Shown here one piece after another: positions 1 to 64,000 of a stretch of DNA of 64,000 bases. The translations under genes were made by a program, and so were the position numbers. The notes beneath the pieces were generated by a model that saw nothing but the letters and a program-made list of their open reading frames with translations, was not told the origin of the DNA and ran no database searches. How positions within the stretch are numbered: the first letter of the stretch is position 1; the number at the start of each line of letters is the position of its first letter. This DNA is from a phage, in the sequence record PX915677.1; one strand, 5' to 3'.

Positions 1-522
1 GTTGTTGACAAGACCAAGAATGGTCCTGCTGACCCGGATACTGGTGCAGTAACTGTTAAAGTTGCACAGAATGCTTCTAACCCGACCACTAACATTGGTT
101 TTGATGAAGCTGATATCTTTGATATGACCCTGCAACTGTATACCGCTGGTTCTGAAGCAGATATCATCATGATTAACCCAGCTCATGCTAAGATCTTCGC
201 TGGTCTGCAAGAAAATACTCAGGGTTCACGTAAGCGTATCTTTGAGAACACCAAGCAGTTCATCTACGAAGTTAACAGCATCACTGACCCGCTGGGCCAG
301 AGCTACAAAATCATCGTTAACCGTTGGATGCCTACCGATGCAGTTTACTTCTTCCGTAGCGCTGACTGGACTCAGATGGTTCTGCGTGCTCCGAAACGTA
401 CTGAACTGGCTAAAGACGGTTCTTACGAGAAGTGGATGATTGAAATGGAAGTTGGTCTGCGTCACCGCAACCCGTATGCTTCCGGCGTTCTGTTCACTGC
501 TGCGGGAAAGGTGGCGGCGTAA
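1..522 (+). CDS. major capsid protein, C-terminal part (5' partial)
   Basis: Frame-1 ORF open from base 1 to TAA 520-522 (...FTAAGKVAA*); lies directly upstream of tail genes, followed by a strong terminator and a -1 frameshift Ig-like extension as in T7 10A/10B-type capsid genes. Confidence 0.6.
   Translation, partial: VVDKTKNGPADPDTGAVTVKVAQNASNPTTNIGFDEADIFDMTLQLYTAGSEADIIMINPAHAKIFAGLQENTQGSRKRIFENTKQFIYEVNSITDPLGQSYKIIVNRWMPTDAVYFFRSADWTQMVLRAPKRTELAKDGSYEKWMIEMEVGLRHRNPYASGVLFTAAGKVAA
504..510 (+). other. -1 programmed ribosomal frameshift slippery heptamer GGGAAAG
   Basis: G_GGA_AAG in the capsid zero frame just before the capsid stop; -1 frame is open 444-1046; same heptamer class as the lambda G/GT shift site. 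Confidence 0.5.
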
Positions 523-1046
523 CAGTAGACAGTGTGACTGTTAGCCCTGCGTCTTTAGCAAGTCTAGAGACAGGGGCTACTCGGCAGTTCACTGCAAGCG
601 CGGAGAAAAGTGATGGTTCTACCGAAACAACTGGCTTTACTTGGTCAGTGACAGGAGGTGGTTCTATCACTCAGTCGGGTTTGTATACTGCTCCGAGTGC
701 GTCTCAATCCACTGATGTATCCATTACTGCAACTTTAGAAGGTGTTTCTGGTACAGCAACCATTTCTGAAATTGTTGCTCCTGCTCCTACTATTGTGAGT
801 CGTGGGCCAATTACAGGTAAAGTAGGTGGTACTACCACTAACTTCAACACCATGTTTACTGTAACTAATTCTATTGCTGATGATTACACACTTGTTGTAA
901 CTCCCGCAGAAGCTGGTACAATAAGCGCTAATAATTCGTTAAAATTAGATGCTGCTGCAAGTGGCGAAGTTACTGTTCAAGCTAGTTTGACAGCTGACCC
1001 GTCCATCAATGCAACATGCACTTTTACTGGTGTAACACCTGCTTAA
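510..1046 (+). CDS. Ig-like (Big_2-type) domain extension fused to capsid protein by -1 frameshift
   Basis: Post-slip reading GGGVTVDSVTVSPASLASLETGATRQFTASAEK...; Ig-like T/S/V-rich pattern; the listed GTG start at 534 has no Shine-Dalgarno. Confidence 0.5.
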   Translation, partial: GGGVTVDSVTVSPASLASLETGATRQFTASAEKSDGSTETTGFTWSVTGGGSITQSGLYTAPSASQSTDVSITATLEGVSGTATISEIVAPAPTIVSRGPITGKVGGTTTNFNTMFTVTNSIADDYTLVVTPAEAGTISANNSLKLDAAASGEVTVQASLTADPSINATCTFTGVTPA

Positions 1047-1052
1047 AATTAG

Positions 1053-1080
1053 ACCCTGCCTTCGGGCGGGGTTTTTTCGT
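1053..1080 (+). terminator. rho-independent terminator after capsid gene
   Basis: ccctgcc-ttcg-ggcgggg stem (UUCG loop) followed by TTTTTTCGTTTT. Confidence 0.7.
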
Positions 1081-1105
1081 TTTAAGACCTATACAAGCTA
1101 GTGTG

Positions 1106-1114
1106 TAATGTATA
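1106..1114 (+). promoter_or_regulatory. candidate phage-specific promoter element TAATGTATA
   Basis: 9-mer recurs 34-59 nt upstream of gene starts on the coding strand (1106+, 18161+, 29392-, 35956-). Confidence 0.4.
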
Positions 1115-1147
1115 TTCTTTGTCTACATATAACAAGGAGGACAACCT

Positions 1148-1660
1148 ATGGCAATGCCAGATTTCAGAGGGGCTTTTACATATAACCCAAATACAGGGCA
1201 TCTTTTCTGGTCTATGAGTAACGTATTCAATAAACAGAAAGGGAAACGTGCTGGATGTATTAATAATAAAGGATATCGTGTATTAACCTTCAAGAAGAAA
1301 TCATACCTAGAGCATAAGGTCATAGCTGAACTCTTTCTTCCTAAAGTAGAAGGGAAGGATTATGTCAACCATAAGAATGGAATAAAAGACGATAACAGGA
1401 TTGAGAATCTAGAGTGGTGTACTCAACAAGAAAACTGTACACATGCTTTTGAAACAGGCCTCTCAACACCTAGGAGTCTTGAGGATAACCCTAATTCCAA
1501 ACTCACTAAAGAGCAAGTTCTCTTTTGTTTGGAGAACTACAAACCGAGAGATAGAGAGTTTGGAGCTAGAGCCTTAGCTAGAAAGTTTGGGGTCTCTAAA
1601 AGCACAATATCTCTCATTACTAAAGGCGTAAACTGGAAGGAGGTTTATTATGATGCCTGA
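1148..1660 (+). CDS. HNH homing endonuclease
   Basis: HNH motif ...DYVNHKNGIKDDNRIENLEW...; C-terminal HTH-like region; SD aaggagg; overlaps next gene by 11 nt as expected for an inserted free-standing HEG. Confidence 0.75.
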   Translation: MAMPDFRGAFTYNPNTGHLFWSMSNVFNKQKGKRAGCINNKGYRVLTFKKKSYLEHKVIAELFLPKVEGKDYVNHKNGIKDDNRIENLEWCTQQENCTHAFETGLSTPRSLEDNPNSKLTKEQVLFCLENYKPRDREFGARALARKFGVSKSTISLITKGVNWKEVYYDA

Positions 1661-2399
1661 CGTCCAATACCCCATCAATACCTATGGGTGGCTAAAGAAG
1701 GCCGTGGCCCTCTGGGCAGATAGGGACGATGACGAATTTGTTAATCAAATTCCAAACTTTATTAACTTTGCAGAGAAAGAGATTTATCGTAACTTACGAA
1801 TCCCTCCTCTGGAAAAAGAAGTGTATTTAGATATCAAAGATGGAGTAGCTTATATTCCTCCTGATTACTTAGAAGCTCAATGGATGATGAGAGCCAAAGA
1901 TGGTACAATCTTCCAAGTAACCTCTCCTGAGGAGATTAGCTATCGTAGACAGCATGGAACAATTAATCCATCTCACTGGAATAACCAACCTGTTAACTTT
2001 GCTCGTTTCGGGAGTCGTTTCATTTTCTACCCTAGTATTGAAGCAGATACTCCTGTTTATCCTGATGATGGAAGCCCTTTAATTCCAGCAGAAAACTCAG
2101 TGATTCTTAGCTATTATGCAGACCCACCGGAATTCCACGAAGATACAGATACCAGTGCTATTCTTACTATCGCACCAGAACTTCTTCTGTACTTCACCCT
2201 ACGTCATGCTTGTCTCTTTGTTCAAGATGATAACGGTGTTCAGAAATGGTCAGCATTAGGAAAAGCTATCCTTGATGAAATGGTAGAGCAGAATAAGAAA
2301 CAAGAGTACTCAGGTTCACCTATCGCAATTCCGAATAACATGACTCGGCTTCAGAGCAGCTTGCCTGATATTTATGGTATTCGTACTTCTCGTGTATAA
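1650..2399 (+). CDS. virion structural protein (tail tubular/adaptor-like by position)
   Basis: 249-aa ORF with GGAGG SD immediately after capsid; function inferred only from synteny. Confidence 0.4.
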   Translation: MMPDVQYPINTYGWLKKAVALWADRDDDEFVNQIPNFINFAEKEIYRNLRIPPLEKEVYLDIKDGVAYIPPDYLEAQWMMRAKDGTIFQVTSPEEISYRRQHGTINPSHWNNQPVNFARFGSRFIFYPSIEADTPVYPDDGSPLIPAENSVILSYYADPPEFHEDTDTSAILTIAPELLLYFTLRHACLFVQDDNGVQKWSALGKAILDEMVEQNKKQEYSGSPIAIPNNMTRLQSSLPDIYGIRTSRV

Positions 2400-2408
2400 G
2401 GAGATAAT

Positions 2409-4685
2409 ATGATCGTTTATAATAACCAAGCACCTGATGCAGTGAATAACGTTGGGCAGTTTGGTGCTACTGAAGGCTCTATCGGAGCTTACAAGCAAGC
2501 AGCAGAATATGCAGCTGACTCCAAATATTGGGCACTGCTAGCAGAATCTAAGTTTGGTACAATTGATGATTTAACCGCTGAAGTAGAACGTCTATATCAA
2601 CAGGGTGTTCTGATGAAGCAGGATATTGAAGATCTTAAGCAGGATTTTAAGGATCAAGATGCTCGTTTGATGACTCTGATTGCCCAAACCAACGCAGCAG
2701 TATCGGATGCTAATAATGCCGTTGCTCTCATTAACCAAAAACTTATTGAAGTCCAGAATCAGCTTGATGTTCTGTTAGGAATGTCTGTTGATGTAACAAC
2801 TCTCCCTCCGGGAACTCCGGCTACTGGCTCTTTTAATCCTAACACTGGTGTAATCTCTTTAGGTATTCCAGAAGGTGATCCCGGAAAAGATGGTTCTGTT
2901 AAGGATTTGGATACAGCACCTACAGGTGTTCCAGAGCTAGGTGATTTAGGTTTCTATGTTGACAAAGATGACAATACCGTCCACAAAACTACTCTAGATA
3001 ACATTGCTAACTTAATCCCATCTGTCCGTTCTGTCTCTATTAACGGCGGTCCAGCTCTTGATGGAGAGGTTGCTCTAACGCTTAACAAAGAGACGGTAGG
3101 TTTAGGAAATGTTCTGAACGTTGCTCAGTACAGTCGTCAAGAGATTAATGACAAGTTTGATAAAACCACCAAGACATATCAATCTAAAGCAGAAGCTGAT
3201 GCTGACGCTCAATATCGTCAAGTTGGAGAGAAAGTCTTAGTTTGGGAAGCTACTAAGTATGAGTTCTACACTGTTGCTGCTAACAAAACATTAACTCCTG
3301 TTAAAACTGAAGGTAGAATTCTTACTGTTAATTCCCGTTCTCCAGACTCCAGTGGTAATATTGACATTACCATTCCAACAGGAAACCCTTCTCTATATCT
3401 TGGTGAGATGGTAATGTTCCCTTATGACCCAACAAAGAATATCTCCTATCCGGGCGTTCTTCCAGCCGATGGTCGTCTAGTGTCTAAAGAGTCTGCTTCA
3501 GATTTAGGCCCATCCCTTGTCAGTGGACAACTTCCTGTTGTTTCTGAAACTGAATGGCAAGCAGGGGCTAAACAATACTTCTCTTGGGGTAAATTGGCAG
3601 ATGGTATTACCGATGCAGATTCTACTAATTTTATCAACATTCGACTTCCTGATTGGACTGGAGGGGAGGCAATAAGAGCACCAGATTCTGATAAAGACTC
3701 TCAGTACAATGGGTCTGTACAGGCTCAGAAACCTTATGTTGTTACTGTAAATAACCAAGCTCCTGATGAGATTACTGGTAATGTGAACATCTCCAGATCA
3801 ATTTTAGGTGCTGCCGCTTCTGGTACAAACTCTGATATAACATCCCTCACGGGACTCACTACAGCACTGTCTGTCACACAAGGAGGCACTGGAGCTAAAA
3901 ATGCTGCTAGTGCTCGTTCTAATCTAGGGTTGGGAAGTGTTTCTACTCTGGATAATGTACCTATTGCTAATGGTGGGACAGGGGCTGGAGATGCTGCTGG
4001 TGCAAGGTTCAATATTGGAGCGCTAAGTAACACCCCAGCAAATTCAGGCGTAGGTGGTACTGGGGATCGTGTCCAACATGCCTCCGGGAACGGCCTGTTT
4101 ACTTTAGACTTGTTTAACTGCTACTGGTATATGCAGCCAGAGGATACTAACTTCTGGATTGCCCACGGTGTGTCATATGCAGGGTCTGGTGGCGAAGCCT
4201 CACAATACGGTCGCATATCTTACGCAATAAAGATTGCAGACGGAACAATAAAATATGTCCATTGTCTTACAAACAAAAACACCACTGTTGATGTAAACGG
4301 ATTTATCAAAGCGGCATCTCCGGTAGTTCATATTTACTCCGACGGTCGATATGAGACGAACGAGGAATCTGAGGGGGTTAATGTCATTCGGCAAGGTGTT
4401 GGTGAGTACTTGATTACCGGTTGCCTTGGCTTAAACGCAGATGCAAAATGGGGAGGCATTGACGGCGGCTTTGAAATCCCTACTGACCGCAACAAACAAC
4501 CTAGGGTTTGGCTGGACTATGAGATTAAAGAAGATGGTTCTATTTTAGTTAAAACCTATCACAGAACCCATCCAACCTCTCCGGTTTTTGCTAGAAATGA
4601 GATAGAAGGTTTTTCTGACGGTGATCCTATTGATATCCCGAGTGATGCTTTTATTTCAGTTCGTGTTGAAATGCCTTCTGAGTAA
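2409..4685 (+). CDS. tail fiber protein
   Basis: N-terminal coiled coil; repeated GGTGA..AAxARxNLGLG-type motifs (TQGGTGAKNAASARSNLGLGSV, ANGGTGAGDAAGARFNIGA) typical of phage tail fibers. Confidence 0.6.
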   Translation: MIVYNNQAPDAVNNVGQFGATEGSIGAYKQAAEYAADSKYWALLAESKFGTIDDLTAEVERLYQQGVLMKQDIEDLKQDFKDQDARLMTLIAQTNAAVSDANNAVALINQKLIEVQNQLDVLLGMSVDVTTLPPGTPATGSFNPNTGVISLGIPEGDPGKDGSVKDLDTAPTGVPELGDLGFYVDKDDNTVHKTTLDNIANLIPSVRSVSINGGPALDGEVALTLNKETVGLGNVLNVAQYSRQEINDKFDKTTKTYQSKAEADADAQYRQVGEKVLVWEATKYEFYTVAANKTLTPVKTEGRILTVNSRSPDSSGNIDITIPTGNPSLYLGEMVMFPYDPTKNISYPGVLPADGRLVSKESASDLGPSLVSGQLPVVSETEWQAGAKQYFSWGKLADGITDADSTNFINIRLPDWTGGEAIRAPDSDKDSQYNGSVQAQKPYVVTVNNQAPDEITGNVNISRSILGAAASGTNSDITSLTGLTTALSVTQGGTGAKNAASARSNLGLGSVSTLDNVPIANGGTGAGDAAGARFNIGALSNTPANSGVGGTGDRVQHASGNGLFTLDLFNCYWYMQPEDTNFWIAHGVSYAGSGGEASQYGRISYAIKIADGTIKYVHCLTNKNTTVDVNGFIKAASPVVHIYSDGRYETNEESEGVNVIRQGVGEYLITGCLGLNADAKWGGIDGGFEIPTDRNKQPRVWLDYEIKEDGSILVKTYHRTHPTSPVFARNEIEGFSDGDPIDIPSDAFISVRVEMPSE

Positions 4686-4694
4686 TTTAACAAT

Positions 4695-4713
4695 GCTCCC
4701 TTCGGGGGGCTTT
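4695..4713 (+). terminator. terminator-like hairpin
   Basis: gctccc-ttcg-gggggc stem with UUCG loop followed by TTT. Confidence 0.4.
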
Positions 4714-4725
4714 AAGGAGATTTAA

Positions 4726-6924
4726 ATGTCTAGAGAATTAATGCCCAAATCTGGTATAATGATGCCTCATGTGGTTGTAACCAGAGACGCGGCTGTTGTT
4801 GGGGTTTCTACTGTAGATGGACAGGCTGGAGCTATTAACCTCACCGGAAAATATTTACAGAAAACCGACGCAGCTGCTACCTATCAAACTAAAACAGAGG
4901 GTGCATCTAAAGATTTTGTGCTGGATTCGATTCAACCTATTATGTCTGGTGCGCTGTTCCGAGAAGACCCTTGGGTTGTTAATGATACCCCATTCCGTTC
5001 TACTGGAGCTAATGGTGTAGAATCAGTTGATATGATGAAAGTTACTACTGATAACTCAATCAAGATTGGTAGTTATGCCTCTTCAGTTCAAGGTGTAGAG
5101 ATTCATTCTGCTGGTCGTCTTCAGGTTGTTGACCAGAATGACTCTGGGGTAGAAACTAAGTATCCAGTTTATTCTAAACGTTACCGTCCTGAGATTGAGG
5201 ATTTGCCTTTTGCTGCAATTGGTTCTTATGTTAAAGACTCTAAAGGTCGTACGGTAGGTGTTACTCGTACAGGGATTAACTCTGATATCAAACAGCTCAC
5301 ACAGAAAGTTACTTTCACTCAACCAGTAACTGTCCCTGATGCAGTTGGTGATCATGATGCGGTTACTTTGAGACAGCTTCGAAACAGTGGTGGTGGCTCT
5401 GGTGGTCCTACGATGAGCGGTATCTCTAACTTTGGTATTGGTGATTTCCATTTACGTGACAGTCGAGCTTTTATTCCAGCTTTTGAGGTAACGTCAGACG
5501 GTCAGCTTCTTAATCGTTCAGAGTACCCAGATCTCTGGGCTTATGCACAGCTGTTATCCCCTATCTCAGATTCTGAATGGCTTAGTGATGCCCAAAAACG
5601 TGGACAGTACTCTACTGGTGATGGTTCTACTACTTTCCGCGTTCCAGACCGCAACGGGGTTCAGGTCGGTTCTATTAGGGAGCTATTTGGTCGCGGTGAT
5701 GGTGGTACATCATCCAACGATGGTGTTATCTATGATTCTGCTGCACCTAATATCAAAGGTAAGGTCGCTGGTGTATCAGCCGGGACTTATGCAGGGATAT
5801 TCGGGACGTCTGTGCAAGATTCATTCTATACGGATAACAGTTTGTATCCGGCTGGTGGAGGGGACACTATACCTCCGGGGTCCGGTGCAGTTGATGGACG
5901 TAATAATACTCTAGTCTTCGACGCAAGCCAGTCCAACCCAGTTTATGGTCGTTATAGTATCTCTGACAACATTATACCGAGAAACTTTGTGGGGGTTTGG
6001 ACTATTCGTGCTCATGGTGGATTTGTTGCTGCTAATACTTCTTGGTCTGTTATTAATAGTGACACCACACGACCTTCCAACGGAACGAAAGTTTCTAGTG
6101 GGTCAGTTGTCTCTGAGTATAAAATCGGTTCAGAAGTAGAAGCTTCTACTACTCTCAAAACTGATGCCTACATCAACGGAGCTTACTATGGAATCATTGA
6201 CGTCTACAATAAAACTAAAGGAGTTACCAAGCAGTTAGCTTTCGACGATTCTGGTACACTGAATTCTGATAGGTATGTTTCTAGATTTGGCACTTTGATG
6301 TCTTGGAGTGAAACAGGAGCTAGGAAAGGAACATTCTCCATGGACAACCAAGGGCTAGGGTCTAACTTCTCCTTCAATTCCATACTAAGTGCTTCTCAAT
6401 CATCTAGTGGGGGATACAAGACCACCACTCATGTTGGCATGATTCACAACGACGCCGGAACTTTTGCCGATTCTTGCTGGCACGTTGCAGGTGATGAAGA
6501 CAACAAATACGGTTGCCGTCTAACACTTCGACCAAACAGGAATGAGATTTTATATTATACTTGGCAACCCGGCTCTACTGGAACATACACTCTTGCTCTG
6601 AATCCCGTGTCAGATGAAAGATTAAAACATGATATCCAAGATATTTCCCCTGAGAAAGCTATCAAAGCTATTAAAGGTTTGGATTTCAAATCATTTGTGT
6701 ATAACAATGATGAGCAAGGAAGAACTCGTCGTGGTATTATTGCACAGCAAGCAGAAAAGGTAGAACCTCTTTATGTTAAGACTCGTAGGTTCCACGACAA
6801 TGATGGTGTAGAGCAAGAACAGAAAGAGCTAGACTCAGCTCCTATGCTCCTTGATACTATGCAGGTTGTTCAAGACCTTCTGAAGCGTATTGAAGTTCTA
6901 GAAGCAAAACTAGCAGAGAGGTAA
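4726..6924 (+). CDS. tail fiber/tailspike with C-terminal intramolecular chaperone (peptidase S74-like) domain
   Basis: C-terminus ...NPVSDERLKHDIQDISPEKAIKAIKGLDFKSFVYNND...GIIAQQ... matches the autoproteolytic chaperone domain of phage fibers and endosialidases; SD aaggag. Confidence 0.65.
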   Translation: MSRELMPKSGIMMPHVVVTRDAAVVGVSTVDGQAGAINLTGKYLQKTDAAATYQTKTEGASKDFVLDSIQPIMSGALFREDPWVVNDTPFRSTGANGVESVDMMKVTTDNSIKIGSYASSVQGVEIHSAGRLQVVDQNDSGVETKYPVYSKRYRPEIEDLPFAAIGSYVKDSKGRTVGVTRTGINSDIKQLTQKVTFTQPVTVPDAVGDHDAVTLRQLRNSGGGSGGPTMSGISNFGIGDFHLRDSRAFIPAFEVTSDGQLLNRSEYPDLWAYAQLLSPISDSEWLSDAQKRGQYSTGDGSTTFRVPDRNGVQVGSIRELFGRGDGGTSSNDGVIYDSAAPNIKGKVAGVSAGTYAGIFGTSVQDSFYTDNSLYPAGGGDTIPPGSGAVDGRNNTLVFDASQSNPVYGRYSISDNIIPRNFVGVWTIRAHGGFVAANTSWSVINSDTTRPSNGTKVSSGSVVSEYKIGSEVEASTTLKTDAYINGAYYGIIDVYNKTKGVTKQLAFDDSGTLNSDRYVSRFGTLMSWSETGARKGTFSMDNQGLGSNFSFNSILSASQSSSGGYKTTTHVGMIHNDAGTFADSCWHVAGDEDNKYGCRLTLRPNRNEILYYTWQPGSTGTYTLALNPVSDERLKHDIQDISPEKAIKAIKGLDFKSFVYNNDEQGRTRRGIIAQQAEKVEPLYVKTRRFHDNDGVEQEQKELDSAPMLLDTMQVVQDLLKRIEVLEAKLAER

Positions 6925-6928
6925 TATA

Positions 6929-6946
6929 AGCCCCTTCGGGGGCTTT
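6929..6946 (+). terminator. terminator-like hairpin
   Basis: agcccc-ttcg-ggggct stem with UUCG loop, then TT. Confidence 0.45.
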
Positions 6947-7016
6947 AGTAGTGAGTACCCTTAGTAAGTAATGAAACTAATATATCCCAAGAGGTTAATA
7001 TATAGGAGACACTCAA

Positions 7017-7235
7017 ATGAAAATGATGAAACAAGCTGCATATGGTTTAATATGTTTAGGCGCAGGTGTTGTGGTATCCACCGCAGTTCCTGTAGGCGCA
7101 GTTCATCCATTAGTAACTGTCCCTGCTCCAGTAGAGAAGCTTAGCTCTCAATGCAAGCAGAGAACAATTCAAAATAACTTAGTTGTTATTTGCCCTGATG
7201 CTGAATCTAACGCTCTGAGAAAGATACTACCTTAA
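7017..7235 (+). CDS. small membrane/secreted protein adjacent to endolysin (holin or lysis accessory candidate)
   Basis: 72 aa, N-terminal hydrophobic segment AAYGLICLGAGVVVSTAVPVGAV; SD taggag; directly upstream of the lysozyme gene. Confidence 0.35.
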   Translation: MKMMKQAAYGLICLGAGVVVSTAVPVGAVHPLVTVPAPVEKLSSQCKQRTIQNNLVVICPDAESNALRKILP

Positions 7236-7264
7236 TTTAAAGGGACTACAAAAGGAGGTTAGAA

Positions 7265-7756
7265 ATGGATAACGTCGCATTGCCACCTGTACAACTAAAC
7301 TTAAGCCCAGCTGGAATGGAATTCATCATGAAGCATGAGGGTATGAGAACAAAGGCTTATAAAGATTCCGCAGGTATCTGGACTATATGTGTAGGGGCTA
7401 CGCGCGATATGAATGGTTATCCGGTTAGACAAGGATTAACGTATTCTATAGAGGATTGTCTAGCTCTGCTAGATAGAGACACACAAGACTCTGTTCGTGC
7501 TACTCAGAAGAACATAAAGGTTCCTTTACTGGTTCATGAGTTTGATGCACTCACTTCTTTCAACTTCAATGTTGGCAGTGGGGCTTTAAGCACATCTAAG
7601 TTAAGGAAGGTAATCAATGGAGATGTTAAGGGGGATGTTTATTCCGAATTTCTTCGTTGGGATAAAATAACGGTCAAGGGAGAGAAGCAGAGAAGTCAGG
7701 GTCTTCATAATAGAAGAGTTGCAGAAGCTAATCTTTACACCGAAGGTAAATATTAA
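7265..7756 (+). CDS. endolysin, phage lysozyme (GH24-like)
   Basis: ...FIMKHEGMRTKAYKDSAGIWTICVGAT... with the Glu/Asp/Thr catalytic pattern of T4/P22-type lysozymes; SD aaaggagg. Confidence 0.8.
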   Translation: MDNVALPPVQLNLSPAGMEFIMKHEGMRTKAYKDSAGIWTICVGATRDMNGYPVRQGLTYSIEDCLALLDRDTQDSVRATQKNIKVPLLVHEFDALTSFNFNVGSGALSTSKLRKVINGDVKGDVYSEFLRWDKITVKGEKQRSQGLHNRRVAEANLYTEGKY

Positions 7757-7768
7757 TGGAGGTGCCTT

Positions 7769-8572
7769 TTGGCTATCGAAACTAATGCGGTAGTTATTAC
7801 CGACTTAAACCCACTCTATCCTAGAGACAGGGATTACATCTACGAAGGGGCGGCTCAAATCCGCCTCATTAAACAAACGTTACAGAACACATTCCCCAAT
7901 GTTACAGAGCCAGTTGATATAGATTCTGACACCTTTAAGATCATGTCAGAGAAGCTCAAATTTACTGGTGATGCAATGGATGTTGGTGGTCTTATGATCA
8001 AGAACGTTACTCCGGGAACTGGTGACAAGGACGTTGTTACTAAAGGCCAGATGGAAGCGTTCATGAAGAACTGGATGGAGAATAAAGTATTCCGTATTGG
8101 TGCTTACTATATCACTGAAGAAGACATTAACCCCGGTGATTCTATCTCCTTAGGGTTTGGTTCTTGGGCTAAAGTGACTGGTGTCATTATGGGTACTGGT
8201 GTAGTAAACCCTGATGGTTCTGTCCCTAATGCTCAGAGAGTTGAGTTCCAAGCAGGTGGTACTGGTGGTCGTGTCTTCAATACCATTCGAACAGAGAACG
8301 TACCTTTGATGACAGTTAATGGCTCCAGCTTCTCTCTGTCCAGTAATACTCATAGTCACAATATGGTGTTTGGTCGTGGAGATGCTAGTGGTCATAACAG
8401 CTCGCCAAACTGGTATAGTCCGGGTGGTGGATATAGTCAGAGAACTGATAATGACACACATACTCATACAATCTCTGGTAGTGTAAGTCTTGGTCGTGAT
8501 GATATTTCTCGTCAACCTATTAACACTTTGCCACCATTCAGAGCAGCTCACATTTGGAGACGTATTAGCTAA
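7769..8572 (+). CDS. tail fiber/collar-like structural protein
   Basis: 267 aa; TTG start 6 nt after GGAGG; Gly/Ser/Thr/His-rich C-terminus (HTHTISGSVSLG...INTLPPF) resembling fiber collar domains. Confidence 0.4.
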   Translation: MAIETNAVVITDLNPLYPRDRDYIYEGAAQIRLIKQTLQNTFPNVTEPVDIDSDTFKIMSEKLKFTGDAMDVGGLMIKNVTPGTGDKDVVTKGQMEAFMKNWMENKVFRIGAYYITEEDINPGDSISLGFGSWAKVTGVIMGTGVVNPDGSVPNAQRVEFQAGGTGGRVFNTIRTENVPLMTVNGSSFSLSSNTHSHNMVFGRGDASGHNSSPNWYSPGGGYSQRTDNDTHTHTISGSVSLGRDDISRQPINTLPPFRAAHIWRRIS

Positions 8573-8581
8573 GGAGGAATT

Positions 8582-11500
8582 ATGGCGCTGTATCCAATAA
8601 AGTCACTAGGTGCTGTAGGCGTTATCGCTGACCAAGCTCCGACAGACTTAGCTCCTAATGCTTTCACTAATGCTATAAATGCTCGATTTGTTGAGCAGAG
8701 AGTATTTAAGACGGGGGGCAATGCCCCTCTTTCTTATGTAGATGAAGATAAGGATTTAACCCCTCTGTCTTTCGTTTCTATGCCTTTCGATTATTATAGC
8801 GCAGGTAATAGCTTTCTTGTTGTAGGTACTAATAAGAAGTTATATAAACTGACAGATGAAAGCTTGACTGATATTAGCCGTAAGGTTGCTACAGTCACTA
8901 AGAAGGCTTCTGCCTCAATTAAGATTTATCCAGTTGTTTCTCAGATCGTTCCTAAAGAATCAACTATCTCAATGAACTTCAATCAGACCAAGAATCTAGA
9001 GGTTTCTCTTCTCCCTGCTGATGCTAACAATACCGATCTTATTTGGGAGGTTAGTAACTCATCCTATGGAAGTATTACGGTAGACCCTAGTGACTCTAAA
9101 CTTGCTACTCTAACATCTTTTGAGAAAGAGGGTAATCTTGTAGTAACTATCTCTACTGCCAATGAATCCGTAGTGGCTCAGATTGCTGTTAATATCATCG
9201 ATGGTGATTCAGGCATCTTCTTGAGTCAAGATACTGTTACAATTCGTAAAGGAGGGACTACTACTCTCACGGCTGTTACTGGTAAAACTCCTGTAACTTG
9301 GTCCAGCAATAATGCTTCTATTGTATCCGTAACCCCTAACGCCAACTCTTTAACTGCTGTCATCACAGCGAACGGAGAAGGTAATGTAACAATCACTGCT
9401 GATAACGGGACTAAGACTGCTTCTTGTGAGATTGTTTCTATCCCTCAGATTGATAGTATCTCTTTAAGCCAGTCAGATGTTACTGTGAGTAGAGGTTCTC
9501 AGTATATCTTAACTGCTACCCTTTCTCCTGCTAACGCCCCTAATCAAAATATTACTTGGACCTCTTCTAACCCAAATATTGCAACAGTATCAGGGACTAG
9601 CACACAAGGGACGATCAACGCTCTGCTTGCTGGTTTTACTGAGATTACAGCTACCACTGAAGAAGGTAACAGAGTTGCTGTCTGTACTGTACGTGTGGAT
9701 TTAGCTGGAAGGACAATGAGAACAAGTGCTATGGCATTTGCCGCTCCTGTGTCAGAGTCAGTAGAAACTCAAGAGGAAGAAGTAGTAACTCCTCCTGAAA
9801 GTGAAGAGACGGTTTATTTTGCTGAGCCTACATCCGGTATTGATACGTCAGGGATGTATGAAGGTAACAACTTCTATGACTACTCTAACGTGAATGATAT
9901 TGAAGGTTTTGCAAGAGCTTCTTTACTGGCAACCCCTTTGTCATCTGTAACCTTAGATATTGTCAGCGCTTCTCTTGATGTTGGTGAAGAGATTGTCATT
10001 ACAGCCACAGCTTCTCCAGAAGGTGAGTACTCTTATCAGTGGTCTGTTGATAAAACTGGTTATGTTTCTACAACTTCAGTTACTGGTAAATCTATCAAAC
10101 TGGTTGCTCTTCGTAAAGGAGAGATTAACGTAACATGTACTGTCAGTCAGATGACTCAGAAAGATTACGATGCTTTTGATGACTATCCTTGGTATCACGC
10201 TGTTATCTCTAACTGTGCAGTTGCTACAACTCACTATGAAACTCCTCAGGTAAAAGAATTCGAATCAGAATACTTTGTAGATCTTCCGGGATGGGGTGAG
10301 CAAACAGTTGTTGATAATGACGGAAACCCTTCAGTCAAGAAGTTTAACTGGAAATGTGAGAGAGTAAGATCTTTTAACAACCGTCTTTTTGCTCTGAATA
10401 TGAGAGAGGCTAATGCTTCTGGTGTTACCACTAACTACCCGCTTCGTCTTCGTTGGTCTAACTTTGCCAATGAGAACAAGGCTCCTACACTGTGGGATGA
10501 CTTTGCCTATGATCGAGTTGTGTCTTCGGACTTAGCTTCTAACATCGTAGGGCAGACTCAGGCTCTAGAGAATGGGTATGCTGGTTACATTGACTTAGCA
10601 GATTCTAATGGTAGCTTGATTGATATCCTACCTCTTAAGGATTACTTGTTCGTTTATACAGAGTTTGAAACGTATATTGGTTCTCCGACTAATAACACGT
10701 ACCAACCTCTAATGTTCAAGAAGCTCTTTAACGACTCTGGTATCCTTGCTCCCGAGTGTGTGGTTGAAGTAGAAGGTAGTCACTTCGTAGTTACTCAGAA
10801 CGATGTAATCTTACACAACGGTGCAACTAAGAAGTCAATTGCATCTAACCGTGTCAAGAACATGCTGATTAACGAGGTGTGTCTGGTTAATCCTTTAGCA
10901 ACTCGAGTACACTTGCATCAGGATAAGAAAGAAGTTTGGGTTCTCTATGTAGGACCGGGGGAGCCAAAAGAAAGCTTCGCTTGTACTAAAGCTGCTGTAT
11001 GGAATTACGAGTTTGATACTTGGTCTTTCCGTACTATCCCATATGCTCAGTGTATTGGTCTGGTTGATCCTCCTGTTTTAGAAAGAGGTCCAATCTGGTC
11101 TGACTTCCAAGAAATCACTTGGGATGACCCATCTATTAAAGAACTCGTTTGGAGAAAGGATGCAACAAACTTTAGACAGAGGGTTACGATAGTAGGTTCA
11201 TTCTTGAAGGGATTCTATCAGGTGGATGTAGGCGCTCTTGATTATTTCTATGACAGGCTAAATGATGTTGTTATAGAGAAGCCTCTGGAAATGAGGTTGG
11301 AGAGGACTGGTATAGATTTTGATAATGTGACGAATGAGTGGAATCAGAAGCATATTAATAGATTCCGACCTCAGACAACTGGTTCAGGTACTTACATATT
11401 TGAAGCTGGTGGTAGTCAATTCTCAAATGAATATGGACACCCACACACATCTAAGACATATACGATCGGTGTTGACAGGCATGTCTCGGTGAGACTGAAC

Positions 11501-11599
11501 CATCCATACCTTTTCTATAATGTTATAGATAATGATGTTAACAGTAATGCTGCTATCAATGGTTTAACGATAGAGTTTGCTGTTGGCGGGCGGAGATAA
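8582..11599 (+). CDS. large tail fiber/spike-like protein with multiple Ig-like (Big_2) repeats
   Basis: 1005 aa; at least four repeats of the pattern ...SxxxVtVxxGxtxxLTAtxxPxxAxNxxxxWxSSNxxxAtV...; SD aaggagg. Confidence 0.55.
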   Translation: MALYPIKSLGAVGVIADQAPTDLAPNAFTNAINARFVEQRVFKTGGNAPLSYVDEDKDLTPLSFVSMPFDYYSAGNSFLVVGTNKKLYKLTDESLTDISRKVATVTKKASASIKIYPVVSQIVPKESTISMNFNQTKNLEVSLLPADANNTDLIWEVSNSSYGSITVDPSDSKLATLTSFEKEGNLVVTISTANESVVAQIAVNIIDGDSGIFLSQDTVTIRKGGTTTLTAVTGKTPVTWSSNNASIVSVTPNANSLTAVITANGEGNVTITADNGTKTASCEIVSIPQIDSISLSQSDVTVSRGSQYILTATLSPANAPNQNITWTSSNPNIATVSGTSTQGTINALLAGFTEITATTEEGNRVAVCTVRVDLAGRTMRTSAMAFAAPVSESVETQEEEVVTPPESEETVYFAEPTSGIDTSGMYEGNNFYDYSNVNDIEGFARASLLATPLSSVTLDIVSASLDVGEEIVITATASPEGEYSYQWSVDKTGYVSTTSVTGKSIKLVALRKGEINVTCTVSQMTQKDYDAFDDYPWYHAVISNCAVATTHYETPQVKEFESEYFVDLPGWGEQTVVDNDGNPSVKKFNWKCERVRSFNNRLFALNMREANASGVTTNYPLRLRWSNFANENKAPTLWDDFAYDRVVSSDLASNIVGQTQALENGYAGYIDLADSNGSLIDILPLKDYLFVYTEFETYIGSPTNNTYQPLMFKKLFNDSGILAPECVVEVEGSHFVVTQNDVILHNGATKKSIASNRVKNMLINEVCLVNPLATRVHLHQDKKEVWVLYVGPGEPKESFACTKAAVWNYEFDTWSFRTIPYAQCIGLVDPPVLERGPIWSDFQEITWDDPSIKELVWRKDATNFRQRVTIVGSFLKGFYQVDVGALDYFYDRLNDVVIEKPLEMRLERTGIDFDNVTNEWNQKHINRFRPQTTGSGTYIFEAGGSQFSNEYGHPHTSKTYTIGVDRHVSVRLNHPYLFYNVIDNDVNSNAAINGLTIEFAVGGRR

Positions 11600-11605
11600 C
11601 AACAA

Positions 11606-11632
11606 GGGGCTTCGTGCCCCTTTTATTGTTTT
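11606..11632 (+). terminator. rho-independent terminator
   Basis: ggggc-ttcgt-gcccc stem followed by TTTTATTGTTTT. Confidence 0.7.
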
Positions 11633-11642
11633 GGAGGAACTT

Positions 11643-12611
11643 ATGGGTGCAGGTGGTTTTCGTAAGAACACTGGTCGCAACAACACCACACTCCCGTACA
11701 ACGTTGGGTTTCTCAATAATGTACAGGACACAGAAACATATAACGTAGCCGTATATGATGAGCTACAAAAAGTCAGTACAGCTACTAACCAAATGTTCCA
11801 AGCTATTGATGAGATTCACGATGAGATTGATGTTCGTATCAAAGCTCTCCATGCGATGAACTTACAATTTGATGAGCTTGAGAATAGAATTACTACAGAG
11901 ATAGAGACAGCTATTGCCGATATCCAAACACAGATGGGGAATCTCTCCACTGAAGATATTTGGGATAATTCTGTTCAACCTCCTGTGAAATTAGAAAGCA
12001 CTGTATCTGGTTTTAAAACAAGTATTGAAGGTAACACAACCAAGATTCAAACGGTAGAAGGTATTGTCAACGATCAAGGTCAAGAGATTGCTTTTGTTCA
12101 GACAGAGATTCAAAATATTAATGGAAGCCTATCTCAGTATATGAAGCTCTCTGAGTATGAAGCTACGTGGGGTGTTAACTCTACAGTCAACGGAAGATAT
12201 GCTGGGGTCAAGTTAACTAACAACGGAACAAACAGCCAATTCCAAGTAACAGCTAACAAATTTATTGTTGGTGATGGCAACTCTGGTAATACTCCCTTCG
12301 TGTTTGAAGGTGGGCGAGCTAGGATGGAATTCGCTGATATAAAGAACGTCAATATCACAACAGCTCAGATTGCTAACGCTAGAATCCAATGGGCACAGAT
12401 TGATAACGTATCCATCTCCAACGCCCAGATTCAGAACTTATCAGCGGATAAAATCACTGCTGGTTCTATGTGGGGTTCTAACTGGAGACTAACTGTTGGT
12501 GGTGACTTTGTTATGGGTGGTACAGGTGGGGCGCAGTTGTGGATGAATGGTAACAGAATCGACTTCTACGATGGAAGTGGTGCTCTGAGAATTAGAATAG
12601 GGAGTTGGTAA
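11643..12611 (+). CDS. virion structural protein (coiled-coil, fiber-like)
   Basis: ATG 11643 with GGAGG SD preferred over the listed 11577 start, which overlaps the terminator; coiled-coil N-half, NISNAQIQN-type repeats. Confidence 0.5.
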   Translation: MGAGGFRKNTGRNNTTLPYNVGFLNNVQDTETYNVAVYDELQKVSTATNQMFQAIDEIHDEIDVRIKALHAMNLQFDELENRITTEIETAIADIQTQMGNLSTEDIWDNSVQPPVKLESTVSGFKTSIEGNTTKIQTVEGIVNDQGQEIAFVQTEIQNINGSLSQYMKLSEYEATWGVNSTVNGRYAGVKLTNNGTNSQFQVTANKFIVGDGNSGNTPFVFEGGRARMEFADIKNVNITTAQIANARIQWAQIDNVSISNAQIQNLSADKITAGSMWGSNWRLTVGGDFVMGGTGGAQLWMNGNRIDFYDGSGALRIRIGSW

Positions 12612-12612
12612 T

Positions 12613-13632
12613 ATGGCATATGGAATATGGTGTCAACCTGTAGGTCCGGGGCCAGCTGCCCCTGCCCCTCTTTTTATTGACAGTAATCTAACATTTCCAC
12701 AATACCTAGGGGCATACAGCATATCCCCTTCGTGGAGTGCTAGAAACGCTTCATTTAATGTCGGCTCTTTTGATGGTCAAGGAGAGTTATTAATTGTCCC
12801 AACTAGTAGACTTATTCAAGACTATTACGTAGGGACGGATTTAATGCCTAGTTTTAGCTATGTAACAGGTATAGGGACTTCTGGACAAACAGTAAATATT
12901 AACATAGAGCCTGCTGGAGCTAGCGGTAATAACAATAGAAGCTTCCCAATGTCTTTCCAAGCATATAAACTATGGCCTAGAGGTAATAGAAGTTATGGAA
13001 TAACTTTCTCCAACTCAGCAGATTTCTTCTCTATCTCTGATAGTGGGGTTGTTGGTCAATGTGTTTGGGCGTACAGAGGGGCTGTAGGAGATGGTTTTAC
13101 TGTTCCTAATGCTGGTCCTAACGCTCTTGTGTTTGCTAATTGGAATCAGGGTGGGGTGTGTGCTTCTTACAATGCAAGCAATGGTCAAATGATCATAACC
13201 CACAACAGATCAAACCAGTCCGGAAGTAACAGGGGTGCAGTAATAAATGATATGAGGATCGCTGTTTTTGCCAGTGGAGTGGGTGTGCCAGAACATAATG
13301 GGGGTTTGAATATTTATTCTCCCGGAACTACTGCTTGCGTATTCTCTACTTACAGGACTCCTTTTGCTATTAGCAGGTTCTTCCCATCTAGTGGGGGTGA
13401 TACAGGTCTAGGTATTCCTATGATGTGTATGAACGTTACCAATGGAGCTATAACAGCGCAAGGGGGTGGGTGGATGTGGGTTCATGAAAGATCCCATACA
13501 ATGAGTGGTACATCGGTAGGAACAGGATTTGGACCACTTGTGGCTAACTGGACTGATCAATACCCAATCAATGTTAACATAAACCTAGGATTCAATTACC
13601 CAATGTTGGAAGGTTCTTTAATTTATGCATAA
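12613..13632 (+). CDS. virion structural protein
   Basis: 339-aa ORF, SD ggag, inside the structural operon. Confidence 0.4.
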   Translation: MAYGIWCQPVGPGPAAPAPLFIDSNLTFPQYLGAYSISPSWSARNASFNVGSFDGQGELLIVPTSRLIQDYYVGTDLMPSFSYVTGIGTSGQTVNINIEPAGASGNNNRSFPMSFQAYKLWPRGNRSYGITFSNSADFFSISDSGVVGQCVWAYRGAVGDGFTVPNAGPNALVFANWNQGGVCASYNASNGQMIITHNRSNQSGSNRGAVINDMRIAVFASGVGVPEHNGGLNIYSPGTTACVFSTYRTPFAISRFFPSSGGDTGLGIPMMCMNVTNGAITAQGGGWMWVHERSHTMSGTSVGTGFGPLVANWTDQYPINVNINLGFNYPMLEGSLIYA

Positions 13633-13641
13633 GGAGATATT

Positions 13642-14424
13642 ATGGCAATCAGAATGGGTATCGAAGAACTAGACCCAATGGTTCAACAGGCTTCAAAGAA
13701 GTATGGGATTCCTGCTGCTTTAATTCATGCTGTCATCCAAAGAGAGTCCAGTGGTCGTCCTACAGTGGCCTCTGGAACTGGTCCTGTAGGTTTAATGCAG
13801 ATCAGTAAAGGGTTGGCTAAAGATTACGGTTACAAACTAGAAGATAGACTTGACCCAGCAAAGAATATTGATATGGGCGCTCGTTACATAAGAGATAACT
13901 TAAAAGCTTTTAATGGTGATGTTAAGAAAGCAATGGTTGGTTATTCAGAAGGTATCGGTGGAGCTAAGCAAATGTTCGCTGGTAAAAAGGGGTTTACTCC
14001 ACAAGCTCTTGACTCCATGAACAATAAACACTTTCTTCCTTTCTATGGTGATGCAGCCTCTCAGATTGCTAACCCTGTTGGAGCTTTGCAAGCTGTTCAA
14101 CCAGTCAATCAGTTTAGTCCTGACTTGTTAGATAGAGAGAAGGCCGCACAAGCTCCAACTCAGGCAGAGATTGCTGCTTCTAAGACAGGTGCTTTAGGTG
14201 GAAATCCAGTAGAGTTTTACTCTGATGAAGTGCAGGAAGGCGAAAATCAGAAACCTCAACAGAACTTTGGTAATGCAGTATTAGGGGTAGCTGCTATGCT
14301 TGCTGGTAAACCTCCCACTTCTCAAACAGTTCAGAGGGCAAGTGCACCACATGCAGCAGGTTCTCAGTACAGTCCACAAACACAAGCAGTGCTCAGACGT
14401 CTGGCTAGCATTGGTGTAAAGTAA
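13642..14424 (+). CDS. virion-associated lytic transglycosylase (SLT domain protein)
   Basis: ...ALIHAVIQRESSGRPTVASGTGPVGLMQISKGLAKDYGY... matches the SLT catalytic core (E-S ... GLMQ); SD taaggag. Confidence 0.7.
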   Translation: MAIRMGIEELDPMVQQASKKYGIPAALIHAVIQRESSGRPTVASGTGPVGLMQISKGLAKDYGYKLEDRLDPAKNIDMGARYIRDNLKAFNGDVKKAMVGYSEGIGGAKQMFAGKKGFTPQALDSMNNKHFLPFYGDAASQIANPVGALQAVQPVNQFSPDLLDREKAAQAPTQAEIAASKTGALGGNPVEFYSDEVQEGENQKPQQNFGNAVLGVAAMLAGKPPTSQTVQRASAPHAAGSQYSPQTQAVLRRLASIGVK

Positions 14425-14443
14425 TAATCTTTAAGGAGGACTT

Positions 14444-15496
14444 ATGTCTTTATTTGGAAAATCAGCTTCTAGCAAAACCACAGTGGCCCCTTCCTCTCAG
14501 GTTGATGCCCTGCTGAAGCAGATTGTTGCTAATGCTCAGAATATGCAGAACAACGATCCGGGATTCATCTCCCAACAACTGGCTGGGTTTAATGGCAACC
14601 AACAGGGTGCTCTGAACAACTTAGCAGCTTCTACTACTCAGAAGAAACTAGCTGATATGTATACACCACGTACACAGCAAGGGTTGGACCAATTAAACTC
14701 TCTTGCACAGCAGTATCAGAATATTGTCAATGGTGGTGGTCTAACTGCTGATGGTGTTAATAACTTCAGTAAAGGACTAAACAGCTCAGCTCTTGCTCAA
14801 GCGACTAGTAAGGCAGCTTCCAATGTATCTCTCGGAAATGGTTCTGATTCAGGTTCTCTCCGTAGAGCTGCTGCTCAAGGTGCTGCTCTGAACAGTGCTA
14901 ATACAAACTTAGCTCGTACTATCAGTGGCAAGAATATGGGAATCAGTGCTCTTCAACAAGACCAAAACTTCCAGAGGGGGTTACTTGGTGCTCAGTCAGG
15001 ATTGGCTGGACAGAATCTCAATCTTGGTGCTCAAGGTGTTCAGGCAACTCAACAAGCTATCCAGAATCAACTCATGGCTGGTAATCTACAACAGCAACAA
15101 GCCCAAGCTCAAGCTGATATTAATTGGCAGAACGCTATTGGCTCTCAACAGTATGGGTGGAATCAGCTTAACAACCAACTTAATGTATTAAATAGTGTAA
15201 GCCCAATGGCTGGGTACACGATTAAGAATGCTGCTCCGGGGGTTAATACTGGACAACAGCTCCTAGGTGCTGGTATCACTGGATTAGGTATTGCAGGTCG
15301 TATGGGTGCTTTCTCTCCTAATCAACAGACTCAGAATGCTTGGAGTTCCTATAACAACTCAGGTGGGCAATCTGGAATGGCTGGTCCTATGATTGGTGGT
15401 TCTAATCTTTCTCAACAGAAAGGTCAGTCTAACTGGTTATCCACAGCAGGTAGTAATATCTTAGGTGGTGTCTTAGGGGCATTTGGAGCAAACTAA
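14444..15496 (+). CDS. Gln/Asn/Gly-rich internal virion (ejection) protein, paralog A
   Basis: 350 aa low-complexity Q/N-rich with C-terminal Gly-zipper hydrophobic segment; shares FNxNQxxALNNLA with 15509..16477. Confidence 0.4.
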   Translation: MSLFGKSASSKTTVAPSSQVDALLKQIVANAQNMQNNDPGFISQQLAGFNGNQQGALNNLAASTTQKKLADMYTPRTQQGLDQLNSLAQQYQNIVNGGGLTADGVNNFSKGLNSSALAQATSKAASNVSLGNGSDSGSLRRAAAQGAALNSANTNLARTISGKNMGISALQQDQNFQRGLLGAQSGLAGQNLNLGAQGVQATQQAIQNQLMAGNLQQQQAQAQADINWQNAIGSQQYGWNQLNNQLNVLNSVSPMAGYTIKNAAPGVNTGQQLLGAGITGLGIAGRMGAFSPNQQTQNAWSSYNNSGGQSGMAGPMIGGSNLSQQKGQSNWLSTAGSNILGGVLGAFGAN

Positions 15497-15508
15497 AGGA
15501 GATTTGAT

Positions 15509-16477
15509 ATGGGACTTTTCGGAGGCGGGGGTAGTAAAACTACTTCCCAAATGATTCGCCCTGAATACATTCAACAGTATATTGACCAGCTTAACCAACA
15601 GATTGGTAATACTAGTTCAGGGGATTATGTTTATCGTGACAGTGTAGGGTTTAATAACAATCAGACAGAGGCACTTAACAACCTAGCACAATCTGGCGCT
15701 CTAGGTACTCTCTCACAGCAGTATATGGATGCAGCAGGTCAAGGCTTGGGTTATCTAGATAATGCCTATAAAGGTTATCAGAGCCTCTCTGGACAAGGTG
15801 GGATTACTGGAGAGCAGATTGGTGCTCTCGCTGGTCAACTGTATGATGATGACGCTGTGCAAGCAGCCATTACAGCTAATAATGAACAGGTTCAACAGAA
15901 CTTGGCACGTAATGCTCTTCCTCAGTTGGCTCAACAGTTTGCCGGTCAACAAGGTTCAGGTGCTCGTATGGCTAAGTCTTTTGCCCAAGGTGATGCTCTG
16001 AATCAGATGCAAGGGCAAGCAACAGATATTACCAATAGTGCATATAACTCGGCTATCAGCCAAGCTGAAAGCATCCTCTCTGGTAATAGACAGAATCAGG
16101 CAGCTGCTCTCTCTGGTCTTTCTAATATTGGTTCTAACCTTTCTAACCTAGGTCAGCAGGGTGCTAATTTGTCTCAACAGCAAATAATGAATCAATGGAA
16201 TGCAGGGTTGCAGCAACAACAGCAACAACAGAATGAATATGATAATGCCTACCAGAATGCTCAGAACGCAGCTAATTGGGGATGGCAAGATATCAATAAC
16301 CAACTCGGTGCAGCAGGTGTACTTAACGGTGCTCTCGGACAAACTACAACTACTAAAACATCTGGTGGCAAAGGTGGTTTCCTTGGTGGAGCTATGAGTG
16401 GTGCAGCAGCTGGCTCTTCCTTTGGACCTTGGGGTGCATTAGCTGGGGGTGTAATCGGTGGGTTGGCTAGTACTTAA
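15509..16477 (+). CDS. Gln/Asn/Gly-rich internal virion (ejection) protein, paralog B
   Basis: 322 aa; same architecture as 14444..15496; C-terminal GGFLGGAMSGAAAGSSFGPWGALAGGVIGGLAST. Confidence 0.4.
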   Translation: MGLFGGGGSKTTSQMIRPEYIQQYIDQLNQQIGNTSSGDYVYRDSVGFNNNQTEALNNLAQSGALGTLSQQYMDAAGQGLGYLDNAYKGYQSLSGQGGITGEQIGALAGQLYDDDAVQAAITANNEQVQQNLARNALPQLAQQFAGQQGSGARMAKSFAQGDALNQMQGQATDITNSAYNSAISQAESILSGNRQNQAAALSGLSNIGSNLSNLGQQGANLSQQQIMNQWNAGLQQQQQQQNEYDNAYQNAQNAANWGWQDINNQLGAAGVLNGALGQTTTTKTSGGKGGFLGGAMSGAAAGSSFGPWGALAGGVIGGLAST

Positions 16478-16490
16478 TTAGGAGATAAAT

Positions 16491-18140
16491 ATGCAACAGA
16501 CAACTTACGCTCAGGTCAGAAGTCGTGACCCGAGAAATACTTTCTATGGTGTTAATCCGGGAGCGGCTTCGGCCTCTCCTTATATGGCTAGACCAACTCA
16601 GACAGCAGATATTTCTATGTATCAACGTCCTGCTATACCTGCTGGGCTTTCCTCTCTTGTAGGTCAAACTTCAGTAGATTATCAGAATATGTTGAATCCT
16701 GTTCAGAGTAATGGTCTTCCTTCTGATATCCCAAATGATGTACAACCTCAAGCACAACAGGCTGTAACTCTTCCTGAGTTTGAGAATCAAGAAACCATGC
16801 AAACTGCTGGACTTTCCCCTTCTTCTATTCCTCCAGAATCAGAACCTCTTCCGGTAACACCTCCTACTAAACCGTTAGAAGCTGGTCCTATGGAGTTTAC
16901 TCCTTCTCAGGTGGAACAGGCACAAGGTGTGATTAATACTCTTGCTCAAGGACAAGACGCTGGTGATGGAATGACTGCTGCTACTCGTGCTAAAGATCAG
17001 GAACGTGTTAACAACGATATCTTGCAAGTTGCGAAAGCTAAAGACCCTTCGGAAGCTTGGAACAAACTACAGAAAGAACCATTCTATCAGAACTCTAGTT
17101 TCTACACAGGTTTGATGGGTGTAGGTCTTTCCATTATGTCAGGTAAGTCTCCTATTGAAGCTTTCCAGATTGGTCAGGGAATGGCTAATCAAGATGAGAC
17201 TAAGAAGCAACTGGAAGCTAACCGTGATGCTCTGATTGAACAAGGCTTCTCTCAAGACTCGATCGCAGCTGCTATTGCTAACGGAGATCCATCTCTACTG
17301 AAGATGAGAGCTGTAGACCCTGCTCAGAAAGAAGCGCTGTATGCTGCTCGTGAAGAACGACAAAATGCTGAATGGGATAGACGTCAACAGATTCAAGAGC
17401 AAACTATGCGTGAGCGTGCTGATGAAACTCGTCGTGCCGCTGAAGAAAGGGCTAACATGAACTTTGAACGTCAGAAAGAGTTGATTGGTTATCGTGATAA
17501 GGTTAAGGCTGAACGTGCTGAACAAGCTGCTCAGAGTTTTAACTTTAACCCGAAAGAAGTTCGTCTTGCTCAGAATACAGCTGAAGGTACGGTTGCTAAG
17601 CAGTGGGCAGAGAAAGGTGGCCTGTTTAACCAGTCTAACAAAGACTTGGATTTGGCTGATAAGGCTGTTAAGGATAAAGACTATCAGACAGCTCGTTCTG
17701 CTTACATGCAGGCTATCATGAACTCCGCAAGGGCTGAAATCGGTGCTACTCGTTCTCTTACCGAAGAAGACTTGGGGCACTTTGCAGAAGACCCATCAAT
17801 CTTCGTTCGTGTTGGCAACAAGTTTGCACTGAAATCTGGATGGCGTCCTACTGATTCTGCTCTTGCTTATGCTCGTAAGCAAGCTAACGTTGGTCACACC
17901 TCTGCAATGAAAGGTGTTGCTGATGCTAAGAGAGCTACGATTGAAGCTTACATCGGTTCTGGTATGGATAAGAAGAGAGCTACTGCATTGGTTAACCGTG
18001 CAATCCCTTCTGGTGGTTTCTATGACCCTCTAGGTGTTTTCTCTGAACAAGCAGAAGAAGCAGTTGGTGGTGCAGCAACCAATCCTAAGCTTAATGGTGC
18101 TTTATCAGCTGTCGAAGACACTAGCTGGTTTACTCAATAA
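16491..18140 (+). CDS. internal virion protein (putative)
   Basis: 549-aa ORF with SD, Pro/Gln-rich N-part and charged coiled-coil centre; structural operon context. Confidence 0.4.
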   Translation: MQQTTYAQVRSRDPRNTFYGVNPGAASASPYMARPTQTADISMYQRPAIPAGLSSLVGQTSVDYQNMLNPVQSNGLPSDIPNDVQPQAQQAVTLPEFENQETMQTAGLSPSSIPPESEPLPVTPPTKPLEAGPMEFTPSQVEQAQGVINTLAQGQDAGDGMTAATRAKDQERVNNDILQVAKAKDPSEAWNKLQKEPFYQNSSFYTGLMGVGLSIMSGKSPIEAFQIGQGMANQDETKKQLEANRDALIEQGFSQDSIAAAIANGDPSLLKMRAVDPAQKEALYAAREERQNAEWDRRQQIQEQTMRERADETRRAAEERANMNFERQKELIGYRDKVKAERAEQAAQSFNFNPKEVRLAQNTAEGTVAKQWAEKGGLFNQSNKDLDLADKAVKDKDYQTARSAYMQAIMNSARAEIGATRSLTEEDLGHFAEDPSIFVRVGNKFALKSGWRPTDSALAYARKQANVGHTSAMKGVADAKRATIEAYIGSGMDKKRATALVNRAIPSGGFYDPLGVFSEQAEEAVGGAATNPKLNGALSAVEDTSWFTQ

Positions 18141-18160
18141 GACCTAAGTCCTGCCTTCTA

Positions 18161-18169
18161 TAATGTATA
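18161..18169 (+). promoter_or_regulatory. candidate phage-specific promoter element TAATGTATA
   Basis: ctaTAATGTATAtag 39 nt upstream of ATG 18208. Confidence 0.4.
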
Positions 18170-18207
18170 TAGGGGGTAGGACATTTTTATTTATAAAAGG
18201 AGACGTT

Positions 18208-21200
18208 ATGGCTAACATTAAACCGTGGGAAGAAGCTTCCAAAGCTCCTGCGTATCTGAATGCCTCTCCGGAGCAACAAGCTCAAATGAGAGAACAATAT
18301 AAGGCAGCAGGTGGCTCTATTCCTGAGGAACAACCAGTAGCACAACCACAACAAGAAGAACGTGGTGCTATAGGTGAGTTTGCTCAAGGTGTGTCAAATG
18401 CTCTTCAATCTGGTGGTGCAAATATTGCAGCTAGTGCTGCTAAAGGTATTGGTGGTTTAGTTGAGATTGGTGAGAATCTAGCTGGAGCACAAACTAGTTA
18501 TGGTAAGCGTATCCAAGAGAACTCTCAGAACCTTCTGAAAGAACGTATGGATAAGATTGAGGATGGGATTGGTAAAACTGTCGGTCAGTATGCTGGCGTT
18601 GCTGGTGATATCGGTTTGACAGTTGCTAACCCATTGGCTGCTGCTGCTATCATCGCAGGTCGTGAGACAGGTCGTGCATATGCAGACCAAACCCCTGAAG
18701 AGGGAGAGGATAAGTCTATTCTAGATGCAGCCTTAGTTGGTGGTGCTAACTATGCAGCTCAGAGAATCCTTCCGGGTGCTGTTGGTACAGCTGAGTCCAC
18801 ACTTGGACGTATTGGTCAGAACGTTGCTAGTAACGCAGTGGCTGGTGCTAAAGGTGGTGCTCTTGTGGGTGCTGCTGAAGTTCAGAACAAGTATGGCGAC
18901 GACAACGATCTAGCTAAGACATTGGAAGGTGTTATCGAAGAAGGGGCTATGGGTGCTGCATTTGGTGGCGCAGTTGGTGGGGTTCATGGTTTGATTAGCC
19001 GTCCAGATTCTGCTGTCTTCAAGAACACTCCAGAGTATGCGAAGACTGATATTGCTGCTGATGATGAACTGATTCGTAGTGCTAAGAATATTGATGAACT
19101 GAAAGAAGCTTATTCTAAAGCTGAAACTGCTAATGCTGCTTCTGCTCTGAACCTTCTGGATGAGAATGGATTCCGTATTACAGATGCTGTTGCTGTAGAC
19201 TCCCCTGCTGCTCAGCGTATTCTTAATACTGACCAAGCTCGTGCTGAGAAAGCTGCTTCCGTTCAGAAAGAACATTCCAACATTCCGGGCCTCAACCCTT
19301 TAGCTTCTCCTGCTAAGACTCGTGGTAAAGCATTCGCTGACAACGAGCACAACCAGAAGCAGGCTGTTGCTATGAAGGATGCAATGGCTGATTACACCAA
19401 AGACAATACGAAAGCTCTTACAGATGTTCTAGATAACCTAGACCGTGAATTAACTTCTCTCCGAGCTTCTGGTGATTTTACTGGTAGTCCGATTGATATT
19501 AAGAACCGTACACAAGCCGACCGTGATTTCATTGATGCTTACAAGACTTTCTACAATGAAGCAAATCGATTCAAAGCTCGTGATGGTGAAGACTTTAATA
19601 ACTTTGTAGAGAAAGCTGCTGAACTACAGAAGATGGCTGATAATGTTTCTCCAGAGATGAAGAAAGCTATCGGTGGGTTGAAGAAACTGAAAGGTATGCC
19701 TGAAGGTTTTAATCCTATCCAAGATGCTTACACTCTGAACAATACAGCTAAGTTCATGAGCAATCAAGACCGTGGTTGGACTTCCCTGACTGATGATGGA
19801 TTCCGTGAGGCTTCTTCACCTAGTCTGGTAATGAACACTCTCGGTGCTGCTAAGTATGCTCTGAATCGCTTCTCTTCTCAGCGTGCTCGCTCTCAACGTG
19901 TTAAGCAACAAGAATCTAACAGTGAAGCTATCCGCTCTCTAGCTCGCGGTGATTTGGAAGTTGCTCGTGCTAAGTCTACTGCTGATGAAGCTCGTGCTAA
20001 AATGGAAGAAGAACCAGTTGTTGATGACATTAAATTTAAGACGCAAAATGACGTGGAAACCGAACCGGTTCGGGAGTCTTCTTCTAGTACTGTGACGGAA
20101 GAAAATCTTCCTTCTTCTGCTCCTCAAGAAGCCCCTCTTACAGCTCGTGATTTAGTTGCGCAAAGACGTGCTATCCGTCAGGCTGAACAGCGTCGCGCTG
20201 AAGAAGAGGCATTGGCTGCTCAAGAAGCTCCGGTCGAACAAGCTCCACAGGCTGAACCTCTCCCTGCTCGTAACCCTTTAGAGGAACGTCGTGCAATGGA
20301 ACAGCAACGTGCTCAAGAAGAGGCCGCACAGGCTCCAGAACCAACCGTAGAGGAACCAACAGTCAAAGCTGAGCCATTACCTGCCCGTGCTCCTAAAGCT
20401 CCTAAGGAAGCTGTACAGGACGTTAAACCGGCAAGTGGTGTAGAACGTTTAGCTGCTATGTCTAGTGCTGCTCGTCAGGCTACTAAAGATCGTGCAGAAC
20501 GTTTTGCTCGTTCTCTGTACTCTAAGGCTGCTAAAGCTAAAGCTACTGCTGAAAACTTCTTGGCCTATAAAGGTGATCCTAAGGAACTGATGCGTCGTAT
20601 TCGTCAGGAAGATAATGCTATCAACACTGAACGTCATGAAGAAATGGCTCGTAACCAGCTGGCCTCTCAGCAAGGTATTGCTACTGCTAAGAACAACACT
20701 GTACGAACTAATTTTGCTGAATGGGTTAAAGAACGTGGTCTGCCAGAAGACATTGCTACTAAGGCATTACGTGCTGAAGAGAAAGGTTTAGGTGGGAACG
20801 TAACTAACTTGGATAGTCTGAAACGTCGTGCTGAAAGGTTGTATCAGAAGCAGCGTGAGGATGAGTTTGATAGGCTGTACCAACAGGCTCTAGAAGAGAA
20901 CAAAGCTTTCGATAATAAGAATGCTCCTAAACTGGTTGACCAGAAGAAAGAGCTTCAGTCTGAGATTGATGCTTTGATTGATTCAGAACCTTTACGTCCT
21001 GCTCAGAAAGATGCTATGCGTAAGCTGATGAATGACTTTGTAGATGGGAAGTTTAAATCTTCAGAGAAGGCTGGTAGGGAAGAGGCTTTGGAAGTTGGTC
21101 AGATGAAGGATATTTGGGATGGGTTTATTAACACCTATAACAGAGAAGTGAATGCCTTCAACAAAGCTAACAAGAACTCTCAGTACGAAGCTGCTGCTAA

Positions 21201-22629
21201 GCATTTACAGGCTCGTGAAGAACGTCTTGCTACACTCAGGAAAAAGGCTCAGGCTCGTTCGGATGCTAAAGCTGCTGTTGAGAATGAACGTAAAACTCTA
21301 GAGGCTATTGCAGCTCAGAAGAGTGAGATTGAGAAGATGATGGAAGGTTTACCTAAACCTGTTCGTGAGGCTCAGGAATCTCGTACATTGAAACAGTTGG
21401 CTGCTCACCACGATAAGAACTCTCCAGTTCCTCCAGAGAAGTTCCGTAGTTACATTGAACGTATCCATAACGCCGAGTCAGACTACCTTGATCGTCAGCG
21501 TCGTTTAACTGATGCAGAGGAAGATGCTCGTCAGGCTAAGTGGAACAAGATGTATGAGCAAGCGGAAGAGATGAACCGTAAGTTTGATGTGGACAAGAGA
21601 GTTAAGCGCAGTGAAGAGCTTAAAGCGGCCCAAGAGCGTGAGAATGACCTTATGGCAGTACAACGTCAACGTGATGACATTCATCGCCGCCTGATGCGTA
21701 CTATGGAAGATAAGGGCATATCTAGAGAGGATGCTGAAGCATTTGCTGGTTCCTATATGGATAACCGTTATGCACTTCTTGAGAAGCCTATGACTCCTAC
21801 TGAACATCAGAATGCTCGTTCTCGTATCGAAGCTGATGTTGAGAAGTTTGCTAAGAAGTACGAATCAATGACTCCTATCGAGAAAGAGATTGTTAAGGTT
21901 ACTGGAGATACTGAAGGTAAGCTTGATAACTTGGATGCGGATACTAGGAAGGCTATTGAGGAGGCTCAGAAGGTTGACTCTGATATTAAGAAACTGCAAG
22001 AGGAAGAGTTGGAGATGGAGAAGATTCGTTCTGCTCTGCCTGATGATGAAAGATCTCAAGCAAATTCTGATATCTTGGAAAGCATTAAACAACAGGAAGA
22101 GGTCTTTGCTGATAAAGTAGAGAAAGCTTTCTTGAGTGGGAAGAGCTTGGATGAGTTGGCTAGTGTGGCTGAAGTTTTAGACAGGGTTCATGGTGCAGAT
22201 AAGGCTGGTAACAACCGTCGCTTTGTACGTGCATTGCAGACTGCTGCTAAAAACAAGAAGAAGTATGGTGATAATCCAGTAGCTTGGTTTAGTGCTGATG
22301 ATTACTCTGCCATTGCTAAACTTGGTGCTTCTTCCGCAGGTGGTAACAAATCCAGAGCACTGGAGAAGATCTTTGGTTCTACAGCTGAACAGGCTAAGAG
22401 TAAGTTGCTTGGTAGGGATGATGTAGCGAAGATGAGACGTGTGATTGAAGAGAACCCTGATATCAAGATTCCTTCTTACAAGACAACAAATCGTACTGAG
22501 TACTTGCAGTTCTTGGAGAAGTTTAATGACGAAGGGAAGCCTAAGATTAAACGTGGCTCATTGTCAGAGAAGCTTGAACGCAGTAAGCGTCAATCGAGAC
22601 TCCGTGTAAGAGTTCGACCTAAGGAGTGA
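18208..22629 (+). CDS. large internal virion/ejection protein (1474 aa)
   Basis: ATG 18208 with SD aaaggag (in frame with the listed 18163 start); highly charged Ala/Glu/Lys/Arg-rich coiled-coil; last gene of the structural operon. Confidence 0.5.
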   Translation: MANIKPWEEASKAPAYLNASPEQQAQMREQYKAAGGSIPEEQPVAQPQQEERGAIGEFAQGVSNALQSGGANIAASAAKGIGGLVEIGENLAGAQTSYGKRIQENSQNLLKERMDKIEDGIGKTVGQYAGVAGDIGLTVANPLAAAAIIAGRETGRAYADQTPEEGEDKSILDAALVGGANYAAQRILPGAVGTAESTLGRIGQNVASNAVAGAKGGALVGAAEVQNKYGDDNDLAKTLEGVIEEGAMGAAFGGAVGGVHGLISRPDSAVFKNTPEYAKTDIAADDELIRSAKNIDELKEAYSKAETANAASALNLLDENGFRITDAVAVDSPAAQRILNTDQARAEKAASVQKEHSNIPGLNPLASPAKTRGKAFADNEHNQKQAVAMKDAMADYTKDNTKALTDVLDNLDRELTSLRASGDFTGSPIDIKNRTQADRDFIDAYKTFYNEANRFKARDGEDFNNFVEKAAELQKMADNVSPEMKKAIGGLKKLKGMPEGFNPIQDAYTLNNTAKFMSNQDRGWTSLTDDGFREASSPSLVMNTLGAAKYALNRFSSQRARSQRVKQQESNSEAIRSLARGDLEVARAKSTADEARAKMEEEPVVDDIKFKTQNDVETEPVRESSSSTVTEENLPSSAPQEAPLTARDLVAQRRAIRQAEQRRAEEEALAAQEAPVEQAPQAEPLPARNPLEERRAMEQQRAQEEAAQAPEPTVEEPTVKAEPLPARAPKAPKEAVQDVKPASGVERLAAMSSAARQATKDRAERFARSLYSKAAKAKATAENFLAYKGDPKELMRRIRQEDNAINTERHEEMARNQLASQQGIATAKNNTVRTNFAEWVKERGLPEDIATKALRAEEKGLGGNVTNLDSLKRRAERLYQKQREDEFDRLYQQALEENKAFDNKNAPKLVDQKKELQSEIDALIDSEPLRPAQKDAMRKLMNDFVDGKFKSSEKAGREEALEVGQMKDIWDGFINTYNREVNAFNKANKNSQYEAAAKHLQAREERLATLRKKAQARSDAKAAVENERKTLEAIAAQKSEIEKMMEGLPKPVREAQESRTLKQLAAHHDKNSPVPPEKFRSYIERIHNAESDYLDRQRRLTDAEEDARQAKWNKMYEQAEEMNRKFDVDKRVKRSEELKAAQERENDLMAVQRQRDDIHRRLMRTMEDKGISREDAEAFAGSYMDNRYALLEKPMTPTEHQNARSRIEADVEKFAKKYESMTPIEKEIVKVTGDTEGKLDNLDADTRKAIEEAQKVDSDIKKLQEEELEMEKIRSALPDDERSQANSDILESIKQQEEVFADKVEKAFLSGKSLDELASVAEVLDRVHGADKAGNNRRFVRALQTAAKNKKKYGDNPVAWFSADDYSAIAKLGASSAGGNKSRALEKIFGSTAEQAKSKLLGRDDVAKMRRVIEENPDIKIPSYKTTNRTEYLQFLEKFNDEGKPKIKRGSLSEKLERSKRQSRLRVRVRPKE

Positions 22630-22638
22630 TAAAAGAAA

Positions 22639-22677
22639 AGCCCTCAAGGAGAAATCCAAGAGGGCTTTATTTGTTTC
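22639..22677. terminator. bidirectional terminator-like hairpin at convergence of the two strand blocks
   Basis: agccctc/gagggct 7-bp stem flanked by T-rich runs on both strands (ttatttgtttc on +, cttttctttt on -). Confidence 0.4.
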
Positions 22678-22721
22678 TAAGTTTTAAAAACCATCAAATT
22701 CGTCATACATCCCAATTCTCT

Positions 22722-22814
22722 TCAGAAGTCTGGATGTTCATCTTCAAAGCATCCTGAGATGCCTCCATAGAACCAATCCGATTTACTTCCAAGGATAACA
22801 ACTTCTTCATTCAT
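22722..22814 (-). CDS. hypothetical small protein (30 aa)
   Basis: MNEEVVILGSKSDWFYGG...; strong SD aggaggg 3 nt upstream; not in ORF track (under 60 aa). Confidence 0.25.
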   Translation of the reverse strand: MNEEVVILGSKSDWFYGGISGCFEDEHPDF

Positions 22815-22822
22815 ATACCCTC

Positions 22823-22984
22823 CTAGATTGTGTTTATAAAATTAGTAAGTTTCTCTTCACTTTCATCAAAAGCTTTTCCAGCTGCTTCCATCTCCCAAGT
22901 ATCGGCATTATCAATAAAGCTCTGAGCTTCTAGTAGGTCATGGATTAAGTCGAAGAGCTTGTTTTTATCTGCTTGTGTGATCAT
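22823..22984 (-). CDS. hypothetical small acidic protein (53 aa)
   Basis: MITQADKNKLFDLIHDLLEAQSFIDNADTWEMEAAGKAFDESEEKLTNFINTI; SD aggaa; hand-derived coordinates. Confidence 0.3.
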   Translation of the reverse strand: MITQADKNKLFDLIHDLLEAQSFIDNADTWEMEAAGKAFDESEEKLTNFINTI

Positions 22985-22992
22985 GTCAGTTC

Positions 22993-23220
22993 CTAGATTA
23001 AATCGTAATACTGAATAATGTCAGAGAGTTTGAACTCTCGAATCTCATCTTTCTCTACATCTATCGCTGTCATAATCCAACAAGGTTTGCCACCGTTATG
23101 AAAACGGGAGCTAGCAACGGAGGTTCGGAGTGGAATAACGGACCGGTCAGCAACCTCGCCTCTCCAATTGCGATAGCGAAAGCGAAGCACTTGTTGCGTA
23201 GATTTTTGATCATCACTCAT
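22993..23220 (-). CDS. small WYL-like domain protein
   Basis: FRYRNWRGEVADRSVIPL...GKPCWIMTAIDVEKDEIREFKLSDI resembles WYL-domain signature; start set at internal ATG abutting the HNH stop. Confidence 0.35.
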   Translation of the reverse strand: MSDDQKSTQQVLRFRYRNWRGEVADRSVIPLRTSVASSRFHNGGKPCWIMTAIDVEKDEIREFKLSDIIQYYDLI

Positions 23221-23614
23221 TTCCTTTTTTGAATTGTTTTCTTGCATCATTCTCTTCTTTTGTTTTAATCTTATGACAAGGGTCTTTACACAGAACTTGA
23301 AATCCCTCTTTCTCACACAGAGCACGAGAGATGATTTCATCCCAAGTTGCTTCATGATCTAAGGGAACTATAGGTTCTATGTGGTCAATAGCCATATCCT
23401 TTACAGGGTGGTCAGAACCACACATGGCACACTTAAAGTGCATTGCCAATCTACCTGTCTTTGGATTAATCTTCTGCTCTGTCTTGGCGTCTGCTAGTGC
23501 ATCGAACATGGGCTTCCACTTTCTAGTCAGAGAACGAATCCCTGACTTGATGAAAGAGTTATAACGAGCTTCAGTCCACATTCCACTACAGCGTATCTTC
23601 TCAGACTTCGCCAT
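23213..23614 (-). CDS. HNH endonuclease
   Basis: HFKCAMCGSDHPVKDMAIDHIEPIVPLDHEATWDE...LCKDPCH HNH zinc-finger nuclease motif. Confidence 0.7.
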   Translation of the reverse strand: MAKSEKIRCSGMWTEARYNSFIKSGIRSLTRKWKPMFDALADAKTEQKINPKTGRLAMHFKCAMCGSDHPVKDMAIDHIEPIVPLDHEATWDEIISRALCEKEGFQVLCKDPCHKIKTKEENDARKQFKKGNE

Positions 23615-23780
23615 AATCAGCTTCTTCCCAAACTCGTTTGTTTACACGATGACTTACTTTGCCCTCACGAGGAATACGACCAGTCCGCTGATCAAACAGT
23701 TGGTGCTTAATCTTTTGGTCTTTACGAGATTCACGATTAGAGGAGTTTTCATCATATGAACGATAATCAAATTTACCCAT
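23601..23780 (-). CDS. hypothetical protein (59 aa)
   Basis: MGKFDYRSYDENSSNRESRKDQ...; SD aagga; stop overlaps HNH start; not in ORF track. Confidence 0.35.
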   Translation of the reverse strand: MGKFDYRSYDENSSNRESRKDQKIKHQLFDQRTGRIPREGKVSHRVNKRVWEEADYGEV

Positions 23781-23790
23781 TATAATATCC

Positions 23791-24303
23791 TTATTTTATC
23801 CAGTCTCTTTCTATATAGGAGGTTGTGAGCTTACGTCTCTCTGCTTCAGTGGAGAAGATGACTACTACACTTCCTTTAGTGTTACCACTAACACTTTGCT
23901 GTGTATCTGCTCTTGTGAAACTCACACGACCACCTGTTATGAAAACAATCTCATCAGCATGGTTTATACACTTAGTAAACCACTTAACAGAAGTATCAGC
24001 TGGTAGCAATAAAACTGTACCAACTTTAAGTTTCTTGTTTTTGATTGCCAAGTCAACCCAAGGAGTTATGTCTGAATATGGAGGATTACACCAAGTGTAA
24101 GTGTTTCTGAACTCAGAGAAATCATAGGTTAGAGAATCCATTTCCTCTGTTATATATTTTTCTAGTAGATGATTCTTGTCACTAGATGCTATATCACAGG
24201 AGAATTCAAACCTTGTGTTAAAGAAATCAAACAGCCATTTAGGGGTTTGCCATAAATCTCTAATGTCTTCTGGGGTATTACTAGATCTATAATCTGTTAC
24301 CAT
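23791..24303 (-). CDS. DNA N6-adenine methyltransferase (phage Dam-like)
   Basis: WQTPKWLFDFFNTRFEFSCDIAS and catalytic NPPY motif (TWCNPPYSDITPW). Confidence 0.75.
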   Translation of the reverse strand: MVTDYRSSNTPEDIRDLWQTPKWLFDFFNTRFEFSCDIASSDKNHLLEKYITEEMDSLTYDFSEFRNTYTWCNPPYSDITPWVDLAIKNKKLKVGTVLLLPADTSVKWFTKCINHADEIVFITGGRVSFTRADTQQSVSGNTKGSVVVIFSTEAERRKLTTSYIERDWIK

Positions 24304-25115
24304 TCTCTATCCAACCATGTCCAATCAAATAAATCTTCCGGAGTTTGACCAACAAAGAGCAGCCGAGCATTCTCAAGCATCTTCTCTTCATCTTCAGTAT
24401 CGAACTTCTTATAATATTCCATTCGTACTATATGATACATGGTCCACTTATCTGTAACATCAGCTAGTAATTTAGCTGCTGCCTTCTTCCCTATACCTTG
24501 ACGTCGAAGCTGAAGCTTACCACCCCACATAACCTCTTTACGTTCCCCACATCCGGGGATATTATCCGTACCGTCTCCAATCAACATTTGATAGAAGAAG
24601 TTTTGCCATGAGATTAAATCAGATACGTAGTGAGGGGGAACCTCTTTCTGCCTTTCTCCACAAGCCCAGCGATAATGCCATCCGGGAGTTATCAACAAAT
24701 CCTTGTCTCTAGTACAGATGATAGTATTCTTATCCCTACGTTGTCTTTCAGCTAGTGCATCATCAGCTTCTCTCCCAAAGACCTCAATGTATTCGTACTT
24801 GGCTTTAATGTAATCACCAACGTTTTGCCAGTGAAAAGGTCTTTCTCCGGGAGGTCTGTTTGCCTTGTAATCTTGCTGCTTAGCAACATCAAAACGGAAG
24901 TTACCACCTTCGCTGAAGTAGAACACAACCTTACTGCAACCTGAGCGAGCAATGATTGTATCTATCTTGTACTGAAGTCGTTCAATCATGAAATTGTAAT
25001 CAACTGGAACACGTCCTGTGTCAAGAAAGGGATGCTCCTGAGTAAGAGCACCCACTTCATATCGAAGAACGTCAGCATCCACTATAGCAACTTCAGGGAG
25101 CTTAACTTCTTCCAT
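24297..25115 (-). CDS. 5'-3' exonuclease / flap endonuclease
   Basis: GREADDALA and IGDGTDNIPG motifs of the FEN/Pol I 5' nuclease family; start at MEEVKL with SD aggatga. Confidence 0.7.
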   Translation of the reverse strand: MEEVKLPEVAIVDADVLRYEVGALTQEHPFLDTGRVPVDYNFMIERLQYKIDTIIARSGCSKVVFYFSEGGNFRFDVAKQQDYKANRPPGERPFHWQNVGDYIKAKYEYIEVFGREADDALAERQRRDKNTIICTRDKDLLITPGWHYRWACGERQKEVPPHYVSDLISWQNFFYQMLIGDGTDNIPGCGERKEVMWGGKLQLRRQGIGKKAAAKLLADVTDKWTMYHIVRMEYYKKFDTEDEEKMLENARLLFVGQTPEDLFDWTWLDREW

Positions 25116-25991
25116 AAATATCATCCTGAGCTTGAGCAATAATCCAATCTAGATCTGAGACTGCTGATTCGATGGTTGAGTCATTAAACAGTAGATATGT
25201 TTTTCTCTGTTCGCCTTCAATATATGAACGAGAGTCTCCATCAAAAGAGCAACCATCTCTAAGAACTTGGACAACTTGGACATGGAAATTCTTTTCTAGT
25301 TCTCGTACCTCTGCATCAAAACCTCCGTCAGTAAACACGACAATATCATCCTGACCTAGCCCTTCTTGTTTGATACTTTTTACAGCAAGATTCCCCATAT
25401 GATTGTTGCCAAACATAGGTTTTAAGAAGTCTTCACTTGTAGAAATCATCAAATCTCTTACAGACTTCCCTCCCCATTCTGGTCTAGGTTTTTCTTTCCA
25501 TTCACGATCTTCATAGCGTGCTAGAAAATTTTCTAGAGGTATTCCTAGTGCAGCAGCAGCTACTCTGTACATTGGCTCCTTGAAGGATTTGGTTGAATAT
25601 CCGTGGTGGTATGAATGGGCATTGACCCAAGCATTGGCTATCGTATCTTTACCACAACCCGGAGGCCCATTAAGAATTACTACTAAAGGCTTATAGTGGG
25701 AATCTCCCACCATATTGGTCAGTGTTGGATTGCCTTGAGATTCCATTTCTAATTGCTCCGTGTGGTCATGTGAGTAATCTACTGGAGAAGTTTTGTTACC
25801 AGTAACTTTAGGTAAAATCGCTCTAGTTGTTTCTACGTACCTACCGCCATCAACATTGATTTGAAACTCTACAAGTTCATTCTGTAATTCATACCCTGAT
25901 AAGTTGGATAGCTCCTCCAACTCATCTCTGACGAAATTTAAATGTTTGATTTTAATTGCAAGAGCTTTCTTTAAAGCTTTTACCTCTTCAT

Positions 25992-25995
<4 letters not shown>
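25102..25995 (-). CDS. P-loop kinase (putative dNMP or polynucleotide kinase)
   Basis: Walker A LNGPPGCGKDT; ATG overlaps upstream stop (ATGA coupling). Confidence 0.4.
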
Positions 25996-27487
<1,492 letters not shown>

Positions 27488-27488
<1 letters not shown>

Positions 27489-27787
27489 TATTCTATTCCA
27501 CGCTCTTTAAGAGCTTCTAACAATCCGTTGTGATTAGCAGCACATTCTGTGTACTGGTCCTGATACCACTCCAACGTAGTGGCTAGTGCTTTTCCTTGAG
27601 CACTCTCTAAAAGAGGTAGGTCAACCCTACATTCAGCTTTTAGGTTTGTTGGTAAGGGCATTGATTGCCTGCTGTTGTCGCTCGTTGAACAAGCTGATAA
27701 ACTAAAAGCTAGCAAAATCCCCGTACAACTCAATAGCTTTTTCTTTATATGCACACCTAGCTCCTTCCAGTGTATCATGAAAACCAA
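27488..27787 (-). CDS. lipoprotein (o-spanin candidate)
   Basis: Signal peptide KKKLLSCTGILLAFSLSAC with lipobox LSAC; short Cys/Pro-containing mature part. Confidence 0.4.
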
Positions 27788-28160
27788 GCCAAATAACCTT
27801 ATCCTCGAATCCTATTCGAGCAGTCCATTTGTTAACATCCTTCCTATACCCGACACCTTTTATGCCTGTTATAGAATTCTTCTGAGCAGATGTATTCATC
27901 TGATTCTGCGCATTGGTTGCTTTTCTTAGGTTAGTCCAAGAGTTGTTAGATTTAATCTGATCTTTGTGGTCAATATCAGTATCAGGGATTTCCCCTGTTT
28001 TTAAATACCAAGCCACTCTGTGCGCTTTATGCGCTTTTCCATTAAATCTAATAATAATGTATCCAGCATCTATCAAACAACCGGCTTCTTTTCCAGCAAA
28101 CCTAGAGTTCCATTGATTGCTCTTCTTTTCAGAGCTTCTCCATGTTAGCTTTCCTGACAC
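27702..28160 (-). CDS. HNH homing endonuclease with AP2-type DNA-binding domain
   Basis: HRVAWYLKTGEIPDTDIDHKDQIKSNNSWTNLR HNH_3-like motif plus GVGYRKDVNKWTARIGFEDKVIWLGFHDTLEGARCAYKEKA AP2-like domain. Confidence 0.7.
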   Translation of the reverse strand: MSGKLTWRSSEKKSNQWNSRFAGKEAGCLIDAGYIIIRFNGKAHKAHRVAWYLKTGEIPDTDIDHKDQIKSNNSWTNLRKATNAQNQMNTSAQKNSITGIKGVGYRKDVNKWTARIGFEDKVIWLGFHDTLEGARCAYKEKAIELYGDFASF

Positions 28161-28183
28161 TTCATCATAGGATAAAAACTCTT

Positions 28184-28528
28184 CTATTCCTTCGATTTTA
28201 AAACCCTCTCAGCTTCTTTCTGTCTCTGGTTAAATAGAGAGACATACTCATCACTAGCGCAGACATTATAAAAAACTGGTTTAGTTTTCTCATAATGCAT
28301 CTCTTTATAAATGGTTTCCGTGTTCTTCTTCCAGTTAGATAAACCGGTAAGAACCCTCTGAGCAACTTCATCAGCTGCTCTATTTCTTTCAATCTCTAAC
28401 TCTTGTTGATGTTTCTCTTTGTCCAGATTACTGCTGTCTGTTTGATATTCGTTAAACTTCATACCACCAAAGAATACAAGAGCTGAGAAAACGATAAACC
28501 CTAAGTTATCACTTAATGTGTTTTGCAT
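28184..28528 (-). CDS. membrane-anchored coiled-coil protein (i-spanin candidate)
   Basis: N-terminal TM LGFIVFSALVFFGG then charged helical domain; start moved to ATG 28528 because the listed start lies inside the upstream terminator. Confidence 0.35.
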   Translation of the reverse strand: MQNTLSDNLGFIVFSALVFFGGMKFNEYQTDSSNLDKEKHQQELEIERNRAADEVAQRVLTGLSNWKKNTETIYKEMHYEKTKPVFYNVCASDEYVSLFNQRQKEAERVLKSKE

Positions 28529-28540
28529 GTTGTCTCCAAC

Positions 28541-28564
28541 GAAAAAAGCCACCCGGAGGTGGCT
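28541..28564 (-). terminator. rho-independent terminator (minus strand)
   Basis: agccacc-loop-ggtggct stem with U-tract on the minus strand (A6 on plus 28541-46). Confidence 0.6.
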
Positions 28565-28585
28565 AAGCTATAACAAGGAGAGTTA

Positions 28586-29332
28586 TTAGAATGGGCTATC
28601 GTTGTCGTCTTCGTAAGTAGAAGCAGGCTCTTTATCAATCGTAGGGATTGAAGGAGTAGCTTCTTTCTGCTCTGTTTCAGAAGCACGAGTAATTTCACGA
28701 CCAGCCAGAGGCATGTTCTTAGCGTCATTAGCTTGAGTAAGCAGGTTGCGCTGGAACGGGAACATCAGTTGATAGGATGCTACGTTCTCATCGGTTTCCG
28801 CATACGGTTCGAAGAATACCAGAGGACTACGAGCTTCACCAACTGCTGCACGATATTTGGTTGGGATTGGAGAAATGGTCTTGATGGAGTTTTTAACTTC
28901 ACCAGCTTTGTTAGTGTAAGAGTTAACCAGAATGTTAACAGGCTGACCTAACAGAACATCCTTGAACCAAGACAGATCACCTTTCAGTGCTTGAATGCTT
29001 GGGTCAATCATCTTGCAAAGATCAAGAATACCAGAGTTCTTAGCTCGTGGGTTTACATCATAGCTCTTGAACTGGCAAGCCGGACGTGGTTCTAATGCCT
29101 TACCATCGGAATCTTTACCAGTAGCATCAACACCAATCAGCTCGAAAGCCAAATCCATACGGAAAGCCGGATTCTTAGGAGTTACTGCTTTGGTCTTCGG
29201 GTCAATCCAAGGGTCACGATTGTGAACACCCAAACCTACTACACGAACGATACGAGCTTCGTATTCACCATCAGGGATTACATCGTAGTTGGATTTACGA
29301 GAAGAAGTTGCGATAGTTGGAATCATAGACAT
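28586..29332 (-). CDS. putative ssDNA-binding protein
   Basis: 248 aa with acidic C-terminal tail ...YEDDNDSPF ending in Phe as in SSB/gp2.5-type proteins; promoter motif upstream and terminator downstream. Confidence 0.45.
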   Translation of the reverse strand: MSMIPTIATSSRKSNYDVIPDGEYEARIVRVVGLGVHNRDPWIDPKTKAVTPKNPAFRMDLAFELIGVDATGKDSDGKALEPRPACQFKSYDVNPRAKNSGILDLCKMIDPSIQALKGDLSWFKDVLLGQPVNILVNSYTNKAGEVKNSIKTISPIPTKYRAAVGEARSPLVFFEPYAETDENVASYQLMFPFQRNLLTQANDAKNMPLAGREITRASETEQKEATPSIPTIDKEPASTYEDDNDSPF

Positions 29333-29391
29333 ATTTTAATTTCCTTATTTAATTTGAAAGATTGTTGCTCTCTTTGAGCGGTTATGTATAG

Positions 29392-29400
29392 TATACATTA
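29392..29400 (-). promoter_or_regulatory. candidate phage-specific promoter element TAATGTATA (minus strand)
   Basis: 59 nt upstream of SSB-like gene start 29332. Confidence 0.4.
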
Positions 29401-29463
29401 CGCTTATACCGATAAGAGTACTATATAATATAAGTATCTTTGGTAGTAGATATAACACACTAA

Positions 29464-29472
29464 TAATGTATA
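29464..29472 (+). promoter_or_regulatory. candidate promoter element TAATGTATA (plus strand, orphan)
   Basis: Same 9-mer on the opposite strand inside the 415-bp ORF-free region 29333-29748. Confidence 0.25.
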
Positions 29473-29748
29473 TATTGTATAGCTGATAAAGTTATTGCAG
29501 GCTTGTATATTGGGCAATTCACAGAATCCCTTGCAAGTACCGAAGGGCAGGAGCCACCTGCGAGATAAAAATAGAGAATTAAGGAATCCTTGATTTAGGT
29601 TGTAGGGACTCCTAGGGACTTTGATTCTCTATTTAAAAGAATATTAATTACTTATTACCTAAATAATTAACTAACTTACTTAAACCAAATTCAAGAATAA
29701 TAGATAAAAAGATTATTCCTAAGAAAGCTAAAAAGTAAAGGATATAAG

Positions 29749-29913
29749 TTACCATTCAAGTAAACCTTTAAAGTTAGATTGTTCTACTATCCTCTGATAA
29801 CGAAGATTAGAGTCAGCTTGTTTCTTTAACATCTCATTATATTTATCTCTGATAGAGTCTTTATATACTACAGGTTCTTTAAATAACGAGATCTTGTTCT
29901 TTTCTTCTTTCAT
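29749..29913 (-). CDS. hypothetical small protein
   Basis: Internal ATG of listed ORF 29749..29997, chosen to limit overlap with the phosphoesterase gene. Confidence 0.2.
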   Translation of the reverse strand: MKEEKNKISLFKEPVVYKDSIRDKYNEMLKKQADSNLRYQRIVEQSNFKGLLEW

Positions 29914-30382
29914 CGAAAACCTTCCTAATCTCTTGCAGAGAAACAGCTTTATAATTAATTTGCTCCATTGATGTACAGAAATATCTCCAATCATCAATTA
30001 CATGATTATGGGTATGAGCATAAATATTAAACCTTCCTCTCATTTCATCAGCGTGGATAGGAATATGAGTTACCCAAAACTCTTTATATTTATAATCACC
30101 AGAGATTCTACGGAAGACTTTCATCATATCAGGGAGAAGTTCTAACCTGTCATGGTTTCCTAAGACTAGATGCTTCTCTCCTTTTACTTCAGCGATGATA
30201 TCAAGGGCATACTTTTCAAACACCCAATCACCGGTAAAGAAGATTTTATCTCGCTTAGTTACATGATCAAATGCAGCTAGGATTGCTTTGTCATGTTCTT
30301 CGATGGTTTTAAATTGCTTACGAAAACTACAGATGTTGCGATGACCTAAGTGACCATCTCCTGCAAAATAAACTTCAGCCAT
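29879..30382 (-). CDS. calcineurin-like metallophosphoesterase
   Basis: GDGHLGH, GDWVF, GNHD and HTHNH motifs. Confidence 0.6.
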   Translation of the reverse strand: MAEVYFAGDGHLGHRNICSFRKQFKTIEEHDKAILAAFDHVTKRDKIFFTGDWVFEKYALDIIAEVKGEKHLVLGNHDRLELLPDMMKVFRRISGDYKYKEFWVTHIPIHADEMRGRFNIYAHTHNHVIDDWRYFCTSMEQINYKAVSLQEIRKVFDERRKEQDLVI

Positions 30383-30391
30383 AAAGACCTC

Positions 30392-30607
30392 TTAGATAGT
30401 GCACCCATCGCAAGTTAAATCACCTAGAAGGGATAGAGAAAGTAATCTGGATTGCTCATCACTATATAATTGATCAATCTCTTCTTTAAGTTTTGCCAAC
30501 TCTATGAAATTGATAAGTTGACCATGTTCAAGACAGTCTGTTTTTAGTATAAATAAAACTTCAGCGTCTGTTGAATCTTCACTTGAATATTTATCAATGT
30601 ATTCCAT
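30392..30607 (-). CDS. hypothetical small acidic protein
   Basis: 71 aa, about 22 percent Asp/Glu. Confidence 0.35.
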   Translation of the reverse strand: MEYIDKYSSEDSTDAEVLFILKTDCLEHGQLINFIELAKLKEEIDQLYSDEQSRLLSLSLLGDLTCDGCTI

Positions 30608-30609
30608 TT

Positions 30610-30831
30610 TTATGCCACATCTCCTTGTTTGTTGTTAATAACATCCAGTGCTGTATAAGCTTTACCTGTTCCTAAGTATTCCAAAACTGGAGGACTCTTC
30701 TTTTCTTCAGCGACTACATAAGGTGTGATCTTCCCTTTCAGTACAGCCTGAGATGCTTTAGCACTGTCTTCAGAGGTATGAATAGTGGTAAGCTCTTTCT
30801 TTCCAATCTTATAAGTGTGAATCCAAATCAT
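30610..30831 (-). CDS. hypothetical protein
   Basis: 73-aa ORF in tightly packed operon. Confidence 0.35.
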   Translation of the reverse strand: MIWIHTYKIGKKELTTIHTSEDSAKASQAVLKGKITPYVVAEEKKSPPVLEYLGTGKAYTALDVINNKQGDVA

Positions 30832-30995
30832 ACTTCTTCCTTATATTCCCAATTTCTTTCATAATACCCAGAGTTGTAGTTTAGGGCGCACTTCTCGGCC
30901 TCTTCTATATCATCAGTGTTTAGAATATTCACCCATCCTCCGGCTTCATCAAAACCTTCTTCTTCCTCATTAATCCATACACTATATTTCTTCAT
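30828..30995 (-). CDS. hypothetical small acidic protein
   Basis: Start at MKKYSVW (ATGA overlap with upstream stop). Confidence 0.3.
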   Translation of the reverse strand: MKKYSVWINEEEEGFDEAGGWVNILNTDDIEEAEKCALNYNSGYYERNWEYKEEV

Positions 30996-31168
30996 CGAGA
31001 AGTTCTTCCCCAATCTTTTACATAGCATCGACCGTTAACCCACTTTGTCTCTGACTTAAATTCCTGAGACAATCTCACCTCACAGTCTTCTCTACTGGCA
31101 TCTCCTCCGATATCAATCAGATACAGGAATAGAGCTATACCTAAAGCCCAAAGAATTATCTTCTTCAT
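30992..31168 (-). CDS. small membrane protein (58 aa)
   Basis: MKKIILWALGIALFLYLIDIGG... N-terminal TM; ATGA coupling to upstream gene; not in ORF track. Confidence 0.35.
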   Translation of the reverse strand: MKKIILWALGIALFLYLIDIGGDASREDCEVRLSQEFKSETKWVNGRCYVKDWGRTSR

Positions 31169-31557
31169 CGAATCACCAAAGGCTCTTCAGAGTACACAGG
31201 AGCGGCTATTTCTACAGGAGGTGCTGCCCTAAGGTCATTAAGTCTTACGCCCTTCAGCATGCCGTCTAGGTGGTCCTTTTTGGGGATTCCAACAGGGAAG
31301 TCGTCAATCCAGATATCGACGAAGAAACCTAGCTGTCGACAGACCTCATCCTTCTGCACACCATTACAAAAGATAATAGGAATCTGCAAACACTCTGCAT
31401 CAATCTTAATGTCGTGGTTATCGTACCCATTAGGCTCTGCAAAGCGATAAGTTACAAAGCGTACATCGTAGCCCTTTTCTTGCATTAATGCCACCACAGA
31501 GCGCCACAGCTTTTTATCTGAGGTGTAAGTGTCATCGTAATCTAAACCAATATTCAT
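31165..31557 (-). CDS. HAD-superfamily phosphatase (5'-nucleotidase-like)
   Basis: N-terminal DxDxT motif in MNIGLDYDDTYT; start at ATG 31557 with SD aagga. Confidence 0.4.
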   Translation of the reverse strand: MNIGLDYDDTYTSDKKLWRSVVALMQEKGYDVRFVTYRFAEPNGYDNHDIKIDAECLQIPIIFCNGVQKDEVCRQLGFFVDIWIDDFPVGIPKKDHLDGMLKGVRLNDLRAAPPVEIAAPVYSEEPLVIR

Positions 31558-31573
31558 GTCAAATCCTTTAGAC

Positions 31574-31596
31574 AAGAAAAGCCGCCCGAAGGCAGC
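31574..31596 (-). terminator. rho-independent terminator (minus strand)
   Basis: gctgcc-uucg-ggcggc stem (G-U pair valid only on minus strand) followed by UUUUCUUGU. Confidence 0.55.
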
Positions 31597-31603
31597 TTCT
31601 TAT

Positions 31604-31780
31604 TTAACTGTTCACTTTAGCTTCAAGTGTTTCGTTTTCAATACTCAAGTCAATCACTACACCAGTAAGCTCAACGACTGCTTGGCGAAGGGCATCTTTA
31701 CCCATAGAGTGTACTTGAGATAAGAAGAAAGCTTTACCTTCTTCAGTGGATAGGGTTTCTTTTAATTCAGAAGCAGTCAT
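31604..31780 (-). CDS. hypothetical small protein (58 aa)
   Basis: MTASELKETLSTEEGKAFFLSQVHSMGKDALRQAVVELTG...; SD aggaa; terminator immediately downstream. Confidence 0.4.
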   Translation of the reverse strand: MTASELKETLSTEEGKAFFLSQVHSMGKDALRQAVVELTGVVIDLSIENETLEAKVNS

Positions 31781-31789
31781 TGATATTCC

Positions 31790-31957
31790 TTATGTTATGT
31801 TATAAATTCGCATGATTGTACCACCATTGGCTTCAATAGCAGCAACCATTTGGTTTCGTTCTTCATCCGTGTAAACTAACACACTTCTAAACTCGCCTGT
31901 TGCATCAGTATAAAGGATGTTATATTTTGGAGGCGGTTTACGGTAAATACCTTCCAT
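31790..31957 (-). CDS. hypothetical protein
   Basis: Start at MEGIYRKPP, overlapping upstream stop (TGATG). Confidence 0.3.
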   Translation of the reverse strand: MEGIYRKPPPKYNILYTDATGEFRSVLVYTDEERNQMVAAIEANGGTIMRIYNIT

Positions 31958-32085
31958 CACTCTTTCTCCTCTCGTTCTTTCCACAGTTCGGCTAGCTCTA
32001 GATAGAACTCAGCCTCATCAAGACGACCTTGTTCATTACAGATGGCGCTCTGACGATAACACCAATCCGATGGCATCTCTTCCAC
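31957..32085 (-). CDS. hypothetical small protein (42 aa, GTG start)
   Basis: SD aaggag 6 nt before GTG; MEEMPSDWCYRQSAICNEQG... Confidence 0.25.
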   Translation of the reverse strand: MEEMPSDWCYRQSAICNEQGRLDEAEFYLELAELWKEREEKE

Positions 32086-32140
32086 TTCAATCTCCTTGTT
32101 ACGAACCAATCAATAAGAATAGTTCATTCGTCTTATTTAT

Positions 32141-32335
32141 TCACTCTACCAATGCAGGTACTTCTATCCTTTTAACTGTGAATGTCTTGTTTGGAAACTT
32201 TCGAACTAGCTCTGCTGCTTTGGTTATTGCTAAGTTCTCTGTCTCAAAGATACACAGTTGACCATTTAATGCTACGAGAGTGGAGCCACCACTGAAGACG
32301 GCCCAAGATTCATAATAACCACGAACACTCATCAC
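32141..32335 (-). CDS. hypothetical protein
   Basis: 64-aa ORF abutting downstream of 32332..32700. Confidence 0.35.
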   Translation of the reverse strand: MMSVRGYYESWAVFSGGSTLVALNGQLCIFETENLAITKAAELVRKFPNKTFTVKRIEVPALVE

Positions 32336-32700
32336 TCAACCTCAATATTATATAGAGTTTTCAGTGTATCTTTAATCCAAGCACGTCGTTTTGGATTCTT
32401 ATGATGTGCCCCGTTTTCCCTATCTCTAAAATATTGATCACATCCGAATGGGTATGTTGGGTCAAAAAACTTTTCTTGATTAAACATATTCTTCATGTCG
32501 TCAATATCTAAATGCTTTGTGAAATAGTAATACCTCTTATAACAGCGAAAGTTGAAGCATAATCCTTGATCTTCACTAAACCATTTTGGATAAATTCCAG
32601 TCTTAGCTATTTCATAATATTGGAGGAGGAAATCCTCCATCCCCCTCTCTTTAGCTAAACATCTCAATGTTCTGTAGATGATATTGGTTTCTTTCATCAC
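32332..32700 (-). CDS. hypothetical protein
   Basis: 122-aa ORF immediately downstream of the polymerase gene. Confidence 0.4.
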   Translation of the reverse strand: MMKETNIIYRTLRCLAKERGMEDFLLQYYEIAKTGIYPKWFSEDQGLCFNFRCYKRYYYFTKHLDIDDMKNMFNQEKFFDPTYPFGCDQYFRDRENGAHHKNPKRRAWIKDTLKTLYNIEVE

Positions 32701-32705
32701 TCACC

Positions 32706-34550
32706 TTAGTGTGTATGCATCCAGTTAAGTCCAATCTGACAATCAGATGCCAGAGGACATTCCATATTCAGATACTCGCCAGCTTTCTTAACACAAAGCT
32801 CGGTGTGCTCTTTGAGTTTCTGTACATCATTACGGTTTACTGAGAATTGACCTTCATCGTGCATATCAATTACCTTAGCACAACGAACCTTATCTTTCTC
32901 AATCCACTTGTTAAGGAACATCATAGCATATTTCATAACAACAGCACCAGCACATTGCAGGAGTGTGTTAAGGGCTTTATGAACCATAACCTTACCAGTG
33001 GCATCCCGTCTCATTGTAATCTTACGACCATCAACTCCAATCAAGTATCCTTGAGCAGCTTTCTCTGTCATACGATCAATGAGGATTGCAATACATGGGT
33101 TCTCTGCTAAGAAACGTGCTCGCATCACTGAACCTTCGTCAGCCCCACCACCTACAATTGAACCAAGCTTAGCATCACCAGCACCATAGTTGAATGCGTA
33201 GATAAACGTCTTAGCGTTGTCACGAGTAGGAAGACCAGCAAGTTTCTGGTTGTGGGAGTGGATATCACCTTCAAGGAGAATATCACGATACATAATAGCA
33301 GAAGCTAAACCACGTTCTGCCAGAGCTTTCTTAGCTGGGTTGTTCTCTTCAATTGCCTCAGCAAGCATATCCCTACACTCTTTAATGAGGTAGTGAGCGA
33401 GCATACGAAGTTCAAGTCCAGAACCATCATACCCTAAGAATACTTCTTTACCAGCGGGTATGTAATATTTGTAAGCACCTATAGGTTTATCTTTCTTCCC
33501 CGGCTTACCTTTCTCGTAAATTACGTTAGTACCTTTTCGTATATAACAACCATCAGGAACAACGTTAGTAATAACGAAAGGACGAGAGTGATCACTGTCT
33601 GAGTTATAGTCAGACTCAAACAAACTGCGACACTCGTGACCAAACAGACCACGGGAGGGAATATTAACCACGATACGATGTTTGAATCGAAAAGTCGGCG
33701 TAGCGCAGCTGTTAGCTTCTGCCGAAAGTTTACCATCTTCGCGTTCCTTTGCTATGAGTCCACTGATAAGACCTAGCCTGTGAGCCGCTACAACGCGTCT
33801 CTTAAGCAAACTTCCGACACTCCCTAGCTCACCCCCTAACCCTTCTTCAAGAGTCTCCTCGAGGTTTGTAGGAGCTGTAGGCCACTTGTTTGATGTGGCT
33901 AGTGCTTTCTTAATCTCATCAAACGTTACAGGATTACGGCGATTAGGGTTCAACCCCAAACCAAATACGTAAGCCTTCATGTAATTCTTAGTCTTAAACC
34001 TGAAATGCTTTTCTAAGAACTTCTTAATATCAGCGTCAACCATCTCGGCTGTCTGCTTCTGCTTAGCATTGCCTCGCATCCAAGCAGTATACCATGCTTG
34101 GTATGTTCCATACTTTCTCATATCTTTCTTAATTTCGAAAGTATTCCAAGGCTTCTTAGATACGTTAAACTCTGGAGGAAGGAAGCCCTCATCCATAAGA
34201 GCTTCTTTAACTCGTGCATCTTTAGATGGGTCAAAGTCTACATATTCGACACAGGTGAAAGCTCCACCAATATCTTCTCTCTTCAGCCCAACCCTATCAC
34301 AATAGGCTTGAGGCCACTTCTGTAAAGCTCCAGACTTCTTAAACGGCTTCATATAAGTAGAGCCATCTAATCTCATCTTAGGTAAGAGAGGAATCAACTC
34401 TCTGTCAATATTAACAATAATCTCTTTAAGGAGGTGAACATACCACCGAGCATTTCTTCGGTTGAAACTCACTCCGTGCTTTGCTTGCTTAGAGATTATA
34501 TCAGCGACAGTCATCTCTGTCAAAAATGGAAGAGCGTCCGGGTTGCTCAC
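32706..34550 (-). CDS. DNA polymerase, family A, polymerase domain only (no 3'-5' exonuclease domain)
   Basis: Motif A DGSGLELRMLAHY, motif B RDNAKTFIYAFNYGAG, motif C VIDMHDEGQF. Confidence 0.85.
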   Translation of the reverse strand: MSNPDALPFLTEMTVADIISKQAKHGVSFNRRNARWYVHLLKEIIVNIDRELIPLLPKMRLDGSTYMKPFKKSGALQKWPQAYCDRVGLKREDIGGAFTCVEYVDFDPSKDARVKEALMDEGFLPPEFNVSKKPWNTFEIKKDMRKYGTYQAWYTAWMRGNAKQKQTAEMVDADIKKFLEKHFRFKTKNYMKAYVFGLGLNPNRRNPVTFDEIKKALATSNKWPTAPTNLEETLEEGLGGELGSVGSLLKRRVVAAHRLGLISGLIAKEREDGKLSAEANSCATPTFRFKHRIVVNIPSRGLFGHECRSLFESDYNSDSDHSRPFVITNVVPDGCYIRKGTNVIYEKGKPGKKDKPIGAYKYYIPAGKEVFLGYDGSGLELRMLAHYLIKECRDMLAEAIEENNPAKKALAERGLASAIMYRDILLEGDIHSHNQKLAGLPTRDNAKTFIYAFNYGAGDAKLGSIVGGGADEGSVMRARFLAENPCIAILIDRMTEKAAQGYLIGVDGRKITMRRDATGKVMVHKALNTLLQCAGAVVMKYAMMFLNKWIEKDKVRCAKVIDMHDEGQFSVNRNDVQKLKEHTELCVKKAGEYLNMECPLASDCQIGLNWMHTH

Positions 34551-34566
34551 TTTATACTCCTTTAAA

Positions 34567-34989
34567 TTATTGGTAAAGTAAATCTGTAAATGCTTGATTA
34601 TCTTCTACTACATTCAGCATAGTTGCTTCATCACTATAAGCCCTAACCGTCCCATTGACAACTGTCCAAGGAGGGGGCGGAGGGGGTGTATGTGTAGCTC
34701 TGGCTTCACGAGGTTGTTCTCGTACCAGATGAGCCACTACTCTCTGATTAGCAACCTCTTCCCTTTCTCGAATAGCTCTTTGAATGTAAGCCAGCTTCAT
34801 ACCCCAAGCTTCTTCAAACTCCTGAGGGTGCTTATCACTGATAACCACATACTGACGTTCAGGAATACCAGAGCGAATCTCTGATAATAATTCATGAAAC
34901 AAATCCAGTTCATGCTCAGTGAGATTCATTTCAATATCATCCCACTTTAGAACTAGGAAACGGTTTTGGTGTCTAGCTGGTAATGGCAT
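34567..34989 (-). CDS. hypothetical protein (Pro-rich segment)
   Basis: 140 aa, contains a PPPPPP stretch. Confidence 0.4.
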   Translation of the reverse strand: MPLPARHQNRFLVLKWDDIEMNLTEHELDLFHELLSEIRSGIPERQYVVISDKHPQEFEEAWGMKLAYIQRAIREREEVANQRVVAHLVREQPREARATHTPPPPPPWTVVNGTVRAYSDEATMLNVVEDNQAFTDLLYQ

Positions 34990-34992
34990 AAC

Positions 34993-35277
34993 TCAACCTC
35001 TTGGGAATGGCATCAAAAATTCCACAGCAGATTTAATTTCATTATTGATTCTTGAATCACGATAAGAGATAAACTTACCTTTACTATCACGTAACATTAC
35101 ATGGGTTCTGGCTGTTTTGTGAGGGAGCAATGTGATACTAGTTGGAATGGCATCAATCCCTACAGCGTATTTGTCAATAGTCTTACTTTCAGCCAACAGA
35201 TAAGACCAAGTACGCGGTTTCTGCTCCGGGCGGTTAGGGTATGTGTCCCGAATCTGAACCATAGCTAATTTATTCAT
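34993..35277 (-). CDS. hypothetical protein, tandem paralog 1
   Basis: Shares KTARTxVxLR..GKFISY...A.E.L.PFP.G with 35279..35533. Confidence 0.45.
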   Translation of the reverse strand: MNKLAMVQIRDTYPNRPEQKPRTWSYLLAESKTIDKYAVGIDAIPTSITLLPHKTARTHVMLRDSKGKFISYRDSRINNEIKSAVEFLMPFPRG

Positions 35278-35278
35278 A

Positions 35279-35533
35279 TTAAACTCCTTTAGGGAATGGG
35301 ATGAGATTTTCTACTGCAACACGGAAAGATTTTTCTACGTTCTTATTCTTATAAGAAATGAATTTACCATCAGCACCACGAAGGATTACATTAGTGCGAG
35401 CTGTTTTTGGGTTAATCCCAATCATCCGTTCGATGATCTTGTTTGATTTGTTGTGGTGGTTAGTGAAAGTCCACTTAACAATCTTGCCATCTCTGGTTAC
35501 ATCAAAAATATTTACGATTTTTACAATAGACAT
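35279..35533 (-). CDS. hypothetical protein, tandem paralog 2
   Basis: See 34993..35277. Confidence 0.45.
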   Translation of the reverse strand: MSIVKIVNIFDVTRDGKIVKWTFTNHHNKSNKIIERMIGINPKTARTNVILRGADGKFISYKNKNVEKSFRVAVENLIPFPKGV

Positions 35534-35567
35534 ATTTATTACCTAAGAAGTTTATTTTGGTTTATAT

Positions 35568-35596
35568 AAAAGAAAAGGCCACCCATTTGGGTAGCC
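35568..35596 (-). terminator. rho-independent terminator (minus strand)
   Basis: ggcuaccc-aaau-gggugguc-type stem perfect only with G-U on minus-strand RNA, followed by UUUUCUUUU. Confidence 0.6.
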
Positions 35597-35601
35597 TCAT
35601 A

Positions 35602-35919
35602 TTACGATGAGCTTAAAGCTCCTTTGCGTGCTCCAGCTGCTTTTCCAGCTCGATCACCACTTTTGCCGCCGTTTGAACGGTTTGAGCTGACTGATTCAAC
35701 ACGTAAGTTGCTTGACGCATTAGAGCCTCCAGACTTGACAGCTCGTTTGTGTCCAACGTCTTTACCTCTGACAGCAGCTTTTCCATCGCGCTTTTCAACG
35801 ATGCGACGTGCACGGTGGCGCTGAGCATCTCCGCTCTTGCTCCCAACGCCTGTTTCACCACGGGCAATTGCGGTACGTCTTTCTTGTGCATAATCTCTCT
35901 TTCCTACATGATCTGCCAT
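35602..35919 (-). CDS. basic Lys/Arg/Gly/Ser-rich low-complexity protein
   Basis: SD aaggag; TAATGTATA element 36 nt upstream and terminator downstream; A/T-rich third codon positions match the genome, unlike the overlapping frame 35613..35891. Confidence 0.5.
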   Translation of the reverse strand: MADHVGKRDYAQERRTAIARGETGVGSKSGDAQRHRARRIVEKRDGKAAVRGKDVGHKRAVKSGGSNASSNLRVESVSSNRSNGGKSGDRAGKAAGARKGALSSS

Positions 35920-35955
35920 TTAAAACTCCTTAATATATCAGTGTACACTAAGGAG

Positions 35956-35964
35956 TATACATTA
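35956..35964 (-). promoter_or_regulatory. candidate phage-specific promoter element TAATGTATA (minus strand)
   Basis: 36 nt upstream of ATG 35919. Confidence 0.4.
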
Positions 35965-35975
35965 TAAGTTACTGT

Positions 35976-36713
35976 TTAAGCTTTCTTTTCCATTGCTTTA
36001 ACAATCGCCTTACAGAAACCAGAACGAACAATATCATCTGATTCACCATCTACAATCTCAGCAAACTCATACAGATCGTGTTCATCAATAAAGTTAGTAG
36101 CCCAAGTTAGACCACTCTCGCGACCACGCATATCATGCTGGTTTGTATCACCCATACAGAACAATTGAGAGGTTTCTCCCAATCGAGTCATGATGGAGAA
36201 GGCTTCATCCTTAGTTGTGTTCTGGAACTCATCAACAATAACAATAGCATCATTGAAAGAACGACCACGGAGATATTCCAGAGGTACAAACTCAATGTTA
36301 CCATTTCCGATTTGGCATTCATAGAATCCCTTACCATATCGCTGAGTAATAACATCAATGATAGGCATCAGGTAAGGCTCAAACTTCTCACGCATTCCTC
36401 CCGGAAGTAACCCAAGAGAGTTTCCCATGCCAACCGAAGGGCGACTCAGAATGATCTTCTGAATCTTACCACTCTTCAGTGCATCGATAACCGTGGAAGT
36501 GATTACAAAGGTCTTACCACAGCCCGCAGGAGCGTCTGTGAACACAACTTGTTTAGTCTTAATAGCATTGAGTAGCTCAGACTGAAACTGGTTCTGAGGG
36601 ACTACAGGCTTTGCTAAAACCACCTCTTCATACTCTCGCTTACCTTTACGAGTAACAAGTGCTTCCCGACGAAGGTCTTTCCGTGATTCTTTCCGTGATT
36701 GACGACGACTCAT
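35976..36713 (-). CDS. PhoH-like ATPase
   Basis: Walker A VFTDAPAGCGKTF, Walker B-like IVIVDEFQN; PhoH family size. Confidence 0.7.
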   Translation of the reverse strand: MSRRQSRKESRKDLRREALVTRKGKREYEEVVLAKPVVPQNQFQSELLNAIKTKQVVFTDAPAGCGKTFVITSTVIDALKSGKIQKIILSRPSVGMGNSLGLLPGGMREKFEPYLMPIIDVITQRYGKGFYECQIGNGNIEFVPLEYLRGRSFNDAIVIVDEFQNTTKDEAFSIMTRLGETSQLFCMGDTNQHDMRGRESGLTWATNFIDEHDLYEFAEIVDGESDDIVRSGFCKAIVKAMEKKA

Positions 36714-36895
36714 TTACGCTCTCCAATTTCTTCGTAATGACACTCAGTAGTTAAGCAGTCTTTACAGATTGCTGTATAAACCCTGACGTTAGTAAATCGT
36801 TTGTTCTTCCCTTTGGTTGGAGAGCCTTTGGCAAGCTCTCTGATAACCTTGTTACTTAAGTGAAGGTTTGTTCCTTCACATTTAGAGCACTTCAT
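36710..36895 (-). CDS. small zinc-ribbon protein
   Basis: CSKC ... CKDC cysteine pairs in 61 aa. Confidence 0.4.
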   Translation of the reverse strand: MKCSKCEGTNLHLSNKVIRELAKGSPTKGKNKRFTNVRVYTAICKDCLTTECHYEEIGERK

Positions 36896-37211
36896 GGTTC
36901 ATATCTTTATGAATCCTGTAAACAGCTGTCGCCATACAAGCAACAGCCTCGTTGTGTGGGAGGTGCATCCCTGTAGAACCATCCCAATCTTTGAACTCAT
37001 TGTCAAAGACTCCGGTAGGCTCTGGATATAGAGCTTGCAGCTCCACTAGATCATTAGCAACTTGTTGCCATTTATCATCAGACCAGATAGGGTCATCCAA
37101 CCAGTAATACAAATAGGAATGGATGATCAATTGCCTTCTATGCCGATTTATTACTTCAGCGGGACTTATCTCACTTCCATTTGAAGTCCTAAATGTATTA
37201 CTGTCAATCAT
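36882..37211 (-). CDS. hypothetical protein
   Basis: 109-aa ORF; HSYLYYWLDDPIWSDD segment of unclear affinity. Confidence 0.35.
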   Translation of the reverse strand: MIDSNTFRTSNGSEISPAEVINRHRRQLIIHSYLYYWLDDPIWSDDKWQQVANDLVELQALYPEPTGVFDNEFKDWDGSTGMHLPHNEAVACMATAVYRIHKDMNHEVL

Positions 37212-37393
37212 TTTACAACCTTAAATTTGAATGTTGTTGGGTGGTAATAGTGCAATCTATTGATAGTGTGCTTTGTTTCAAGGTATATCCTGCAAGAGTG
37301 GCACATGACATGGGTCAGACCAGTTACAGGGTTAGGTTTGAAGTTGGCGACAGGCTTCTCTTTCTTACAGAAGCTACAGACTTTCTTTTCCAT
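37208..37393 (-). CDS. small zinc-ribbon protein
   Basis: Start at MEKKVCSFCKK with SD ggag; CxxC...CxxC. Confidence 0.35.
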   Translation of the reverse strand: MEKKVCSFCKKEKPVANFKPNPVTGLTHVMCHSCRIYLETKHTINRLHYYHPTTFKFKVVK

Positions 37394-37607
37394 CTTTTCT
37401 CCAGTGGTCAACGAATTGCTGAAACACTTTATGGTCGAATGTGAAACCGCGAGCAATCCCACATTCTACGAAAGTAGAAGGCATATAGTCTACATCATCT
37501 TTAGATGTATGACCATAAACTTGAATAAGCTTTTTAATCTTATCCTTCTCTCTTCGAGGAAGCATCCTAAATGCCTCCTGAATATCTGTAATATGTTTGA
37601 TTTTCAT
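37374..37607 (-). CDS. hypothetical protein
   Basis: 77-aa ORF. Confidence 0.35.
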   Translation of the reverse strand: MKIKHITDIQEAFRMLPRREKDKIKKLIQVYGHTSKDDVDYMPSTFVECGIARGFTFDHKVFQQFVDHWRKDGKESL

Positions 37608-37619
37608 CAGAAATTCCTG

Positions 37620-37754
37620 CTAATCCTCTGGATTATGAGAACAGCAATACTCACATACCCCGCAACATGGACAAATTTCTACACTTGGGTCATATGCATC
37701 ATCCACTGTCATTCCGCACTTGGTACAGAACACGTCGTCATCTTCTTCCAACAT
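37620..37754 (-). CDS. small Cys-rich protein (44 aa)
   Basis: MLEEDDDVFCTKCGMTVDDAYDPSVEICPCCGVCEYCCSHNPED; SD ggag; TAATG coupling; not in ORF track. Confidence 0.35.
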   Translation of the reverse strand: MLEEDDDVFCTKCGMTVDDAYDPSVEICPCCGVCEYCCSHNPED

Positions 37755-38002
37755 TAATTCTCCAAACAAGAATCATTCATCAGTAGCTCCAAACTATCAA
37801 GTGTGTAGTAATAACCAAAGAATGGGGCTGTTGACTTGGAAACCTTTTTATCAAAAAGAGATTGAGAAAGATTTATTTCTACTCCAGCATCTTCAAGCTG
37901 TTGTTTTGTAGGGTAGTCAGTGAAAGAGCAAAGTACTTCTCTGTCCTCCCCTCTGTCCGTTTCTTCGACACGACTCAGAATCCAAATACTTTTACTAGCC
38001 AT
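37754..38002 (-). CDS. hypothetical protein
   Basis: Start at MASKSIWIL with SD ggag immediately after the ThyX stop. Confidence 0.35.
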   Translation of the reverse strand: MASKSIWILSRVEETDRGEDREVLCSFTDYPTKQQLEDAGVEINLSQSLFDKKVSKSTAPFFGYYYTLDSLELLMNDSCLEN

Positions 38003-38004
38003 TT

Positions 38005-38661
38005 TTAACTCTCCACAGTTTTCTTCAGAGCTGCCCATGAGATTGGGTAGAGTTTAGCCATCTCTTCATCCAGAGATTTAGCAAACACTCGAACTTCATA
38101 TTGAGCGTGAGATGAGAGTCGCTGACGACACAACTCAAACCAGCCATACAAAGAACCAGTCCACACCCACTCAGTGATCATCCCCTGAGGAAGAACAAAT
38201 CGAGCTTGCTCTGGTGCAATAAATTCAATCAACTTGTCATATGCTGCTAGAGAAGCTTCATATGCATCGTTAATCAGCATTAATGCTTCAGCTCGCTCTC
38301 CGTTGATGAGTTGAATCCCTGAACCTGCATGGAGGTCCGAAGGTCTCGCAAAAATCTCTTTAGGGATGAAGACTTCAACTGCTCCATCTTTATACCGCCG
38401 GGACATTTCGTTCCACGAGAATCCAACCTGATGCTTCTGTAGTTGACGAGCGATTGCAATTGGAGCCTTACAACGAAAGGACACTTGTGGGTGACGGAAC
38501 GGAGTGCAGTGTTTCTCTCTAGCCAAGAAGTTAATCAGCCTAGTATCACGATCATTCAAATCACCCTCTCGTACAACACCAAAAGAAACTCTTGCAGCAT
38601 TAACAACAGTTTTATCACTGCCCATAGCTTCAATCAATGTTGCTTGCAATTGTTCATTCAT
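38005..38661 (-). CDS. thyX: flavin-dependent thymidylate synthase (ThyX-like), variant signature
   Basis: ThyX-like ...KHQVGFSWNEMSRRY tail (canonical RHR appears as KHQ) and overall size. Confidence 0.55.
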   Translation of the reverse strand: MNEQLQATLIEAMGSDKTVVNAARVSFGVVREGDLNDRDTRLINFLAREKHCTPFRHPQVSFRCKAPIAIARQLQKHQVGFSWNEMSRRYKDGAVEVFIPKEIFARPSDLHAGSGIQLINGERAEALMLINDAYEASLAAYDKLIEFIAPEQARFVLPQGMITEWVWTGSLYGWFELCRQRLSSHAQYEVRVFAKSLDEEMAKLYPISWAALKKTVES

Positions 38662-39133
38662 ACTTCAACTTCTCCTTGTTATAAGCAATCTCTGCTTCCT
38701 CTGGAGTATGGAAAGTTCCTAAATGCTTAGTCTTTCCGTTAACTCCGATTATAGCTCTGAATTTTGTACCACTAGCCGTCTCTCTGATGTAAACACCCAT
38801 TGGAAGTTTTCCAGCTTTTCCGGCTCTATTGTATTGTTTTCTGTTATGACAGTTTGTAGATGGGTCAACATCTCTTAGGTTTTTAAGAGAGTCATCCAGT
38901 TTAATCTGGTTGATGTGATCAATCTCAAACTCAGGCATCTTTCCATAAGAGAAAAACCAAGCTAATCGACATGCTCTGTAAGATTTCCCTTCATAATAGA
39001 TGTACCTGTAACCTAATGTTGAGACACACCCAGCAATGTTCCCTGATACTCTCCTACCTTTGGTATTCTTCCACCTAAAGATTCCAGTATCAGGGTCATA
39101 TGCTAAGTCTTCTTTTATCTTATCAGTTAACAC
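38654..39133 (-). CDS. HNH homing endonuclease with AP2-type DNA-binding domain
   Basis: YRACRLAWFFSYGKMPEFEIDHINQIKLDDSLKNLR plus AP2-like GVYIRETASGTKFRAIIGVNGKTKHLGTFHTPEEAEIAY. Confidence 0.7.
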   Translation of the reverse strand: MLTDKIKEDLAYDPDTGIFRWKNTKGRRVSGNIAGCVSTLGYRYIYYEGKSYRACRLAWFFSYGKMPEFEIDHINQIKLDDSLKNLRDVDPSTNCHNRKQYNRAGKAGKLPMGVYIRETASGTKFRAIIGVNGKTKHLGTFHTPEEAEIAYNKEKLKYE

Positions 39134-39398
39134 CTAAAGCTGTATCCAAAAATGCTTTCAGGTTTGCTTCAGTCTGCATACCAGAGAGGCTGTAATGTGT
39201 TCCACTGTTACGGTCAGGTACAACAAAAGCAGGGATGCTTCGTACACCATACTTAACAGCTTGTTCACGACCATCACCTTCAAGGATGTTAATCTCTTCC
39301 ACTTCTACATCAAACTCCTTAACAACCTTCTCAAAGGTAGGAGCCATTGCTTTACATGGAGCACACTGATCACTATAAAACTTAATTACTTTAGGCAT
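39123..39398 (-). CDS. thioredoxin-like protein
   Basis: CxxC active site in FYSDQCAPCKAMAP, about 90 aa, SD aagga. Confidence 0.65.
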   Translation of the reverse strand: MPKVIKFYSDQCAPCKAMAPTFEKVVKEFDVEVEEINILEGDGREQAVKYGVRSIPAFVVPDRNSGTHYSLSGMQTEANLKAFLDTALGVN

Positions 39399-39407
39399 GT
39401 AAATCCT

Positions 39408-39586
39408 TATGCAGTCAGGAGGTGAAGCAGGAATGGGATAACAACAGCTACGATAACCATGATAGTTGATGCTGTTTGAATCTCACCTTTCTTATCAGGA
39501 GTTTCTTCAATAAGCTTACCAGAAGCCCAATAAATACCACCACCAATAAAGATAGCCCAAATACCCCATACGATTGCTGATAACAT
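39408..39586 (-). CDS. small two-TM membrane protein (59 aa)
   Basis: MLSAIVWGIWAIFIGGGIYWASGKLIEETPDKKGEIQTASTIMVIVAVVIPFLLHLLTA; SD aagga; preferred over listed ORF 39448..39720. Confidence 0.4.
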
Positions 39587-39646
39587 ATATCTATATCCTT
39601 ATAAATAAGTTCGCCCCACCTCGGGTTAGGAGACAGGGCGGAGGTT

Positions 39647-40210
39647 TTAGTAAGACACGTCACCACTTGAATGGGACATGTTGCTCTTGACGAAGTAGCA
39701 ATACTTGCCAAGACCTTCATTAATTTCTTGAAGCATACTCTGATCGACAGGGTAAGTGGCTAAATCGCCATCAAACTCATCCATCTTCTCAATAATACAC
39801 ATCAAGGTCATGCACATATCAGAGAGCATACCGTCCATGTCTAGATCAGCATTACCCTCTGAGAACCAAGCGTGGGATAGGTAGTTAGCTGCTGTAGCAT
39901 CCACTTTAACACAGTGGTATCGCATACGTTCAGCAATACGATCTCCTACTTGTCGTGCGTAATCTTCCAGCTCATCAAACATACCATGAACACCCTGAAA
40001 TCCTGCACCAGAAACGTTCCAGTGGTAGTTCTTAGCTTTGATATGCAAGAGTTCCATGTTAGCTTGTAAGCAGCTCAGGATGTGTTCTAGGCTGTTTGCA
40101 CTAATCATGCCTTGCATTGTTTCAAGGCGAGAGATTGAAAGCTCAGACCGGTCTAACATACTATAACTGTCACGACCAATCTCAGGTAAATCAAAGACAT
40201 TCTTATGCAT
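39647..40210 (-). CDS. Dps/ferritin-like protein
   Basis: NYHWNVSGAGFQGVHGMFDELEDYARQVGDRIAERM matches the Dps ferroxidase-centre region; start at MHKNVFD with SD ggag. Confidence 0.55.
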   Translation of the reverse strand: MHKNVFDLPEIGRDSYSMLDRSELSISRLETMQGMISANSLEHILSCLQANMELLHIKAKNYHWNVSGAGFQGVHGMFDELEDYARQVGDRIAERMRYHCVKVDATAANYLSHAWFSEGNADLDMDGMLSDMCMTLMCIIEKMDEFDGDLATYPVDQSMLQEINEGLGKYCYFVKSNMSHSSGDVSY

Positions 40211-40532
40211 TTGGGTTTTCTCCATCAAGTTCAACTGAGTTAGCAACATTACGTGCAATATTATCCATTACCTGCTGGGTAATTACGATGCAGTTCTGTG
40301 GGTCTACTGACTTAGAACGCCCCATTTCAGGGTCATACACCTTAACTCGCTTAGCAGTTGAACCTGTGACCTGAAGAACCTTCAACAGATATCCCTGATT
40401 ACCAATAGACCAAGCAACAACATCACGATTCTTGATAAAGCGACCAAGCATATCACGATGATAAAACTGTTGCATCACCTTGGATTTTGTAATCTCTTCA
40501 GTGGGCGGGGCCACTTTACTCAAATCTAACAT
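40203..40532 (-). CDS. hypothetical protein
   Basis: 109-aa ORF. Confidence 0.4.
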   Translation of the reverse strand: MLDLSKVAPPTEEITKSKVMQQFYHRDMLGRFIKNRDVVAWSIGNQGYLLKVLQVTGSTAKRVKVYDPEMGRSKSVDPQNCIVITQQVMDNIARNVANSVELDGENPNA

Positions 40533-40604
40533 AACTCTCTCCTGTAAAATACAAATTCTTATTGTACTCTATATACATTTGAGAGTTATCATATCTACTA
40601 CCAA

Positions 40605-40814
40605 TCAGTAGTAAATTACTTTAGACATAAAAGAACCAGTGTTAGGGTCTTCATACCAGCGATGTATGTCAGCGCTTTTTACTATTGTGCCCAGAGTCTT
40701 CAACTGTTTCTTAGCAATACGAGCCTCTTTGCGAGTGTCAAACAATTTGATGTTATCTTTTCTCATGTGTTGCTCAAGATTCCAAACAACATGAATAGCC
40801 CACATCTTTTTCAT
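40605..40814 (-). CDS. small protein, tandem triplet family member 1
   Basis: 69 aa ending ...VIYY; family shares W...R.EAR..KKQ...YY. Confidence 0.4.
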   Translation of the reverse strand: MKKMWAIHVVWNLEQHMRKDNIKLFDTRKEARIAKKQLKTLGTIVKSADIHRWYEDPNTGSFMSKVIYY

Positions 40815-41023
40815 TAGTAATGTACCTTTCCGCTAATATAAACACGACCAGAGGAATACTCTCTGGCCTTATGAATACTGATGCTCTTGATCATATCCAT
40901 ATTAAACATAGATTTTTTAAAATCTCGAGCTTGTTGGCGAGTGGGTAGTGCAGTCATAGTCATGCCACCTGATGCCCACTTAATCTTTGCTAACCAAAAT
41001 TGTCTCATGGTGATTGGTCTCAT
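40814..41023 (-). CDS. small protein, tandem triplet family member 2
   Basis: 69 aa ending ...KVHY. Confidence 0.4.
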   Translation of the reverse strand: MRPITMRQFWLAKIKWASGGMTMTALPTRQQARDFKKSMFNMDMIKSISIHKAREYSSGRVYISGKVHY

Positions 41024-41220
41024 TAATAATAAACCTTACTGTTAACACAAAAAGCACCTTCACTATTCACGATAGCTTTTCCTAGTGTAACCTTATTAAG
41101 TCTAAAAGTAGATTTGTATTGATTTTTGACCCTACGTGCGTGCTCTCGAGTCTTAACAAAATCTACAGCTACTAACTCTCCAGTCGTGTTGTCATGTACA
41201 CGAACAATCCACTTTTTCAT
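41023..41220 (-). CDS. small protein, tandem triplet family member 3
   Basis: 65 aa ending ...KVYY. Confidence 0.4.
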   Translation of the reverse strand: MKKWIVRVHDNTTGELVAVDFVKTREHARRVKNQYKSTFRLNKVTLGKAIVNSEGAFCVNSKVYY

Positions 41221-41754
41221 TTACACACCTTTAGATGCAACCACACCTTCAGAGTTATTATAACGACCCTTCACTGCGTAGGAATGTTCCCCTGCATGAG
41301 AGTGCTCAAACATAACCATTTGACCAACACGCATACCAGCACGAACTCGTAAGCTGTGGTGCTTGGTTACGTTATGGAATTCAAATGTCAGCTTACTGCT
41401 ATTAAATCCTGCATCTGCCCAACCGGCGTGAAGGTGGTTCAAACCACAACGAGCCATAGACGAACGCAAAACAAACAGGCTTGAGATGTTATCTGGAAGG
41501 TTAAACTCCTCCATAGAGTGAGCCAAGAAGAACTGACCCGGAGTGATAACCAAACCCTCTTCAGGAATCTTTACTTCCTTCCACTGAAGATTCTCTTTCG
41601 CATCAATATCAACGATGCCATCAGCCTGTTCTTCAACAAGGATAGTATCACCAATACGGATATCCACACTAGCAGCGTTAACATATTTATGCTCCGCATC
41701 CAGATAACCATTGTCAATTACATCGTGCAGTTCAATACTTCCTAGTAAACCCAT
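41221..41754 (-). CDS. dCTP deaminase (dUTPase-fold)
   Basis: LHAGWADAGFNSSKLTFEFHN...RVGQMVMFE pattern of the Dcd/dUTPase family. Confidence 0.55.
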   Translation of the reverse strand: MGLLGSIELHDVIDNGYLDAEHKYVNAASVDIRIGDTILVEEQADGIVDIDAKENLQWKEVKIPEEGLVITPGQFFLAHSMEEFNLPDNISSLFVLRSSMARCGLNHLHAGWADAGFNSSKLTFEFHNVTKHHSLRVRAGMRVGQMVMFEHSHAGEHSYAVKGRYNNSEGVVASKGV

Positions 41755-41763
41755 TCTTATTCC

Positions 41764-43077
41764 TTAGTTATTTTCGTCTATTTCAAAAGAGATTCCACGA
41801 CCCGCTTCATCGGCAAACCGAACTGTACGGGTTTGAGGCTGCAACACTTCAGGGTTGTTGGCAACAAATTGATCAGCGAGACTATCTCCCAAATCCTGTT
41901 CCATATCTTCATCAGTCCACACAGCCCTAACAGGTGCGTTGATATCACCAACAGCGAAACCCTGACCAGAGAACTGACGTGCGCTAACAGTTAAGCCGTT
42001 TGGTCGACCACGAGAGGGTCTAGCCATCCATCGCTCCATAGAATCACTTGTAATACCAAGAGCTTCTTCAAAAGATGTTCTACGAGTAGGGCTTTCTCTT
42101 CGTGACTCTTGTGCTCGACGCATTGCAGGGGCTACAAACACCCCTTCAATTGCATTGTGTCGGTTAGGTTCCTCTTCTCGACCAAGCAGATCACCACCCG
42201 TGTTAGTCGTTAAATTTGTCAACCCCTCAGACCAATACGCATGAATCTGACCAGAACCGTGAAGACTAGACATAATCTGAATCTCTTCATAAGGGATTCC
42301 AAAGAATCGACTCATGTCTCGGTTAACACAATATAGAGCACTTGTTGTATCTTCAATAAGAGAAACCTGACCTAATCCATTGACTAGATGACTAACTGGC
42401 TGAGGTGTGGGAAGATATCGAGTTTGGGCCATGTATTGATGCGCAACTGCTGGAGAGGAAAATCTCAACACTTGTGAGTTAGGCCACTTCTTGTGAACAT
42501 ACCTGATTTCACGACTAGAAACAACCACTGGACAAGGGGAAGTCATAGCCAAATATCCGTGAGAAGTCATGAATAAGTTGTCAAGAGTCATCGCACCACG
42601 GCACATCATAGGAAAATTATCCAATACCTCTTCAATAGAAGTAGGATAATTAAACATGAATTGGATACGAACCCCATTCCACTGAAACTCAATAATATCA
42701 GTGAATGTTAATTGAGAACCCCCAGCATAGGATTCGTTTGTAGCTTCAGCAAGAAGTGATGCATATTCAATATCTTGTGACTCTAGCCATTCCTTCACAT
42801 TACTTTCAATCTCCCGTCCAAGCTCTTGCCAACGATCAGTTGGGATGAAAGTGTTTTGAGTTCTTGGTGTTTGTCCTCTGACAATAAAGATATCAATGTC
42901 ATGTGGAGCTATGTTATTAAGGACAGCATCACGAACAGCCCCACCAGTAATGATGGGACAGATACCATCTGGAATCAAGTTGTTGTTAATCAACTGTTCA
43001 ATGAAGTGACGACCAACAGTGATATCAGGTTGTTGAGCAACCTTATCTTCAATTTGGTTAATCGGGATAACAATCAT
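41764..43077 (-). CDS. nucleotidyltransferase with CCA-adding/poly(A) polymerase-type head domain
   Basis: PIITGGAVRDAVLNNIAPHDIDIFIV closely matches the GGxVRD...DxD class-II tRNA nucleotidyltransferase motif; start at MIVIPINQ one nt after the exonuclease stop. Confidence 0.55.
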   Translation of the reverse strand: MIVIPINQIEDKVAQQPDITVGRHFIEQLINNNLIPDGICPIITGGAVRDAVLNNIAPHDIDIFIVRGQTPRTQNTFIPTDRWQELGREIESNVKEWLESQDIEYASLLAEATNESYAGGSQLTFTDIIEFQWNGVRIQFMFNYPTSIEEVLDNFPMMCRGAMTLDNLFMTSHGYLAMTSPCPVVVSSREIRYVHKKWPNSQVLRFSSPAVAHQYMAQTRYLPTPQPVSHLVNGLGQVSLIEDTTSALYCVNRDMSRFFGIPYEEIQIMSSLHGSGQIHAYWSEGLTNLTTNTGGDLLGREEEPNRHNAIEGVFVAPAMRRAQESRRESPTRRTSFEEALGITSDSMERWMARPSRGRPNGLTVSARQFSGQGFAVGDINAPVRAVWTDEDMEQDLGDSLADQFVANNPEVLQPQTRTVRFADEAGRGISFEIDENN

Positions 43078-43078
43078 T

Positions 43079-43636
43079 TTACATTTTCCAATATAATGAA
43101 GGTGGGTCGTAAGGGTCAAATCCCGTGAGTTCACACAAGAAAAGATAAACCTTAACAGTCAAGTTAACGTCCTGTTCACAATAAGTAAACATATCTTCAG
43201 TGAAAGCATCCCATGCTTCCTCTTGCTCACCGTAGTCACCTTTAAGTTCCTCTAAGAACTCACCCCATTGCTTCAAGCCGTGACCTCTTGGGCCACGTCT
43301 AGGGTCGCCTTTCGGATACTCAGGACTGTCGCCAATACGGTCAGGTTTAAGATATCGACTAAGACATAAAGTGTCAAAGACGTTAAAATTATATTTAATC
43401 AAAGAGGGATACATCTTCTTCAGAGCAGGTAAGTCGAAGTCAATAATATTATGACCCACTAGTACATCTGCTTCTGTCAGTTTACGAATCCCGTCTTCAA
43501 TTTGGTGAGGCCGATAGCCCCACCTTTCACCAGTTTCAACATCGAAGATATAAATACACCATACTTTAGTTATGTCATCGTACAGTGCATTACTCTCGAT
43601 ATCGAATGCAAACACTTTCTTCTTTTTCTTTACCAC
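43079..43636 (-). CDS. DnaQ-like 3'-5' exonuclease (stand-alone proofreading domain)
   Basis: Exo I FAFDIES, Exo [13 protein letters not shown], Exo III YCEQDV. Confidence 0.7.
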
Positions 43637-45420
43637 GGTGAAGCTCCATCTGCTTGGTTGACGAGAGAAGCTGCATCCTCTCCGTTAGTTAAAACGAATG
43701 GATTATCTTCATCAACTTCAAAGTCTTCCCTTTCTACAAGTCTACCGGTTTCGCTGATATACTTAGTATAACAGACACCTGTCTGACCGTAGTTACGTTC
43801 TTTCAGTAATCGAATGACTGAGAGGTTCTTAGCTAAGCCGTCAGCTTGCTTATCACGCTCAAAGCCAATGATACACTGACACCAACGCATAAGAGAACGA
43901 GAGCCAGTGAACTGTACTTCACGTACCTGTCCACCTTCTTCATGAGGAGCACCACCTGCCGGAGCATTAAGGTGAGATAACACGAAAGCGGTAAAGTCTA
44001 ATTCTTTACACATACCAGCAAGCTCGGAAGCAATCTTACTGATTTCAGTGTTAATCTCTGAAGGTGTTAAATGAGATACCAGAGCGGTAATGTTATCAAG
44101 GATGATGAACTTACACTGGTTTTCAACTACCCAGAAACGGATACACTGTTTAATGTCTTCCCATTCATTCTGTCCGAAGTTGTCATACAAGAAGAATTTG
44201 TCTGCATAACGAAGTGCTTCATTACGCAAATCTTCCTCGTCATATTCAACATCAGGTCGGTGGAAAGGAATTGATGCTGACTTACCAGCAATGTTCTTAA
44301 CAGACATGCCTACCTTCTCTTCCAAGAAGAAGCCACCTCCATTAAAACCATGCTCTAAGCACAGATGAGCAACCAGCTCGTGAGCAATGAGTGTTTTACC
44401 ACTCCCTACTCCACCACCAATTGCTACCACCTCTCCCCATCGAATACCGAAGGTCATCTCATTCAGAGTCTTCCACGGATACGGGATACCCCACTCCGCT
44501 TTCTTCAGAGCATCATCAAGACAATCAAAGATTGTTACAGCACCAGCAGGAGATTCCCGCTTTGCTGAATACTTGAGAATGTTGAATAACTCTTGACCAC
44601 GACCAGACAGAAGCATGTCATTCGCATCCTTAATCTCTTTCTCCACACCGTTGTATGGGAAGGTTCCTTTAGGAATACGAGCAAACTTGACATGAGGGAA
44701 TAAAGAACGACCTTTTGTTAAAGCTATCTCACCTGCATCATCGTTGTCCATGCAGAGCACAACCTCCTCAAAACCATTTACGAAGTCTCGGTTACGAGAC
44801 AACACAGAAGAGATTGAACCTGCACCGAACGGTAAAGAAACACATGCTGGTTTAATGTTTGTTGCATTTGTAAAAGCTGTAAGGACATGGAAACCTGACA
44901 TACAGGATAGCGGGTCTTCAAAAATGAAGAGCTTCTTGTTGTACACATCTCCACGTTGAGCTTGTGCCATACCAAACAAATCTGCTTCTTTCACACTGCC
45001 GACGTAATAGAACTTCTTACTATCTAGCAGCTTAACCTCGTACCCGACAATGTTTCCATCACGTTCACGAGGAAAGAAGTAACTGTCTGGTGTCTGACCA
45101 TCAGTTTGACTCAGACCAATGCGACACTCAAACCGCTCTGATACAGCTTTAGGGATTAAACGGCGAGTGAGTTCACCCTGAGGAAGCTCTAAGCAATCAT
45201 CTAAGACTTCTCTCAACTCTTCAGGGGATAACTCTTTCTTCTCGTTTGGAGTAGGTGTAGTGCCCTTTTCGAACACTTCGTAATTCCCACAACGGTTACA
45301 ACTTCCCCACTCCTCACCAGTCTCTTCGTTACGGAAGAGAATCATGTGGTTGTGGGTTTTATCACGACCATGAGAGATACATTCCTTACAACCTGTGTCT
45401 CCCAAAATGATCTTTGACAT
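43630..45420 (-). CDS. DNA primase/helicase (T7 gp4-like)
   Basis: N-terminal Cys4 zinc-binding domain, TOPRIM (LCMDNDDAG), DnaB-type Walker [10 protein letters not shown] and Walker B FIILDN. Confidence 0.85.
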
Positions 45421-45446
45421 GCTCTTCCTCCTTGGAATCCTTGAGC

Positions 45447-45650
45447 TTAGTAGAACGAACGAATTTCATCCCACACTTGTTCCTGTTCTTTCCTATAAAA
45501 AGAAAGTTGGGTCTTGAACATCTCCACTGATGATTCAAAGTTTTTGGTTTGTGCAGCTTCAACGAAACGTTCATGTCGGTTGATTTTGCACCGTAGCATT
45601 AAATACTTGGCTTCAAGTCTCCGAAGAGCCTGCCTTTTCTCAAGATTCAC
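45447..45650 (-). CDS. hypothetical protein
   Basis: 67-aa ORF. Confidence 0.35.
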   Translation of the reverse strand: MNLEKRQALRRLEAKYLMLRCKINRHERFVEAAQTKNFESSVEMFKTQLSFYRKEQEQVWDEIRSFY

Positions 45651-46059
45651 TTTTCAGATACTCTGACCAGTCGCCAGATTCAACCAGAACATCTTGTTCT
45701 TCGTCGATGTGATAAATCCAAGCGATAACAGTTTCACCTGAGTCCATCTTAACAGCAATCTGAGTACGCTGATAGAAGCTGTCTTCAGGGCTACGTTTGT
45801 TGTAACCTTCCAGACGGTCATACGGACCTTCCAGACCTGCTTTGTCAGTAGCAAACACTTCTACACGAACAGGCTTATTGTTATTGCTGTGTGCGAGAGA
45901 GATGCTCGGGAAGTAGGAACCACCATAACGGAACAGATCAAAGTTGTCTTCAGTCCAACCTTCACCAATCGACTTAGCACCAGCTCGGTCATTAACTAAA
46001 TAGTTAGCTTGACCACGACGAAGAGAACCATAAGTTGCTACGTAAATTACTTCTGACAT
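45640..46059 (-). CDS. gamma-glutamyl cyclotransferase-like (AIG2/GGCT fold) protein
   Basis: N-terminal YVATYGSLRRG motif. Confidence 0.5.
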   Translation of the reverse strand: MSEVIYVATYGSLRRGQANYLVNDRAGAKSIGEGWTEDNFDLFRYGGSYFPSISLAHSNNNKPVRVEVFATDKAGLEGPYDRLEGYNKRSPEDSFYQRTQIAVKMDSGETVIAWIYHIDEEQDVLVESGDWSEYLKSES

Positions 46060-46060
46060 T

Positions 46061-46270
46061 TTAAATACCTTTCCAGTCTTTCATGATGTTTTCAATGTAA
46101 GCACACTGCTGATCAGTGGCTCCTGTTACAAACACTTCTAACCCCAACTGCTCACAGAAGGGATTAAGAATCAATATTCTGGTTTGCCCATACGAGTGAT
46201 GCTCTCGGTAGATAACACACCCAGCATCCCATACAGAATCAATGGCTTTACTCAATCTTTCATGTTTCAT
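46061..46270 (-). CDS. hypothetical protein
   Basis: 69-aa ORF in ligase operon. Confidence 0.35.
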   Translation of the reverse strand: MKHERLSKAIDSVWDAGCVIYREHHSYGQTRILILNPFCEQLGLEVFVTGATDQQCAYIENIMKDWKGI

Positions 46271-46323
46271 AAAACCTCCAGCTTATCCGAACTAGCCTCC
46301 TCTTTCGAAGAGGCTAAAGCAGA

Positions 46324-46509
46324 TTACTCTGTAATAAAGATTTTGATTACACCACAGATTGCTGCACTCTCAAATACTGCAACAGCTTCACTCCCCTGAA
46401 AGAAGGCCACTTTGCCGTCAGAGAAGTTAAACATGTCAGCATCTAGGTCCATAGCTCGCATATCACCAGCGTCGTTAGTATCTTTAAACAGAACTTTATA
46501 CTTATTCAC
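46324..46509 (-). CDS. hypothetical protein
   Basis: 61-aa ORF in ligase operon. Confidence 0.3.
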   Translation of the reverse strand: MNKYKVLFKDTNDAGDMRAMDLDADMFNFSDGKVAFFQGSEAVAVFESAAICGVIKIFITE

Positions 46510-46754
46510 AGATAGGTCACTCCTTTGTCTTGTTGTGCTTCAGAGATGATACGTTCTACACATTCCATAGAATACTTATCACCACGTTTCAGGAAAGTTA
46601 CAATTGCAGAGAATTGATTACCAATCATTCGCTGATTAGTAATACCCCACTCCTCACACAACTTACGCAACTCTTTACGAGAGCCTACAATCAGAGGCTC
46701 TTTTTGTTCCATCATTCCATTTTGTACTAGATCTTCCAATGAAAACATATCCAT
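46506..46754 (-). CDS. hypothetical protein
   Basis: 82-aa ORF in ligase operon. Confidence 0.35.
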   Translation of the reverse strand: MDMFSLEDLVQNGMMEQKEPLIVGSRKELRKLCEEWGITNQRMIGNQFSAIVTFLKRGDKYSMECVERIISEAQQDKGVTYL

Positions 46755-46760
46755 ATATCC

Positions 46761-47963
46761 TTAGTAGTTTACAACAGTGCCATCGTTCAGGGTAAGGCTA
46801 TTAATCTGCAACACACGACCAAGCTGACGATCACTAATTGGTGCGTTCCATCCAGAGCGGTAGAAGTTACGACCACAGAAGAACAAGATCACATTACTTG
46901 CTACAGTCGAACCGTTTTCAGGATGCTTGATGTTAGCGATATAATAACCACGACGCAGATTACGACGGGTTACTGGGTTGATCTCTAACCCTTGCTCTTC
47001 AACTTGCATTGTTTCAGGAACAGGTTCCGAAGATTCTTCAGCAACTGGCTCGGAGCTTTCCCCTGATAGTGCGTAATCCTCATCACCTGCTGGTGAAAAT
47101 GTTTCTTCTACTTCTTCCACAGGAAGTTCGTATGCAACACGATAGTCAGGCTCAACACCAGAGAAGCTCTTAACAAACTCAACGATGTTGTGAGTGTAAG
47201 TTTCCAGAGTTGTTCCAGTCAGTCCCGGAGCTGTGTTAACTTCCAGAACCCAAGCGTTAGTATTTTTACTAATCAGGTCAACAGCACCAAAGTTCAAACC
47301 CAGAGCAGATACAGCTTTGTGAGCTTGAATCAGAACTTGATCAGGAGGCGCGTCAGTGAAGGCGTTAGAATAAACCCAACCAGTATGATGGTTACGAATA
47401 TCTTCACGATAGGTTGACAGATCGCGGTAACCGTTACGACGAATCTTCTTCTGAACGTAAGTGATAACACCTTCGAACACATGAACACGCCATTCACGAC
47501 GTGGGCCTTGGATGCCTTTGGTGTACAGAGGAGCATCCGCAACACCTTCTCGCGCAAGACGAACAGTAATACCTTCTCCAGAGTGACCAGTTAAGGTTCC
47601 ACGTTCATAAACAATTTCATTCCGGTTCCAGTTCTGAGCTACTTCACGATCGACGGTGTATTCAACAGTTTTGACTTCAGCTAAACGCAGTGCGTTAAAT
47701 GCTGCAACTTTGTTAGCCGCTCGGTTCAAGGCAACCACAGAGTTCAACACAGTTGCGCCACCGAAGAAAGCATCATTGTATCGACGGTTTCCGTAGTTGA
47801 CAACAATATCACCAACACGAGAACGGTAACGAGAACCCTCTGATACCAGAGACATTACGTTAGCATTTAAGCGAAGTTCCTGAATCTTAGTGTTAATTGC
47901 AGAAGTAAGTTCACGAACTGAATCAGAAGGGCCATAAGGAAGAACACGGATACGAGTAGTCAT
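46761..47963 (-). CDS. ATP-grasp family ligase
   Basis: C-terminal AVDLISKNTNAWVLEVNTAPGL typical of ATP-grasp (RimK-like) enzymes; acidic Glu/Ser-rich C-terminal tail. Confidence 0.6.
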   Translation of the reverse strand: MTTRIRVLPYGPSDSVRELTSAINTKIQELRLNANVMSLVSEGSRYRSRVGDIVVNYGNRRYNDAFFGGATVLNSVVALNRAANKVAAFNALRLAEVKTVEYTVDREVAQNWNRNEIVYERGTLTGHSGEGITVRLAREGVADAPLYTKGIQGPRREWRVHVFEGVITYVQKKIRRNGYRDLSTYREDIRNHHTGWVYSNAFTDAPPDQVLIQAHKAVSALGLNFGAVDLISKNTNAWVLEVNTAPGLTGTTLETYTHNIVEFVKSFSGVEPDYRVAYELPVEEVEETFSPAGDEDYALSGESSEPVAEESSEPVPETMQVEEQGLEINPVTRRNLRRGYYIANIKHPENGSTVASNVILFFCGRNFYRSGWNAPISDRQLGRVLQINSLTLNDGTVVNY

Positions 47964-47965
47964 TG

Positions 47966-48190
47966 TTAGATACCTTTAAGTTTAAGAATTTCGTTACGAG
48001 TTTTTTGAATCTGAGCTTCAATTTCGAAGTAGTCATTGAACGCATCGTTCTCTACTTCATCGGATGGTGCATCAATCAGACCGAAAGCGAACGGATACAG
48101 CTTTCGCTGCTCCGTTACTAATTCGATATGAACTCCTATGTAATACTGTAGGAGAGTAATCTTCGGTTTCTTAGGAACCAGATTTGACAT
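47966..48190 (-). CDS. hypothetical protein
   Basis: 74-aa ORF. Confidence 0.3.
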   Translation of the reverse strand: MSNLVPKKPKITLLQYYIGVHIELVTEQRKLYPFAFGLIDAPSDEVENDAFNDYFEIEAQIQKTRNEILKLKGI

Positions 48191-48404
48191 GAGGTTCTAC
48201 CTTAATGCCTTTGATTTTTACATAATCAGCAAGCACGTTGTTGATCACTGTTGGGAAAGGAACCTCAACCTGTGTTTCAAGTACTTGACCAATACCAGCT
48301 TGCATCCACTTTTGGATTGCACGAAGGTTATCACATCCTGTGCTCGTCATCGGGATACGTCGAGTAGTTACAACGTTATCCAGCATCATCTTACGAATTT
48401 CCAT
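48171..48404 (-). CDS. hypothetical protein
   Basis: 77-aa ORF. Confidence 0.3.
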   Translation of the reverse strand: MEIRKMMLDNVVTTRRIPMTSTGCDNLRAIQKWMQAGIGQVLETQVEVPFPTVINNVLADYVKIKGIKVEPHVKSGS

Positions 48405-48406
48405 AC

Positions 48407-50437
48407 TTAACCTCTATTCAATGAACATTTAGGAGAATTACAATAAACTTGATTCATAGAACCAAGCGTACAACTTTCAGCATCGCGCCACGGAATCTGC
48501 TTAAAACACTCTGAGCAGTATCCGAGGGTTGACCACATGGCTTTGGTGAAGTCAGTGCTTCGGTTTCCGTCGAAGCTGACAACAGTTTTTCGGAGAGCTG
48601 TTCGTGATTCAGGAAACACACCTGCTTTCTCAGCAGGTTCCTCCTTTTTTGGCTTAGTTGAGATTGCAAAAATACTGTTGCTACGTTTCTCAACATAAGC
48701 ATCAACAACATCCTCCAGAGTGATGCCTGTCTGTTTCGCTGATGAAGGTAATATAGTCATACGACCAATCATTTCTTCAGTTACACGTAAAGCAAACTCG
48801 GGACGACGGGCGTTTGTTGTATCTGTTGCTTTAATCCATACATAACCATCTTTGATCGTAGCATTAGATACTTTCTTCTTTACTTCTACAGCGCAGACTT
48901 TACAGATATCTTCACCACGAAGACGACTAAGTTCATCATCGAACTCATTCTCTGTTTTAACTTCACCACAGATTTCACAAACACCAATAGGAGTTTCCTC
49001 CTCTTCTTCCTCTTTAGGTTTAGTCAAACCTTCCAGACATTCAGGATGCCAATAGCACTGATATGCGAAGACTGCTTTAGGTGCATCCTTCCAATCAATG
49101 TGTTTGTCACAACCACCACAATCACCATGAGAGTGTGCTTCCCAGAATTTACGAGTGATAGTAACGCCGTTCTTGTTGACGAAACTATCATTCATATCAA
49201 AAGGGATATCATCATCGAAGTCAGCAGTAGTTGACTCAGGCTCCTTTTTCTCCAGAGATGGGTCAACAAAACGACCTGCTGTGATCACTAAGCGAACCAT
49301 AGCATTAACTTCGGAGATGCAGGATACTGTCCCACGGTAAACAATTTTAGGGTCTTTCAGGGCATCCTGATAAGCCTTAATGTCTACGTTATGAACATCA
49401 CCTTCGATGTACTCTTGAGACTTCTCATCGTAGATATAACCAATCATCTTACCACGAGAAGGAACAGCACCAGCAGTTGCATAAGGAACAAACTCATGTG
49501 GTGTGATTTCCACAGTCATATCGCGGCGAATATCAATGTTTCGATCGCTTGCGATTTTGTTTTGACTTACCACTGCGTTTCTTCGACGAACGTCTGCCGC
49601 TGTCACTCCTGGCTTCGTGTCGTAAGGATTGCTTGTACTGCTTTTTGAGGAACTTTGATAGTTGCTTTGGCTGTAGTTGTTCGAGTAGTAACTGGCCCAA
49701 CGATTGACTACCGTAAAAACCGGAAGCTCGTGGGCGACCTCTTCAACCAGAGTCATACTGTTGTTTGACATATCAAAGATATATTCTGTACCAACTTTAC
49801 ATTCAAAATGCTCGTCAATACGATTCTTATGAGACTTAGAACGCTTCAGAATCCACATCAACATATCTTCTTCAGAAGCACCAAACCAATCTCTGTTACA
49901 ACGTGCGAGGTGGAATGGACGCTCTTCGTTACGGATGATATGAAGACGGTTATCAGAAGCATCATGCCAGATTAAAGTGAAAGCACCATCCAGCTTTTGA
50001 ATAGTCTCTGCTGCACCAATAGTGTTAATAGAGTGGCAGATGTTCTCACTGTCTACCTCGAAGTTTTTGCTGTCAGGTAACAGATCTTGGTCCATCAAGG
50101 TTCCGTTATGAACCAGAGTGATGTTACCATGTTGGAAAGGATGGGCGTTCTTGGCGTTAACTGCACCTTTCGTTGCATGACGGCTGTGACCAACAATCCA
50201 TGAAGGTGCTACAGTGTAAGCTGTTTCACCAGTGGTGTGCTTCTTGTACTCATCTTGTAGGATGAATGCGAAAGAAGGAAGAGCTTCTTTATAAGTGAAG
50301 ACTTCCTTAGTGCTTTTACGCTGACCAAAGATACCGGAGGAATGTTGTCCTCGGAATACTCCAGCATAAAAGAGTTGGTTAAATACGTCTAAATCAGTGC
50401 TTGACAGATTACCGCCAGCTAATACGATGCCACAAAT
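48407..50437 (-). CDS. class-II (Ntn) glutamine amidotransferase domain protein with Cys-rich C-terminal region; apparent ATT start
   Basis: Frame open from stop 50441-43; N-terminus ?CGIVLAGG, HSRHATKG and LVHNGTL motifs; no ATG/GTG/TTG before codon 114; SD aggtgg 8 nt upstream of ATT-TGT; multiple CxxC pairs C-terminally. Confidence 0.6.
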   Translation of the reverse strand: MCGIVLAGGNLSSTDLDVFNQLFYAGVFRGQHSSGIFGQRKSTKEVFTYKEALPSFAFILQDEYKKHTTGETAYTVAPSWIVGHSRHATKGAVNAKNAHPFQHGNITLVHNGTLMDQDLLPDSKNFEVDSENICHSINTIGAAETIQKLDGAFTLIWHDASDNRLHIIRNEERPFHLARCNRDWFGASEEDMLMWILKRSKSHKNRIDEHFECKVGTEYIFDMSNNSMTLVEEVAHELPVFTVVNRWASYYSNNYSQSNYQSSSKSSTSNPYDTKPGVTAADVRRRNAVVSQNKIASDRNIDIRRDMTVEITPHEFVPYATAGAVPSRGKMIGYIYDEKSQEYIEGDVHNVDIKAYQDALKDPKIVYRGTVSCISEVNAMVRLVITAGRFVDPSLEKKEPESTTADFDDDIPFDMNDSFVNKNGVTITRKFWEAHSHGDCGGCDKHIDWKDAPKAVFAYQCYWHPECLEGLTKPKEEEEEETPIGVCEICGEVKTENEFDDELSRLRGEDICKVCAVEVKKKVSNATIKDGYVWIKATDTTNARRPEFALRVTEEMIGRMTILPSSAKQTGITLEDVVDAYVEKRSNSIFAISTKPKKEEPAEKAGVFPESRTALRKTVVSFDGNRSTDFTKAMWSTLGYCSECFKQIPWRDAESCTLGSMNQVYCNSPKCSLNRG

Positions 50438-50516
50438 TTTCTAATCCACCTGAAGGGTAAACCCTTTCATCTAATTAACCTTTAAATTGTGCCCCTTTAT
50501 CAGAGGCACCCATTGA

Positions 50517-51620
50517 TTACAGCGCTTGCTCTAACTGATTTTCCAGATGGTCTGGAATGTACCCTGTGATATTGCTATCACTGTGACCTGACTCACGTAG
50601 TAAGTCAAAAATAGCACGGATACGCTGTTCTGGAGCGTGTCTTACTTGAGATAGGTCTGCTGTACGAAGCATAACCAGAATCTCTTGGTACAAATTGTTA
50701 GCGTTCCCTCGGACATATCCAAGGAATCCGTAGAAGTCTGACATATGACGTAAGTCAACAAGAACATCTCCGTTGGAGTTAGTTCTACGTAAACGAATAC
50801 GACCAGACTGTTCTACTTCATGAGAACGGCAATACAAAACATCACGGGCCATACAATACCCTGAATGCAAATCAGATTCATCCAGATTGTAATCCAGAGG
50901 AAGATAAGGAAGCATTGGGGCGAATCGTACAGTATTTAAATGCTCAACAAACTGATCGTTGCTCATATCTGCGTTATCTAAAGCCAGCTTCTTCAACATC
51001 AAGAAGCGGTTAACCAGATTGAGAAGTTGACCACGTTTCCACTTAGGCTCGCTGATACGGAACTCAATCGAACCGTATTGGGCAAGTGGCAGAAGGTTCA
51101 GGGATGTATACTTATCCCATGAACGAACCAGACGGTTGAAGAACTCTTCACCATCGTAGTTAAATGCGTCAGAGGCATTCATTACCTGTGCTTGTACCAC
51201 TGCAAACGCAGGGCAGAAATTGCTACGGTAACGATGGTAGCCTGAGCACTTGAACAACATCTTTTCGTAGAAGGTCCAAGCGAGAATGGTTTTCTTGAGG
51301 ATATTACTATCAGCATCCCTCATATCCATATGAACGTGAGTAGAGCAACGCCAAGTCCCCTCGGCGTGCGATTCAGCTACTGCTTCACTCAGGTTGTTGA
51401 TAGCGTCTAACAACTCCTGTCCGTTGTAAGGTCGTGAACATACCATTTCACAACCGTTACGCAGGGAACCATCCTCTGTACAATCCCACATATCTGCTTC
51501 GATATGATCGGAACCTTCGAGTTCAAGTTCAATACCGACACCGCACTGAAGTGCAATTGAACTATGCGCCTCAGTTAAACGACCTTCTCGATATCCAAAA
51601 GTTTGCGCTACAGTTGTCAT
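50517..51620 (-). CDS. glutamine-synthetase-like amidoligase (carboxylate-amine ligase)
   Basis: GIELELEG, GSLRNG and GSIEFR motifs. Confidence 0.5.
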   Translation of the reverse strand: MTTVAQTFGYREGRLTEAHSSIALQCGVGIELELEGSDHIEADMWDCTEDGSLRNGCEMVCSRPYNGQELLDAINNLSEAVAESHAEGTWRCSTHVHMDMRDADSNILKKTILAWTFYEKMLFKCSGYHRYRSNFCPAFAVVQAQVMNASDAFNYDGEEFFNRLVRSWDKYTSLNLLPLAQYGSIEFRISEPKWKRGQLLNLVNRFLMLKKLALDNADMSNDQFVEHLNTVRFAPMLPYLPLDYNLDESDLHSGYCMARDVLYCRSHEVEQSGRIRLRRTNSNGDVLVDLRHMSDFYGFLGYVRGNANNLYQEILVMLRTADLSQVRHAPEQRIRAIFDLLRESGHSDSNITGYIPDHLENQLEQAL

Positions 51621-52234
51621 AACGAATCCACCAACGTAATATTATAATTGCTAAGGTTTTCAGAGATGTGATGAAAATGCTCCAGAAGTCGCATCGGTTG
51701 TTGACCGTAAGAGTCACGAGGTGCTTCCAGATCTACTTGTCCCACCAGTGCACCTTTATAATGCACTTTACCATCTGTAGGATTGATGTAAATATAACGA
51801 GTAACCAATCCATCAAATTCAGGATTGAACAGACTGTAAACCATTTCACCAGAGATCGAACGACCAATTCCCGGAGCGTTTCGAATCTTGTTACCCATCA
51901 AACCCTTCGCTCTCTGACGAACAGGGTTGATATGAGTCCAGCTTACAGTGTTACCGTTATGGAACAGATAACCAACATCAGGTGATTCGAGAATCAAGGT
52001 TGGGTCGAACACTGGAATATTCATCGTAGTGTTTCGGAGATTCCCATGCTCGTTCTTGTACCACTGCTCTACAACAAAATACAGAGCCTGTTCTGCTTCA
52101 TGCGAGAAGTCATCGCTGCGGAAGTTACCGCTCTGCTCAACACCAATCACAAAACACGGAAGGTTGATATTGCCTGCTCGTTTAGCAATCCATGTACCAT
52201 TATAGTAATGAGAAAAATCAGCTACTAAGCTCAC
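51617..52234 (-). CDS. hypothetical protein (ligase operon)
   Basis: 205-aa ORF coupled to flanking genes. Confidence 0.4.
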   Translation of the reverse strand: MSLVADFSHYYNGTWIAKRAGNINLPCFVIGVEQSGNFRSDDFSHEAEQALYFVVEQWYKNEHGNLRNTTMNIPVFDPTLILESPDVGYLFHNGNTVSWTHINPVRQRAKGLMGNKIRNAPGIGRSISGEMVYSLFNPEFDGLVTRYIYINPTDGKVHYKGALVGQVDLEAPRDSYGQQPMRLLEHFHHISENLSNYNITLVDSL

Positions 52235-52243
52235 GATAACCTC

Positions 52244-53050
52244 TTATGCTACCTGAAGGAGTTTGATCTGCTGGTCAGCTTCTTTAACGTTGTTCCCGTT
52301 AATGATTTCATGAAGCTTCTCAATCGGAAGGCGAGAGTGCAATGCCATCAGGGTGGACATATCACACTGCTGAACAACCTTGTCAACCTGATCGTAAACA
52401 AACTTACGGTTTTCACGATCACTAATCCAGAAGTTAGACAGAGAACGGTATTCAATACCATAGTCTTTATAACGGATTGCAGATGCTTTACCGTAGAGTT
52501 CTTTACGGCGAGTATCTTTGTCCATAATTACTGCTGGGAGAGACAGGAAGTAGTCACACAACACACCCAGCATCATCTGAGTTTGCAGAGTGATATCCAA
52601 AGCACCAACTACGCCAAGATGTACGTGACCACCGGCAGTACGAAGTCCCTTATTCTGAGAAGTCGGGGATGGGTTTTTCTGACCAGTGAAGGCGTTGAAA
52701 TCAGGAGTGCACCCGAAGATGAACGCTGATTCGTTAAAGGTCTTCATCTCTTCTTCAGTGAAGATGTGAGAGCTAACACCCGGAGCTGTTTCCATGTCCA
52801 GTTTGTTCAGGACATTATTGGTGAGATCAATACCACGTTGCATGTTATCGTTAAACGCTTCAAAACCGCTCTGTGGGTCAATATCAAACTCAGCCAGTAC
52901 GTTGTCCTCTTGGAGACGAACATCCTTAGCCAGAGCGATCTTATCGTCCTTAGAGCAGCCTAATAAACCGGCTACAGAAGTGATGATACCATTGCTAGTA
53001 CGAACGAACATTTCAGGGTCAGAGCCGATGAGGAATTTGCGCTTAGTCAT
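52244..53050 (-). CDS. amidoligase-like protein, paralog
   Basis: IGSDPE, GGHVHLG and GIEYR motifs parallel to 50517..51620. Confidence 0.4.
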   Translation of the reverse strand: MTKRKFLIGSDPEMFVRTSNGIITSVAGLLGCSKDDKIALAKDVRLQEDNVLAEFDIDPQSGFEAFNDNMQRGIDLTNNVLNKLDMETAPGVSSHIFTEEEMKTFNESAFIFGCTPDFNAFTGQKNPSPTSQNKGLRTAGGHVHLGVVGALDITLQTQMMLGVLCDYFLSLPAVIMDKDTRRKELYGKASAIRYKDYGIEYRSLSNFWISDRENRKFVYDQVDKVVQQCDMSTLMALHSRLPIEKLHEIINGNNVKEADQQIKLLQVA

Positions 53051-54014
53051 TGTAATACTCCACTAGTTCAGAAAAGAGAGATGAGATTGTGTTACCAACT
53101 TCTTCAAGAGTAAGACCGGAATCTGCTCCAGTTCTTTGAATCAGTCGGGATGTAAAGTTTTGTACTGTAATGTTTCCCAACTTGTCGTCTATTGATTCAC
53201 GTTTGTGACCATAGCAGTTGGACCAGAGTCTTAACCACTCTGACATTGTTTCATACTCGTCCGGGTCTTGATCTTTAGCACGAGCAAATCTTCGTAAGGC
53301 ATCTTGGTTATGGTTACGAACATAACCATTCTCGTTGTCGCCAACACCGAAGGGGTTTTGAACCCATACTTGCTTCGTATATTCATCAGAGTCTACAACC
53401 AAAGGAAGGAAAGCTGCTGCTGACATATTGTTGTTAATAACAATAGAGGTGCTCTCGCTACTCCCATTGGCTCTTCCTCGTTGAGACCACCCACCGAAGA
53501 AGTCACGACCCAACCCAGCTAACACTAGAGCGATGCCGATGCGTTTACGCTTCAGCCACTCTTCCCTGTCTTCAATTCCTTCTGCTAGGAAATCCATTCC
53601 ACGATATTGCCCTTCCAGAATACTACGGAAGAGCATAAGTCCTGTGAAGATCTGATCTGCTGGATGCTCACGAAGATTGACAGCAACACTGTTCGCTGAA
53701 GTGATAGTAAATACATCACGATAGCAAGACATAGAATTCATAATGTCTGCTGTTTCAATCAAGTTCTTTTCAATATCAGATGGAACATGACCATGAAAAG
53801 AGTGGGTCCAGTAATTCAACATCTCCAATTGCAAGTTAATGTCACGGTTGAAGCGTTTATGGCGCCCATCTTCCATTACACATTCGTCATTAACATCATA
53901 TACGACTTGACCTTGCATGTAGTTGTGGATACCGAAGCACCCACGACCTAAGAACTTCTGTTCCCCTAAATCCTGTTGAAGATTAAGAGGTACGATCGTT
54001 GTGGAGATTGACAT
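53043..54014 (-). CDS. hypothetical protein (ligase operon)
   Basis: 323-aa ORF. Confidence 0.4.
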   Translation of the reverse strand: MSISTTIVPLNLQQDLGEQKFLGRGCFGIHNYMQGQVVYDVNDECVMEDGRHKRFNRDINLQLEMLNYWTHSFHGHVPSDIEKNLIETADIMNSMSCYRDVFTITSANSVAVNLREHPADQIFTGLMLFRSILEGQYRGMDFLAEGIEDREEWLKRKRIGIALVLAGLGRDFFGGWSQRGRANGSSESTSIVINNNMSAAAFLPLVVDSDEYTKQVWVQNPFGVGDNENGYVRNHNQDALRRFARAKDQDPDEYETMSEWLRLWSNCYGHKRESIDDKLGNITVQNFTSRLIQRTGADSGLTLEEVGNTISSLFSELVEYYND

Positions 54015-54024
54015 AACTAACCTT

Positions 54025-55224
54025 TTATTTTCCTAAAAATAATCCGCTCATAATACCATCCCACTCAGAGGACGGAATCACTGAATACTCCGAACTTTGG
54101 TCCAGAGTTCCACTACTAAATCGCTGAATGATGTTGTAGATGTTGAACAGGTCTTTAGCCTCGGCACGAATGCCGTAGATTAACCTGTTAGCTGTTTTCT
54201 CATTTTTAGACACGCGACGGGTAAAGTTAACCAAAAGATTATCACCTTTAAGTGTCTCTGACCCGTCTTTTACTAGATCGGGGTGCATCACTGGCAAGAA
54301 CATTGAGTTGTTAACTCGCAATTCTGCTGTTTCGTCGTTCTCATAATGAATCCACTTAAAGTCTTCATCACGGAAGTGACCGCATCCATCTCTGTATGAC
54401 TGTTGACGCCAAGGAACTTGAAATGCTTCAGCGTATTTATCAGCCATGCCGACTGTAAACAACGACGCTGGGAAGATACAAGCATCCCAATCATTACCAA
54501 CCAGAGTTGCTTTCGTTTCACCTAAGAGGTTAGTGTAAGTGCTAACCATTCGGGAATAAACGTAAGCCTGAAGGATTGTCCAGCCTTCAACCAACCATTT
54601 ATGGAGGAAGGTTTCAACTTGACTCTCTTCATCTTCACAATAGAAGGTTCGGTCTAACATCAAATAGAACAGACAACGATCAGCAGGGATGTTCTCAGTT
54701 GCTACCCCCATAAAACCTTTATCGTGCCAGCGTAAACAGGAGGGACGATCTTTGTCCACAAATGCTTCCATAGCTTCCAGTACAGCACGAGGTGTGGTTC
54801 GATGTTCAGGGTTTTTGTCGTTCCAACGTTCGATGTTATTCTTGGGAGGTGTGTCTTCATCTTCATACGAACACCAACTTAAAGCTTCAGCTACATGCTT
54901 TTCATCACGCCAACGTCTAAAACCTAACATCTTCATATGAGTTCCAGAGTTCCAGATATGCTTGATTTTACACATATCCATCTCTCGGCTTAACAAGAAC
55001 TCTTCTCCGTCAGCGCTACGAACGTTGGCTTCTTCATGCCACACTCGAACGTGCATATTCCATCCATGAGTTGCCTCATACATGTTAGGGTCGAAGTAGT
55101 CATCATCTTCGTCATCGTTTTCATCAACGCCACCATTATAGTTGCGAAGTTGAAGGAATCCATAACAAGGAGGACTAACCGTTAAAACATTACCTTCAGT
55201 ATCTTCTAATGTTACTGGAAACAT
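54025..55224 (-). CDS. hypothetical protein (ligase operon)
   Basis: 399-aa ORF, acidic DENDDEDDD segment. Confidence 0.4.
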   Translation of the reverse strand: MFPVTLEDTEGNVLTVSPPCYGFLQLRNYNGGVDENDDEDDDYFDPNMYEATHGWNMHVRVWHEEANVRSADGEEFLLSREMDMCKIKHIWNSGTHMKMLGFRRWRDEKHVAEALSWCSYEDEDTPPKNNIERWNDKNPEHRTTPRAVLEAMEAFVDKDRPSCLRWHDKGFMGVATENIPADRCLFYLMLDRTFYCEDEESQVETFLHKWLVEGWTILQAYVYSRMVSTYTNLLGETKATLVGNDWDACIFPASLFTVGMADKYAEAFQVPWRQQSYRDGCGHFRDEDFKWIHYENDETAELRVNNSMFLPVMHPDLVKDGSETLKGDNLLVNFTRRVSKNEKTANRLIYGIRAEAKDLFNIYNIIQRFSSGTLDQSSEYSVIPSSEWDGIMSGLFLGK

Positions 55225-55235
55225 TATACCAACCT

Positions 55236-55598
55236 CTATTGGTTTTTAATCAACTCGATCGATTTACGGATATAAAGAATATCTCGGAAGTTTCGATAGT
55301 TGTTCATAAATTGATGCTTCTGGAAAGTAGCTTCTTCCAGAGCTTTCTTTGCGTCTGCGTAGCTTTTACGGGCAAGATGTACAACCCGTTCTGGTAACAT
55401 GTTTGCATGACGGATGACATACTTGTGAGCTTTCATGTTGCTTTGCTCACGAGCAATCTTACTTTTAGCAACTTTGATACCATTTGCAATCCAAGCAAGT
55501 TCTTGCTCAAGCTCATCGTTGGACATTCCACCGAGGTTTGATGCAACCTTGTTCAGAGTTTCAATATTAACGTTGCCCTTGATGGGACGTGTATTCAT
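55236..55598 (-). CDS. hypothetical protein
   Basis: 120-aa ORF. Confidence 0.4.
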   Translation of the reverse strand: MNTRPIKGNVNIETLNKVASNLGGMSNDELEQELAWIANGIKVAKSKIAREQSNMKAHKYVIRHANMLPERVVHLARKSYADAKKALEEATFQKHQFMNNYRNFRDILYIRKSIELIKNQ

Positions 55599-55600
55599 AC

Positions 55601-55753
55601 TTACTCCTGTTGTTTACACTCGTCAATAACCCACTGATAAGTGGATTGCCCAGAAAAGAAACACTGAATAAATCCAGATGTTCTCTGCGTTACCAGTGCT
55701 AGTGCACAAATCACTACCGCTGCTGCTAGCAGTTTTAAATCTAATTTAGACAT
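55601..55753 (-). CDS. small membrane protein (50 aa)
   Basis: MSKLDLKLLAAAVVICALALV...; SD gagg; not in ORF track. Confidence 0.3.
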   Translation of the reverse strand: MSKLDLKLLAAAVVICALALVTQRTSGFIQCFFSGQSTYQWVIDECKQQE

Positions 55754-55772
55754 ATTTCCTCTCGTTGAATTT

Positions 55773-55797
55773 AAAAAAGGACTCTCCGAAAAGAGTC
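55773..55797 (-). terminator. terminator-like hairpin (minus strand)
   Basis: gactct/agagtc stem followed by U6 on minus strand. Confidence 0.3.
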
Positions 55798-55952
55798 AAG
55801 CTTTAAATACAAAAAGATATTACCCAATATCTGTGGATAACCTGCTCTTAAAATATCTATCCGACGGATGTTCGAGGAATGTTCCTCTCCCTAGCATCGG
55901 CCCCATACGGGAAATATATTAAGATTAGGTTAGTTGAGTCAGAATAACTCAC

Positions 55953-55974
55953 ATAGCCCTCCGAAGAAGGCTAT
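55953..55974 (-). other. conserved stable hairpin element (copy 1)
   Basis: Minus-strand RNA AUAGCCUUC-UUCG-GAGGGCUAU just after a stop codon; shares the 13-mer CTCACATAGCCCT (plus) with 61132-61144. Confidence 0.4.
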
Positions 55975-55988
55975 AGGCGTTACTACAA

Positions 55989-56204
55989 CTAAAAGTCACT
56001 TGATTCTACAAAAGCATCACTAAGGATTTCGTCAATTTCTTTGTTAGTCAAATCTTTCCTGAACCAACAACAAGGTACATCCACCCATTGACCAGAGTTG
56101 TTTTCTACAGAGCATCTATTGCCTGTCTTACTCTTGCACTTATAGGTTTTACCTTTGTCTAGACGATAATGTATTCTGTGAACGATCGACACAAGCGTTA
56201 TCAT
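55989..56204 (-). CDS. hypothetical protein
   Basis: 71-aa ORF. Confidence 0.35.
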   Translation of the reverse strand: MITLVSIVHRIHYRLDKGKTYKCKSKTGNRCSVENNSGQWVDVPCCWFRKDLTNKEIDEILSDAFVESSDF

Positions 56205-56437
56205 TACTCGCCTTTCTTAGCACGATCTTTGGCAGTTTTGCCAGTGCGGATGCGATGAGAAACGTTAACCAGAGTGCCACCATCAACTACGGTAACGCTC
56301 TTGTTTTTAGCCAGATCGAACACAGTTTTCTCTGTGCCACCCAAGCGAATTTGCTTAGGCTCACTGAAGGTTTGGGTTGATTTGGATTGGAACTGGAACG
56401 GTTGACGGATTGCATCGATTGCGCTTACTTTAGACAT
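56204..56437 (-). CDS. hypothetical protein
   Basis: 77-aa ORF. Confidence 0.35.
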   Translation of the reverse strand: MSKVSAIDAIRQPFQFQSKSTQTFSEPKQIRLGGTEKTVFDLAKNKSVTVVDGGTLVNVSHRIRTGKTAKDRAKKGE

Positions 56438-56669
56438 AGGGGAAATTCCTTAAAAAGTCATGGCTGCGTAGAGGGAATTCCCTACGCAAATTGGGCCGCC
56501 CACAGAGAGGCGTCATAGTACTAAAAGGAGGAGAGAAGAGGGCTTATTTAGCTACCTTTTTCTGTCCGTTTACGAACCAGATAATCGAACCATCAGGCTG
56601 TCGTTGACCGAAGCCTTTCTGGTTAATCATATCGTCATAAGAATATGCTTTACGTCTCATTTGTTTTAC

Positions 56670-56918
56670 CTACGAAGTTAAGATGATTTCAGCCTTAACA
56701 TATTTCTCACCAACAACCATATCACCAGAGATGACACGTAGTTCTCCAGTGCCTAGGTTAACAGCTCCAGCAGGTTGGCAACCTCTGCTCTTAGCTGTCA
56801 GCATATAAATCTTTTGAAGATGGCACTCTTGGAGAGTGAACACATCTGACATGTTTAGATCTTTAACACGGAGGACTGTTTCCTCTTTGCTCTTAACTTT
56901 AATATGTATTGTGCTCAT
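56670..56918 (-). CDS. small protein, expanded paralog family
   Basis: Family pattern L..L..G.vF...Y.....NL..G. Confidence 0.4.
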   Translation of the reverse strand: MSTIHIKVKSKEETVLRVKDLNMSDVFTLQECHLQKIYMLTAKSRGCQPAGAVNLGTGELRVISGDMVVGEKYVKAEIILTS

Positions 56919-56920
56919 GC

Positions 56921-57166
56921 CTACTCCTGAACCACTGACATACGAATCATTTCTACCTGATCATCAAGACCTTTAACAGATAGCACACCTGTGGAAAGGT
57001 TTACCACAGGAACCCAACCACTGGCTATACGGATGTTACCAGAAGCATTTTCAACCCTCATATAATATTGAGGAGAAGCACTTCCGTTCTGAACTACGAA
57101 TGGGTTTCCGGGAATGATTGTTTCCAATCGAACCGTATTATCCTTTTTCTTTGGGATGATTTTCAT
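56921..57166 (-). CDS. small protein, expanded paralog family
   Basis: MKIIPKKKDNTVRLETIIPGNPFVV... Confidence 0.4.
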   Translation of the reverse strand: MKIIPKKKDNTVRLETIIPGNPFVVQNGSASPQYYMRVENASGNIRIASGWVPVVNLSTGVLSVKGLDDQVEMIRMSVVQE

Positions 57167-57414
57167 TATGTATTATCCACCAAAAGTTCTGCCGATACAG
57201 GGACAACTCGGCACCAGATAGAAGGGGCTGTTACGTTACCATCAGATAGACGAAGAGTGATTGCTCGATCGGAGTTAACGGTTACATTAGGACTTTCAGA
57301 CACAGACCCTTTGACATAGAGAGTAGAACTCTCAGGGAATTTAAATACTGCTCCACTAGGAAGAGAGTTGATATCAACCGTGGACACTTCTTCTTTCTTG
57401 TGAGTAATCTTCAT
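57166..57414 (-). CDS. small protein, expanded paralog family
   Basis: MKITHKKEEVSTVDINSLPSGAVFKF... Confidence 0.4.
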   Translation of the reverse strand: MKITHKKEEVSTVDINSLPSGAVFKFPESSTLYVKGSVSESPNVTVNSDRAITLRLSDGNVTAPSIWCRVVPVSAELLVDNT

Positions 57415-57422
57415 ATTGATTC

Positions 57423-57734
57423 CTATTTAAGTTTGAGGCTAATATTAAGGTGCATACATGCCCTGTTCTGTACAGCAGCATAACTTCTACCAAGCATGTC
57501 AGCCATTCTCTGAATAGACATAAACCCGGCATTACGGATAAGGAACTGATCTTCTTCTTTAGACCACTTGACTCGGATTGAAGCTCTTGATATTCCGAAT
57601 TTAGTGCAAGCTGTGTTAACAGCATTCTCCGTTACATTCATAATCTGAGCAACTTCTTGAACCGAGTACTCTTTGATCAGTCTCCGAAGATTTTCAATCT
57701 GCATCGGAGTCCATATAGTTCTTCGTGCTTTCAT
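57423..57734 (-). CDS. HTH DNA-binding protein (putative transcription regulator)
   Basis: Two helix-turn-helix-like repeats (QIENLRRLIKEYSVQEVAQIMNVTENAV / EEDQFLIRNAGFMSIQRMADMLGRSYAAV). Confidence 0.4.
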   Translation of the reverse strand: MKARRTIWTPMQIENLRRLIKEYSVQEVAQIMNVTENAVNTACTKFGISRASIRVKWSKEEDQFLIRNAGFMSIQRMADMLGRSYAAVQNRACMHLNISLKLK

Positions 57735-58024
57735 ACATCCTCCAATTAAACGTTTATATAAGACTTGCTTAGATAAAGATTCAATAAAATAGGGGGAGGG
57801 GACGAATCCTCCCTTATCCTATTAGTTAATATTGCATGTAAGATCTAACAATCGGTTGCCTTTGTAGGAATAAGCGTTATGCTAATCCAGCACTAAACTC
57901 CCGCCCCCTTAGTGGGCTGGGTTATTAAAGGGTAACGCCCTTATGGGCTAGTTACATGAATGTTAGTTTGATAGGAGATCTGAAGTCCTATCTCAAAGGA
58001 CTCTCGTAAGAATCCTTCACGATA

Positions 58025-58282
58025 TTACTTAAAGATAAAATGAATAACTGCATCATATGCTTTAAACAGAAGCCAACCTATTGGATAAAAAACTCCTGAC
58101 AGTATTGAGATAGGCCACAACACAATTAAGAGAACAACCATCATCTCATCAGGTTCAGAGCTGGTAGACCCTGTTGTAATGACCCCTTTTAGTAGACCTT
58201 TCTTGTATAGCAGTTTCATCACTAAGACAGAAAGGAATACTCCAATAAAGTAAACTGAGATAAAAATATCAAGTAAACCCAT
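58025..58282 (-). CDS. small multi-TM membrane protein
   Basis: 85 aa with hydrophobic segments FISVYFIGVFLSVLV and VVLLIVLWPISILSGVF. Confidence 0.4.
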   Translation of the reverse strand: MGLLDIFISVYFIGVFLSVLVMKLLYKKGLLKGVITTGSTSSEPDEMMVVLLIVLWPISILSGVFYPIGWLLFKAYDAVIHFIFK

Positions 58283-58434
58283 TTAATCGTCTCTTACTTG
58301 TTCAACTTTCGTCGGCTATCTCTCCAAGCCAACCAAGTGTAGGTTTTCAGTTCTTCAAAGTCTTCTGGAGAGAATAGATAATCTTTGAAGGTGTTCCCAA
58401 ACCACTCTAAAAATTCTTCAGTCATAAGATTCTC

Positions 58435-58608
58435 TTAACAAGATTGGTCACACGGCTGATCACCACATGTTTTACAGATCACTGGTGAGTAACTACAGGC
58501 AGGATAAACAGACACCCCATCAAACGTCTCACATCCACAATCAGGACATGTACCGTTGGATTCCATGTCATCATCGTCATCTACTTCACCGCCACCAAAA
58601 CAACTCAT
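58435..58608 (-). CDS. small Cys-rich protein (57 aa)
   Basis: MSCFGGGEVDDDDDMESNGTCPDCGCETFDG...CKTCGDQPCDQSC; SD aaggag; not in ORF track. Confidence 0.35.
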   Translation of the reverse strand: MSCFGGGEVDDDDDMESNGTCPDCGCETFDGVSVYPACSYSPVICKTCGDQPCDQSC

Positions 58609-58617
58609 ACAGGCTCC

Positions 58618-58839
58618 TTAGTAAACTAAACCTGTAGCCTTTGCATCAGGCTGAGGGACTACTTTTGCACTAGGGCGATAGCCATCCACTGAGCCGTTCC
58701 AAAGATTGACACAGGTGATATATCCATCGTCTATGATGTCTGTTTTAATCCAGAAGTGTTTATCATGACCAAAAATACTTCCGTTTGGCAGCGTGGACAA
58801 TTCAACAGTTTTAAGTGACTGCTTAGAGTCTAGTTTCAT
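58618..58839 (-). CDS. small protein, expanded paralog family
   Basis: LKTVELSTLPNGSIFGHDKHFWIKTD...CVNLWNGSV. Confidence 0.4.
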   Translation of the reverse strand: MKLDSKQSLKTVELSTLPNGSIFGHDKHFWIKTDIIDDGYITCVNLWNGSVDGYRPSAKVVPQPDAKATGLVY

Positions 58840-58848
58840 ATAAGTTCC

Positions 58849-59046
58849 TTAATATACCAAACCATGTAAAAGAAACATCCTCTTTGTAAGCTCTGCTTTA
58901 GCTCTGTAATAAGCCTTAGAACCTAACAGGCGGCTCTTAACAAAGAACTTAATGTCATTGCTAACATCTTGTATTAAACGCTCCTGTACAGTTTCTGAGG
59001 AGTTATTAATCGAATCAATTAACACCTTTGTAGATGTGTAATTCAT
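58849..59046 (-). CDS. hypothetical small protein
   Basis: Start at MNYTSTK, 1 nt after lipoprotein stop. Confidence 0.3.
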   Translation of the reverse strand: MNYTSTKVLIDSINNSSETVQERLIQDVSNDIKFFVKSRLLGSKAYYRAKAELTKRMFLLHGLVY

Positions 59047-59047
59047 A

Positions 59048-59347
59048 TCACCACTCCTTACCGGTTGTAATCGTAGAGCCACCACACCACAATGCTGTAT
59101 CAATAACAACATTATCCGGTGTAGACTTCTCTTCGTTGATAGAAGGGTTAGCATTAGAACAGGTTGCTCCGTTCCATCGCATATCAATTTCACCAGAAGG
59201 AATCTTCTCACCCTTATGCCAGCGAGAAACACAAACACCTTCCACTGCTACTGCACACCATCCATCAGGACGGCTCTGTACGCAGCCTGTAAGGGCTATG
59301 CAGACAAGGAAGATACAGATTAAGGATATTACACCACCCCAACTCAT
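59048..59347 (-). CDS. lipoprotein (Cys-rich)
   Basis: Signal peptide ISLICIFLVCIALTGC with lipobox LTGC. Confidence 0.5.
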   Translation of the reverse strand: MSWGGVISLICIFLVCIALTGCVQSRPDGWCAVAVEGVCVSRWHKGEKIPSGEIDMRWNGATCSNANPSINEEKSTPDNVVIDTALWCGGSTITTGKEW

Positions 59348-59366
59348 AATTACCTCCTATTAGATT

Positions 59367-59400
59367 TGGTGGACTATCTGGAATCGAACCAGAAGCTCAC
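59367..59400 (-). other. tRNA-like 3' fragment (T-arm plus acceptor-CCA), degenerate
   Basis: Minus-strand ...TCTGG-TTCGATT-CCAGA-TAGTCC-ACCA; no pairing 5' acceptor strand found by eye. Confidence 0.3.
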
Positions 59401-59487
59401 TAAGAAAGTAATTCCCACTGTTATAAAAGCACTTGCCTCAACAGGGATACACTAACTCTGGTGCCGCACCCATACTAGCCCTAAATG

Positions 59488-59563
59488 TGGTGCGCCCTAC
59501 AGGACTCGAACCTGTAACCAATAGCTTAGAAGGCTACTGCTCTATCCATTGAGCTAAGAGCGC
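59488..59563 (-). tRNA. tRNA-Arg (anticodon TCT)
   Basis: Hand-folded cloverleaf: acceptor GCGCTCT/AGGGCGC, D-arm GCTC-AATGGAT-AGAGC, anticodon loop CTTCTAA, T-arm ACAGG-TTCGAGT-CCTGT, encoded CCA. Confidence 0.8.
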
Positions 59564-59571
59564 AGAATTAT

Positions 59572-59736
59572 TTAGATCATATCTCGCTTGGTGATATGAC
59601 CACATGTTTTACATCGAAGTATATAACGAGTACCTGTGTCTTCTATTTGACCAATCTCATTATATATGTGTAAACGAATTTCTTTTATTGTCTCCCAATC
59701 ATGGAGATGGAAGAAACGTTTAAACCACTTGAACAT
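59572..59736 (-). CDS. hypothetical small CxxC protein
   Basis: Internal start MFKWFKRFFHLHDWE...; ends ..RCKTCGHITKRDMI. Confidence 0.25.
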   Translation of the reverse strand: MFKWFKRFFHLHDWETIKEIRLHIYNEIGQIEDTGTRYILRCKTCGHITKRDMI

Positions 59737-59743
59737 AATAACC

Positions 59744-59995
59744 TCAAGCACAAGCAGGGAGAGTGATGATTTTATGCTTACCGTCAAACTCTCCAAACAA
59801 ACCCAAGAATGTAGGACTGTAAGTTCCAGTGCAAACAAACTCATCAAACAATGCGTTATAGCTAGGCTTAATCTTCCAAGCCCATACATAACCCATCTTA
59901 TCGATTGCAATGTAACGAGTGTTCAGAGGAACAGTCATCATCACATCGTCAACTTCGATCACTTTAGTTATTGGTGCAGCTTGAAAGTTTTTCAT
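59744..59995 (-). CDS. hypothetical protein
   Basis: 83-aa ORF. Confidence 0.35.
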   Translation of the reverse strand: MKNFQAAPITKVIEVDDVMMTVPLNTRYIAIDKMGYVWAWKIKPSYNALFDEFVCTGTYSPTFLGLFGEFDGKHKIITLPACA

Positions 59996-60225
59996 TACAT
60001 TTCCTCTAATTTAAGAGTTGCTTTATACTCTGTAACTGGAACGTGCCCAGCGAATGAAAGCTTATGGGCAGGATGTGATAAATTTACAGAAAAACCTCCC
60101 CCAATCTTCATGTAGAACTTCTTTTTGTCCCAAGATGGGCACTCATCAAGTGAGAAGATTGATCCAACGCTCAAACCTCGGAAAGTCTTTTGGTCTGTTT
60201 TAGTTGAGCCTAGAATGATATTCAT
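59995..60225 (-). CDS. small protein, expanded paralog family
   Basis: FRGLSVGSIFSLDE...FSVNLSH; ATGA coupling with upstream small ORF. Confidence 0.4.
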   Translation of the reverse strand: MNIILGSTKTDQKTFRGLSVGSIFSLDECPSWDKKKFYMKIGGGFSVNLSHPAHKLSFAGHVPVTEYKATLKLEEM

Positions 60226-60398
60226 ACTTTACCTTTAATGAAAATGTCATTACCACAGACACAGCATGAACGAACAACAGTAGCGCCACGCTGAACGATA
60301 CGAACCTCTTCCTTAACCAGATTGACACGAGCGCCGCAGCAAGGAGAGTTGACATAAGAGTAACCAGCTTGAGTATTCTTGATTGTTTGATTAGACAT
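60222..60398 (-). CDS. small Cys-rich zinc-ribbon protein (58 aa)
   Basis: MSNQTIKNTQAGYSYVNSPCCGARVNLV...RSCCVCGNDIF; SD gaggaag; not in ORF track. Confidence 0.35.
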   Translation of the reverse strand: MSNQTIKNTQAGYSYVNSPCCGARVNLVKEEVRIVQRGATVVRSCCVCGNDIFIKGKV

Positions 60399-60442
60399 TT
60401 TAGCTTCCTCTTGTTAGTTTAAGTAAGAGTTGTCCCTTAATT

Positions 60443-60471
60443 AAAACAACAAAGGCCGCCTTCGGGCAGCC
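60443..60471 (-). terminator. rho-independent terminator (minus strand)
   Basis: ggcugcc-cgaa-ggcggcc stem (G-U pair valid on minus strand only) followed by UUUGUUGUUUU. Confidence 0.6.
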
Positions 60472-60476
60472 TCTCT

Positions 60477-60728
60477 TTATTGACTCACACCACGAATCAG
60501 ATGATTCTGTAGCGTCCCGTCTTCTGCATTATACAGGAATGCAAACATCAATTCTTTAGCCACATCTCTTGAACAATTAAGACACTTAGAGATTTGCGTT
60601 AGTTGCATGTTGCGTTCTGTGTGTTCCATCAAGGCAATGCGAATGATTTCTCGCATACCTATTACATGAACTGTTTTAACCGGCATAGGTCCAATTGCCT
60701 TGCTTGTTACGAATGGCTGACATTGCAT
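60477..60728 (-). CDS. hypothetical protein
   Basis: 83-aa ORF; start ambiguous (alternative ATG at 60686); overlapping 45-aa ORF 60676..60816 also possible. Confidence 0.3.
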   Translation of the reverse strand: MQCQPFVTSKAIGPMPVKTVHVIGMREIIRIALMEHTERNMQLTQISKCLNCSRDVAKELMFAFLYNAEDGTLQNHLIRGVSQ

Positions 60729-61136
60729 GAATCCAGAAGCCTTCCAGTTTCAGAGCACCATTAGCTACTGCATCCATACGTTCAGGGCGGTTCATACGTT
60801 TGGTTGATACTTTCATACCTATCTCTCTTTGTTAGTGGAGGCATTATTGCCAGTTGATATAAGGGATAGCCCTAGTCAGTAGACTAATCCTGACCGCGTA
60901 CTCATTGCCGACCTTCTCTGCCTAAGAGTTCAGGTTCTAGAGCTATCTCTTATCCCAACTGGTGAAGACTCCCTACCCCTAGGAAGTCTCCTGAATCCCA
61001 AACCAATACGTACCCCTACATATCAGAAAGTCTTTCGAAAATTAACAGGTTTTAGTCTAACACCGGATGTTCGAGCAAGCTCTCCCTAGCGGTGTGGCAT
61101 ATGCCTGAATTAATAAGTTAATGAGGAACACCCTCA

Positions 61137-61164
61137 CATAGCCCTCTGATAAACACAAGGGCTA
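61137..61164 (-). other. conserved stable hairpin element (copy 2)
   Basis: atagccct/agggctat 8-bp perfect stem with 12-nt loop just after stop of 61175..61393; preceded by the shared 13-mer. Confidence 0.4.
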
Positions 61165-61174
61165 TAAGTCGGTG

Positions 61175-61393
61175 TTACTTTTGGGATAAACACAGATCAG
61201 GTCGTGGCATAACAGTGGTTGATAGACCGAAGACTTCAACAGAACCACTGCTCAAGTTAGCAGCCTTACACAAACCATCAGGGGTTTTATCTTCTAGCAT
61301 CAGCCAGAAACGTTTATCATAAGAGAAAACATCACCACCTTTAACGTCCTCTGCATTTGCATATTTAGGATAATCAACTACTTTAATTTCCAT
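61175..61393 (-). CDS. small protein, expanded paralog family
   Basis: KGGDVFSYDKRFWLMLED...ANLSSGSV. Confidence 0.4.
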   Translation of the reverse strand: MEIKVVDYPKYANAEDVKGGDVFSYDKRFWLMLEDKTPDGLCKAANLSSGSVEVFGLSTTVMPRPDLCLSQK

Positions 61394-61403
61394 CTAATTG
61401 CCC

Positions 61404-61622
61404 TTATTGATATATAGAAAGGTGGATAAGTTTATTAACATGAGCGAAGTTAGGAAGGATTTGCATCTCATTGTTGAAGATATTAAAACAACGAACCCCG
61501 CCCTCTACAGCATAAGCAGATTTCTGAAACAGACTGCCTCCCCACACAAATACATCATGTGTTTCAAGAGATCGTAACTGAACAGCTTCGTCAACAATCT
61601 TCTTTTCAATGTTCATATTCAC
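61404..61622 (-). CDS. small protein, expanded paralog family (divergent)
   Basis: LRSLETHDVFVWGG... Confidence 0.35.
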   Translation of the reverse strand: MNMNIEKKIVDEAVQLRSLETHDVFVWGGSLFQKSAYAVEGGVRCFNIFNNEMQILPNFAHVNKLIHLSIYQ

Positions 61623-61870
61623 TTCCGATTGGTAATTACTGCATCATGGATAACTGAAACAGGTAAGTTTGAATCTAGCTTCATTACTTGATTGGTGCTT
61701 AAACTGAGCACTACACAACCATTCCGAAGATCAGTCTCTGACACATGTGGTGTATATAACTGAACGATCATGTAATAATCAATACATGTTGCCTTAACTT
61801 GGAATACATCACCAAGTTTCAAATCACCCACACACAATTCTTTAGCTTTCATCTCAAGATCAATCTTCAT
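61619..61870 (-). CDS. small protein, expanded paralog family
   Basis: LCVGDLKLGDVFQVKATCIDYYMI. Confidence 0.4.
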   Translation of the reverse strand: MKIDLEMKAKELCVGDLKLGDVFQVKATCIDYYMIVQLYTPHVSETDLRNGCVVLSLSTNQVMKLDSNLPVSVIHDAVITNRK

Positions 61871-62096
61871 CTTTAGCCTCTATGTTGGTTATGTGAAGAT
61901 CACTACGTACTTGGCAGACTTCATCCCGTTTAAAAGGCATGAGCTTTCCAGTTACCACATCAACACAGTTCACATAGTTATCTGCGTATAGTGTGTCGGT
62001 TCTAATATAAAGAGAGTCTTTACGCTCAAACAGAACCCCCGGCTTCATGTTATTTAAGCGAAGCATTGTACGATCGGATTTAATATTAACTTTCAT
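61860..62096 (-). CDS. small protein, expanded paralog family
   Basis: LRLNNMKPGVLFERKDSLYIRTD...CVDVVTGKL. Confidence 0.4.
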   Translation of the reverse strand: MKVNIKSDRTMLRLNNMKPGVLFERKDSLYIRTDTLYADNYVNCVDVVTGKLMPFKRDEVCQVRSDLHITNIEAKDED

Positions 62097-62098
62097 CT

Positions 62099-62356
62099 TT
62101 AATCCACCTTATTGGTAAGTCGAGCATTATCAACTACCTGAACAACAGTATCTTTTCTCAACATTGTTATTCTATCCGAAGTGAGATCTACTACTACTCT
62201 TTCGTCAGGCTTCCAACTAGCTGAATAAACGGTTGAGGAATCTAGCTTTACTGTAAGATATATTTTATTTTTAGGTGGAACAGTTTCAAAAACACTCCCC
62301 ACCTTCAGGTCTTTCAGTTGCTTGACTACAGGGGCTGTATTAATATCATGCTTCAT
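62099..62356 (-). CDS. small protein, expanded paralog family
   Basis: Start at MKHDINTAPVV with SD aggag; VKQLKDLKVGSVFETV... Confidence 0.4.
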   Translation of the reverse strand: MKHDINTAPVVKQLKDLKVGSVFETVPPKNKIYLTVKLDSSTVYSASWKPDERVVVDLTSDRITMLRKDTVVQVVDNARLTNKVD

Positions 62357-62642
62357 TGTTAATCTCCTGCTGCTTAGCAATAGCCACTCGTAAGTCTTCA
62401 TTAGCACGAGCAAGGCGCAACACTTCATGATTGAGGTTCTGAAGACGTTTGTTTCTGTCTTCAACTTGCATAATAAGATCGTTGAGTGTTACTTTAACTT
62501 TCTCGTTATACATCTCATCCACTCGAACTAGTGATTTATACATTCTCTCCCAGCTTGCTGCTTTGTTTCTGAGAACAATAAACCCTATAACGCTGATAGT
62601 TAAACAGCTTACAAAAAGGAATTTATATACTTCTAAAGTCAT
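62346..62642 (-). CDS. membrane-anchored coiled-coil protein
   Basis: N-terminal TM FLFVSCLTISVIGFIVL followed by heptad-rich helical region. Confidence 0.4.
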   Translation of the reverse strand: MTLEVYKFLFVSCLTISVIGFIVLRNKAASWERMYKSLVRVDEMYNEKVKVTLNDLIMQVEDRNKRLQNLNHEVLRLARANEDLRVAIAKQQEINNEA

Positions 62643-62841
62643 ATCATTTACCCTTTATCAGAGATTAAAAGTAATATTATTTAAGTAAGTTATATTTAGT
62701 AAACTTATTTTCTAAGAAATTTTCAAAGGGTCTATATACAGAGCATTACCCATAGTCCCAGAATACTGCCATCTTTTTCAATAAATTTACTAAGTGGTTG
62801 GTTTATAAAGGAATTTAGTTTGTCAAATCTGGCACTAGTGA

Positions 62842-63231
62842 TTATTCCCTAGAGCTATTATCGAACACTAAATCACCACAATACATAGGATTGGCATACC
62901 ATTTTGGCACCCCTTCGCTCTTACTCTGAAAGTAAGTCCCACTGTACAGCGGAACATAATTCTTCTTAAGGGCACGTTTAGCAAGTCGCTCGCTTTCTCC
63001 AATGGCTTGCTTAGTCATCGGATTTTTATCACGAATCAGCTTTACATAACGTTTATAAGGTTTCTCCTGTTTTAATAGTACCGGAATCCACTCAAACTGG
63101 TTCTTCTGTCTTATCACCTGTTCAGCGGTCAGTTTTCGTTGGGCCATTCTATTTATCACGGTATCCGCAACTAAAGCCTTACATGCGGTTGGCTGATTCC
63201 CTGCCTCATAATAAATAGTCAATGTCAACAT
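62842..63231 (-). CDS. SleB/CwlJ-like cell wall hydrolase domain protein
   Basis: TIYYEAGNQPTACKALVADTVINRM...EQVIRQKNQFEWI matches Hydrolase_2 (SleB) core pattern. Confidence 0.5.
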   Translation of the reverse strand: MLTLTIYYEAGNQPTACKALVADTVINRMAQRKLTAEQVIRQKNQFEWIPVLLKQEKPYKRYVKLIRDKNPMTKQAIGESERLAKRALKKNYVPLYSGTYFQSKSEGVPKWYANPMYCGDLVFDNSSRE

Positions 63232-63304
63232 TAGCTGTGCCGTTGTTATCAGAACTTGCTACCTCCTGTTTTGTTGTTTCAATAAACACCCTCGAAAAGA
63301 TGCT

Positions 63305-63334
63305 TATAGAAACACCCCTCCCTTTCGGGAGAGG
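63305..63334 (-). terminator. rho-independent terminator (minus strand)
   Basis: ccucuccc-gaaa-gggagggg stem (GNRA loop, one G-U) followed by U-rich GUGUUUCUAU. Confidence 0.55.
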
Positions 63335-63341
63335 CACTATC

Positions 63342-64000
63342 TTACCACTCGTAACTTACACCAGCGCCCAGAACAGCGTCACTCTCTGAAGTCATTGCCA
63401 CTGATGCTTTAGTTACTACGTTTTCATTGAAACGAGCACTAACACCAATAGCAAGAGCAGATTCACCATCGTAAGCACCTACCCCAGCACCAACAGAGAA
63501 AGCAGATCCTTGACTTACTTGCGGGATGTTAGCCATTGCAGCCACGCCAGAAATACCAGCAGAGGCATGATCACGGTTACGGTCTACTTGTTTTTGCAAA
63601 GAAGCAAAACGTTTATTGGTGGATTGTTCCAGAGCTTTGATGGATTTGGCGTTAGCATTAACGGCAGACATATCTGCATCTTTACCATTTTTGCCATTTA
63701 ATCCGTCAACGCCATTCAAACCTGCTGCACCAGTTAGGCCAGTTTCGCCTCTCTTACCATCTGCACCAGAATCACCTTTTTCACCTTGAGCGCCTTGTTC
63801 TCCATCAATGCCATCTTTACCATCAATGCCATCTTTACCATCAATGCCATCTTTACCATCAATGCCATCTTTACCATCAATGCCATCTTTACCATCAATG
63901 CCATCTTTACCATCAATGCCATCTTTACCATCAATGCCATCTTTACCATCAATGCCATCTTTACCATCAATGCCATCTTTACCATCAATGCCATCTTTAC
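63342..64000 (-). CDS. collagen-like repeat protein with YadA-anchor-like C-terminal domain (5' partial, continues beyond window)
   Basis: Frame of listed ORF 63342..63719 stays open upstream through uninterrupted Gly-X-Y triplets (GET GLT GAA ... then (GKDGID)n); C-terminus GVAAMANIPQ...GAGVSYEW resembles trimeric autotransporter anchor. Confidence 0.55.
   Translation of the reverse strand, partial: KDGIDGKDGIDGKDGIDGKDGIDGKDGIDGKDGIDGKDGIDGKDGIDGKDGIDGKDGIDGKDGIDGEQGAQGEKGDSGADGKRGETGLTGAAGLNGVDGLNGKNGKDADMSAVNANAKSIKALEQSTNKRFASLQKQVDRNRDHASAGISGVAAMANIPQVSQGSAFSVGAGVGAYDGESALAIGVSARFNENVVTKASVAMTSESDAVLGAGVSYEW
63802..64000. repeat. perfect 18-bp tandem repeat array, at least 10 copies, truncated by window end
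   Basis: Unit ccatctttaccatcaatg repeated head-to-tail from 63811; encodes (GKDGID)n on the minus strand. Confidence 0.9.

Follow-up and report, generated by a model that had tools for sequence, protein, structure and literature searches.

Organization of the capsid locus and the slip site

The first 1150 positions of the window (the whole stretch of phage DNA that was analyzed, 64,000 nucleotides) shared 96–99% DNA identity with about 70 phiEco32-like E. coli podophages (Kuravirus, Gordonclarkvirinae), the closest match being vB_EcoP_DE5 (99.0% DNA identity). The + strand, on which all the features described here are located, begins with the 3' part of the major capsid protein gene (1–522), i.e., the last 173 codons of its 0 frame and the stop codon TAA at 520–522, while the 5' end lies beyond the window. 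The encoded part matched the Pfam family SU10_MCP (PF17236) with an E value of 1.1e-33 (117 bits against a cutoff of 24.1). Its 173 residues corresponded to residues 180–352 of the SU10 major head protein (PDB 7z45; E 5.8e-114), and tblastn showed 99.4% identity to SU10. The terminator scan revealed an intrinsic terminator at 1051–1084, consisting of a stem-loop (1051–1074; 10 bp including six GC pairs) followed by a T-run, and a terminator is annotated at the equivalent place in the Paul and SU10 records. Since this terminator is located immediately 3' of the second reading frame described below, one abundant late transcript is expected to carry both reading frames. An HNH gene, absent from phiEco32, is present just downstream in this phage.

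The 0 frame of the capsid gene ends as ...ACT GCT GCG GGA AAG GTG GCG GCG TAA, in which G_GGA_AAG (504–510) is placed in the X_XXY_YYZ register of a −1 slippery heptamer, with a gap of 9 nt (511–519) to the stop codon. In the −1 frame, no stop codon occurs between the TGA at 441–443 and the TAA at 1044–1046, so that this frame is open from 444. The first-pass annotation had drawn attention to the heptamer, to its distance of 9 nt from the capsid stop, and to the open frame with its Gly-Gly-Gly linker, all of which were confirmed by direct reading and translation. Slippage would re-pair tRNA-Gly from GGA to GGG in the P site and tRNA-Lys from AAG to AAA in the A site. The product would then read ...TAAGK|GGGVTVDSVTV..., its −1 part (510–1046) comprising 178 codons before the stop, of which those at 510–518 encode the linker. 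G_GGA_AAG is known to be highly shift-prone in E. coli (PMC5009743). The bare string GGGAAAG was not enriched, with four copies in the window against 6.9 expected. Both strands of the 64 kb were scanned for the whole configuration, namely, an ORF of ≥150 codons whose final 30 codons contain X_XXY_YYZ (Y = A/T) and whose −1 extension is ≥50 codons long; 504–510 was the only site returned. No Shine–Dalgarno (SD)-like sequence was visible in the 20 nt upstream of the heptamer. The identification of the slip site is further strengthened by its conservation and by the annotation of phage Paul, both described below.

Two other routes to a longer capsid product were considered. Transcriptional slippage, in which RNA polymerase deletes a base, would yield the same protein as ribosomal slippage, and sequence alone cannot formally separate the two. 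The homopolymer runs at the site, however, are only GGG and AAA, whereas productive slippage of bacterial RNA polymerase generally needs runs of about seven or more A or T (PMC5009743), and the conserved motif is the exact in-register heptamer for tandem tRNA slippage. The transcriptional route is thus considered very improbable. Readthrough of the capsid stop codon was rejected, as a second 0-frame stop, TAG at 526–528, is present two codons past the TAA.

Conservation of the site and predicted fold of the extension

The heptamer GGGAAAG was invariant in 20 distinct Gordonclarkvirinae sequences. It was also retained in the Proteus phage P59, the capsid of which is 56% identical and where the heptamer directly abuts the stop codon. 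The P59 extension carries different Ig domains (I-set + Big_2), which indicates that the slip site is older and more stable than its cargo. Linker indels of 0, +3, or +6 nt among the relatives gave a distance of 9, 12, or 15 nt between the heptamer and the stop codon; as these indels are always multiples of 3, the −1 relation of capsid and extension is always maintained. The extension comprises 178 codons in this phage and in phiEco32, 217 in TH34, 370 in EK010, 459 in Bas86, and 545 in Paul, and a length of 178–545 codons was kept open in every relative examined except SU10, in which a 1-nt insertion shortens it to 11 codons. Across the relatives, the amino acids of the extension were conserved amid abundant synonymous change.

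These data bear on the view that heptamer and open frame coincide by chance and that the extension is a decaying, unexpressed remnant. The chance-level frequency of GGGAAAG in the window and the loss of the extension in SU10 speak for such a view. Against it stand the preservation of amino acids and of open frames outside SU10, the confident folding of 178 codons into two Ig domains in the predicted model (see below), and the detection of the extended product in relatives. The pattern of conservation effectively refutes the remnant, to which only a negligible probability is assigned.

A search for additional occurrences contributed little to this comparison. The pattern scan of viral contigs yielded only loci found by the other searches. 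A single metagenome scan was carried out with the pattern TTYACNGCNGCGGGAAAG, which was overly degenerate and returned 120 loci; of the loci checked, L031 proved to be the only true relative, and the match at L089 was due to chance.

Tertiary structure prediction of the extension using AlphaFold2, with an input alignment of 25 sequences, gave an all-beta model with a mean pLDDT of 96.4. The model showed two domains, at about 519–773 and about 783–1043, following the linker. Foldseek comparison with the PDB placed the tandem Big_2 domains of Leptospira LigA (8gyr) at the top (E 3e-11), and the matches also included Big_2-CBM56 (7r3t), LigB Ig (2mog), the phi29 gp8 prohead protein, and RB49 Hoc. 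Among viral models, the top match was an 894-aa 'Major capsid protein', which is the annotated frameshift product of Paul (E 1.9e-21); T7-like Pseudomonas phages were represented by minor capsid proteins and Salmonella phage 7-11 by its long capsid paralogue. The extension also matched PHROG 13745, 'Ig domain containing protein' (E 2.4e-75).

Sequence-based searches gave weaker signals. The extension had no match in Pfam at the default threshold; at E ≤ 10, Big_2 was recovered with 16.7 bits (E 0.0072), short of the cutoff of 22.8. The Paul homologue was just over the Big_2 cutoff (23.4 bits), and distant sequence homologues of the extension carry PF02368. The PDB sequence search with the extension returned only marginal matches (E about 0.1). 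Since Pfam Big_2 is reached only below threshold in this phage, the fold assignment rests on structure prediction, according to which the extension is composed of two tandem Big_2-type Ig-like domains. The Ig-like, beta-rich character proposed in the first-pass annotation was therefore upheld by the model, whereas the single domain it had proposed gave way to two in tandem in both the AlphaFold2 and the Foldseek analyses.

The probable capsid–Ig fusion and the GTG codon at 534

The addition of Ig domains to the capsid protein by frameshifting is already described and annotated for phiEco32-like phages. GGGAAAG is found at the same capsid codons in phiEco32 (gp11/gp12), Paul, YF01, SU10, and Privateer, and the extension of phiEco32 has the same sequence as that of the present phage. 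Nothing essential differs between this phage and the Kuravirus group, within which the length of the extension varies. The note attached to the joined CDS in the RefSeq record of Paul reads 'Frameshift at GGGAAAG; Frameshift in PhiEco32 major capsid protein product as well (PMID: 18294652)', and the YF01 record has a joined CDS as well. The capsid of YF01 'and other group phages' has been described as existing in two forms, with slippage at GGGAAAG adding an Ig-like domain (PMC9965538). In SU10, the site was identified and forms of 38.5 and 55.4 kDa were reported by mass spectrometry (PMC4281155). In virions of Privateer, both bands were seen and the minor product was found, mass spectrometry being part of the evidence (PMC7881722, which cites phiEco32 and SU10); for phiEco32, the two forms are taken here from that citing paper and from the Paul record.

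Taken together, this is very probably where the major capsid gene of Kuravirus (phiEco32-like) phages undergoes programmed −1 ribosomal frameshifting. The majority of ribosomes would stop at the TAA and give the 352-aa HK97-fold capsid protein, while a minority would slip one base back on G_GGA_AAG and translate the 178 codons of the −1 frame. The long product would be of ~527 aa, comprising the capsid protein up to ...TAAGK, the Gly3 linker, and the two Ig-like domains. Since it carries the complete capsid fold, the fusion is expected to co-assemble, and by analogy with other phages it may do so as a minor subunit of the prolate head with the Ig domains facing outward. The efficiency of frameshifting, itself deduced here, would set the stoichiometry of the two forms. 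For this phage, the analysis established the site, its register, the open frame, their conservation, and the lack of a signal for an independent start, along with a predicted Ig fold. Two capsid species are known in the literature from virions of relatives and are probably formed in this phage as well.

The possibility that the Ig ORF is an independent gene was examined at the GTG at 534–536, from which annotators begin a separate ORF ('Ig domain containing protein'). Initiation there, perhaps by termination–reinitiation, would produce a free decoration protein of 170 aa, attached to the capsid by non-covalent binding. The codon is placed 11 nt past the capsid TAA, and coupled reinitiation is possible at such a distance without a strong SD sequence. 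The GTG is retained in the subgroup of the window's type (phiEco32, SU7, Bas94, ShigP1, and 101114UKE3), and in the SU10 structure paper gp10 is considered a potential minor capsid protein in its own right. The first-pass annotation had stated that the GTG lacks a ribosome-binding site, and this proved correct. The anti-SD duplex at 534 amounted to −1.7 kcal/mol, the weakest among the late-operon starts, as against −7.3 to −12.4 kcal/mol at the starts chosen for late genes on the + strand (1148–18208). In seven relatives with an otherwise conserved extension (NJ01, KBNP1711, ECBP2, Paul, EK010, Bas86, and TH34), the codon is a synonymous GTA, or ATA, and the first codon that could serve as a start is located within the domain, 51–144 nt past the heptamer. 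The 'start' assigned by gene callers ranges from residue 9 to about residue 70 of the extension. The peptide VTVDSVTVSP, located upstream of the called starts, is conserved and aligns with the beginning of bacterial Big_2 domains. It forms beta-strand A in the AlphaFold2 model, so that the conserved coding sequence begins upstream of the GTG, which falls inside the strand.

Further evidence against an independent gene comes from the RNA and from the reading frame. The GTG is located in the base of a conserved hairpin of −32.6 kcal/mol (described below). The frame relation to the capsid survives every indel, which an independent gene would not need, and two species of capsid size have been reported for relatives. 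It can be concluded that GTG 534 is probably not a real start and that an independent Ig gene is improbable, although a trace of free protein may be made from it in this phage. The first-pass annotation had held that the domain is most likely made only as a minor capsid fusion. The fusion agrees with the conserved frame relation, with the lack of an SD sequence, and with the two forms in the literature; that it is made only in this way, we infer. In most database records, the extension has an entry of its own with an arbitrarily chosen start. RefSeq phiEco32 is among them, its next ORF being phi32_12 ('Ig domain containing protein'), which begins at the counterpart of GTG 534. The finding is of importance mainly for annotation, the biologically supported product being the capsid–Ig fusion.

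The two modes of expression differ in the peptides expected from virions. The junction peptide proposed in the first-pass annotation would not survive tryptic digestion, as trypsin cleaves precisely at the Lys of the junction. The tryptic peptide GGGVTVDSVTVSPASLASLETGATR begins upstream of GTG 534 and is obtainable by frameshifting only, and independent initiation at the GTG would give (f)MTVSPASLASLETGATR. A peptide spanning the junction, ...FTAAGKGGGVTV(D), would be obtained with Glu-C, Asp-N, or chymotrypsin.

Several well-characterized systems resemble this arrangement. The slip sites of T7 and T3 are G_GUU_UUC and C_CCA_AAG, respectively, and that of lambda G/GT is G_GGA_AAG. Lambda G/GT is not known to require a strong local stimulatory structure. 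T3/T7 gene 10A/10B is, like the present locus, an HK97-fold capsid gene of an E. coli podophage in which a −1 frameshift close to the 3' end gives a minor, C-terminally extended capsid protein, and the T3 extension is Ig-like (PMC5009743; PMC9965538). The T3/T7 capsid family is, however, unrelated in sequence to SU10_MCP. The T7 heptamer differs in its X_XX part, G_GU, the extension of T7 lacks an Ig-like character, and frameshifting in T7 needs a distal element >200 nt downstream (PMC5009743). Lambda G/GT shares the host translation apparatus and has a low, fixed efficiency of about 3.5% (PMC9965538), but it encodes a tail assembly chaperone and not a capsid protein, its fusion is not present in the virion, and it has no Ig domain.

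Big_2 or Ig-like domains are found on the capsids of other phages, often added by frameshifting (Fraser et al. 2006; phi29 gp8 BIG2; T4 Hoc), and Ig-like extensions delivered by frameshifting recur on the coat proteins of T3, A2, A118, and A500 (PMC5009743). In phi29 gp8, the domain is in frame on every subunit, whereas here only the frameshifted minority would carry Ig domains; Hoc is a separate decoration protein, in contrast to the covalent fusion proposed here. Salmonella phage 7-11 and ECO319P1, with capsids of the same SU10_MCP family, likewise have two capsid species, the longer of which carries Big_2 domains at its C terminus. The longer one arises without frameshifting from the second of two paralogous capsid genes, which is fused in frame to the Ig domains. 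The two 7-11 capsids are 74% identical, and a terminator is annotated between their genes.

The only Kuravirus head structure is that of SU10, in which cryo-EM resolved 715 subunits (Tend = 4, Tmid = 20) with no extra density; no long capsid band was seen in that work. Both findings follow from the 1-nt insertion that truncates the extension, which has also been noted in the literature (PMC9965538). The only solved head is from a phage with a truncated extension ORF in its deposited genome. The SU10 cryo-EM and SDS-PAGE results (2022) conflict with the earlier mass-spectrometry claim for SU10 (2014). Decoration of the head surface by the Ig domains we infer from analogy, and they probably serve to adhere weakly to surface carbohydrates, a function that has been proposed for Ig domains of other phages. 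Weak binding of host or mucosal glycans by the Ig-bearing minor subunits is possible and would be of relevance to the therapeutic E. coli phages of the group.

RNA hairpins downstream of the slip site

RNA structure prediction downstream of position 510, suggested as a check in the first-pass annotation, yielded a weak hairpin at 9 nt and a strong, conserved one at 19–26 nt. The former is a 7-bp hairpin (520–543) formed by UAACAGU (520–526) and ACUGUUA (537–543), 9 nt past the heptamer. Its folding energy of −6.7 kcal/mol did not stand out from that of shuffled sequences (z +0.46). Its stem columns were nearly invariant and its loop variable among the relatives, and it excludes the long hairpin and vice versa. 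No canonical stimulator was found at 5–9 nt past the heptamer. The stem-loop enclosing the heptamer, as proposed for SU10, was also predicted here. It was rejected as a candidate, as it lacked convincing covariation and would be melted by the ribosome positioned on the site.

The long hairpin at 530–594, within the extension ORF, was supported by folding energy, covariation, and wobble constraint. It had a dG of −32.6 kcal/mol (z −4.68), and none of 200 shuffled sequences was equally stable. Across the 20 distinct sequences, 98.6% of the cells were paired, compared to 30–50% with slid partners. One pair was GC in eight sequences, UA in eight, and AU in four, and was unpaired in none; one partner is the third, synonymous position of a Ser codon, and the other, at a distance of 14 nt, is the second position of a variable E/P/Q/L codon. 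The 11 paired wobble positions comprised seven that were invariant, three that showed only C/U opposite G or A/G opposite U, and one that was compensated, whereas all eight unpaired wobble positions varied (one-sided Fisher probability about 0.007, by our own count). These patterns in the aligned sequences indicate that selection acts on the RNA at 530–594.

The conserved stem begins 23–26 nt past the heptamer (19 nt past it in this phage), and the hairpin is too far away for a classical stimulator. The distance from the capsid TAA to the base of the conserved stem is a constant 11 nt (14 nt from the first base of the TAA). Rfam contained no family at the site or the hairpin, and its sub-threshold matches all fell on the terminator. 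A description of the hairpin was not found in the accessible literature on the group, in which only the small stem-loop enclosing the heptamer is mentioned; the hairpin is possibly the only unreported item at this locus. It might, tentatively, be viewed as a non-canonical element that tunes the ratio of short to long capsid protein, a role that we rate as conceivable and short of even odds by a wide distance. Possible modes of action include a distal modulation of frameshifting, as in T7 gene 10, or an effect on termination in the 0 frame. RNase III-type processing to a capsid-only mRNA, mRNA stability, and masking of GTG 534 are possible as well. The hairpin could be a tractable handle on how the capsid ratio is set.

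RNA hairpin within the Ig-extension ORF

A strong RNA hairpin was located at window positions 530-594 (+), within the ORF of the Ig extension, with a folding energy (dG) of -32.6 kcal/mol and a z-score of -4.7. Among 20 distinct relatives the hairpin was found to be kept, with one covarying pair (GC/UA/AU), and the region displayed a pattern of synonymous-site constraint. The distance from the slip site to the start of the hairpin is 19-26 nt, and 11 nt lie between the capsid stop codon and the conserved base of the stem, which contains GTG 534, the annotated start of a separate Ig-domain ORF.

Capsid extensions in related phages

The GGGAAAG heptamer is also present in the more distant Proteus phage P59 (L017 3462-3974), where it immediately adjoins the capsid stop codon. 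The -1 extension of P59 comprises 169 codons and encodes an I-set Ig domain and a Big_2 domain, unlike that of the window; hence, the slip site has been kept while its cargo has been swapped. In the P59 record, the annotation of this extension is limited to a short internal ORF. The IMG/VR contig 3300033688_000038 (L009), whose more distant capsid homologue shows 62% identity, carries the heptamer A_AAA_AAG (3450-3456) 3 nt upstream of the capsid stop and has a -1 open frame of 42 codons. This heptamer may represent a different slip site at the equivalent place.

In the GenBank sequence of SU10, the ORF of the extension carries a 1-nt insertion (L014 ~3535; column 56 of alignments A1/A3), owing to which the -1 product is cut to 11 codons. 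This truncation fits the 2022 cryo-EM and SDS-PAGE work on SU10, in which no long capsid form was seen, but is at odds with the 55.4-kDa capsid form reported in 2014 (PMC4281155). Therefore, either the stocks differ or one of the results is wrong.

The more distant relatives Salmonella phage 7-11 and ECO319P1 were observed to reach the same end as the window phage, a second and longer capsid species, without frameshifting. Each harbors two tandem capsid paralogues (L018 1511-4287 and L016 2539-4643, respectively), the second of which is an in-frame fusion to Big_2 domains. The paralogues of 7-11 share 74% identity, and a terminator is annotated between the two genes.

HNH gene insertion and other features of the window

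At 1148-1660 (+), with junctions at ~1130-1165 and ~1640-1665, the window carries a free-standing gene for an HNH endonuclease (Pfam HNH_3). It is missing from phiEco32 and DE5; Bas86 carries an HNH gene at the equivalent place. The insertion point lies directly after codon five of the adaptor gene, and the original RBS and first codons of the adaptor (MAMPD) are now used by the inserted gene. The adaptor gene now begins anew at 1650 (MMPDVQYP), preceded by a new RBS located in the 3'-terminal part of the HNH gene.

A single tRNA-Arg gene (anticodon TCT) was identified at 59488-59563 (-); no other tRNA or Rfam match was detected in the window. The database search also returned MZ417522.1, a 25-kb record titled 'Mycolicibacterium phage J1', which is 98.6% identical to this region of the E. 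coli Kuravirus; the entry has probably been mislabelled or contaminated.

Follow-up and report, generated by a model that had tools for sequence, protein, structure and literature searches.

The nonanucleotide TAATGTATA, which recurs upstream of genes of this phage, is the already published promoter element of phiEco32-type phages and belongs to the known class of promoters served by the phage sigma factor gp36. In promoters that Escherichia coli core RNA polymerase uses together with gp36, it almost certainly forms the -10-like core, from -15 to -7. The analysed window, the whole stretch of 64,000 nucleotides of record PX915677.1, carries orthologues of the phiEco32 promoters P13, P26, P40, P58 and P68. 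The sole part not described in the publications consulted is an additional plus-strand site, here termed X+. It appears to be a seventh promoter that the published lists lack; it faces a conserved stretch of non-coding DNA and probably drives a non-coding RNA. For annotation, the analysis places five gp36 promoters with their predicted starts, corrects two temporal classes and adds P68. The features are collected in Table 1.

Table 1. Promoters, upstream blocks, genes and RNA features located in the window. Starts are predicted.
Feature	Position	Strand	Details
Terminator-like hairpin	1051-1074	+	followed by a T-run; 3' of the gp12 homologue, just upstream of P13
TAAGACCTA block of P13	1083-1091	+	-38 to -30
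P13 orthologue, late	1106-1114	+	TAATGTATA at -15 to -7; start ~1121 (G); flanks match phiEco32 9101(+)
TAAGACCTA block of P26	18138-18146	+	-38 to -30, spacing as in P13
P26 orthologue, late	18161-18169	+	TAATGTATA; start ~18176 (G); 1473-aa gp26 homologue 18208-22629
Sigma factor gene	26381-27025	-	214/214 residues identical to phiEco32 gp36 (PDB 9m7y chain F, E = 1e-145)
P40 orthologue, middle	29392-29400	-	TAATGTATA; start ~29385 (A); gp40 homologue 28586-29332
TGGTAGTAGATA, -35-like block of X+	29441-29452	+	-38 to -27, includes -37G and -34A
X+	29464-29472	+	additional TAATGTATA, directed away from P40; start 29479 (A)
Putative conserved structured non-coding RNA	29479-29640	+	~150-160 nt; variable middle module, nearly invariant 3' part
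Hairpin 1 (ATAGCT-GATAA-AGTTAT)	29479-29495	+	6 bp; its first base is the predicted +1 of X+
Long stem	29569-29634		in the 3' part; TTTTT after it on the minus strand
P58 orthologue, middle	35956-35964	-	TAATGTATA; start ~35949 (A); gp58 homologue 35602-35919
P68 orthologue, middle	40572-40580	-	AAATGTATA; start ~40565 (A); gp68 homologue 40203-40532
TGGTAGTAGATA, -35-like block of P68	40592-40603	-	
gp79 co-activator homologue	46506-46754	-	81/82 identical to phi32_79

Phage identity and transcription factors

A megablast search with window positions 20000-36500 matched more than 250 phage records, with the Kuravirus phages of Escherichia 95-98% identical and phiEco32 96% identical. By these matches, the window is that of a phiEco32-like Kuravirus. 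The preliminary description had located a sigma factor gene at 26381..27028; the gene is confirmed and its product equals gp36, but the 214-aa protein begins at 27025, one ATG downstream of 27028. Since the two proteins are identical over their whole length, every DNA-contacting residue named in the structural study of gp36 (PMC12276001) is identical too. The co-activator gp79, whose homologue is also encoded here, was reported to block sigma-70 transcription and to stimulate gp36 transcription 3- to 4-fold at P26 and P68 (PMC12276001). The window further contains a tRNA-Arg (anticodon TCT) at 59488-59563(-), as in phiEco32.

Orthologues of the published gp36 promoters

The gp36 holoenzyme recognizes six promoters upstream of phiEco32 middle and late genes, namely P6, P13, P26, P40, P58 and P68, which share one common consensus, tAATGTAtA, with transcription starting 6-8 bp downstream (PMC8948821). 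Table S3 of that study gives TAATGTAgA for P6, TAATGTATA for P13, P26, P40 and P58, and aAATGTATA for P68, and lists an identical promoter set for five related phages (PMC8948821). The same consensus appears in PMC4331800 and PMC4281155; the primary source on these promoters, Pavlova et al. 2012, is represented here through PMC8948821, PMC4331800, PMC4281155 and PMC12276001. The cryo-EM structure solved for promoter P68 in complex with E. coli RNA polymerase, gp36 and gp79 shows the N-terminal domain of gp36 reading -14A, -13A, -12T and -11G, the bubble opening from -11, and the C-terminal domain touching -37G and the T opposite -34A; mutation of the contacted bases or residues cripples transcription, and both P26 and P68 are transcribed in vitro by the gp36 holoenzyme (PMC12276001).

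The alignment of flanking regions assigns the window sites one-to-one to phiEco32 P13, P26, P40, P58 and P68, and the homologues of genes 13, 26, 40, 58 and 68 each have the orthologous promoter upstream in matching orientation. The window contains no P6, which lies outside it. With the motif taken as -15 to -7, the base seven positions past it is a purine at all six sites. The preliminary description had suggested the 9-mer as a possible promoter element for the phage's own sigma factor, and had pointed to a similar consensus in phiEco32-type phages. The gp36-identical sigma factor, the published tAATGTAtA and the P13, P26, P40 and P58 orthologues bear out the suggestion, and the phiEco32-type consensus is that of the literature (PMC8948821, PMC4331800, PMC4281155, PMC12276001). 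Since these four sites equal published gp36 promoters, the interpretation is supported, and the element itself is not new. The earlier assignment of the sites to late genes holds for P13 and P26, whereas P40 and P58 belong with the middle promoters; likewise, all five exact copies on the earlier list are present, but a sixth site was missed, the P68 variant AAATGTATA, 39 nt upstream of the start codon at 40532.

The gp36 dependence, start sites and temporal classes given here are carried over from the phiEco32 experiments by analogy between near-identical promoters. On this analogy, the N-terminal domain of gp36 would recognize -14A, -13A, -12T and -11G and the DNA would melt from -11, with the C-terminal domain contacting the -35 region (-37 and -34) and transcription starting 6-8 bp past the motif, while gp79 would turn off sigma-70 transcription and stabilize the gp36 open complex.

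The first gene after P13 in this genome is an insert encoding an HNH homing endonuclease (1148-1660(+), 170 aa, PHROG 59), not a structural gene, and it lies between P13 and the gp13 virion-protein homologue. The insertion follows codon 5 of gp13 and took the ribosome-binding site and the first five codons (MAMPD); the gp13 homologue restarts at 1650 (1650-2399(+)) as MMPDVQYPI. The same insert is present in IME267 and MLP3, and phiEco32 is without it.

The P40 motif is situated within a near-palindrome, TAATGTATAcTATACATAA (window 29382-29400; TTATGTATA on the opposite strand), and 5-nt inverted copies of the motif core are found 9-11 nt downstream of P13 and P26. The inverted core repeat is clear at P40 alone (7 nt, P = 0.005) and marginal at P13 and P26 (P ~0.09); none was found downstream of the other promoters.

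Number and placement of the 9-mer

The identical 9-mer had been described at four gene starts, 34-59 nt upstream of them, together with an extra copy at 29464. All five copies are exact, and the measured gaps are 33, 38, 59 and 36 nt to the starts at 1148, 18208, 29332 and 35919, respectively. At 18161 the motif apparently overlaps an open reading frame because the ORF finder uses an ATG within the motif itself; the start at 18208 is backed by homology to phiEco32 gp26, with an equal offset of 47 nt. A count against shuffled expectation had been proposed as a check, with random occurrence inside coding regions as the outcome that would speak against a promoter role. The expected number of exact copies is 0.67, none of 100 dinucleotide-preserving shuffles reached five, and all five copies are intergenic in a window that is about 10% non-coding (greedy gene map, ~90% coding), with those upstream of genes oriented toward them. 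One-mismatch variants of TAATGTATA are not enriched in the window (18 vs 18.9 expected), and the majority of them are within genes. Because of coding repeats, 776 other 9-mers of the window, strands counted separately, also reach at least five copies, and the copy number of TAATGTATA is therefore unremarkable by itself. The weight of the argument lies in the intergenic, gene-oriented placement and in orthology, not in copy number.

In the whole phiEco32 genome exact TAATGTATA is found at P13, P26, P40, P58 and the additional site, and nowhere else. ECBP2 (NC_018859.1, locus L169) has a further exact copy, without a phiEco32 counterpart, at 75692(-), where a large early region between genes 0118 and 0119 is non-coding. 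The most frequent 9-mers of the window come from an 18-bp tandem repeat, AATGCCATCTTTACCATC, present in ~11 copies at 63807-63994; it encodes (DGKDGI)n in a minus-strand ORF, 63734-63994, which runs past the window end.

Upstream blocks of the promoters

All sites of the window, like those of phiEco32, have A at position -34. The TAAGACCTA block shared by P13 and P26 is retained in ECBP2 despite different farther flanks, and TTGGTAGTAGATAT, occupying -39 to -26 of P68, is conserved in five genomes. Upstream of P58 no conserved block was found, and the sequence there differs from that of phiEco32. From these few promoter classes we infer that the -35 blocks fit the -35 contact of the 2025 structure better than the older 'single-element' description.

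A further stretch, 27092-27109(-), is located in the gp37 homologue, ~65 nt before the sigma gene begins. Here TAAGACCTA directly adjoins TAATGTTTA, which differs from the motif at one position and overlaps a perfect TATAAT; this spacing is unlike that at P13 and P26. The literature places the sigma-70 promoter of the sigma gene near these positions; a simple sigma-70 scan found none upstream of the gene.

X+, a candidate seventh gp36 promoter

The copy at 29464 had been mentioned merely as an extra one. Its presence is confirmed and, being conserved and preceded by a -35-like block of its own, it is more than noise. The phiEco32 genome also has X+, at 36704(+). The site is absent from the six gp36 promoters listed in PMC8948821 (Table S3) and PMC4331800, later accounts through which the 2012 primary mapping is known second-hand.

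X+ and P68 share the identical 14-nt TTGGTAGTAGATAT at -39 to -26, and within the window the 12-mer TGGTAGTAGATA is confined to these two sites, with one copy at each in the same register. Thus, besides the consensus element, X+ matches both bases contacted in P68, -37G and -34A. The back-to-back pair of P40 and X+ was found in 17 of 17 fetched relatives from Kuravirus, Suseptimavirus and Nieuwekanaalvirus, and persists even with 120 bp inserted between the two sites. In INPHARED, 99 records contain this intergenic region. Among 16 unique relatives, the invariant columns comprise 10 of 12 in the -39 to -28 block, none of 12 in the spacer, all nine in the 9-mer and 1 of 26 farther upstream; read from the alignment, this pattern is a bipartite promoter footprint. 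The exact 9-mer of X+ is present in 22 of 23 relatives. In L170, one of six metagenomic contigs, the site reads TAATATATA, a G-to-A change at the contacted -11 base, and X+ is therefore not indispensable. Unlike the other gp36 promoters, X+ has no co-oriented middle or late gene downstream and points against a minus-strand cluster.

Both the footprint and the region that follows suggest a more specific reading, to which we would give an even chance: X+ could be a P68-type gp36 promoter (TTGGTAGTAGATAT-N10-TAATGTATA) making a conserved structured non-coding RNA of ~160-190 nt from ~29479. As part of this evenly weighted proposal, the RNA of all three genera would start with the covarying hairpin, continue through a middle module that can be exchanged and end in a 3' domain that hardly varies. 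Candidate roles for such a transcript are a regulatory RNA, an antisense RNA or a replication-priming transcript.

The conserved stretch downstream of X+

No credible plus-strand ORF was found downstream of X+, and indels of 1 and 2 bases among the relatives exclude coding on both strands. The putative RNA would begin with hairpin 1. Across ten distinct variants 98% of the cells of this hairpin are paired; compensatory changes occur at two of its six pairs, one changing from U-A to G-C and the other from C-G to U-A or A-U, and one pair alternates between G-C and G-U. None of 500 shuffles and none of the slid controls reached the covariation score of this hairpin. The G-U pairs, four of which were counted, become A-C mismatches if read on the minus strand. 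Hairpin 1 is followed by the middle module, which has two unrelated versions, short and long. The last ~100 nt (29542-29640) are 84-96% identical even in comparison with ECBP2, with neighbouring segments replaced or absent. Outside hairpin 1 covariation is uninformative because the sequence is nearly invariant among the relatives. The predicted folding energy is -45.8 kcal/mol for the plus strand (z = -2.1) vs -35.3 kcal/mol for the minus strand (z = -1.4), and the versions with the long module fold well too (z = -3.0 and -1.9).

By analogy with the hairpin before P13, the long stem may also end leftward transcription before P40. No canonical plus-strand terminator was found after the conserved stretch. 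An Rfam search of 29300-29800 with E up to 10 yielded chance-level hits only (E >= 2.7, far below gathering scores), and a literature search for non-coding RNA of phiEco32 or Kuravirus returned nothing relevant.

The long stem contains a direct repeat, TAGGGACT-CC-TAGGGACT, around a CCTAGG palindrome (29603-29620(+)); several relatives have lost one G in parallel from both copies (AGGACT-CCT-AGGACT). A 35-aa hydrophobic ORF (MVTYILYFLAFLGIIFLSIILEFGLSKLVNYLGNK; 29648-29755(-)), homologous to phi32_41, is found in some relatives only and is missing in ECBP2, Bas86, Bas88, Paul, XT32 and EK010.

Alternative explanations

Two alternatives concern the 9-mer as such. Its recurrence could be due to chance or to the composition of an A/T-rich genome, as the unenriched one-mismatch variants and the many other 9-mers with five copies might suggest, but no shuffled sequence reached its count, every copy falls in the non-coding tenth of the window, and across genera the 9-mer stays the same next to bases that vary. 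Together with the published biochemistry, these observations leave a chance origin a negligible probability, and the conservation data and the literature already refute it. Slightly less remote, yet still very improbable, is the explanation that the sites are A/T-rich, TATA-containing promoters of the host sigma-70 and not of the phage sigma factor. The TGTATA and TATA of the motif loosely resemble a -10 hexamer, and weak sigma-70-like matches overlap X+, though no more than in shuffled sequences: the P40/X+ region has four against 4.1 expected. A simple sigma-70 scan around P13 was empty, and the gp36 holoenzyme recognizes these sequences base-specifically, with gp79 shutting off sigma-70 (PMC8948821, PMC12276001).

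For X+ the competing explanation is more serious, although we consider it rather unlikely. X+ might be no independent promoter: it could have arisen by duplication of the P68 promoter region and persist as a relic, or gp36 could bind there as at a decoy or upstream site that modulates the divergent P40. In that case the conserved sequence downstream would act on the minus strand, terminating transcription past gene 41 or past the phosphoesterase gene. The long stem with its minus-strand TTTTT does recall the terminator-then-promoter layout upstream of P13; moreover, the critical -11G is lost in one relative (L170), the published lists do not include X+, and the plus strand offers neither an ORF nor a terminator. 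A relic, however, would hardly keep the -35 block and the 9-mer constant around a spacer that is free to vary, a pattern that indicates selection on a working promoter, and the TGGTAGTAGATA block lies exactly where gp36 contacts P68. A purely minus-strand role also fits poorly with hairpin 1, which starts at the predicted +1, covaries and has G-U pairs that suit the plus strand only, and with the better folding of that strand; in addition, ~90 conserved nucleotides between X+ and the stem would be downstream of any minus-strand terminator. We therefore favour X+ as a probable gp36 promoter of a non-coding RNA. If this is true, phiEco32-like phages make an unnoticed gp36-dependent non-coding RNA in a model system; and if X+ fires, the block it shares with P68 would support the claim that gp36 promoters are not strictly single-element.

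Comparison with known systems

Phages encode small RNAs and promoter-proximal structured transcripts, and T7-type origins lie just downstream of phage promoters. The putative X+ RNA differs from known phage small RNAs in matching no Rfam family and in being predicted from sequence; it resembles them, and T7-type origins, in that it would be short, structured and non-coding and would come from a phage-specific promoter located between genes and beside an A/T-rich stretch.

In three more distant IMG/VR contigs (L007-L009; 82-90 kb, gp40 homologue 67-70% identical), no TAATGTATA was found upstream of the gp40 homologue. These contigs share a different conserved block there, ggaagcatctagcaaagctagcatatcaaagctaagctaagctatatgctttatccatt, possibly another promoter type. 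An IMG/VR scan with the pattern GGTAGTA-N16-AATGTATA matched more than 100 unrelated contigs, and its result was discarded because the pattern lacked specificity.

Phage 7-11 has late promoters dependent on its sigma factor gp47, with the consensus GTAAtg-(16)-aCTA (PMC8948821). As in the window, a phage sigma factor of the same group directs the host core polymerase to few conserved promoters at equivalent genome positions, and these promoters are bipartite, as is the sub-type represented by P68 and X+. The differences are the other consensus, a sigma factor only ~15% identical and the lack of a gp79 homologue (PMC8948821).

The closest system is phiEco32 itself. The window differs from it in the HNH endonuclease gene that comes first after P13 and in the sequence upstream of P58. 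The sigma factor is identical, gp79 is present, the flanks are almost identical, and the same 9-mer, including the A-for-T at P68, is found at the same positions with the same downstream genes.

Follow-up and report, generated by a model that had tools for sequence, protein, structure and literature searches.

Three probable free-standing HNH homing genes and a fourth HNH gene that appears to belong to the core genome of a phiEco32-like phage of E. coli

Introduction

I-HmuI and I-HmuII, from the Bacillus phages SPO1 and SP82, are modular enzymes in which a nuclease is combined with a C-terminal DNA-binding region. I-HmuI is a strand-specific nickase whose gene lies in a group I intron within the DNA polymerase gene. 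In the T4-like phages, the free-standing homing endonucleases of the Seg and Mob types are the known case of "intronless homing," the Seg enzymes being of the GIY-YIG class. The genes of this second group are small, lie between conserved genes or at their ends, are patchily distributed, and come with co-converted flanks and with divergence localized at the insertion.

A system that touches the lysis genes has been described in T5 and its relatives. The spanins of T5 are overlapped, while in Shivani and phiR201 a homing endonuclease gene of the GIY-YIG class stands between the two; differences between the proteins of the two arrangements are confined to the very C terminus of the i-spanin and to the lipoylation signal sequence of the o-spanin (Kongari et al. 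2018, PMC6139136). The same study gives the spanins of phiEco32, NJ01, and ECBP2 only as overlapped (PMC6139136). In the Gordonclarkvirinae, to which phiEco32-like phages belong, homing endonuclease insertions have been noted (PMC11990801). Small zinc-finger HNH proteins of the HK97 gp74 type, finally, are associated with packaging (Kala et al. 2014, cited in PMC9965538).

Here we compare four HNH genes of a phiEco32-like phage with these systems. They lie in a window of 64,000 nucleotides, the whole stretch of record PX915677.1 that was analyzed. We put at roughly 85% the probability that three of them (HEG1, HEG3, and HEG4) are free-standing, I-HmuI-like homing genes of the HNH_3 class and that the fourth (HNH2) is a core nuclease gene. 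All three share with the Seg and Mob genes the small size, the location, the patchy distribution, and the flanking footprints listed above. They differ from the Seg genes in being HNH_3 rather than GIY-YIG, and they are fused into the translation signals of their neighbors, with borrowed start codons and, in one case, an overprinted signal peptide. To our knowledge, this integration with the neighboring gene is tighter than that of any Seg or Mob gene.

Results

The window belongs to a podophage of E. coli within the Gordonclarkvirinae (Kuravirus and Suseptimavirus), as judged by comparing the 5 kb around the focal gene, HEG1. The best relatives reached 98.6% identity, yet only 90% of the 5-kb query was covered. 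Over the whole window, SkaterBoy_Bas90 is colinear at 90 to 99% identity, and the blocks specific to the window are found at 1167-1652, 23796-24296, 27704-28240, and 38682-39138, together with small or divergent stretches. In the same comparison, mosaicism was also seen in the tail fibre region and as small indels.

A previous sequence-only reading had proposed four HNH genes, and all four open reading frames were confirmed as encoding HNH nucleases: HEG1 at 1148-1660 on the plus strand, and HNH2 (23213-23614), HEG3 (27702-28160), and HEG4 (38654-39133) on the minus strand. It had also correctly placed HEG1 between capsid and tail genes, overlapping the next gene (1650-2399) by 11 nt, and HEG4 between thioredoxin and ThyX; the neighbors of HEG1 are an Ig-like head gene on one side and gp13 with the tail fibre genes on the other. 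No further HNH paralogue was found in the window. The G+C content of the three HEGs (0.38 to 0.39) is slightly lower than the window mean (0.42).

We then analyzed the domain composition of the four proteins. HEG1, HEG3, and HEG4 are mutually related and form one HNH_3 class of the I-HmuI-like type, with Pfam HNH_3 scores of 44.6 bits (1e-11), 57.8 bits (8e-16), and 29.3 bits (7e-7), respectively, against a gathering score of 24.8. They also match HNH families of the PHROG collection (HEG1, PHROG 59 at 2e-38; HEG3, 4e-57; HEG4, PHROG 99 at 5e-54). The HNH motifs (DH/NH...N...NL) are intact in all three, reading NHKNGIKDDNRIENL in HEG1, DHKDQIKSNNSWTNL in HEG3, and DHINQIKLDDSLKNL in HEG4. HEG1 carries an asparagine, not an aspartate, before the catalytic histidine, a change that looks tolerable. 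Residues 26 to 114 of HEG1 align with I-HmuI (1U3E) over a segment that includes the HNH motif (VNHKNGIKDDNRIENLEWCTQQEN against VDHKDGNKDNNLSTNLRWVTQKIN), at an E value of 4e-5 that marks a distant relationship, and HEG1 resembles I-HmuI and I-HmuII in size and in its modular build.

The C-terminal modules differ from that of I-HmuI. In HEG1 (170 amino acids), only weak HTH matches were obtained, with E values of 0.02 to 0.2. HEG3 (152 amino acids as listed) matches the Pfam AP2 domain at 4e-6 and 27.4 bits, which is under the gathering score of 33.3, and a plant AP2 structure (WRI1) at 1.8e-4. For HEG4 (159 amino acids), no direct AP2 match was found, and its AP2-like tail is recognized by alignment to HEG3 only (BLASTP, 1e-20). 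The earlier proposal that two of the proteins carry AP2 domains thus holds with the qualification that one match is below threshold and the other comes through homology to HEG3 alone. Searches of NCBIfam returned nothing for the four HNH proteins, and sequence searches of the PDB gave nothing useful for HEG4 or HNH2.

SkaterBoy_Bas90 and phiEco32 lack HEG1 and have flanks near-identical to those of the window (about 96 to 98% for SkaterBoy). Direct sequence comparison with these HEG-minus alleles shows an insertion of net 499 nt at 1163-1661 on the plus strand. The HEG-minus junction reads ATGGCAATGCCAGAT/GTTCAATACCCC, and the window reads ATGGCAATGCCAGAT/TTCAGAGG...AAGGAGGTTTATTATGATGCCTGAC/GTCCAATACCCC. 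In the empty allele, AGGAGGACAACCT is followed by ATG GCA ATG CCA GAT/GTT CAA TAC CCC, which is the gp13 start MAMPDVQYP. In the window, the Shine-Dalgarno sequence (SD) of gp13, its ATG, and its first five codons (MAMPD) now open the HNH reading frame (MAMPD-FRG...), while the 3' end of HEG1, at 1640-1664 on the plus strand, contains a replacement SD (GGAGG) and a recoded gp13 start (AAGGAGGTTTATT, then ATG ATG CCT GAC GTC CAA TAC CCC). Three of the five shared codons are synonymously changed and one codon is lost, so that the start region reads ATGATGCCTGACGTC instead of the ancestral ATGGCAATGCCAGATGTT. The target of the insertion is thus a gp13-like virion structural gene (1650-2399, plus strand), which from about 1670 onward is of the SkaterBoy-like, HEG-minus type.

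Upstream of HEG1, a terminator scan and a motif count revealed, on the plus strand at 1051-1114, an intrinsic terminator-like hairpin (1051-1074) with a T run, followed by the motif TAATGTATA at 1106-1114. This motif, which occurs 5 times against 0.67 expected, has been defined as the promoter motif of the phage sigma factor gp36 (PMC4281155). The region 1051-1114 is near-identical in HEG-minus phages, with 0 to 1 differences per 100 nt. These predicted signals were originally those of gp13 and would now drive HEG1, which has a strong SD and is the first open reading frame 3' of this terminator-proximal, gp36-type late promoter motif. Its transcript is presumably middle or late.

By tblastn, HEG1 was found in 12 phage records at 76 to 93.5% identity, and its junctions are identical in all HEG-plus relatives. 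The allele in the window is a mosaic: 1163-1362 is TH06/IME267-like, and 1390-1664 is of the 1-6af type, with a single difference at 1435. From 1670, the window again resembles the HEG-minus SkaterBoy, and 1-6af diverges from it by 15 to 45%. This pattern places one breakpoint inside the gene and one at most 10 nt from its 3' end.

HEG4 (38654-39133, minus strand, GTG start) showed a comparable arrangement. In SkaterBoy and most relatives, it is absent: the thioredoxin gene (trx) ends in ...ALSNK and a stop, which is followed by 15 nt and then by the ATG of thyX. The last three codons of trx differ in the window (ALGVN and a stop), the GTG of HEG4 overlaps the trx stop by 11 nt, and the HEG4 stop overlaps the thyX ATG (TATGAATGA). 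An AAGGAG SD for thyX lies within the 3' end of HEG4. The gene was found in 7 records at 96% identity or more, and a 72% version adjoining thyX was found in 6 others, which makes about 13 carriers among about 99 related records.

Approximately the first 240 nt of thyX (38422-38661, minus strand) have been co-inherited with HEG4. This tract is 27% divergent from the HEG-minus allele, with 65 differences that entail only 6 amino acid changes, and it is near-identical among HEG-plus phages; past it, only 0 to 6 differences per 60 nt were counted. We considered the Suseptimavirus EK010 as the donor of the divergent tract, but it is not the source.

The third insertion lies in the spanin genes. Alignment with the HEG-minus phages phiEco32 and Ec3-ASingh and with the HEG-plus phage KM01 delimited a cassette of 545 nt (27696-28240, minus strand) inside an overlapping Rz/Rz1 pair. 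In the empty allele, found in phiEco32, Ec3-ASingh, and most relatives, Rz ends in ...ASDEYV SLFNERQQQAINALTNKPKS and a stop, and Rz1 starts within Rz in the +1 frame (MRKLNQFFIMSALVMSMSAC/S...), an overlapped architecture. The cassette, inserted after ...EYV, consists of a recoded Rz 3' end (28184-28240), a short spacer, the HNH_3-AP2 reading frame (27702-28160, GTG start as listed), and a new Rz1 start with a signal peptide. The i-spanin gene Rz (28184-28528, minus strand) has therefore received its last 18 codons (SLFNQRQKEAERVLKSKE and a stop) from the cassette. The first seven of them duplicate ancestral codons (TCTCTATTTAACCAGAGACAG against AGCTTGTTCAACGAGCGACAA), of which five are synonymously changed, one is identical (AAC), and one is non-synonymous (CAG for GAG).

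The last 53 nt of HEG3, read in another frame, encode the new signal peptide, (M)HIKKKLLSCTGILLAFSLSAC, of the o-spanin Rz1 (27488-27754, minus strand, GTG start), and this peptide joins the unchanged mature lipoprotein. The overprinted stretch falls in the AP2 helix matched by the plant AP2 structure. Relics of the old arrangement persist, namely the ancestral Rz tail (SLFNERQQQAINALTNKPKS and a stop), 3' of the HEG3 stop, and a truncated old Rz1 signal sequence. By sequence, Rz has a hydrophobic stretch (GFIVFSALVFFGG) and the new Rz1 an LSAC lipobox, as expected for a separated two-component spanin. The cassette thus converts the predicted overlapped spanin pair into a separated one.

HEG3 is present in about 9 of about 99 related records. 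KM01, EK010, and E20-1 carry it at 97 to 99% identity, and SU7, Bas86, Bas87, and PAS59 have a version at 65 to 68%. We confirmed the spanin locus in the two members of the latter group that were examined, SU7 and Bas86. Their cassettes are built in the same way, except that the recoded duplicate is longer (GLFNERQQQA...), and in the SU7 record the annotated O-spanin overlaps the HNH gene. The flanks of the cassette in the window do not show a single mismatch to HEG-minus Ec3-ASingh over 26300-27700 and 28241-28700 (more than 1.8 kb). The cassette itself is about 5% divergent from that of EK010, which belongs to another genus and whose flanks are about 19% divergent, indicating transfer between genera.

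Two features of HEG3 expression deserve mention. The start codons of HEG3 and HEG4 are weak (GTG, or possibly ATC for HEG3), with a poor or absent SD. In HEG3, a conserved LSYDE motif precedes the GTG, and SU7 and Bas86 lack a canonical start. A position-conserved isoleucine codon is found 12 codons upstream, with an SD 7 nt before it: ATC at 28196-28194 in the window and ATT in SU7 and Bas86. The non-canonical ATC at 28196-28194 is probably the true start. We also considered a programmed -1 frameshift from Rz into HEG3, since the new Rz tail of the window, KM01, and EK010 has a U_UUA_AAA heptamer in the frame required. SU7 and Bas86 have not kept it, and the frameshift would yield a periplasmic fusion; we therefore read the heptamer as a chance occurrence.

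Taken across the family, the three genes are patchily distributed: about 12, 9, and 13 of about 99 related records carry HEG1, HEG3, and HEG4, respectively, SkaterBoy carries none of them, and no record listed as carrying one has all three. HEG-minus alleles, whose recovery from relatives had been named beforehand as the check on mobility, were found at precise sites for all three. Footprints of gene conversion are present as recoded junctions, edge breakpoints, or a co-inherited divergent flank, and these breakpoints and co-converted tracts at the edges of the three HEGs bear out the earlier suggestion of recombination hotspots. The "high load" of such genes that had been suggested is a relative matter, for the relative YF01 is also reported to have four HNH genes (PMC9965538). 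Transposon-like insertion was rejected, as neither target-site duplications nor terminal repeats were found around any of the three.

These distributions could also be explained if the three genes were passengers that have lost homing activity or never had it, spread and lost by ordinary homologous recombination among co-infecting mosaic Kuraviruses and perhaps retained for their translation signals. Because each of them provides the gene that follows with an SD and a start codon or with a signal peptide, they would be entrenched whatever their nuclease activity; recombination between co-infecting phages, which are mosaic elsewhere as well, also creates breakpoints, and presence and absence could reflect repeated loss through recombination with HEG-minus phages instead of nuclease-driven gain. 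We consider this explanation unlikely. The dN/dS values of 0.04 to 0.15 extend over the whole proteins, catalytic and DNA-binding parts included, and every copy is intact, which points to functioning proteins under purifying selection and not to embedded signals alone. Furthermore, the HEG3 cassette is far more alike between genera than its flanks are, and the breakpoints of HEG1 cluster at its edges.

The reading as mobile genes did not extend to HNH2 (23213-23614, minus strand; the orthologue of phi32_30). Its motif, CxxC...DH...Cx3CH, is that of a zinc-finger HNH protein, its Pfam HNH score of 15.1 bits is below the threshold of 21.4, and its match to PHROG 3106, "HNH endonuclease," has an E value of 5.5e-40. 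No similarity to the other three was seen, and HNH2 belongs to another HNH family. A tblastn search detected it in 99 of 99 related records with an identity of at least 60%, 99 being the number recovered with flanking DNA of other regions. It occupies the same position in the three relatives inspected (SkaterBoy, phiEco32, and EK5) and is the sole HNH gene in SkaterBoy. Its divergence tracks that of its flanks (99% identity in Kuravirus, about 80% in Suseptimavirus), and homologues in the Zobellviridae phages TC6 and CVT22, at 33 to 48% identity, likewise directly follow the 5'-3' exonuclease gene. From its universal presence and from this synteny, kept even in the Zobellviridae, HNH2 is assigned as a vertically inherited core gene of the predicted replication and recombination module and not as a homing element.

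Of the four homing genes originally proposed, three therefore stand and HNH2, which is universal, syntenic, and of another HNH family, does not; presence in all 99 related records, at the same position in the three relatives inspected, is part of what the sequence-only reading had named as speaking against its proposal. HNH2 could still be a homing endonuclease that has become fixed in the whole subfamily, given that it is a small free-standing HNH gene and that the insertion of phi32_31 beside it in phiEco32 suggests a locus that attracts such genes. This is less probable again than the passenger explanation, as no empty-site allele was found among the 99 records, the divergence follows the flanks, the position after the exonuclease is kept in distant Zobellviridae homologues, and the HNH type is not that of the mobile three.

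Many records label HNH2 "terminase small subunit." We rejected a role as small terminase or terminase-associated HNH protein, since the gene is part of the leftward replication module and is not adjacent to terminase or portal genes; on the SkaterBoy map, about 27 kb separate it from the portal and head genes and, with them, from the presumed packaging module. A study of Kuravirus also rejects the terminase label (PMC9965538). HNH2 is, like the HK97 gp74 type, a small zinc-finger HNH protein, but unlike that type it is not found beside the terminase.

That HEG3 sits in a self-splicing intron of Rz, whose removal would restore the ancestral tail, is hardly credible, even though that tail persists in frame with HEG3 just past its stop and Rz of Bas86 is entered in its record as a join of two pieces on either side of the HNH gene. 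Neither RF00028 nor any other intron family of Rfam matched at gathering score in the whole window, and no group I or II intron matched even at an E value of 10 or less in 27400-28400. A ribozyme core would have to fit into about 80 nt before and 6 nt after the HEG3 reading frame. The upstream copy closes Rz with a stop codon of its own and in SU7 and Bas86 keeps the Rz residues (GLFNERQQQA) with 7 of 11 codons synonymously changed, which indicates that it is translated, and the downstream relic can be put down to its second frame, in which mature Rz1 is encoded. In agreement with this, no splicing is needed to complete the reading frames of gp13, Rz, Rz1, trx, and thyX.

Discussion

Three of the four HNH genes are probably, in kind, ordinary free-standing HNH homing genes; relatives already have them annotated, and the literature has mentioned them in passing. 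The same genes at the same sites appear in GenBank as IME267 gp011, as a "homing endonuclease" in KM01, as an "HNH homing endonuclease" in Ptacy1532, and as SU7 gp032, and the amino acid identities to these annotated relatives are 90 to 93.5% for HEG1, 97 to 99% for HEG3, and 96 to 99% for HEG4. The HEG1 allele of the window differs from its annotated relatives in being a recombinant of two known allele types. The sequence signatures of mobility are unusually clear here, and the predicted architecture of the spanin locus is neat.

With the three genes taken as homing genes, their spread can be pictured as follows. A carrier and a non-carrier would co-infect one cell, and the enzyme would bind the uninterrupted site through its C-terminal module (HTH in HEG1, AP2 in HEG3 and HEG4) and nick or cut the DNA nearby. 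Recombinational repair off the carrier genome would then copy the HEG with a short stretch of flank. The carrier allele would be protected, as the insertion splits the site and the neighboring codons are recoded. The target sites in this model are taken from the junctions only; that of HEG3 would lie near GATGAGTATGTC/AGCTTGTTCAACGAGCG in the Rz/Rz1 region of the empty allele. The likeness to I-HmuI suggests that homing may be initiated by a nick. The three genes differ from I-HmuI in being free-standing rather than intron-encoded, and they have AP2 (HEG3 and HEG4) or weak HTH (HEG1) modules.

The pattern described for T5 and Shivani exactly matches the HEG3 locus, at which the changes affect the Rz C terminus and the Rz1 signal sequence. 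The two cases differ in that the nuclease here is of the HNH_3-AP2 type, the phages belong to another group, and the new signal peptide lies inside the nuclease reading frame, in another frame. HEG3 is thus a second, independent case, with another nuclease family, of a homing gene that turns overlapped spanins into separated ones.

Each of the three cassettes supplies the translation signals of the gene that follows, gp13 for HEG1, Rz1 for HEG3, and thyX for HEG4. Such an architecture would come at no cost to the phage and would not permit a simple deletion. Tentatively, HEG3 might even be called entrenched, with the overlap resolved by the recoded Rz tail, the Rz1 signal peptide overprinted, and the apparent AUC/AUU start conserved in position across two lineages, although we hold this to be rather doubtful. 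If true, a simple deletion of HEG3 would abolish outer membrane disruption, and only recombination with an empty allele could remove the gene. HEG1 and HEG4, with the SD and start codon that they provide for gp13 and thyX, respectively, would be alike in this respect, and deletion-proofing would then be a general strategy of homing genes.

The main value of these findings lies in annotation and phage engineering. The three HEGs are dispensable in principle, as natural relatives without them exist, and yet they cannot simply be deleted, as the gene behind each of them takes its start signals or its signal peptide from the HEG. Near-isogenic pairs of empty and occupied alleles are available in the window and Ec3-ASingh for HEG3 and in the window and SkaterBoy_Bas90 for HEG1, and these pairs are suited to measuring homing in a non-T4 system.

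Several existing annotations can be corrected: o-spanins of the phiEco32 type have been called without a signal peptide, Rz of Bas86 has been entered as a joined coding sequence, and HNH2 orthologues have been named "small terminase." In the surroundings of HNH2, the extra HNH gene phi32_31, which is variable and adjoins the orthologue in phiEco32, is not part of the window. We also considered whether 125 matches to Klebsiella phages near HNH2 could reflect a shared mobile element, but they come down to a trivial match of 41 nt (22684-22724). Nor are they caused by the variable element close by, a phage N6-adenine (Dam-like) methyltransferase gene at 23791-24303, which was found in three records only.

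Probable start codon of HEG#3 and annotation of the spanin genes

As judged from the aligned sequences, HEG#3, the HNH_3-AP2 homing gene inside the Rz/Rz1 spanin pair, probably starts, like its family, at a non-canonical isoleucine codon that precedes the annotated start by 12 codons. This candidate start codon (28194-28196, minus strand) is ATC in the window, KM01, and EK010, and ATT at the aligned position in SU7 and Bas86 (excerpts L016 and L017, respectively), with a Shine-Dalgarno sequence 7 nt ahead of it. We favor the upstream isoleucine codon, since any later start would leave the conserved LSYDE motif untranslated and since a canonical start is missing at this position from both SU7 and Bas86.

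The tail that Rz, the i-spanin, receives from the HEG#3 cassette harbors a U_UUA_AAA heptamer (28195-28201, minus strand), whose register is the correct one for a -1 frameshift that would continue Rz translation in the frame of HEG#3. SU7 and Bas86 do not conserve this heptamer, and frameshifting would yield a fusion protein located in the periplasm. The heptamer is thus probably a chance occurrence, and the frameshift reading was rejected.

Several spanin annotations in public records look wrong, namely, those of phi32_38 in phiEco32 (L009, 1289-1462), Bas90_0031 in SkaterBoy_Bas90 (L019, 32526-32699), and Bas86_0031 in Bas86 (L017, 333-1225). The o-spanin is annotated from an internal methionine (MPLPT...), which leaves out the signal peptide and lipobox, and Rz appears in the Bas86 record as a joined CDS whose two pieces span the HNH gene.

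HNH insertion sites and the HNH#2 neighborhood

Some sites with no insertion in the window are occupied by further HNH genes in relatives: phi32_31 of phiEco32 (L006, 1998-2450) adjoins HNH#2, the core zinc-finger HNH gene, and gp036 of SU10 (L010, 1843-2256) is flanked by Rz and the phi32_40 homologue. The subfamily thus has several insertion sites, occupied in differing combinations.

HNH#2 homologues are also found in the Zobellviridae phages TC6 of Pseudomonas (L024, 3480-3905) and CVT22 of Citrobacter (L025, 3480-3854), which retain the position directly downstream of the 5'-3' exonuclease gene. Such conservation of position suggests that the two nucleases have long been functionally linked.

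A phage N6-adenine methyltransferase gene (23791-24303, minus strand; TIGR01712, 1.8e-38), the start of which overlaps the stop of the exonuclease gene, represents a 501-nt presence/absence polymorphism between the latter and a small ORF upstream of HNH#2; within the phage collection, only EK5, DE5, and EcM-vB1 have it. A short distance past the end of the large gp26-like gene, 41 nt (22684-22724) share 95% identity with about 125 T4-like Klebsiella phage records, a match too short to interpret.

Promoter motifs, tail-fiber and virion region, and tRNA

The gp36 sigma-factor promoter motif TAATGTATA occurs in five exact copies versus 0.67 expected, at 1106 and 18161 (plus strand), 29392 (minus), 29464 (plus), and 35956 (minus), those at 29392 and 29464 forming a divergent pair. 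These are probably middle and late promoters. Three stretches of the tail-fiber/virion region (6063-6606, 12684-13630, and 16641-16841) have no nucleotide match in SkaterBoy_Bas90, probably reflecting exchange of host-range modules. Finally, the window has one tRNA gene (59491-59563, minus strand; Rfam, 72 bits), whose orthologue is annotated as tRNA-Arg in the SkaterBoy record.

Follow-up and report, generated by a model that had tools for sequence, protein, structure and literature searches.

A stand-alone WYL-type barrel from the middle gene cluster of phiEco32-like coliphages and its mini-WYL relatives

To our knowledge, the WYL proteins studied so far are all multi-domain sensors, most of them transcription factors that read single-stranded DNA (ssDNA) and switch on defence or repair. 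What, then, might a WYL domain do when it makes up almost the whole of a protein? The question is raised by a short gene in phage record PX915677.1, of which a stretch of 64,000 nt, here called the window, was analysed; all positions refer to that whole stretch. The ~4 kb around the gene are 96-97% identical to Escherichia phages EK5, DE5 and phiEco32, and the window can therefore be assigned, by nucleotide identity, to a phiEco32-like coliphage genome of the genus Kuravirus (Gordonclarkvirinae). The ORF of about 75 aa that an earlier note had reported from the letters of the sequence, at 22993..23220, is real and exactly placed; the ORF list and the sequence put this WYL-domain CDS on the minus strand, and its translation (23220..22993) gives the 75-aa product MSDDQKSTQQVLRFRYRNWRGEVADRSVIPLRTSVASSRFHNGGKPCWIMTAIDVEKDEIREFKLSDIIQYYDLI. 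Its counterpart in the phiEco32 RefSeq entry is phi32_29, labelled 'hypothetical protein', and the product is called gp29 below. Homologues at least 60% identical to gp29 occur in 99 phage records, as does the Kuravirus sigma factor, with gp29 in 99 of the 99; because the two counts are equal, gp29 is taken as a core gene of Kuravirus. Its label in these records is still mostly 'hypothetical protein'.

The exact start codon of the gene is not certain. RefSeq uses the ATG at 23220 (75 aa), most gene callers prefer the ATG at 23250, 30 nt upstream (85 aa, P0001), and a third in-frame ATG lies beside the latter at 23247 (84 aa); some relatives have Thr at the position of the 75-aa start. The extra residues of the longer forms constitute a variable N-terminal tail and leave the domain unaffected, conservation beginning at about Ser7. 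An ORF of 120 aa, starting at 23355, was rejected, since it lies nearly all within the HNH gene in another frame and conservation begins only at about Ser7. A word-indexed protein search with gp29 retrieved 19 close relatives. Further downstream, a 41-nt stretch at 22684-22724, comprising the last codons of a 35-aa ORF (gp27) and the DNA just 3' of it, is 95% identical to ~125 T4-like Klebsiella/Raoultella phages of ~166 kb. These 125 matches were discarded as relatives of gp29, because the matched DNA lies outside its gene.

The WYL-type assignment made in the earlier note holds. Every motif quoted there is present in gp29 (Y16-R-N-W-R-G-E22, R26-x-V-x-P30 and W48-x-M-x-A-I-D54-x6-R61-x-F-x-L-x-x-I68), with the correction that the gap between E22 and R26 is of three residues instead of two. 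Pfam WYL (PF13280) matches residues 9-68 at 22.3 bits (E = 1.4e-4), above the curated gathering cut-off of 21.8 bits, which is a marginal score for a single sequence; the PADLOC WYL model matches at E = 1.1e-4, and phrog_3715, from a PHROG without assigned function, at E = 1.5e-22. Among 149 representatives of the family described below, 84 match Pfam WYL individually (best E = 4.3e-11) and just one touches WYL_2 (DUF2693). Pfam and NCBIfam scans of gp29 revealed no domain besides WYL, the NCBIfam scan giving no match and the Pfam scan none to an Hfq or Sm profile. A single-sequence search of PDB sequences gave no match either, and a PDB profile search returned weak WYL matches only (E 0.03-0.6), which served for residue mapping and not as evidence of homology.

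An AlphaFold2 (AF2) model of gp29, built on 17 relatives, has a pLDDT of 83.6 (<50 for residues 1-4) and is all-beta, with five strands at residues 12-17, 23-37, 46-54, 59-64 and 68-74. Foldseek ranks 1-28 against the PDB are all WYL domains of PafBC, BrxR, CapW or DriD, at a probability of at least 0.99 and a TM of 0.54-0.65 normalised to the query; the Sm-like protein 2e12 is a weak fold match (TM 0.38), and a BFVD search with the model found other small phage proteins, uncharacterised or merely labelled WYL. Since PF13280 scores above its cut-off, AF2 yields a barrel and WYL domains fill the first 28 PDB fold ranks, gp29 is predicted to be a single WYL-type (Sm-like SH3) five-stranded beta-barrel. 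A lack of WYL fold support had been named as what would overturn the assignment; both the profile and the AF2/Foldseek comparison support WYL. The description of the protein as stand-alone is likewise sustained, as residues 9-68 form the barrel and no other Pfam or NCBIfam domain is present.

This architecture bears directly on function. CapW, BrxR, PafBC and DriD are wHTH-WYL-WCX dimers with their ssDNA pocket between WYL and WCX, and the ligands of the solved WYL domains cited are all ssDNA (PMC11662680, PMC10853764, PMC13622015). In gp29, no HTH or other DNA-binding domain was found by Pfam and NCBIfam or in the all-beta model, and the WCX extension is absent, the protein ending seven residues after its last barrel strand starts. 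A role for gp29 as a transcription factor is ruled out by the missing DNA-binding domain and, with neither HTH nor WCX, it is not a regulator of the CapW/BrxR type.

The gene sits in a leftward unit. Immediately upstream is the gp30 homologue (23213..23614, minus strand, 133 aa; RefSeq product 'HNH endonuclease'), whose translation shows the CxxC...DHIxP...CxxxCH motifs of an HNH-type endonuclease and which gave no significant match in a Pfam scan. The TGA of this HNH gene and the gp29 ATG overlap by 8 nt (ATGAGTGA), from which translational coupling is suggested, and gp30 is a candidate functional partner of gp29. On the 3' side, in the same transcription unit, follows the gp28 homologue (22823..22984, minus strand), encoding an acidic 53-aa protein of Pfam DUF7438; more distant relatives lack this gene, and there the WYL gene comes last. 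Beyond gp27 lies a bidirectional intrinsic-terminator-like hairpin (at ~22640-22667, within 22633..22676; GCCCTCAAGG...CCAAGAGGGC) flanked by A and T runs, with an RNA fold of -27.1 kcal/mol (z = -3.1 vs shuffles). It separates gp27, of the leftward middle cluster, from a convergent late gene on the plus strand for a 1488-aa virion protein, and marks the end of the operon containing gp29. A consensus terminator scan near gp29 did not list this hairpin, and a sigma-70 promoter and terminator scan of the same region gave counts close to those of shuffles.

The earlier note had placed the gene at the end of an early operon, of which the position stands and the class does not: gp29 is distal in the leftward unit, three genes before the terminator hairpin, and belongs to the middle class, not the early one (PMC8948821, PMC4331800). 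In phiEco32, the cluster with the DNA polymerase, the nucleotide-metabolism genes and the sigma factor gp36 is of middle class and is partly transcribed from gp36-dependent promoters with the consensus tAATGTAtA (PMC8948821, PMC4331800). The leftward order there is exonuclease gp33, HNH gp31, HNH gp30, gp29 and the tiny genes gp28 and gp27. In the window, the first half of the operon encodes a Macro-domain protein, the sigma factor, a SLOG-family protein, a dNMP-kinase-like protein and a 5'-3' exonuclease, and the second half a Dam methylase, a 59-aa ORF, the HNH and WYL proteins, the DUF7438 protein and the 35-aa ORF. The gp29 gene is thus third from last in the middle cluster, with no defence operon beside it.

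The nearest gp36 promoter motif upstream on the coding strand is an exact TAATGTATA at 29392..29400 (minus strand), a candidate middle promoter for a unit reaching gp29. Its count across the whole window is not above chance, so that the assignment relies on its position and on PMC8948821; between this motif and the gp29 gene there is also a terminator-like hairpin (28564..28547), and read-through is therefore assumed. A second exact copy on the coding strand is at 35964..35956. The intergenic stretch 29382-29481, upstream of the gp40 homologue, contains four copies of TAATGTATA on both strands within 100 bp, two exact and two with one mismatch, and may represent divergent or tandem middle promoters.

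Several features of the operon deserve mention in their own right. A gene for a Dam-family N6-adenine methyltransferase (23791-24303, minus strand) occupies the slot of the phiEco32 HNH endonuclease gp31; its DNA is common to just three other phage records, EK5, DE5 and EcM-vB1, and a Dam gene is also found in the equivalent slot of a distant relative (L244). The sigma gene is flanked by a SLOG-family (YAcAr) gene (25995-26384, minus strand), an assignment marginally below the Pfam cut-off, and by a Macro-domain gene (27051-27488, minus strand), which together with WYL places three domains for nucleotide- or ADP-ribose-type ligands in one middle operon. The phiEco32 record (NC_010324) has no SSB annotation, though the phage has its own polymerase, primase/helicase, ligase and exonucleases, and the SSB role may be filled by one small hypothetical protein.

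How widespread is such a protein? Exhaustive profile searching yielded 2724 cluster representatives (E <= 0.001), the best 150 of which are mostly of 63-175 aa; gp29 therefore belongs to a large family of mostly stand-alone proteins, here termed mini-WYL. Its members occur in phages, a giant virus, bacteria (including CPR) and archaea (DPANN/methanogenic), with pairwise identities of 30-45%. The giant-virus member, BFVD entry V9SDX8 from Tunisvirus fontaine2 (Marseilleviridae, of amoebae), is an 83-aa protein 38% identical to gp29 (TM 0.77), and the family therefore extends to a virus of eukaryotes. One representative, P0024, contains two tandem copies of the mini-WYL signature, a hint that these proteins could form oligomers. 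Thirteen positions (Y16, N18, G21, R26, P30, H41, W48, A52, D54, K57, R61, F63 and D67) are each conserved in at least 90% of the 149 representatives.

Residues were mapped by ungapped profile alignments to four solved WYL domains, with W48, D54 and R61-x-F63 as anchors. All four alignments pair R61 with the Arg of the conserved R-x-F motif, and the two that extend far enough pair R26 with the Arg of an R-x-V-x-P-type motif. By offset counting, and for R61 and F63 by these alignments too, Y16, R26, R61 and F63 of gp29 fall on DriD Y168, R178, R204 and W206, which are ssDNA contacts (PMC10853764). The arginines that flank Trp in the RWHVR motif of CapW/BrxR are replaced in the mini-WYL family (R164 by C/Q, R168 by T). 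The Arg whose mutation abolishes the response (Ec CapW R200, equivalent to Rl R184; Vch BrxR R197; PMC11662680, PMC13622015) is Asp67 in gp29, and Asp in 140 of 149 members, in alignments without gaps to the four solved domains. Three of the four CapW ssDNA-contact residues, the essential Arg included, are accordingly missing. The beta2-beta3 hairpin of mini-WYL proteins is ~6 residues longer and bears the invariant His41; the N-terminal half of gp29 has a net charge of +6, and the family core averages +0.3, that is, neutral. Basic residues line the ligand groove of WYL domains, at four positions according to PMC4012209. As R26 and R61 are kept, the RWHVR arginines lost, the charge at position 67 reversed and the core neutral, the predicted ligand site would be part canonical and part remodelled, and the ligand could be ssDNA in another binding mode or some other phosphate-bearing molecule.

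Gene neighbourhoods offer a second line of evidence. In two more distant phage loci (L243 and L244, with WYL proteins P0016 and P0011 62% and 74% identical to gp29), the order exonuclease, (Dam), small ORF, HNH and WYL is kept, the HNH proteins are 70-72% identical, the HNH and WYL genes share 29-47 nt, and no further gene separates WYL from the convergent virion gene. Elsewhere the company varies. The rV5-like phages have a homologue, 43% identical, directly beside endonuclease VII and ahead of the genes for a polymerase exonuclease subunit and a Dam methylase. Vibrio phage Vp_R1 has one at the second position after ThyX, with ligase and ribonucleotide reductase (RNR) nearby, and that of a Rhizobium phage is flanked by ThyX on one side and by dUTPase/RNR genes on the other. 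Fused forms also exist, with a mini-WYL inside a 266-aa protein of Caulobacter phage Sansa, encoded two genes 3' of the beta-clamp gene, and another as the C-terminus of a 504-aa protein of Aeromonas phage D3 annotated as CYTH-like; Pfam scans of the longer fusion proteins found one HD_4 domain and weak zinc-ribbon or Lar-like matches.

Further loci were collected with a DNA pattern back-translated from the C-terminal motif, which samples only members that fit the consensus. In IMG/VR, 106 members were verified among its matches. At 83 dereplicated viral loci, Pfam scans of the 134 nearest large neighbours on the same strand recognised beta clamp (4), endonuclease VII (4), integrase (3), dCTP deaminase-like proteins (DCD; 2) and ThyX (2), more rarely RecT, DNA methylase, pyrimidine-dimer glycosylase, HNH and RNase H-like proteins, and in the majority nothing. 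Defence genes were not seen as neighbours in the viral loci examined.

The explanation that we favour, tentatively, is that gp29 serves phage DNA metabolism as an accessory protein which binds nucleic acid or a nucleotide and tunes a partner enzyme. It would be produced in the middle phase, alongside the phage enzymes for replication, recombination and nucleotide metabolism, and, as a dimer or small oligomer, would bind a phosphate-bearing ligand through the conserved face of Y16, N18, R26, H41, R61 and F63. Single-stranded nucleic acid, as a short segment or an end, would be the most likely ligand, and a (deoxy)nucleotide the alternative. In the ligand-bound state it might then tune a DNA-processing enzyme through protein-protein contacts. 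In Kuraviruses the HNH nuclease gp30, with its overlapping gene, is the most likely candidate partner, and this is consistent with the WYL-HNH nuclease fusions on record (PMC4012209). We count in favour of this account the fold matches, the spacing of the DriD contacts, the positive N-terminal half, the core status of the gene, its middle-cluster context, the conserved HNH-WYL overlap, the adjacency to endonuclease VII and the ThyX, RNR, dUTPase, ligase and beta-clamp neighbours. Against it count the missing WCX, a domain from which DriD and CapW build half their ssDNA pocket, the three lost CapW contacts with the essential Arg turned into Asp67, a neutral family core that is unusual for a non-specific ssDNA binder, the restriction of nuclease adjacency to a few lineages and the lack of annotation for most viral neighbours.

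The cellular relatives widen the question of the ligand. The same pattern found at least 120 cellular loci, essentially all of true family members, and the hosts among the matches listed are bacteria of great diversity, CPR included, as well as archaea (DPANN or methanogenic). Among these matches, the immediate same-strand 3' gene encodes a dCTP-deaminase homologue of 330-365 aa in 12 of 94 dereplicated loci (L025, L026, L028, L030, L036, L042, L043, L057, L077, L078, L092 and L096), with anything from an overlap of a few bases to a gap of 33 nt. The pair spans at least ten phyla: Actinomycetota, Acidobacteriota, Spirochaetota, Planctomycetota, Nitrospirota, Myxococcota, Bacillota, Eremiobacterota, Omnitrophota and Patescibacteria. 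In its first 185 residues, the DCD-like partner matches Mycobacterium tuberculosis Dcd (2qxx; E = 3e-25); the catalytic Glu is Gln in most copies, and C-terminal hydrophobic helices are present. PADLOC matched no defence model in ten of these partners, so the pair was not called as a known defence system, and a literature search for WYL with dCTP deaminase found nothing linking the two. Other recurrent neighbours among the matches listed are RNR, NrdR, D-Tyr-tRNA deacylase (dtd), DUF1653, beta clamp and integrases, and the 94 dereplicated loci among these matches showed no enrichment of defence families beside mini-WYL genes. In two Clostridia MAGs (L007 and L098), groES (Cpn10) and groEL (Cpn60) flank the gene, all three on one strand, an unexpected setting for WYL. 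Taken over viruses and cells, mini-WYL genes are recurrently linked to genes of DNA replication, recombination and dNTP metabolism.

These cellular pairs raise the possibility, which we rate as rather unlikely, that mini-WYL proteins bind a free (deoxy)nucleotide and allosterically regulate the enzymes of dNTP supply: in the phage, gp72 (dCTP deaminase), gp64 (thymidylate synthase) or gp34 (dNMP-kinase-like), and in cells the DCD-like protein or RNR. The 12 DCD-adjacent loci in at least ten phyla fit such a role, as do RNR and NrdR within two genes at several further cellular loci (both among the matches listed), phage copies near ThyX, dUTPase, RNR and PRPP synthetase, and the rare fusions to an HD_4 phosphohydrolase domain and a CYTH-like-annotated protein; phiEco32 has its own dCTP deaminase and thymidylate synthase, and a neutral core with invariant Asp, His, Asn and Tyr plus Arg and Lys in the pocket would suit a base-plus-phosphate ligand. 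The Kuravirus gene itself, however, is not beside dNTP enzymes, being ~17 kb from gp72, and only ~15-20% of the cellular loci among the matches listed have a dNTP-metabolism neighbour. Catalysis by the cellular DCD-like partner is also uncertain, given the Gln that mostly replaces the catalytic Glu, and the literature found gives no mononucleotide or dNTP as ligand for WYL. One WYL regulator is reported to sense c-di-GMP (PMC11880434).

The groES-groEL and dtd settings, which are stress and translation contexts, together with the Sm-like fold of gp29, could instead point to a protein that binds phage or host RNA in an Hfq/Sm- or CspA-like mode and alters its translation or stability, for example that of its own polycistronic transcript. 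Among the Foldseek matches to gp29 is 6oaw, which we take to be the crystal structure of WYL1, the accessory protein of Cas13d. WYL1 binds ssRNA. No RNA-related neighbours were seen in the phage loci, though, gp29 has no Hfq/Sm profile match, and the dominant context is DNA metabolism, so that such a role seems highly improbable.

The proposal in the earlier note that gp29 acts as a decoy or regulator of host defence did not fare well, as the protein has no DNA-binding domain, has lost three of four CapW contacts, with Asp67 at the essential position, and keeps company with DNA and dNTP metabolism, not defence. In its fullest form the proposal would have gp29 sequester the ssDNA or nucleotide cue of host BrxR or CapW or, alternatively, mimic the mini-WYL subunit of a host system of WYL plus DCD-like protein, and so keep defence from being induced or activated. 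There is some basis for it: ssDNA lifts the repression that host WYL proteins exert on BREX and CBASS in the course of a restricted infection (PMC13622015, PMC11662680), gp29 is a small phage protein with their fold, its operon encodes Macro and SLOG-family proteins, domains tied to nucleotide-based conflict systems (PMC9503650), and the bacterial pair of mini-WYL and membrane-anchored DCD-like protein could be a defence system. The idea is weakened, however, because the key ssDNA-contact Arg is reversed to Asp, because gp29 is a core, middle-class gene among replication genes, outside the variable early host-takeover region (PMC8948821), and because cellular members occupy ordinary chromosomal settings (groES-groEL, RNR and dtd among them). 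No PADLOC defence model recognises the ten DCD-like partners scanned, and BREX derepression is not required to block primary infection (PMC13622015), which weakens the selective rationale for a decoy. We consider a decoy function unlikely.

Elements of these alternatives can be combined into a broader scheme, to be held only with much doubt. In it, gp29 would be the phage branch of an undescribed, very widespread mini-WYL family whose members respond to the state of deoxynucleotides or ssDNA and control the enzymes of dNTP supply. Many bacteria would have it in a two-gene module with a membrane-anchored DCD-like protein, possibly a dCTP-directed stress or defence system, and the phage copy would either run phage dNTP supply or neutralise the host module.

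What the analysis delivers at present is a sound domain annotation, and not a demonstrated new mechanism; the linkage of the family to dNTP and DNA metabolism is a useful lead. A free-standing barrel that is core to a phage genus, has its contact Arg changed to Asp and travels with replication and dNTP genes represents a different use of the WYL domain. Were the ligand and partner of gp29 found, this would show how a common small sensor module works without an output domain, and could annotate thousands of 'hypothetical' small proteins, given the 2724 cluster representatives.

As to how gp29 compares with known systems, CapW and BrxR are like it in the WYL barrel (7qfz, 7t8k/l, 7tb5/6 and 9c5g, TM 0.56-0.65, probability 1.0) and in the positions of the R-x-V-x-P, W, D and R-x-F motifs. 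Unlike them, gp29 is without wHTH and WCX, and hence without promoter binding and a WYL/WCX ssDNA crevice, and further differs in the missing RWHVR arginines, in Asp67 at the essential position and in the longer beta2-beta3 hairpin with His41; they are repressors of CBASS, BREX and other defence operons, whereas the gp29 gene adjoins none. DriD and PafBC share the fold (9fnd, 6sj9, 8tp8, 7tzv), and the spacing of Y16, R26, R61 and F63 is that of the DriD ssDNA contacts. These proteins, however, are multi-domain, dimeric, ssDNA-activated activators of the DNA-damage response, in contrast to the single-domain gp29, which would have no role in RNA polymerase recruitment and lacks both WCX residues, Y240 and R288, that complete the DriD pocket.

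The auto-annotated phage 'WYL domain-containing protein' entries and Pfam WYL_2 (DUF2693) are small, single-domain phage proteins with the same barrel, among which those of Vibrio phage Vp_R1, Rhizobium phage RHph_TM30, Aeromonas phage LAh_9 and Cronobacter phage A24 are direct family members; they provide an automatic domain label only, with no function, and literature searches for stand-alone phage WYL proteins and for phiEco32 with WYL found nothing relevant. By analogy only, barrels of the Hfq/Sm and CspA types are likewise five-stranded, of 65-80 residues, and act alone or as oligomers on single-stranded nucleic acids, with no sequence or profile relationship to gp29. In WYL domains fused to enzymes (Cas3, HNH nuclease, helicases such as Pif1, exoRNase), the module is coupled to a nucleic-acid enzyme, whereas gp29 is a separate polypeptide; the overlapping genes for gp30 (HNH) and gp29 (WYL) resemble, in their arrangement, a split HNH-WYL fusion (PMC4012209). 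Set beside these systems, the sole-barrel gp29 is a variant of a known domain family.
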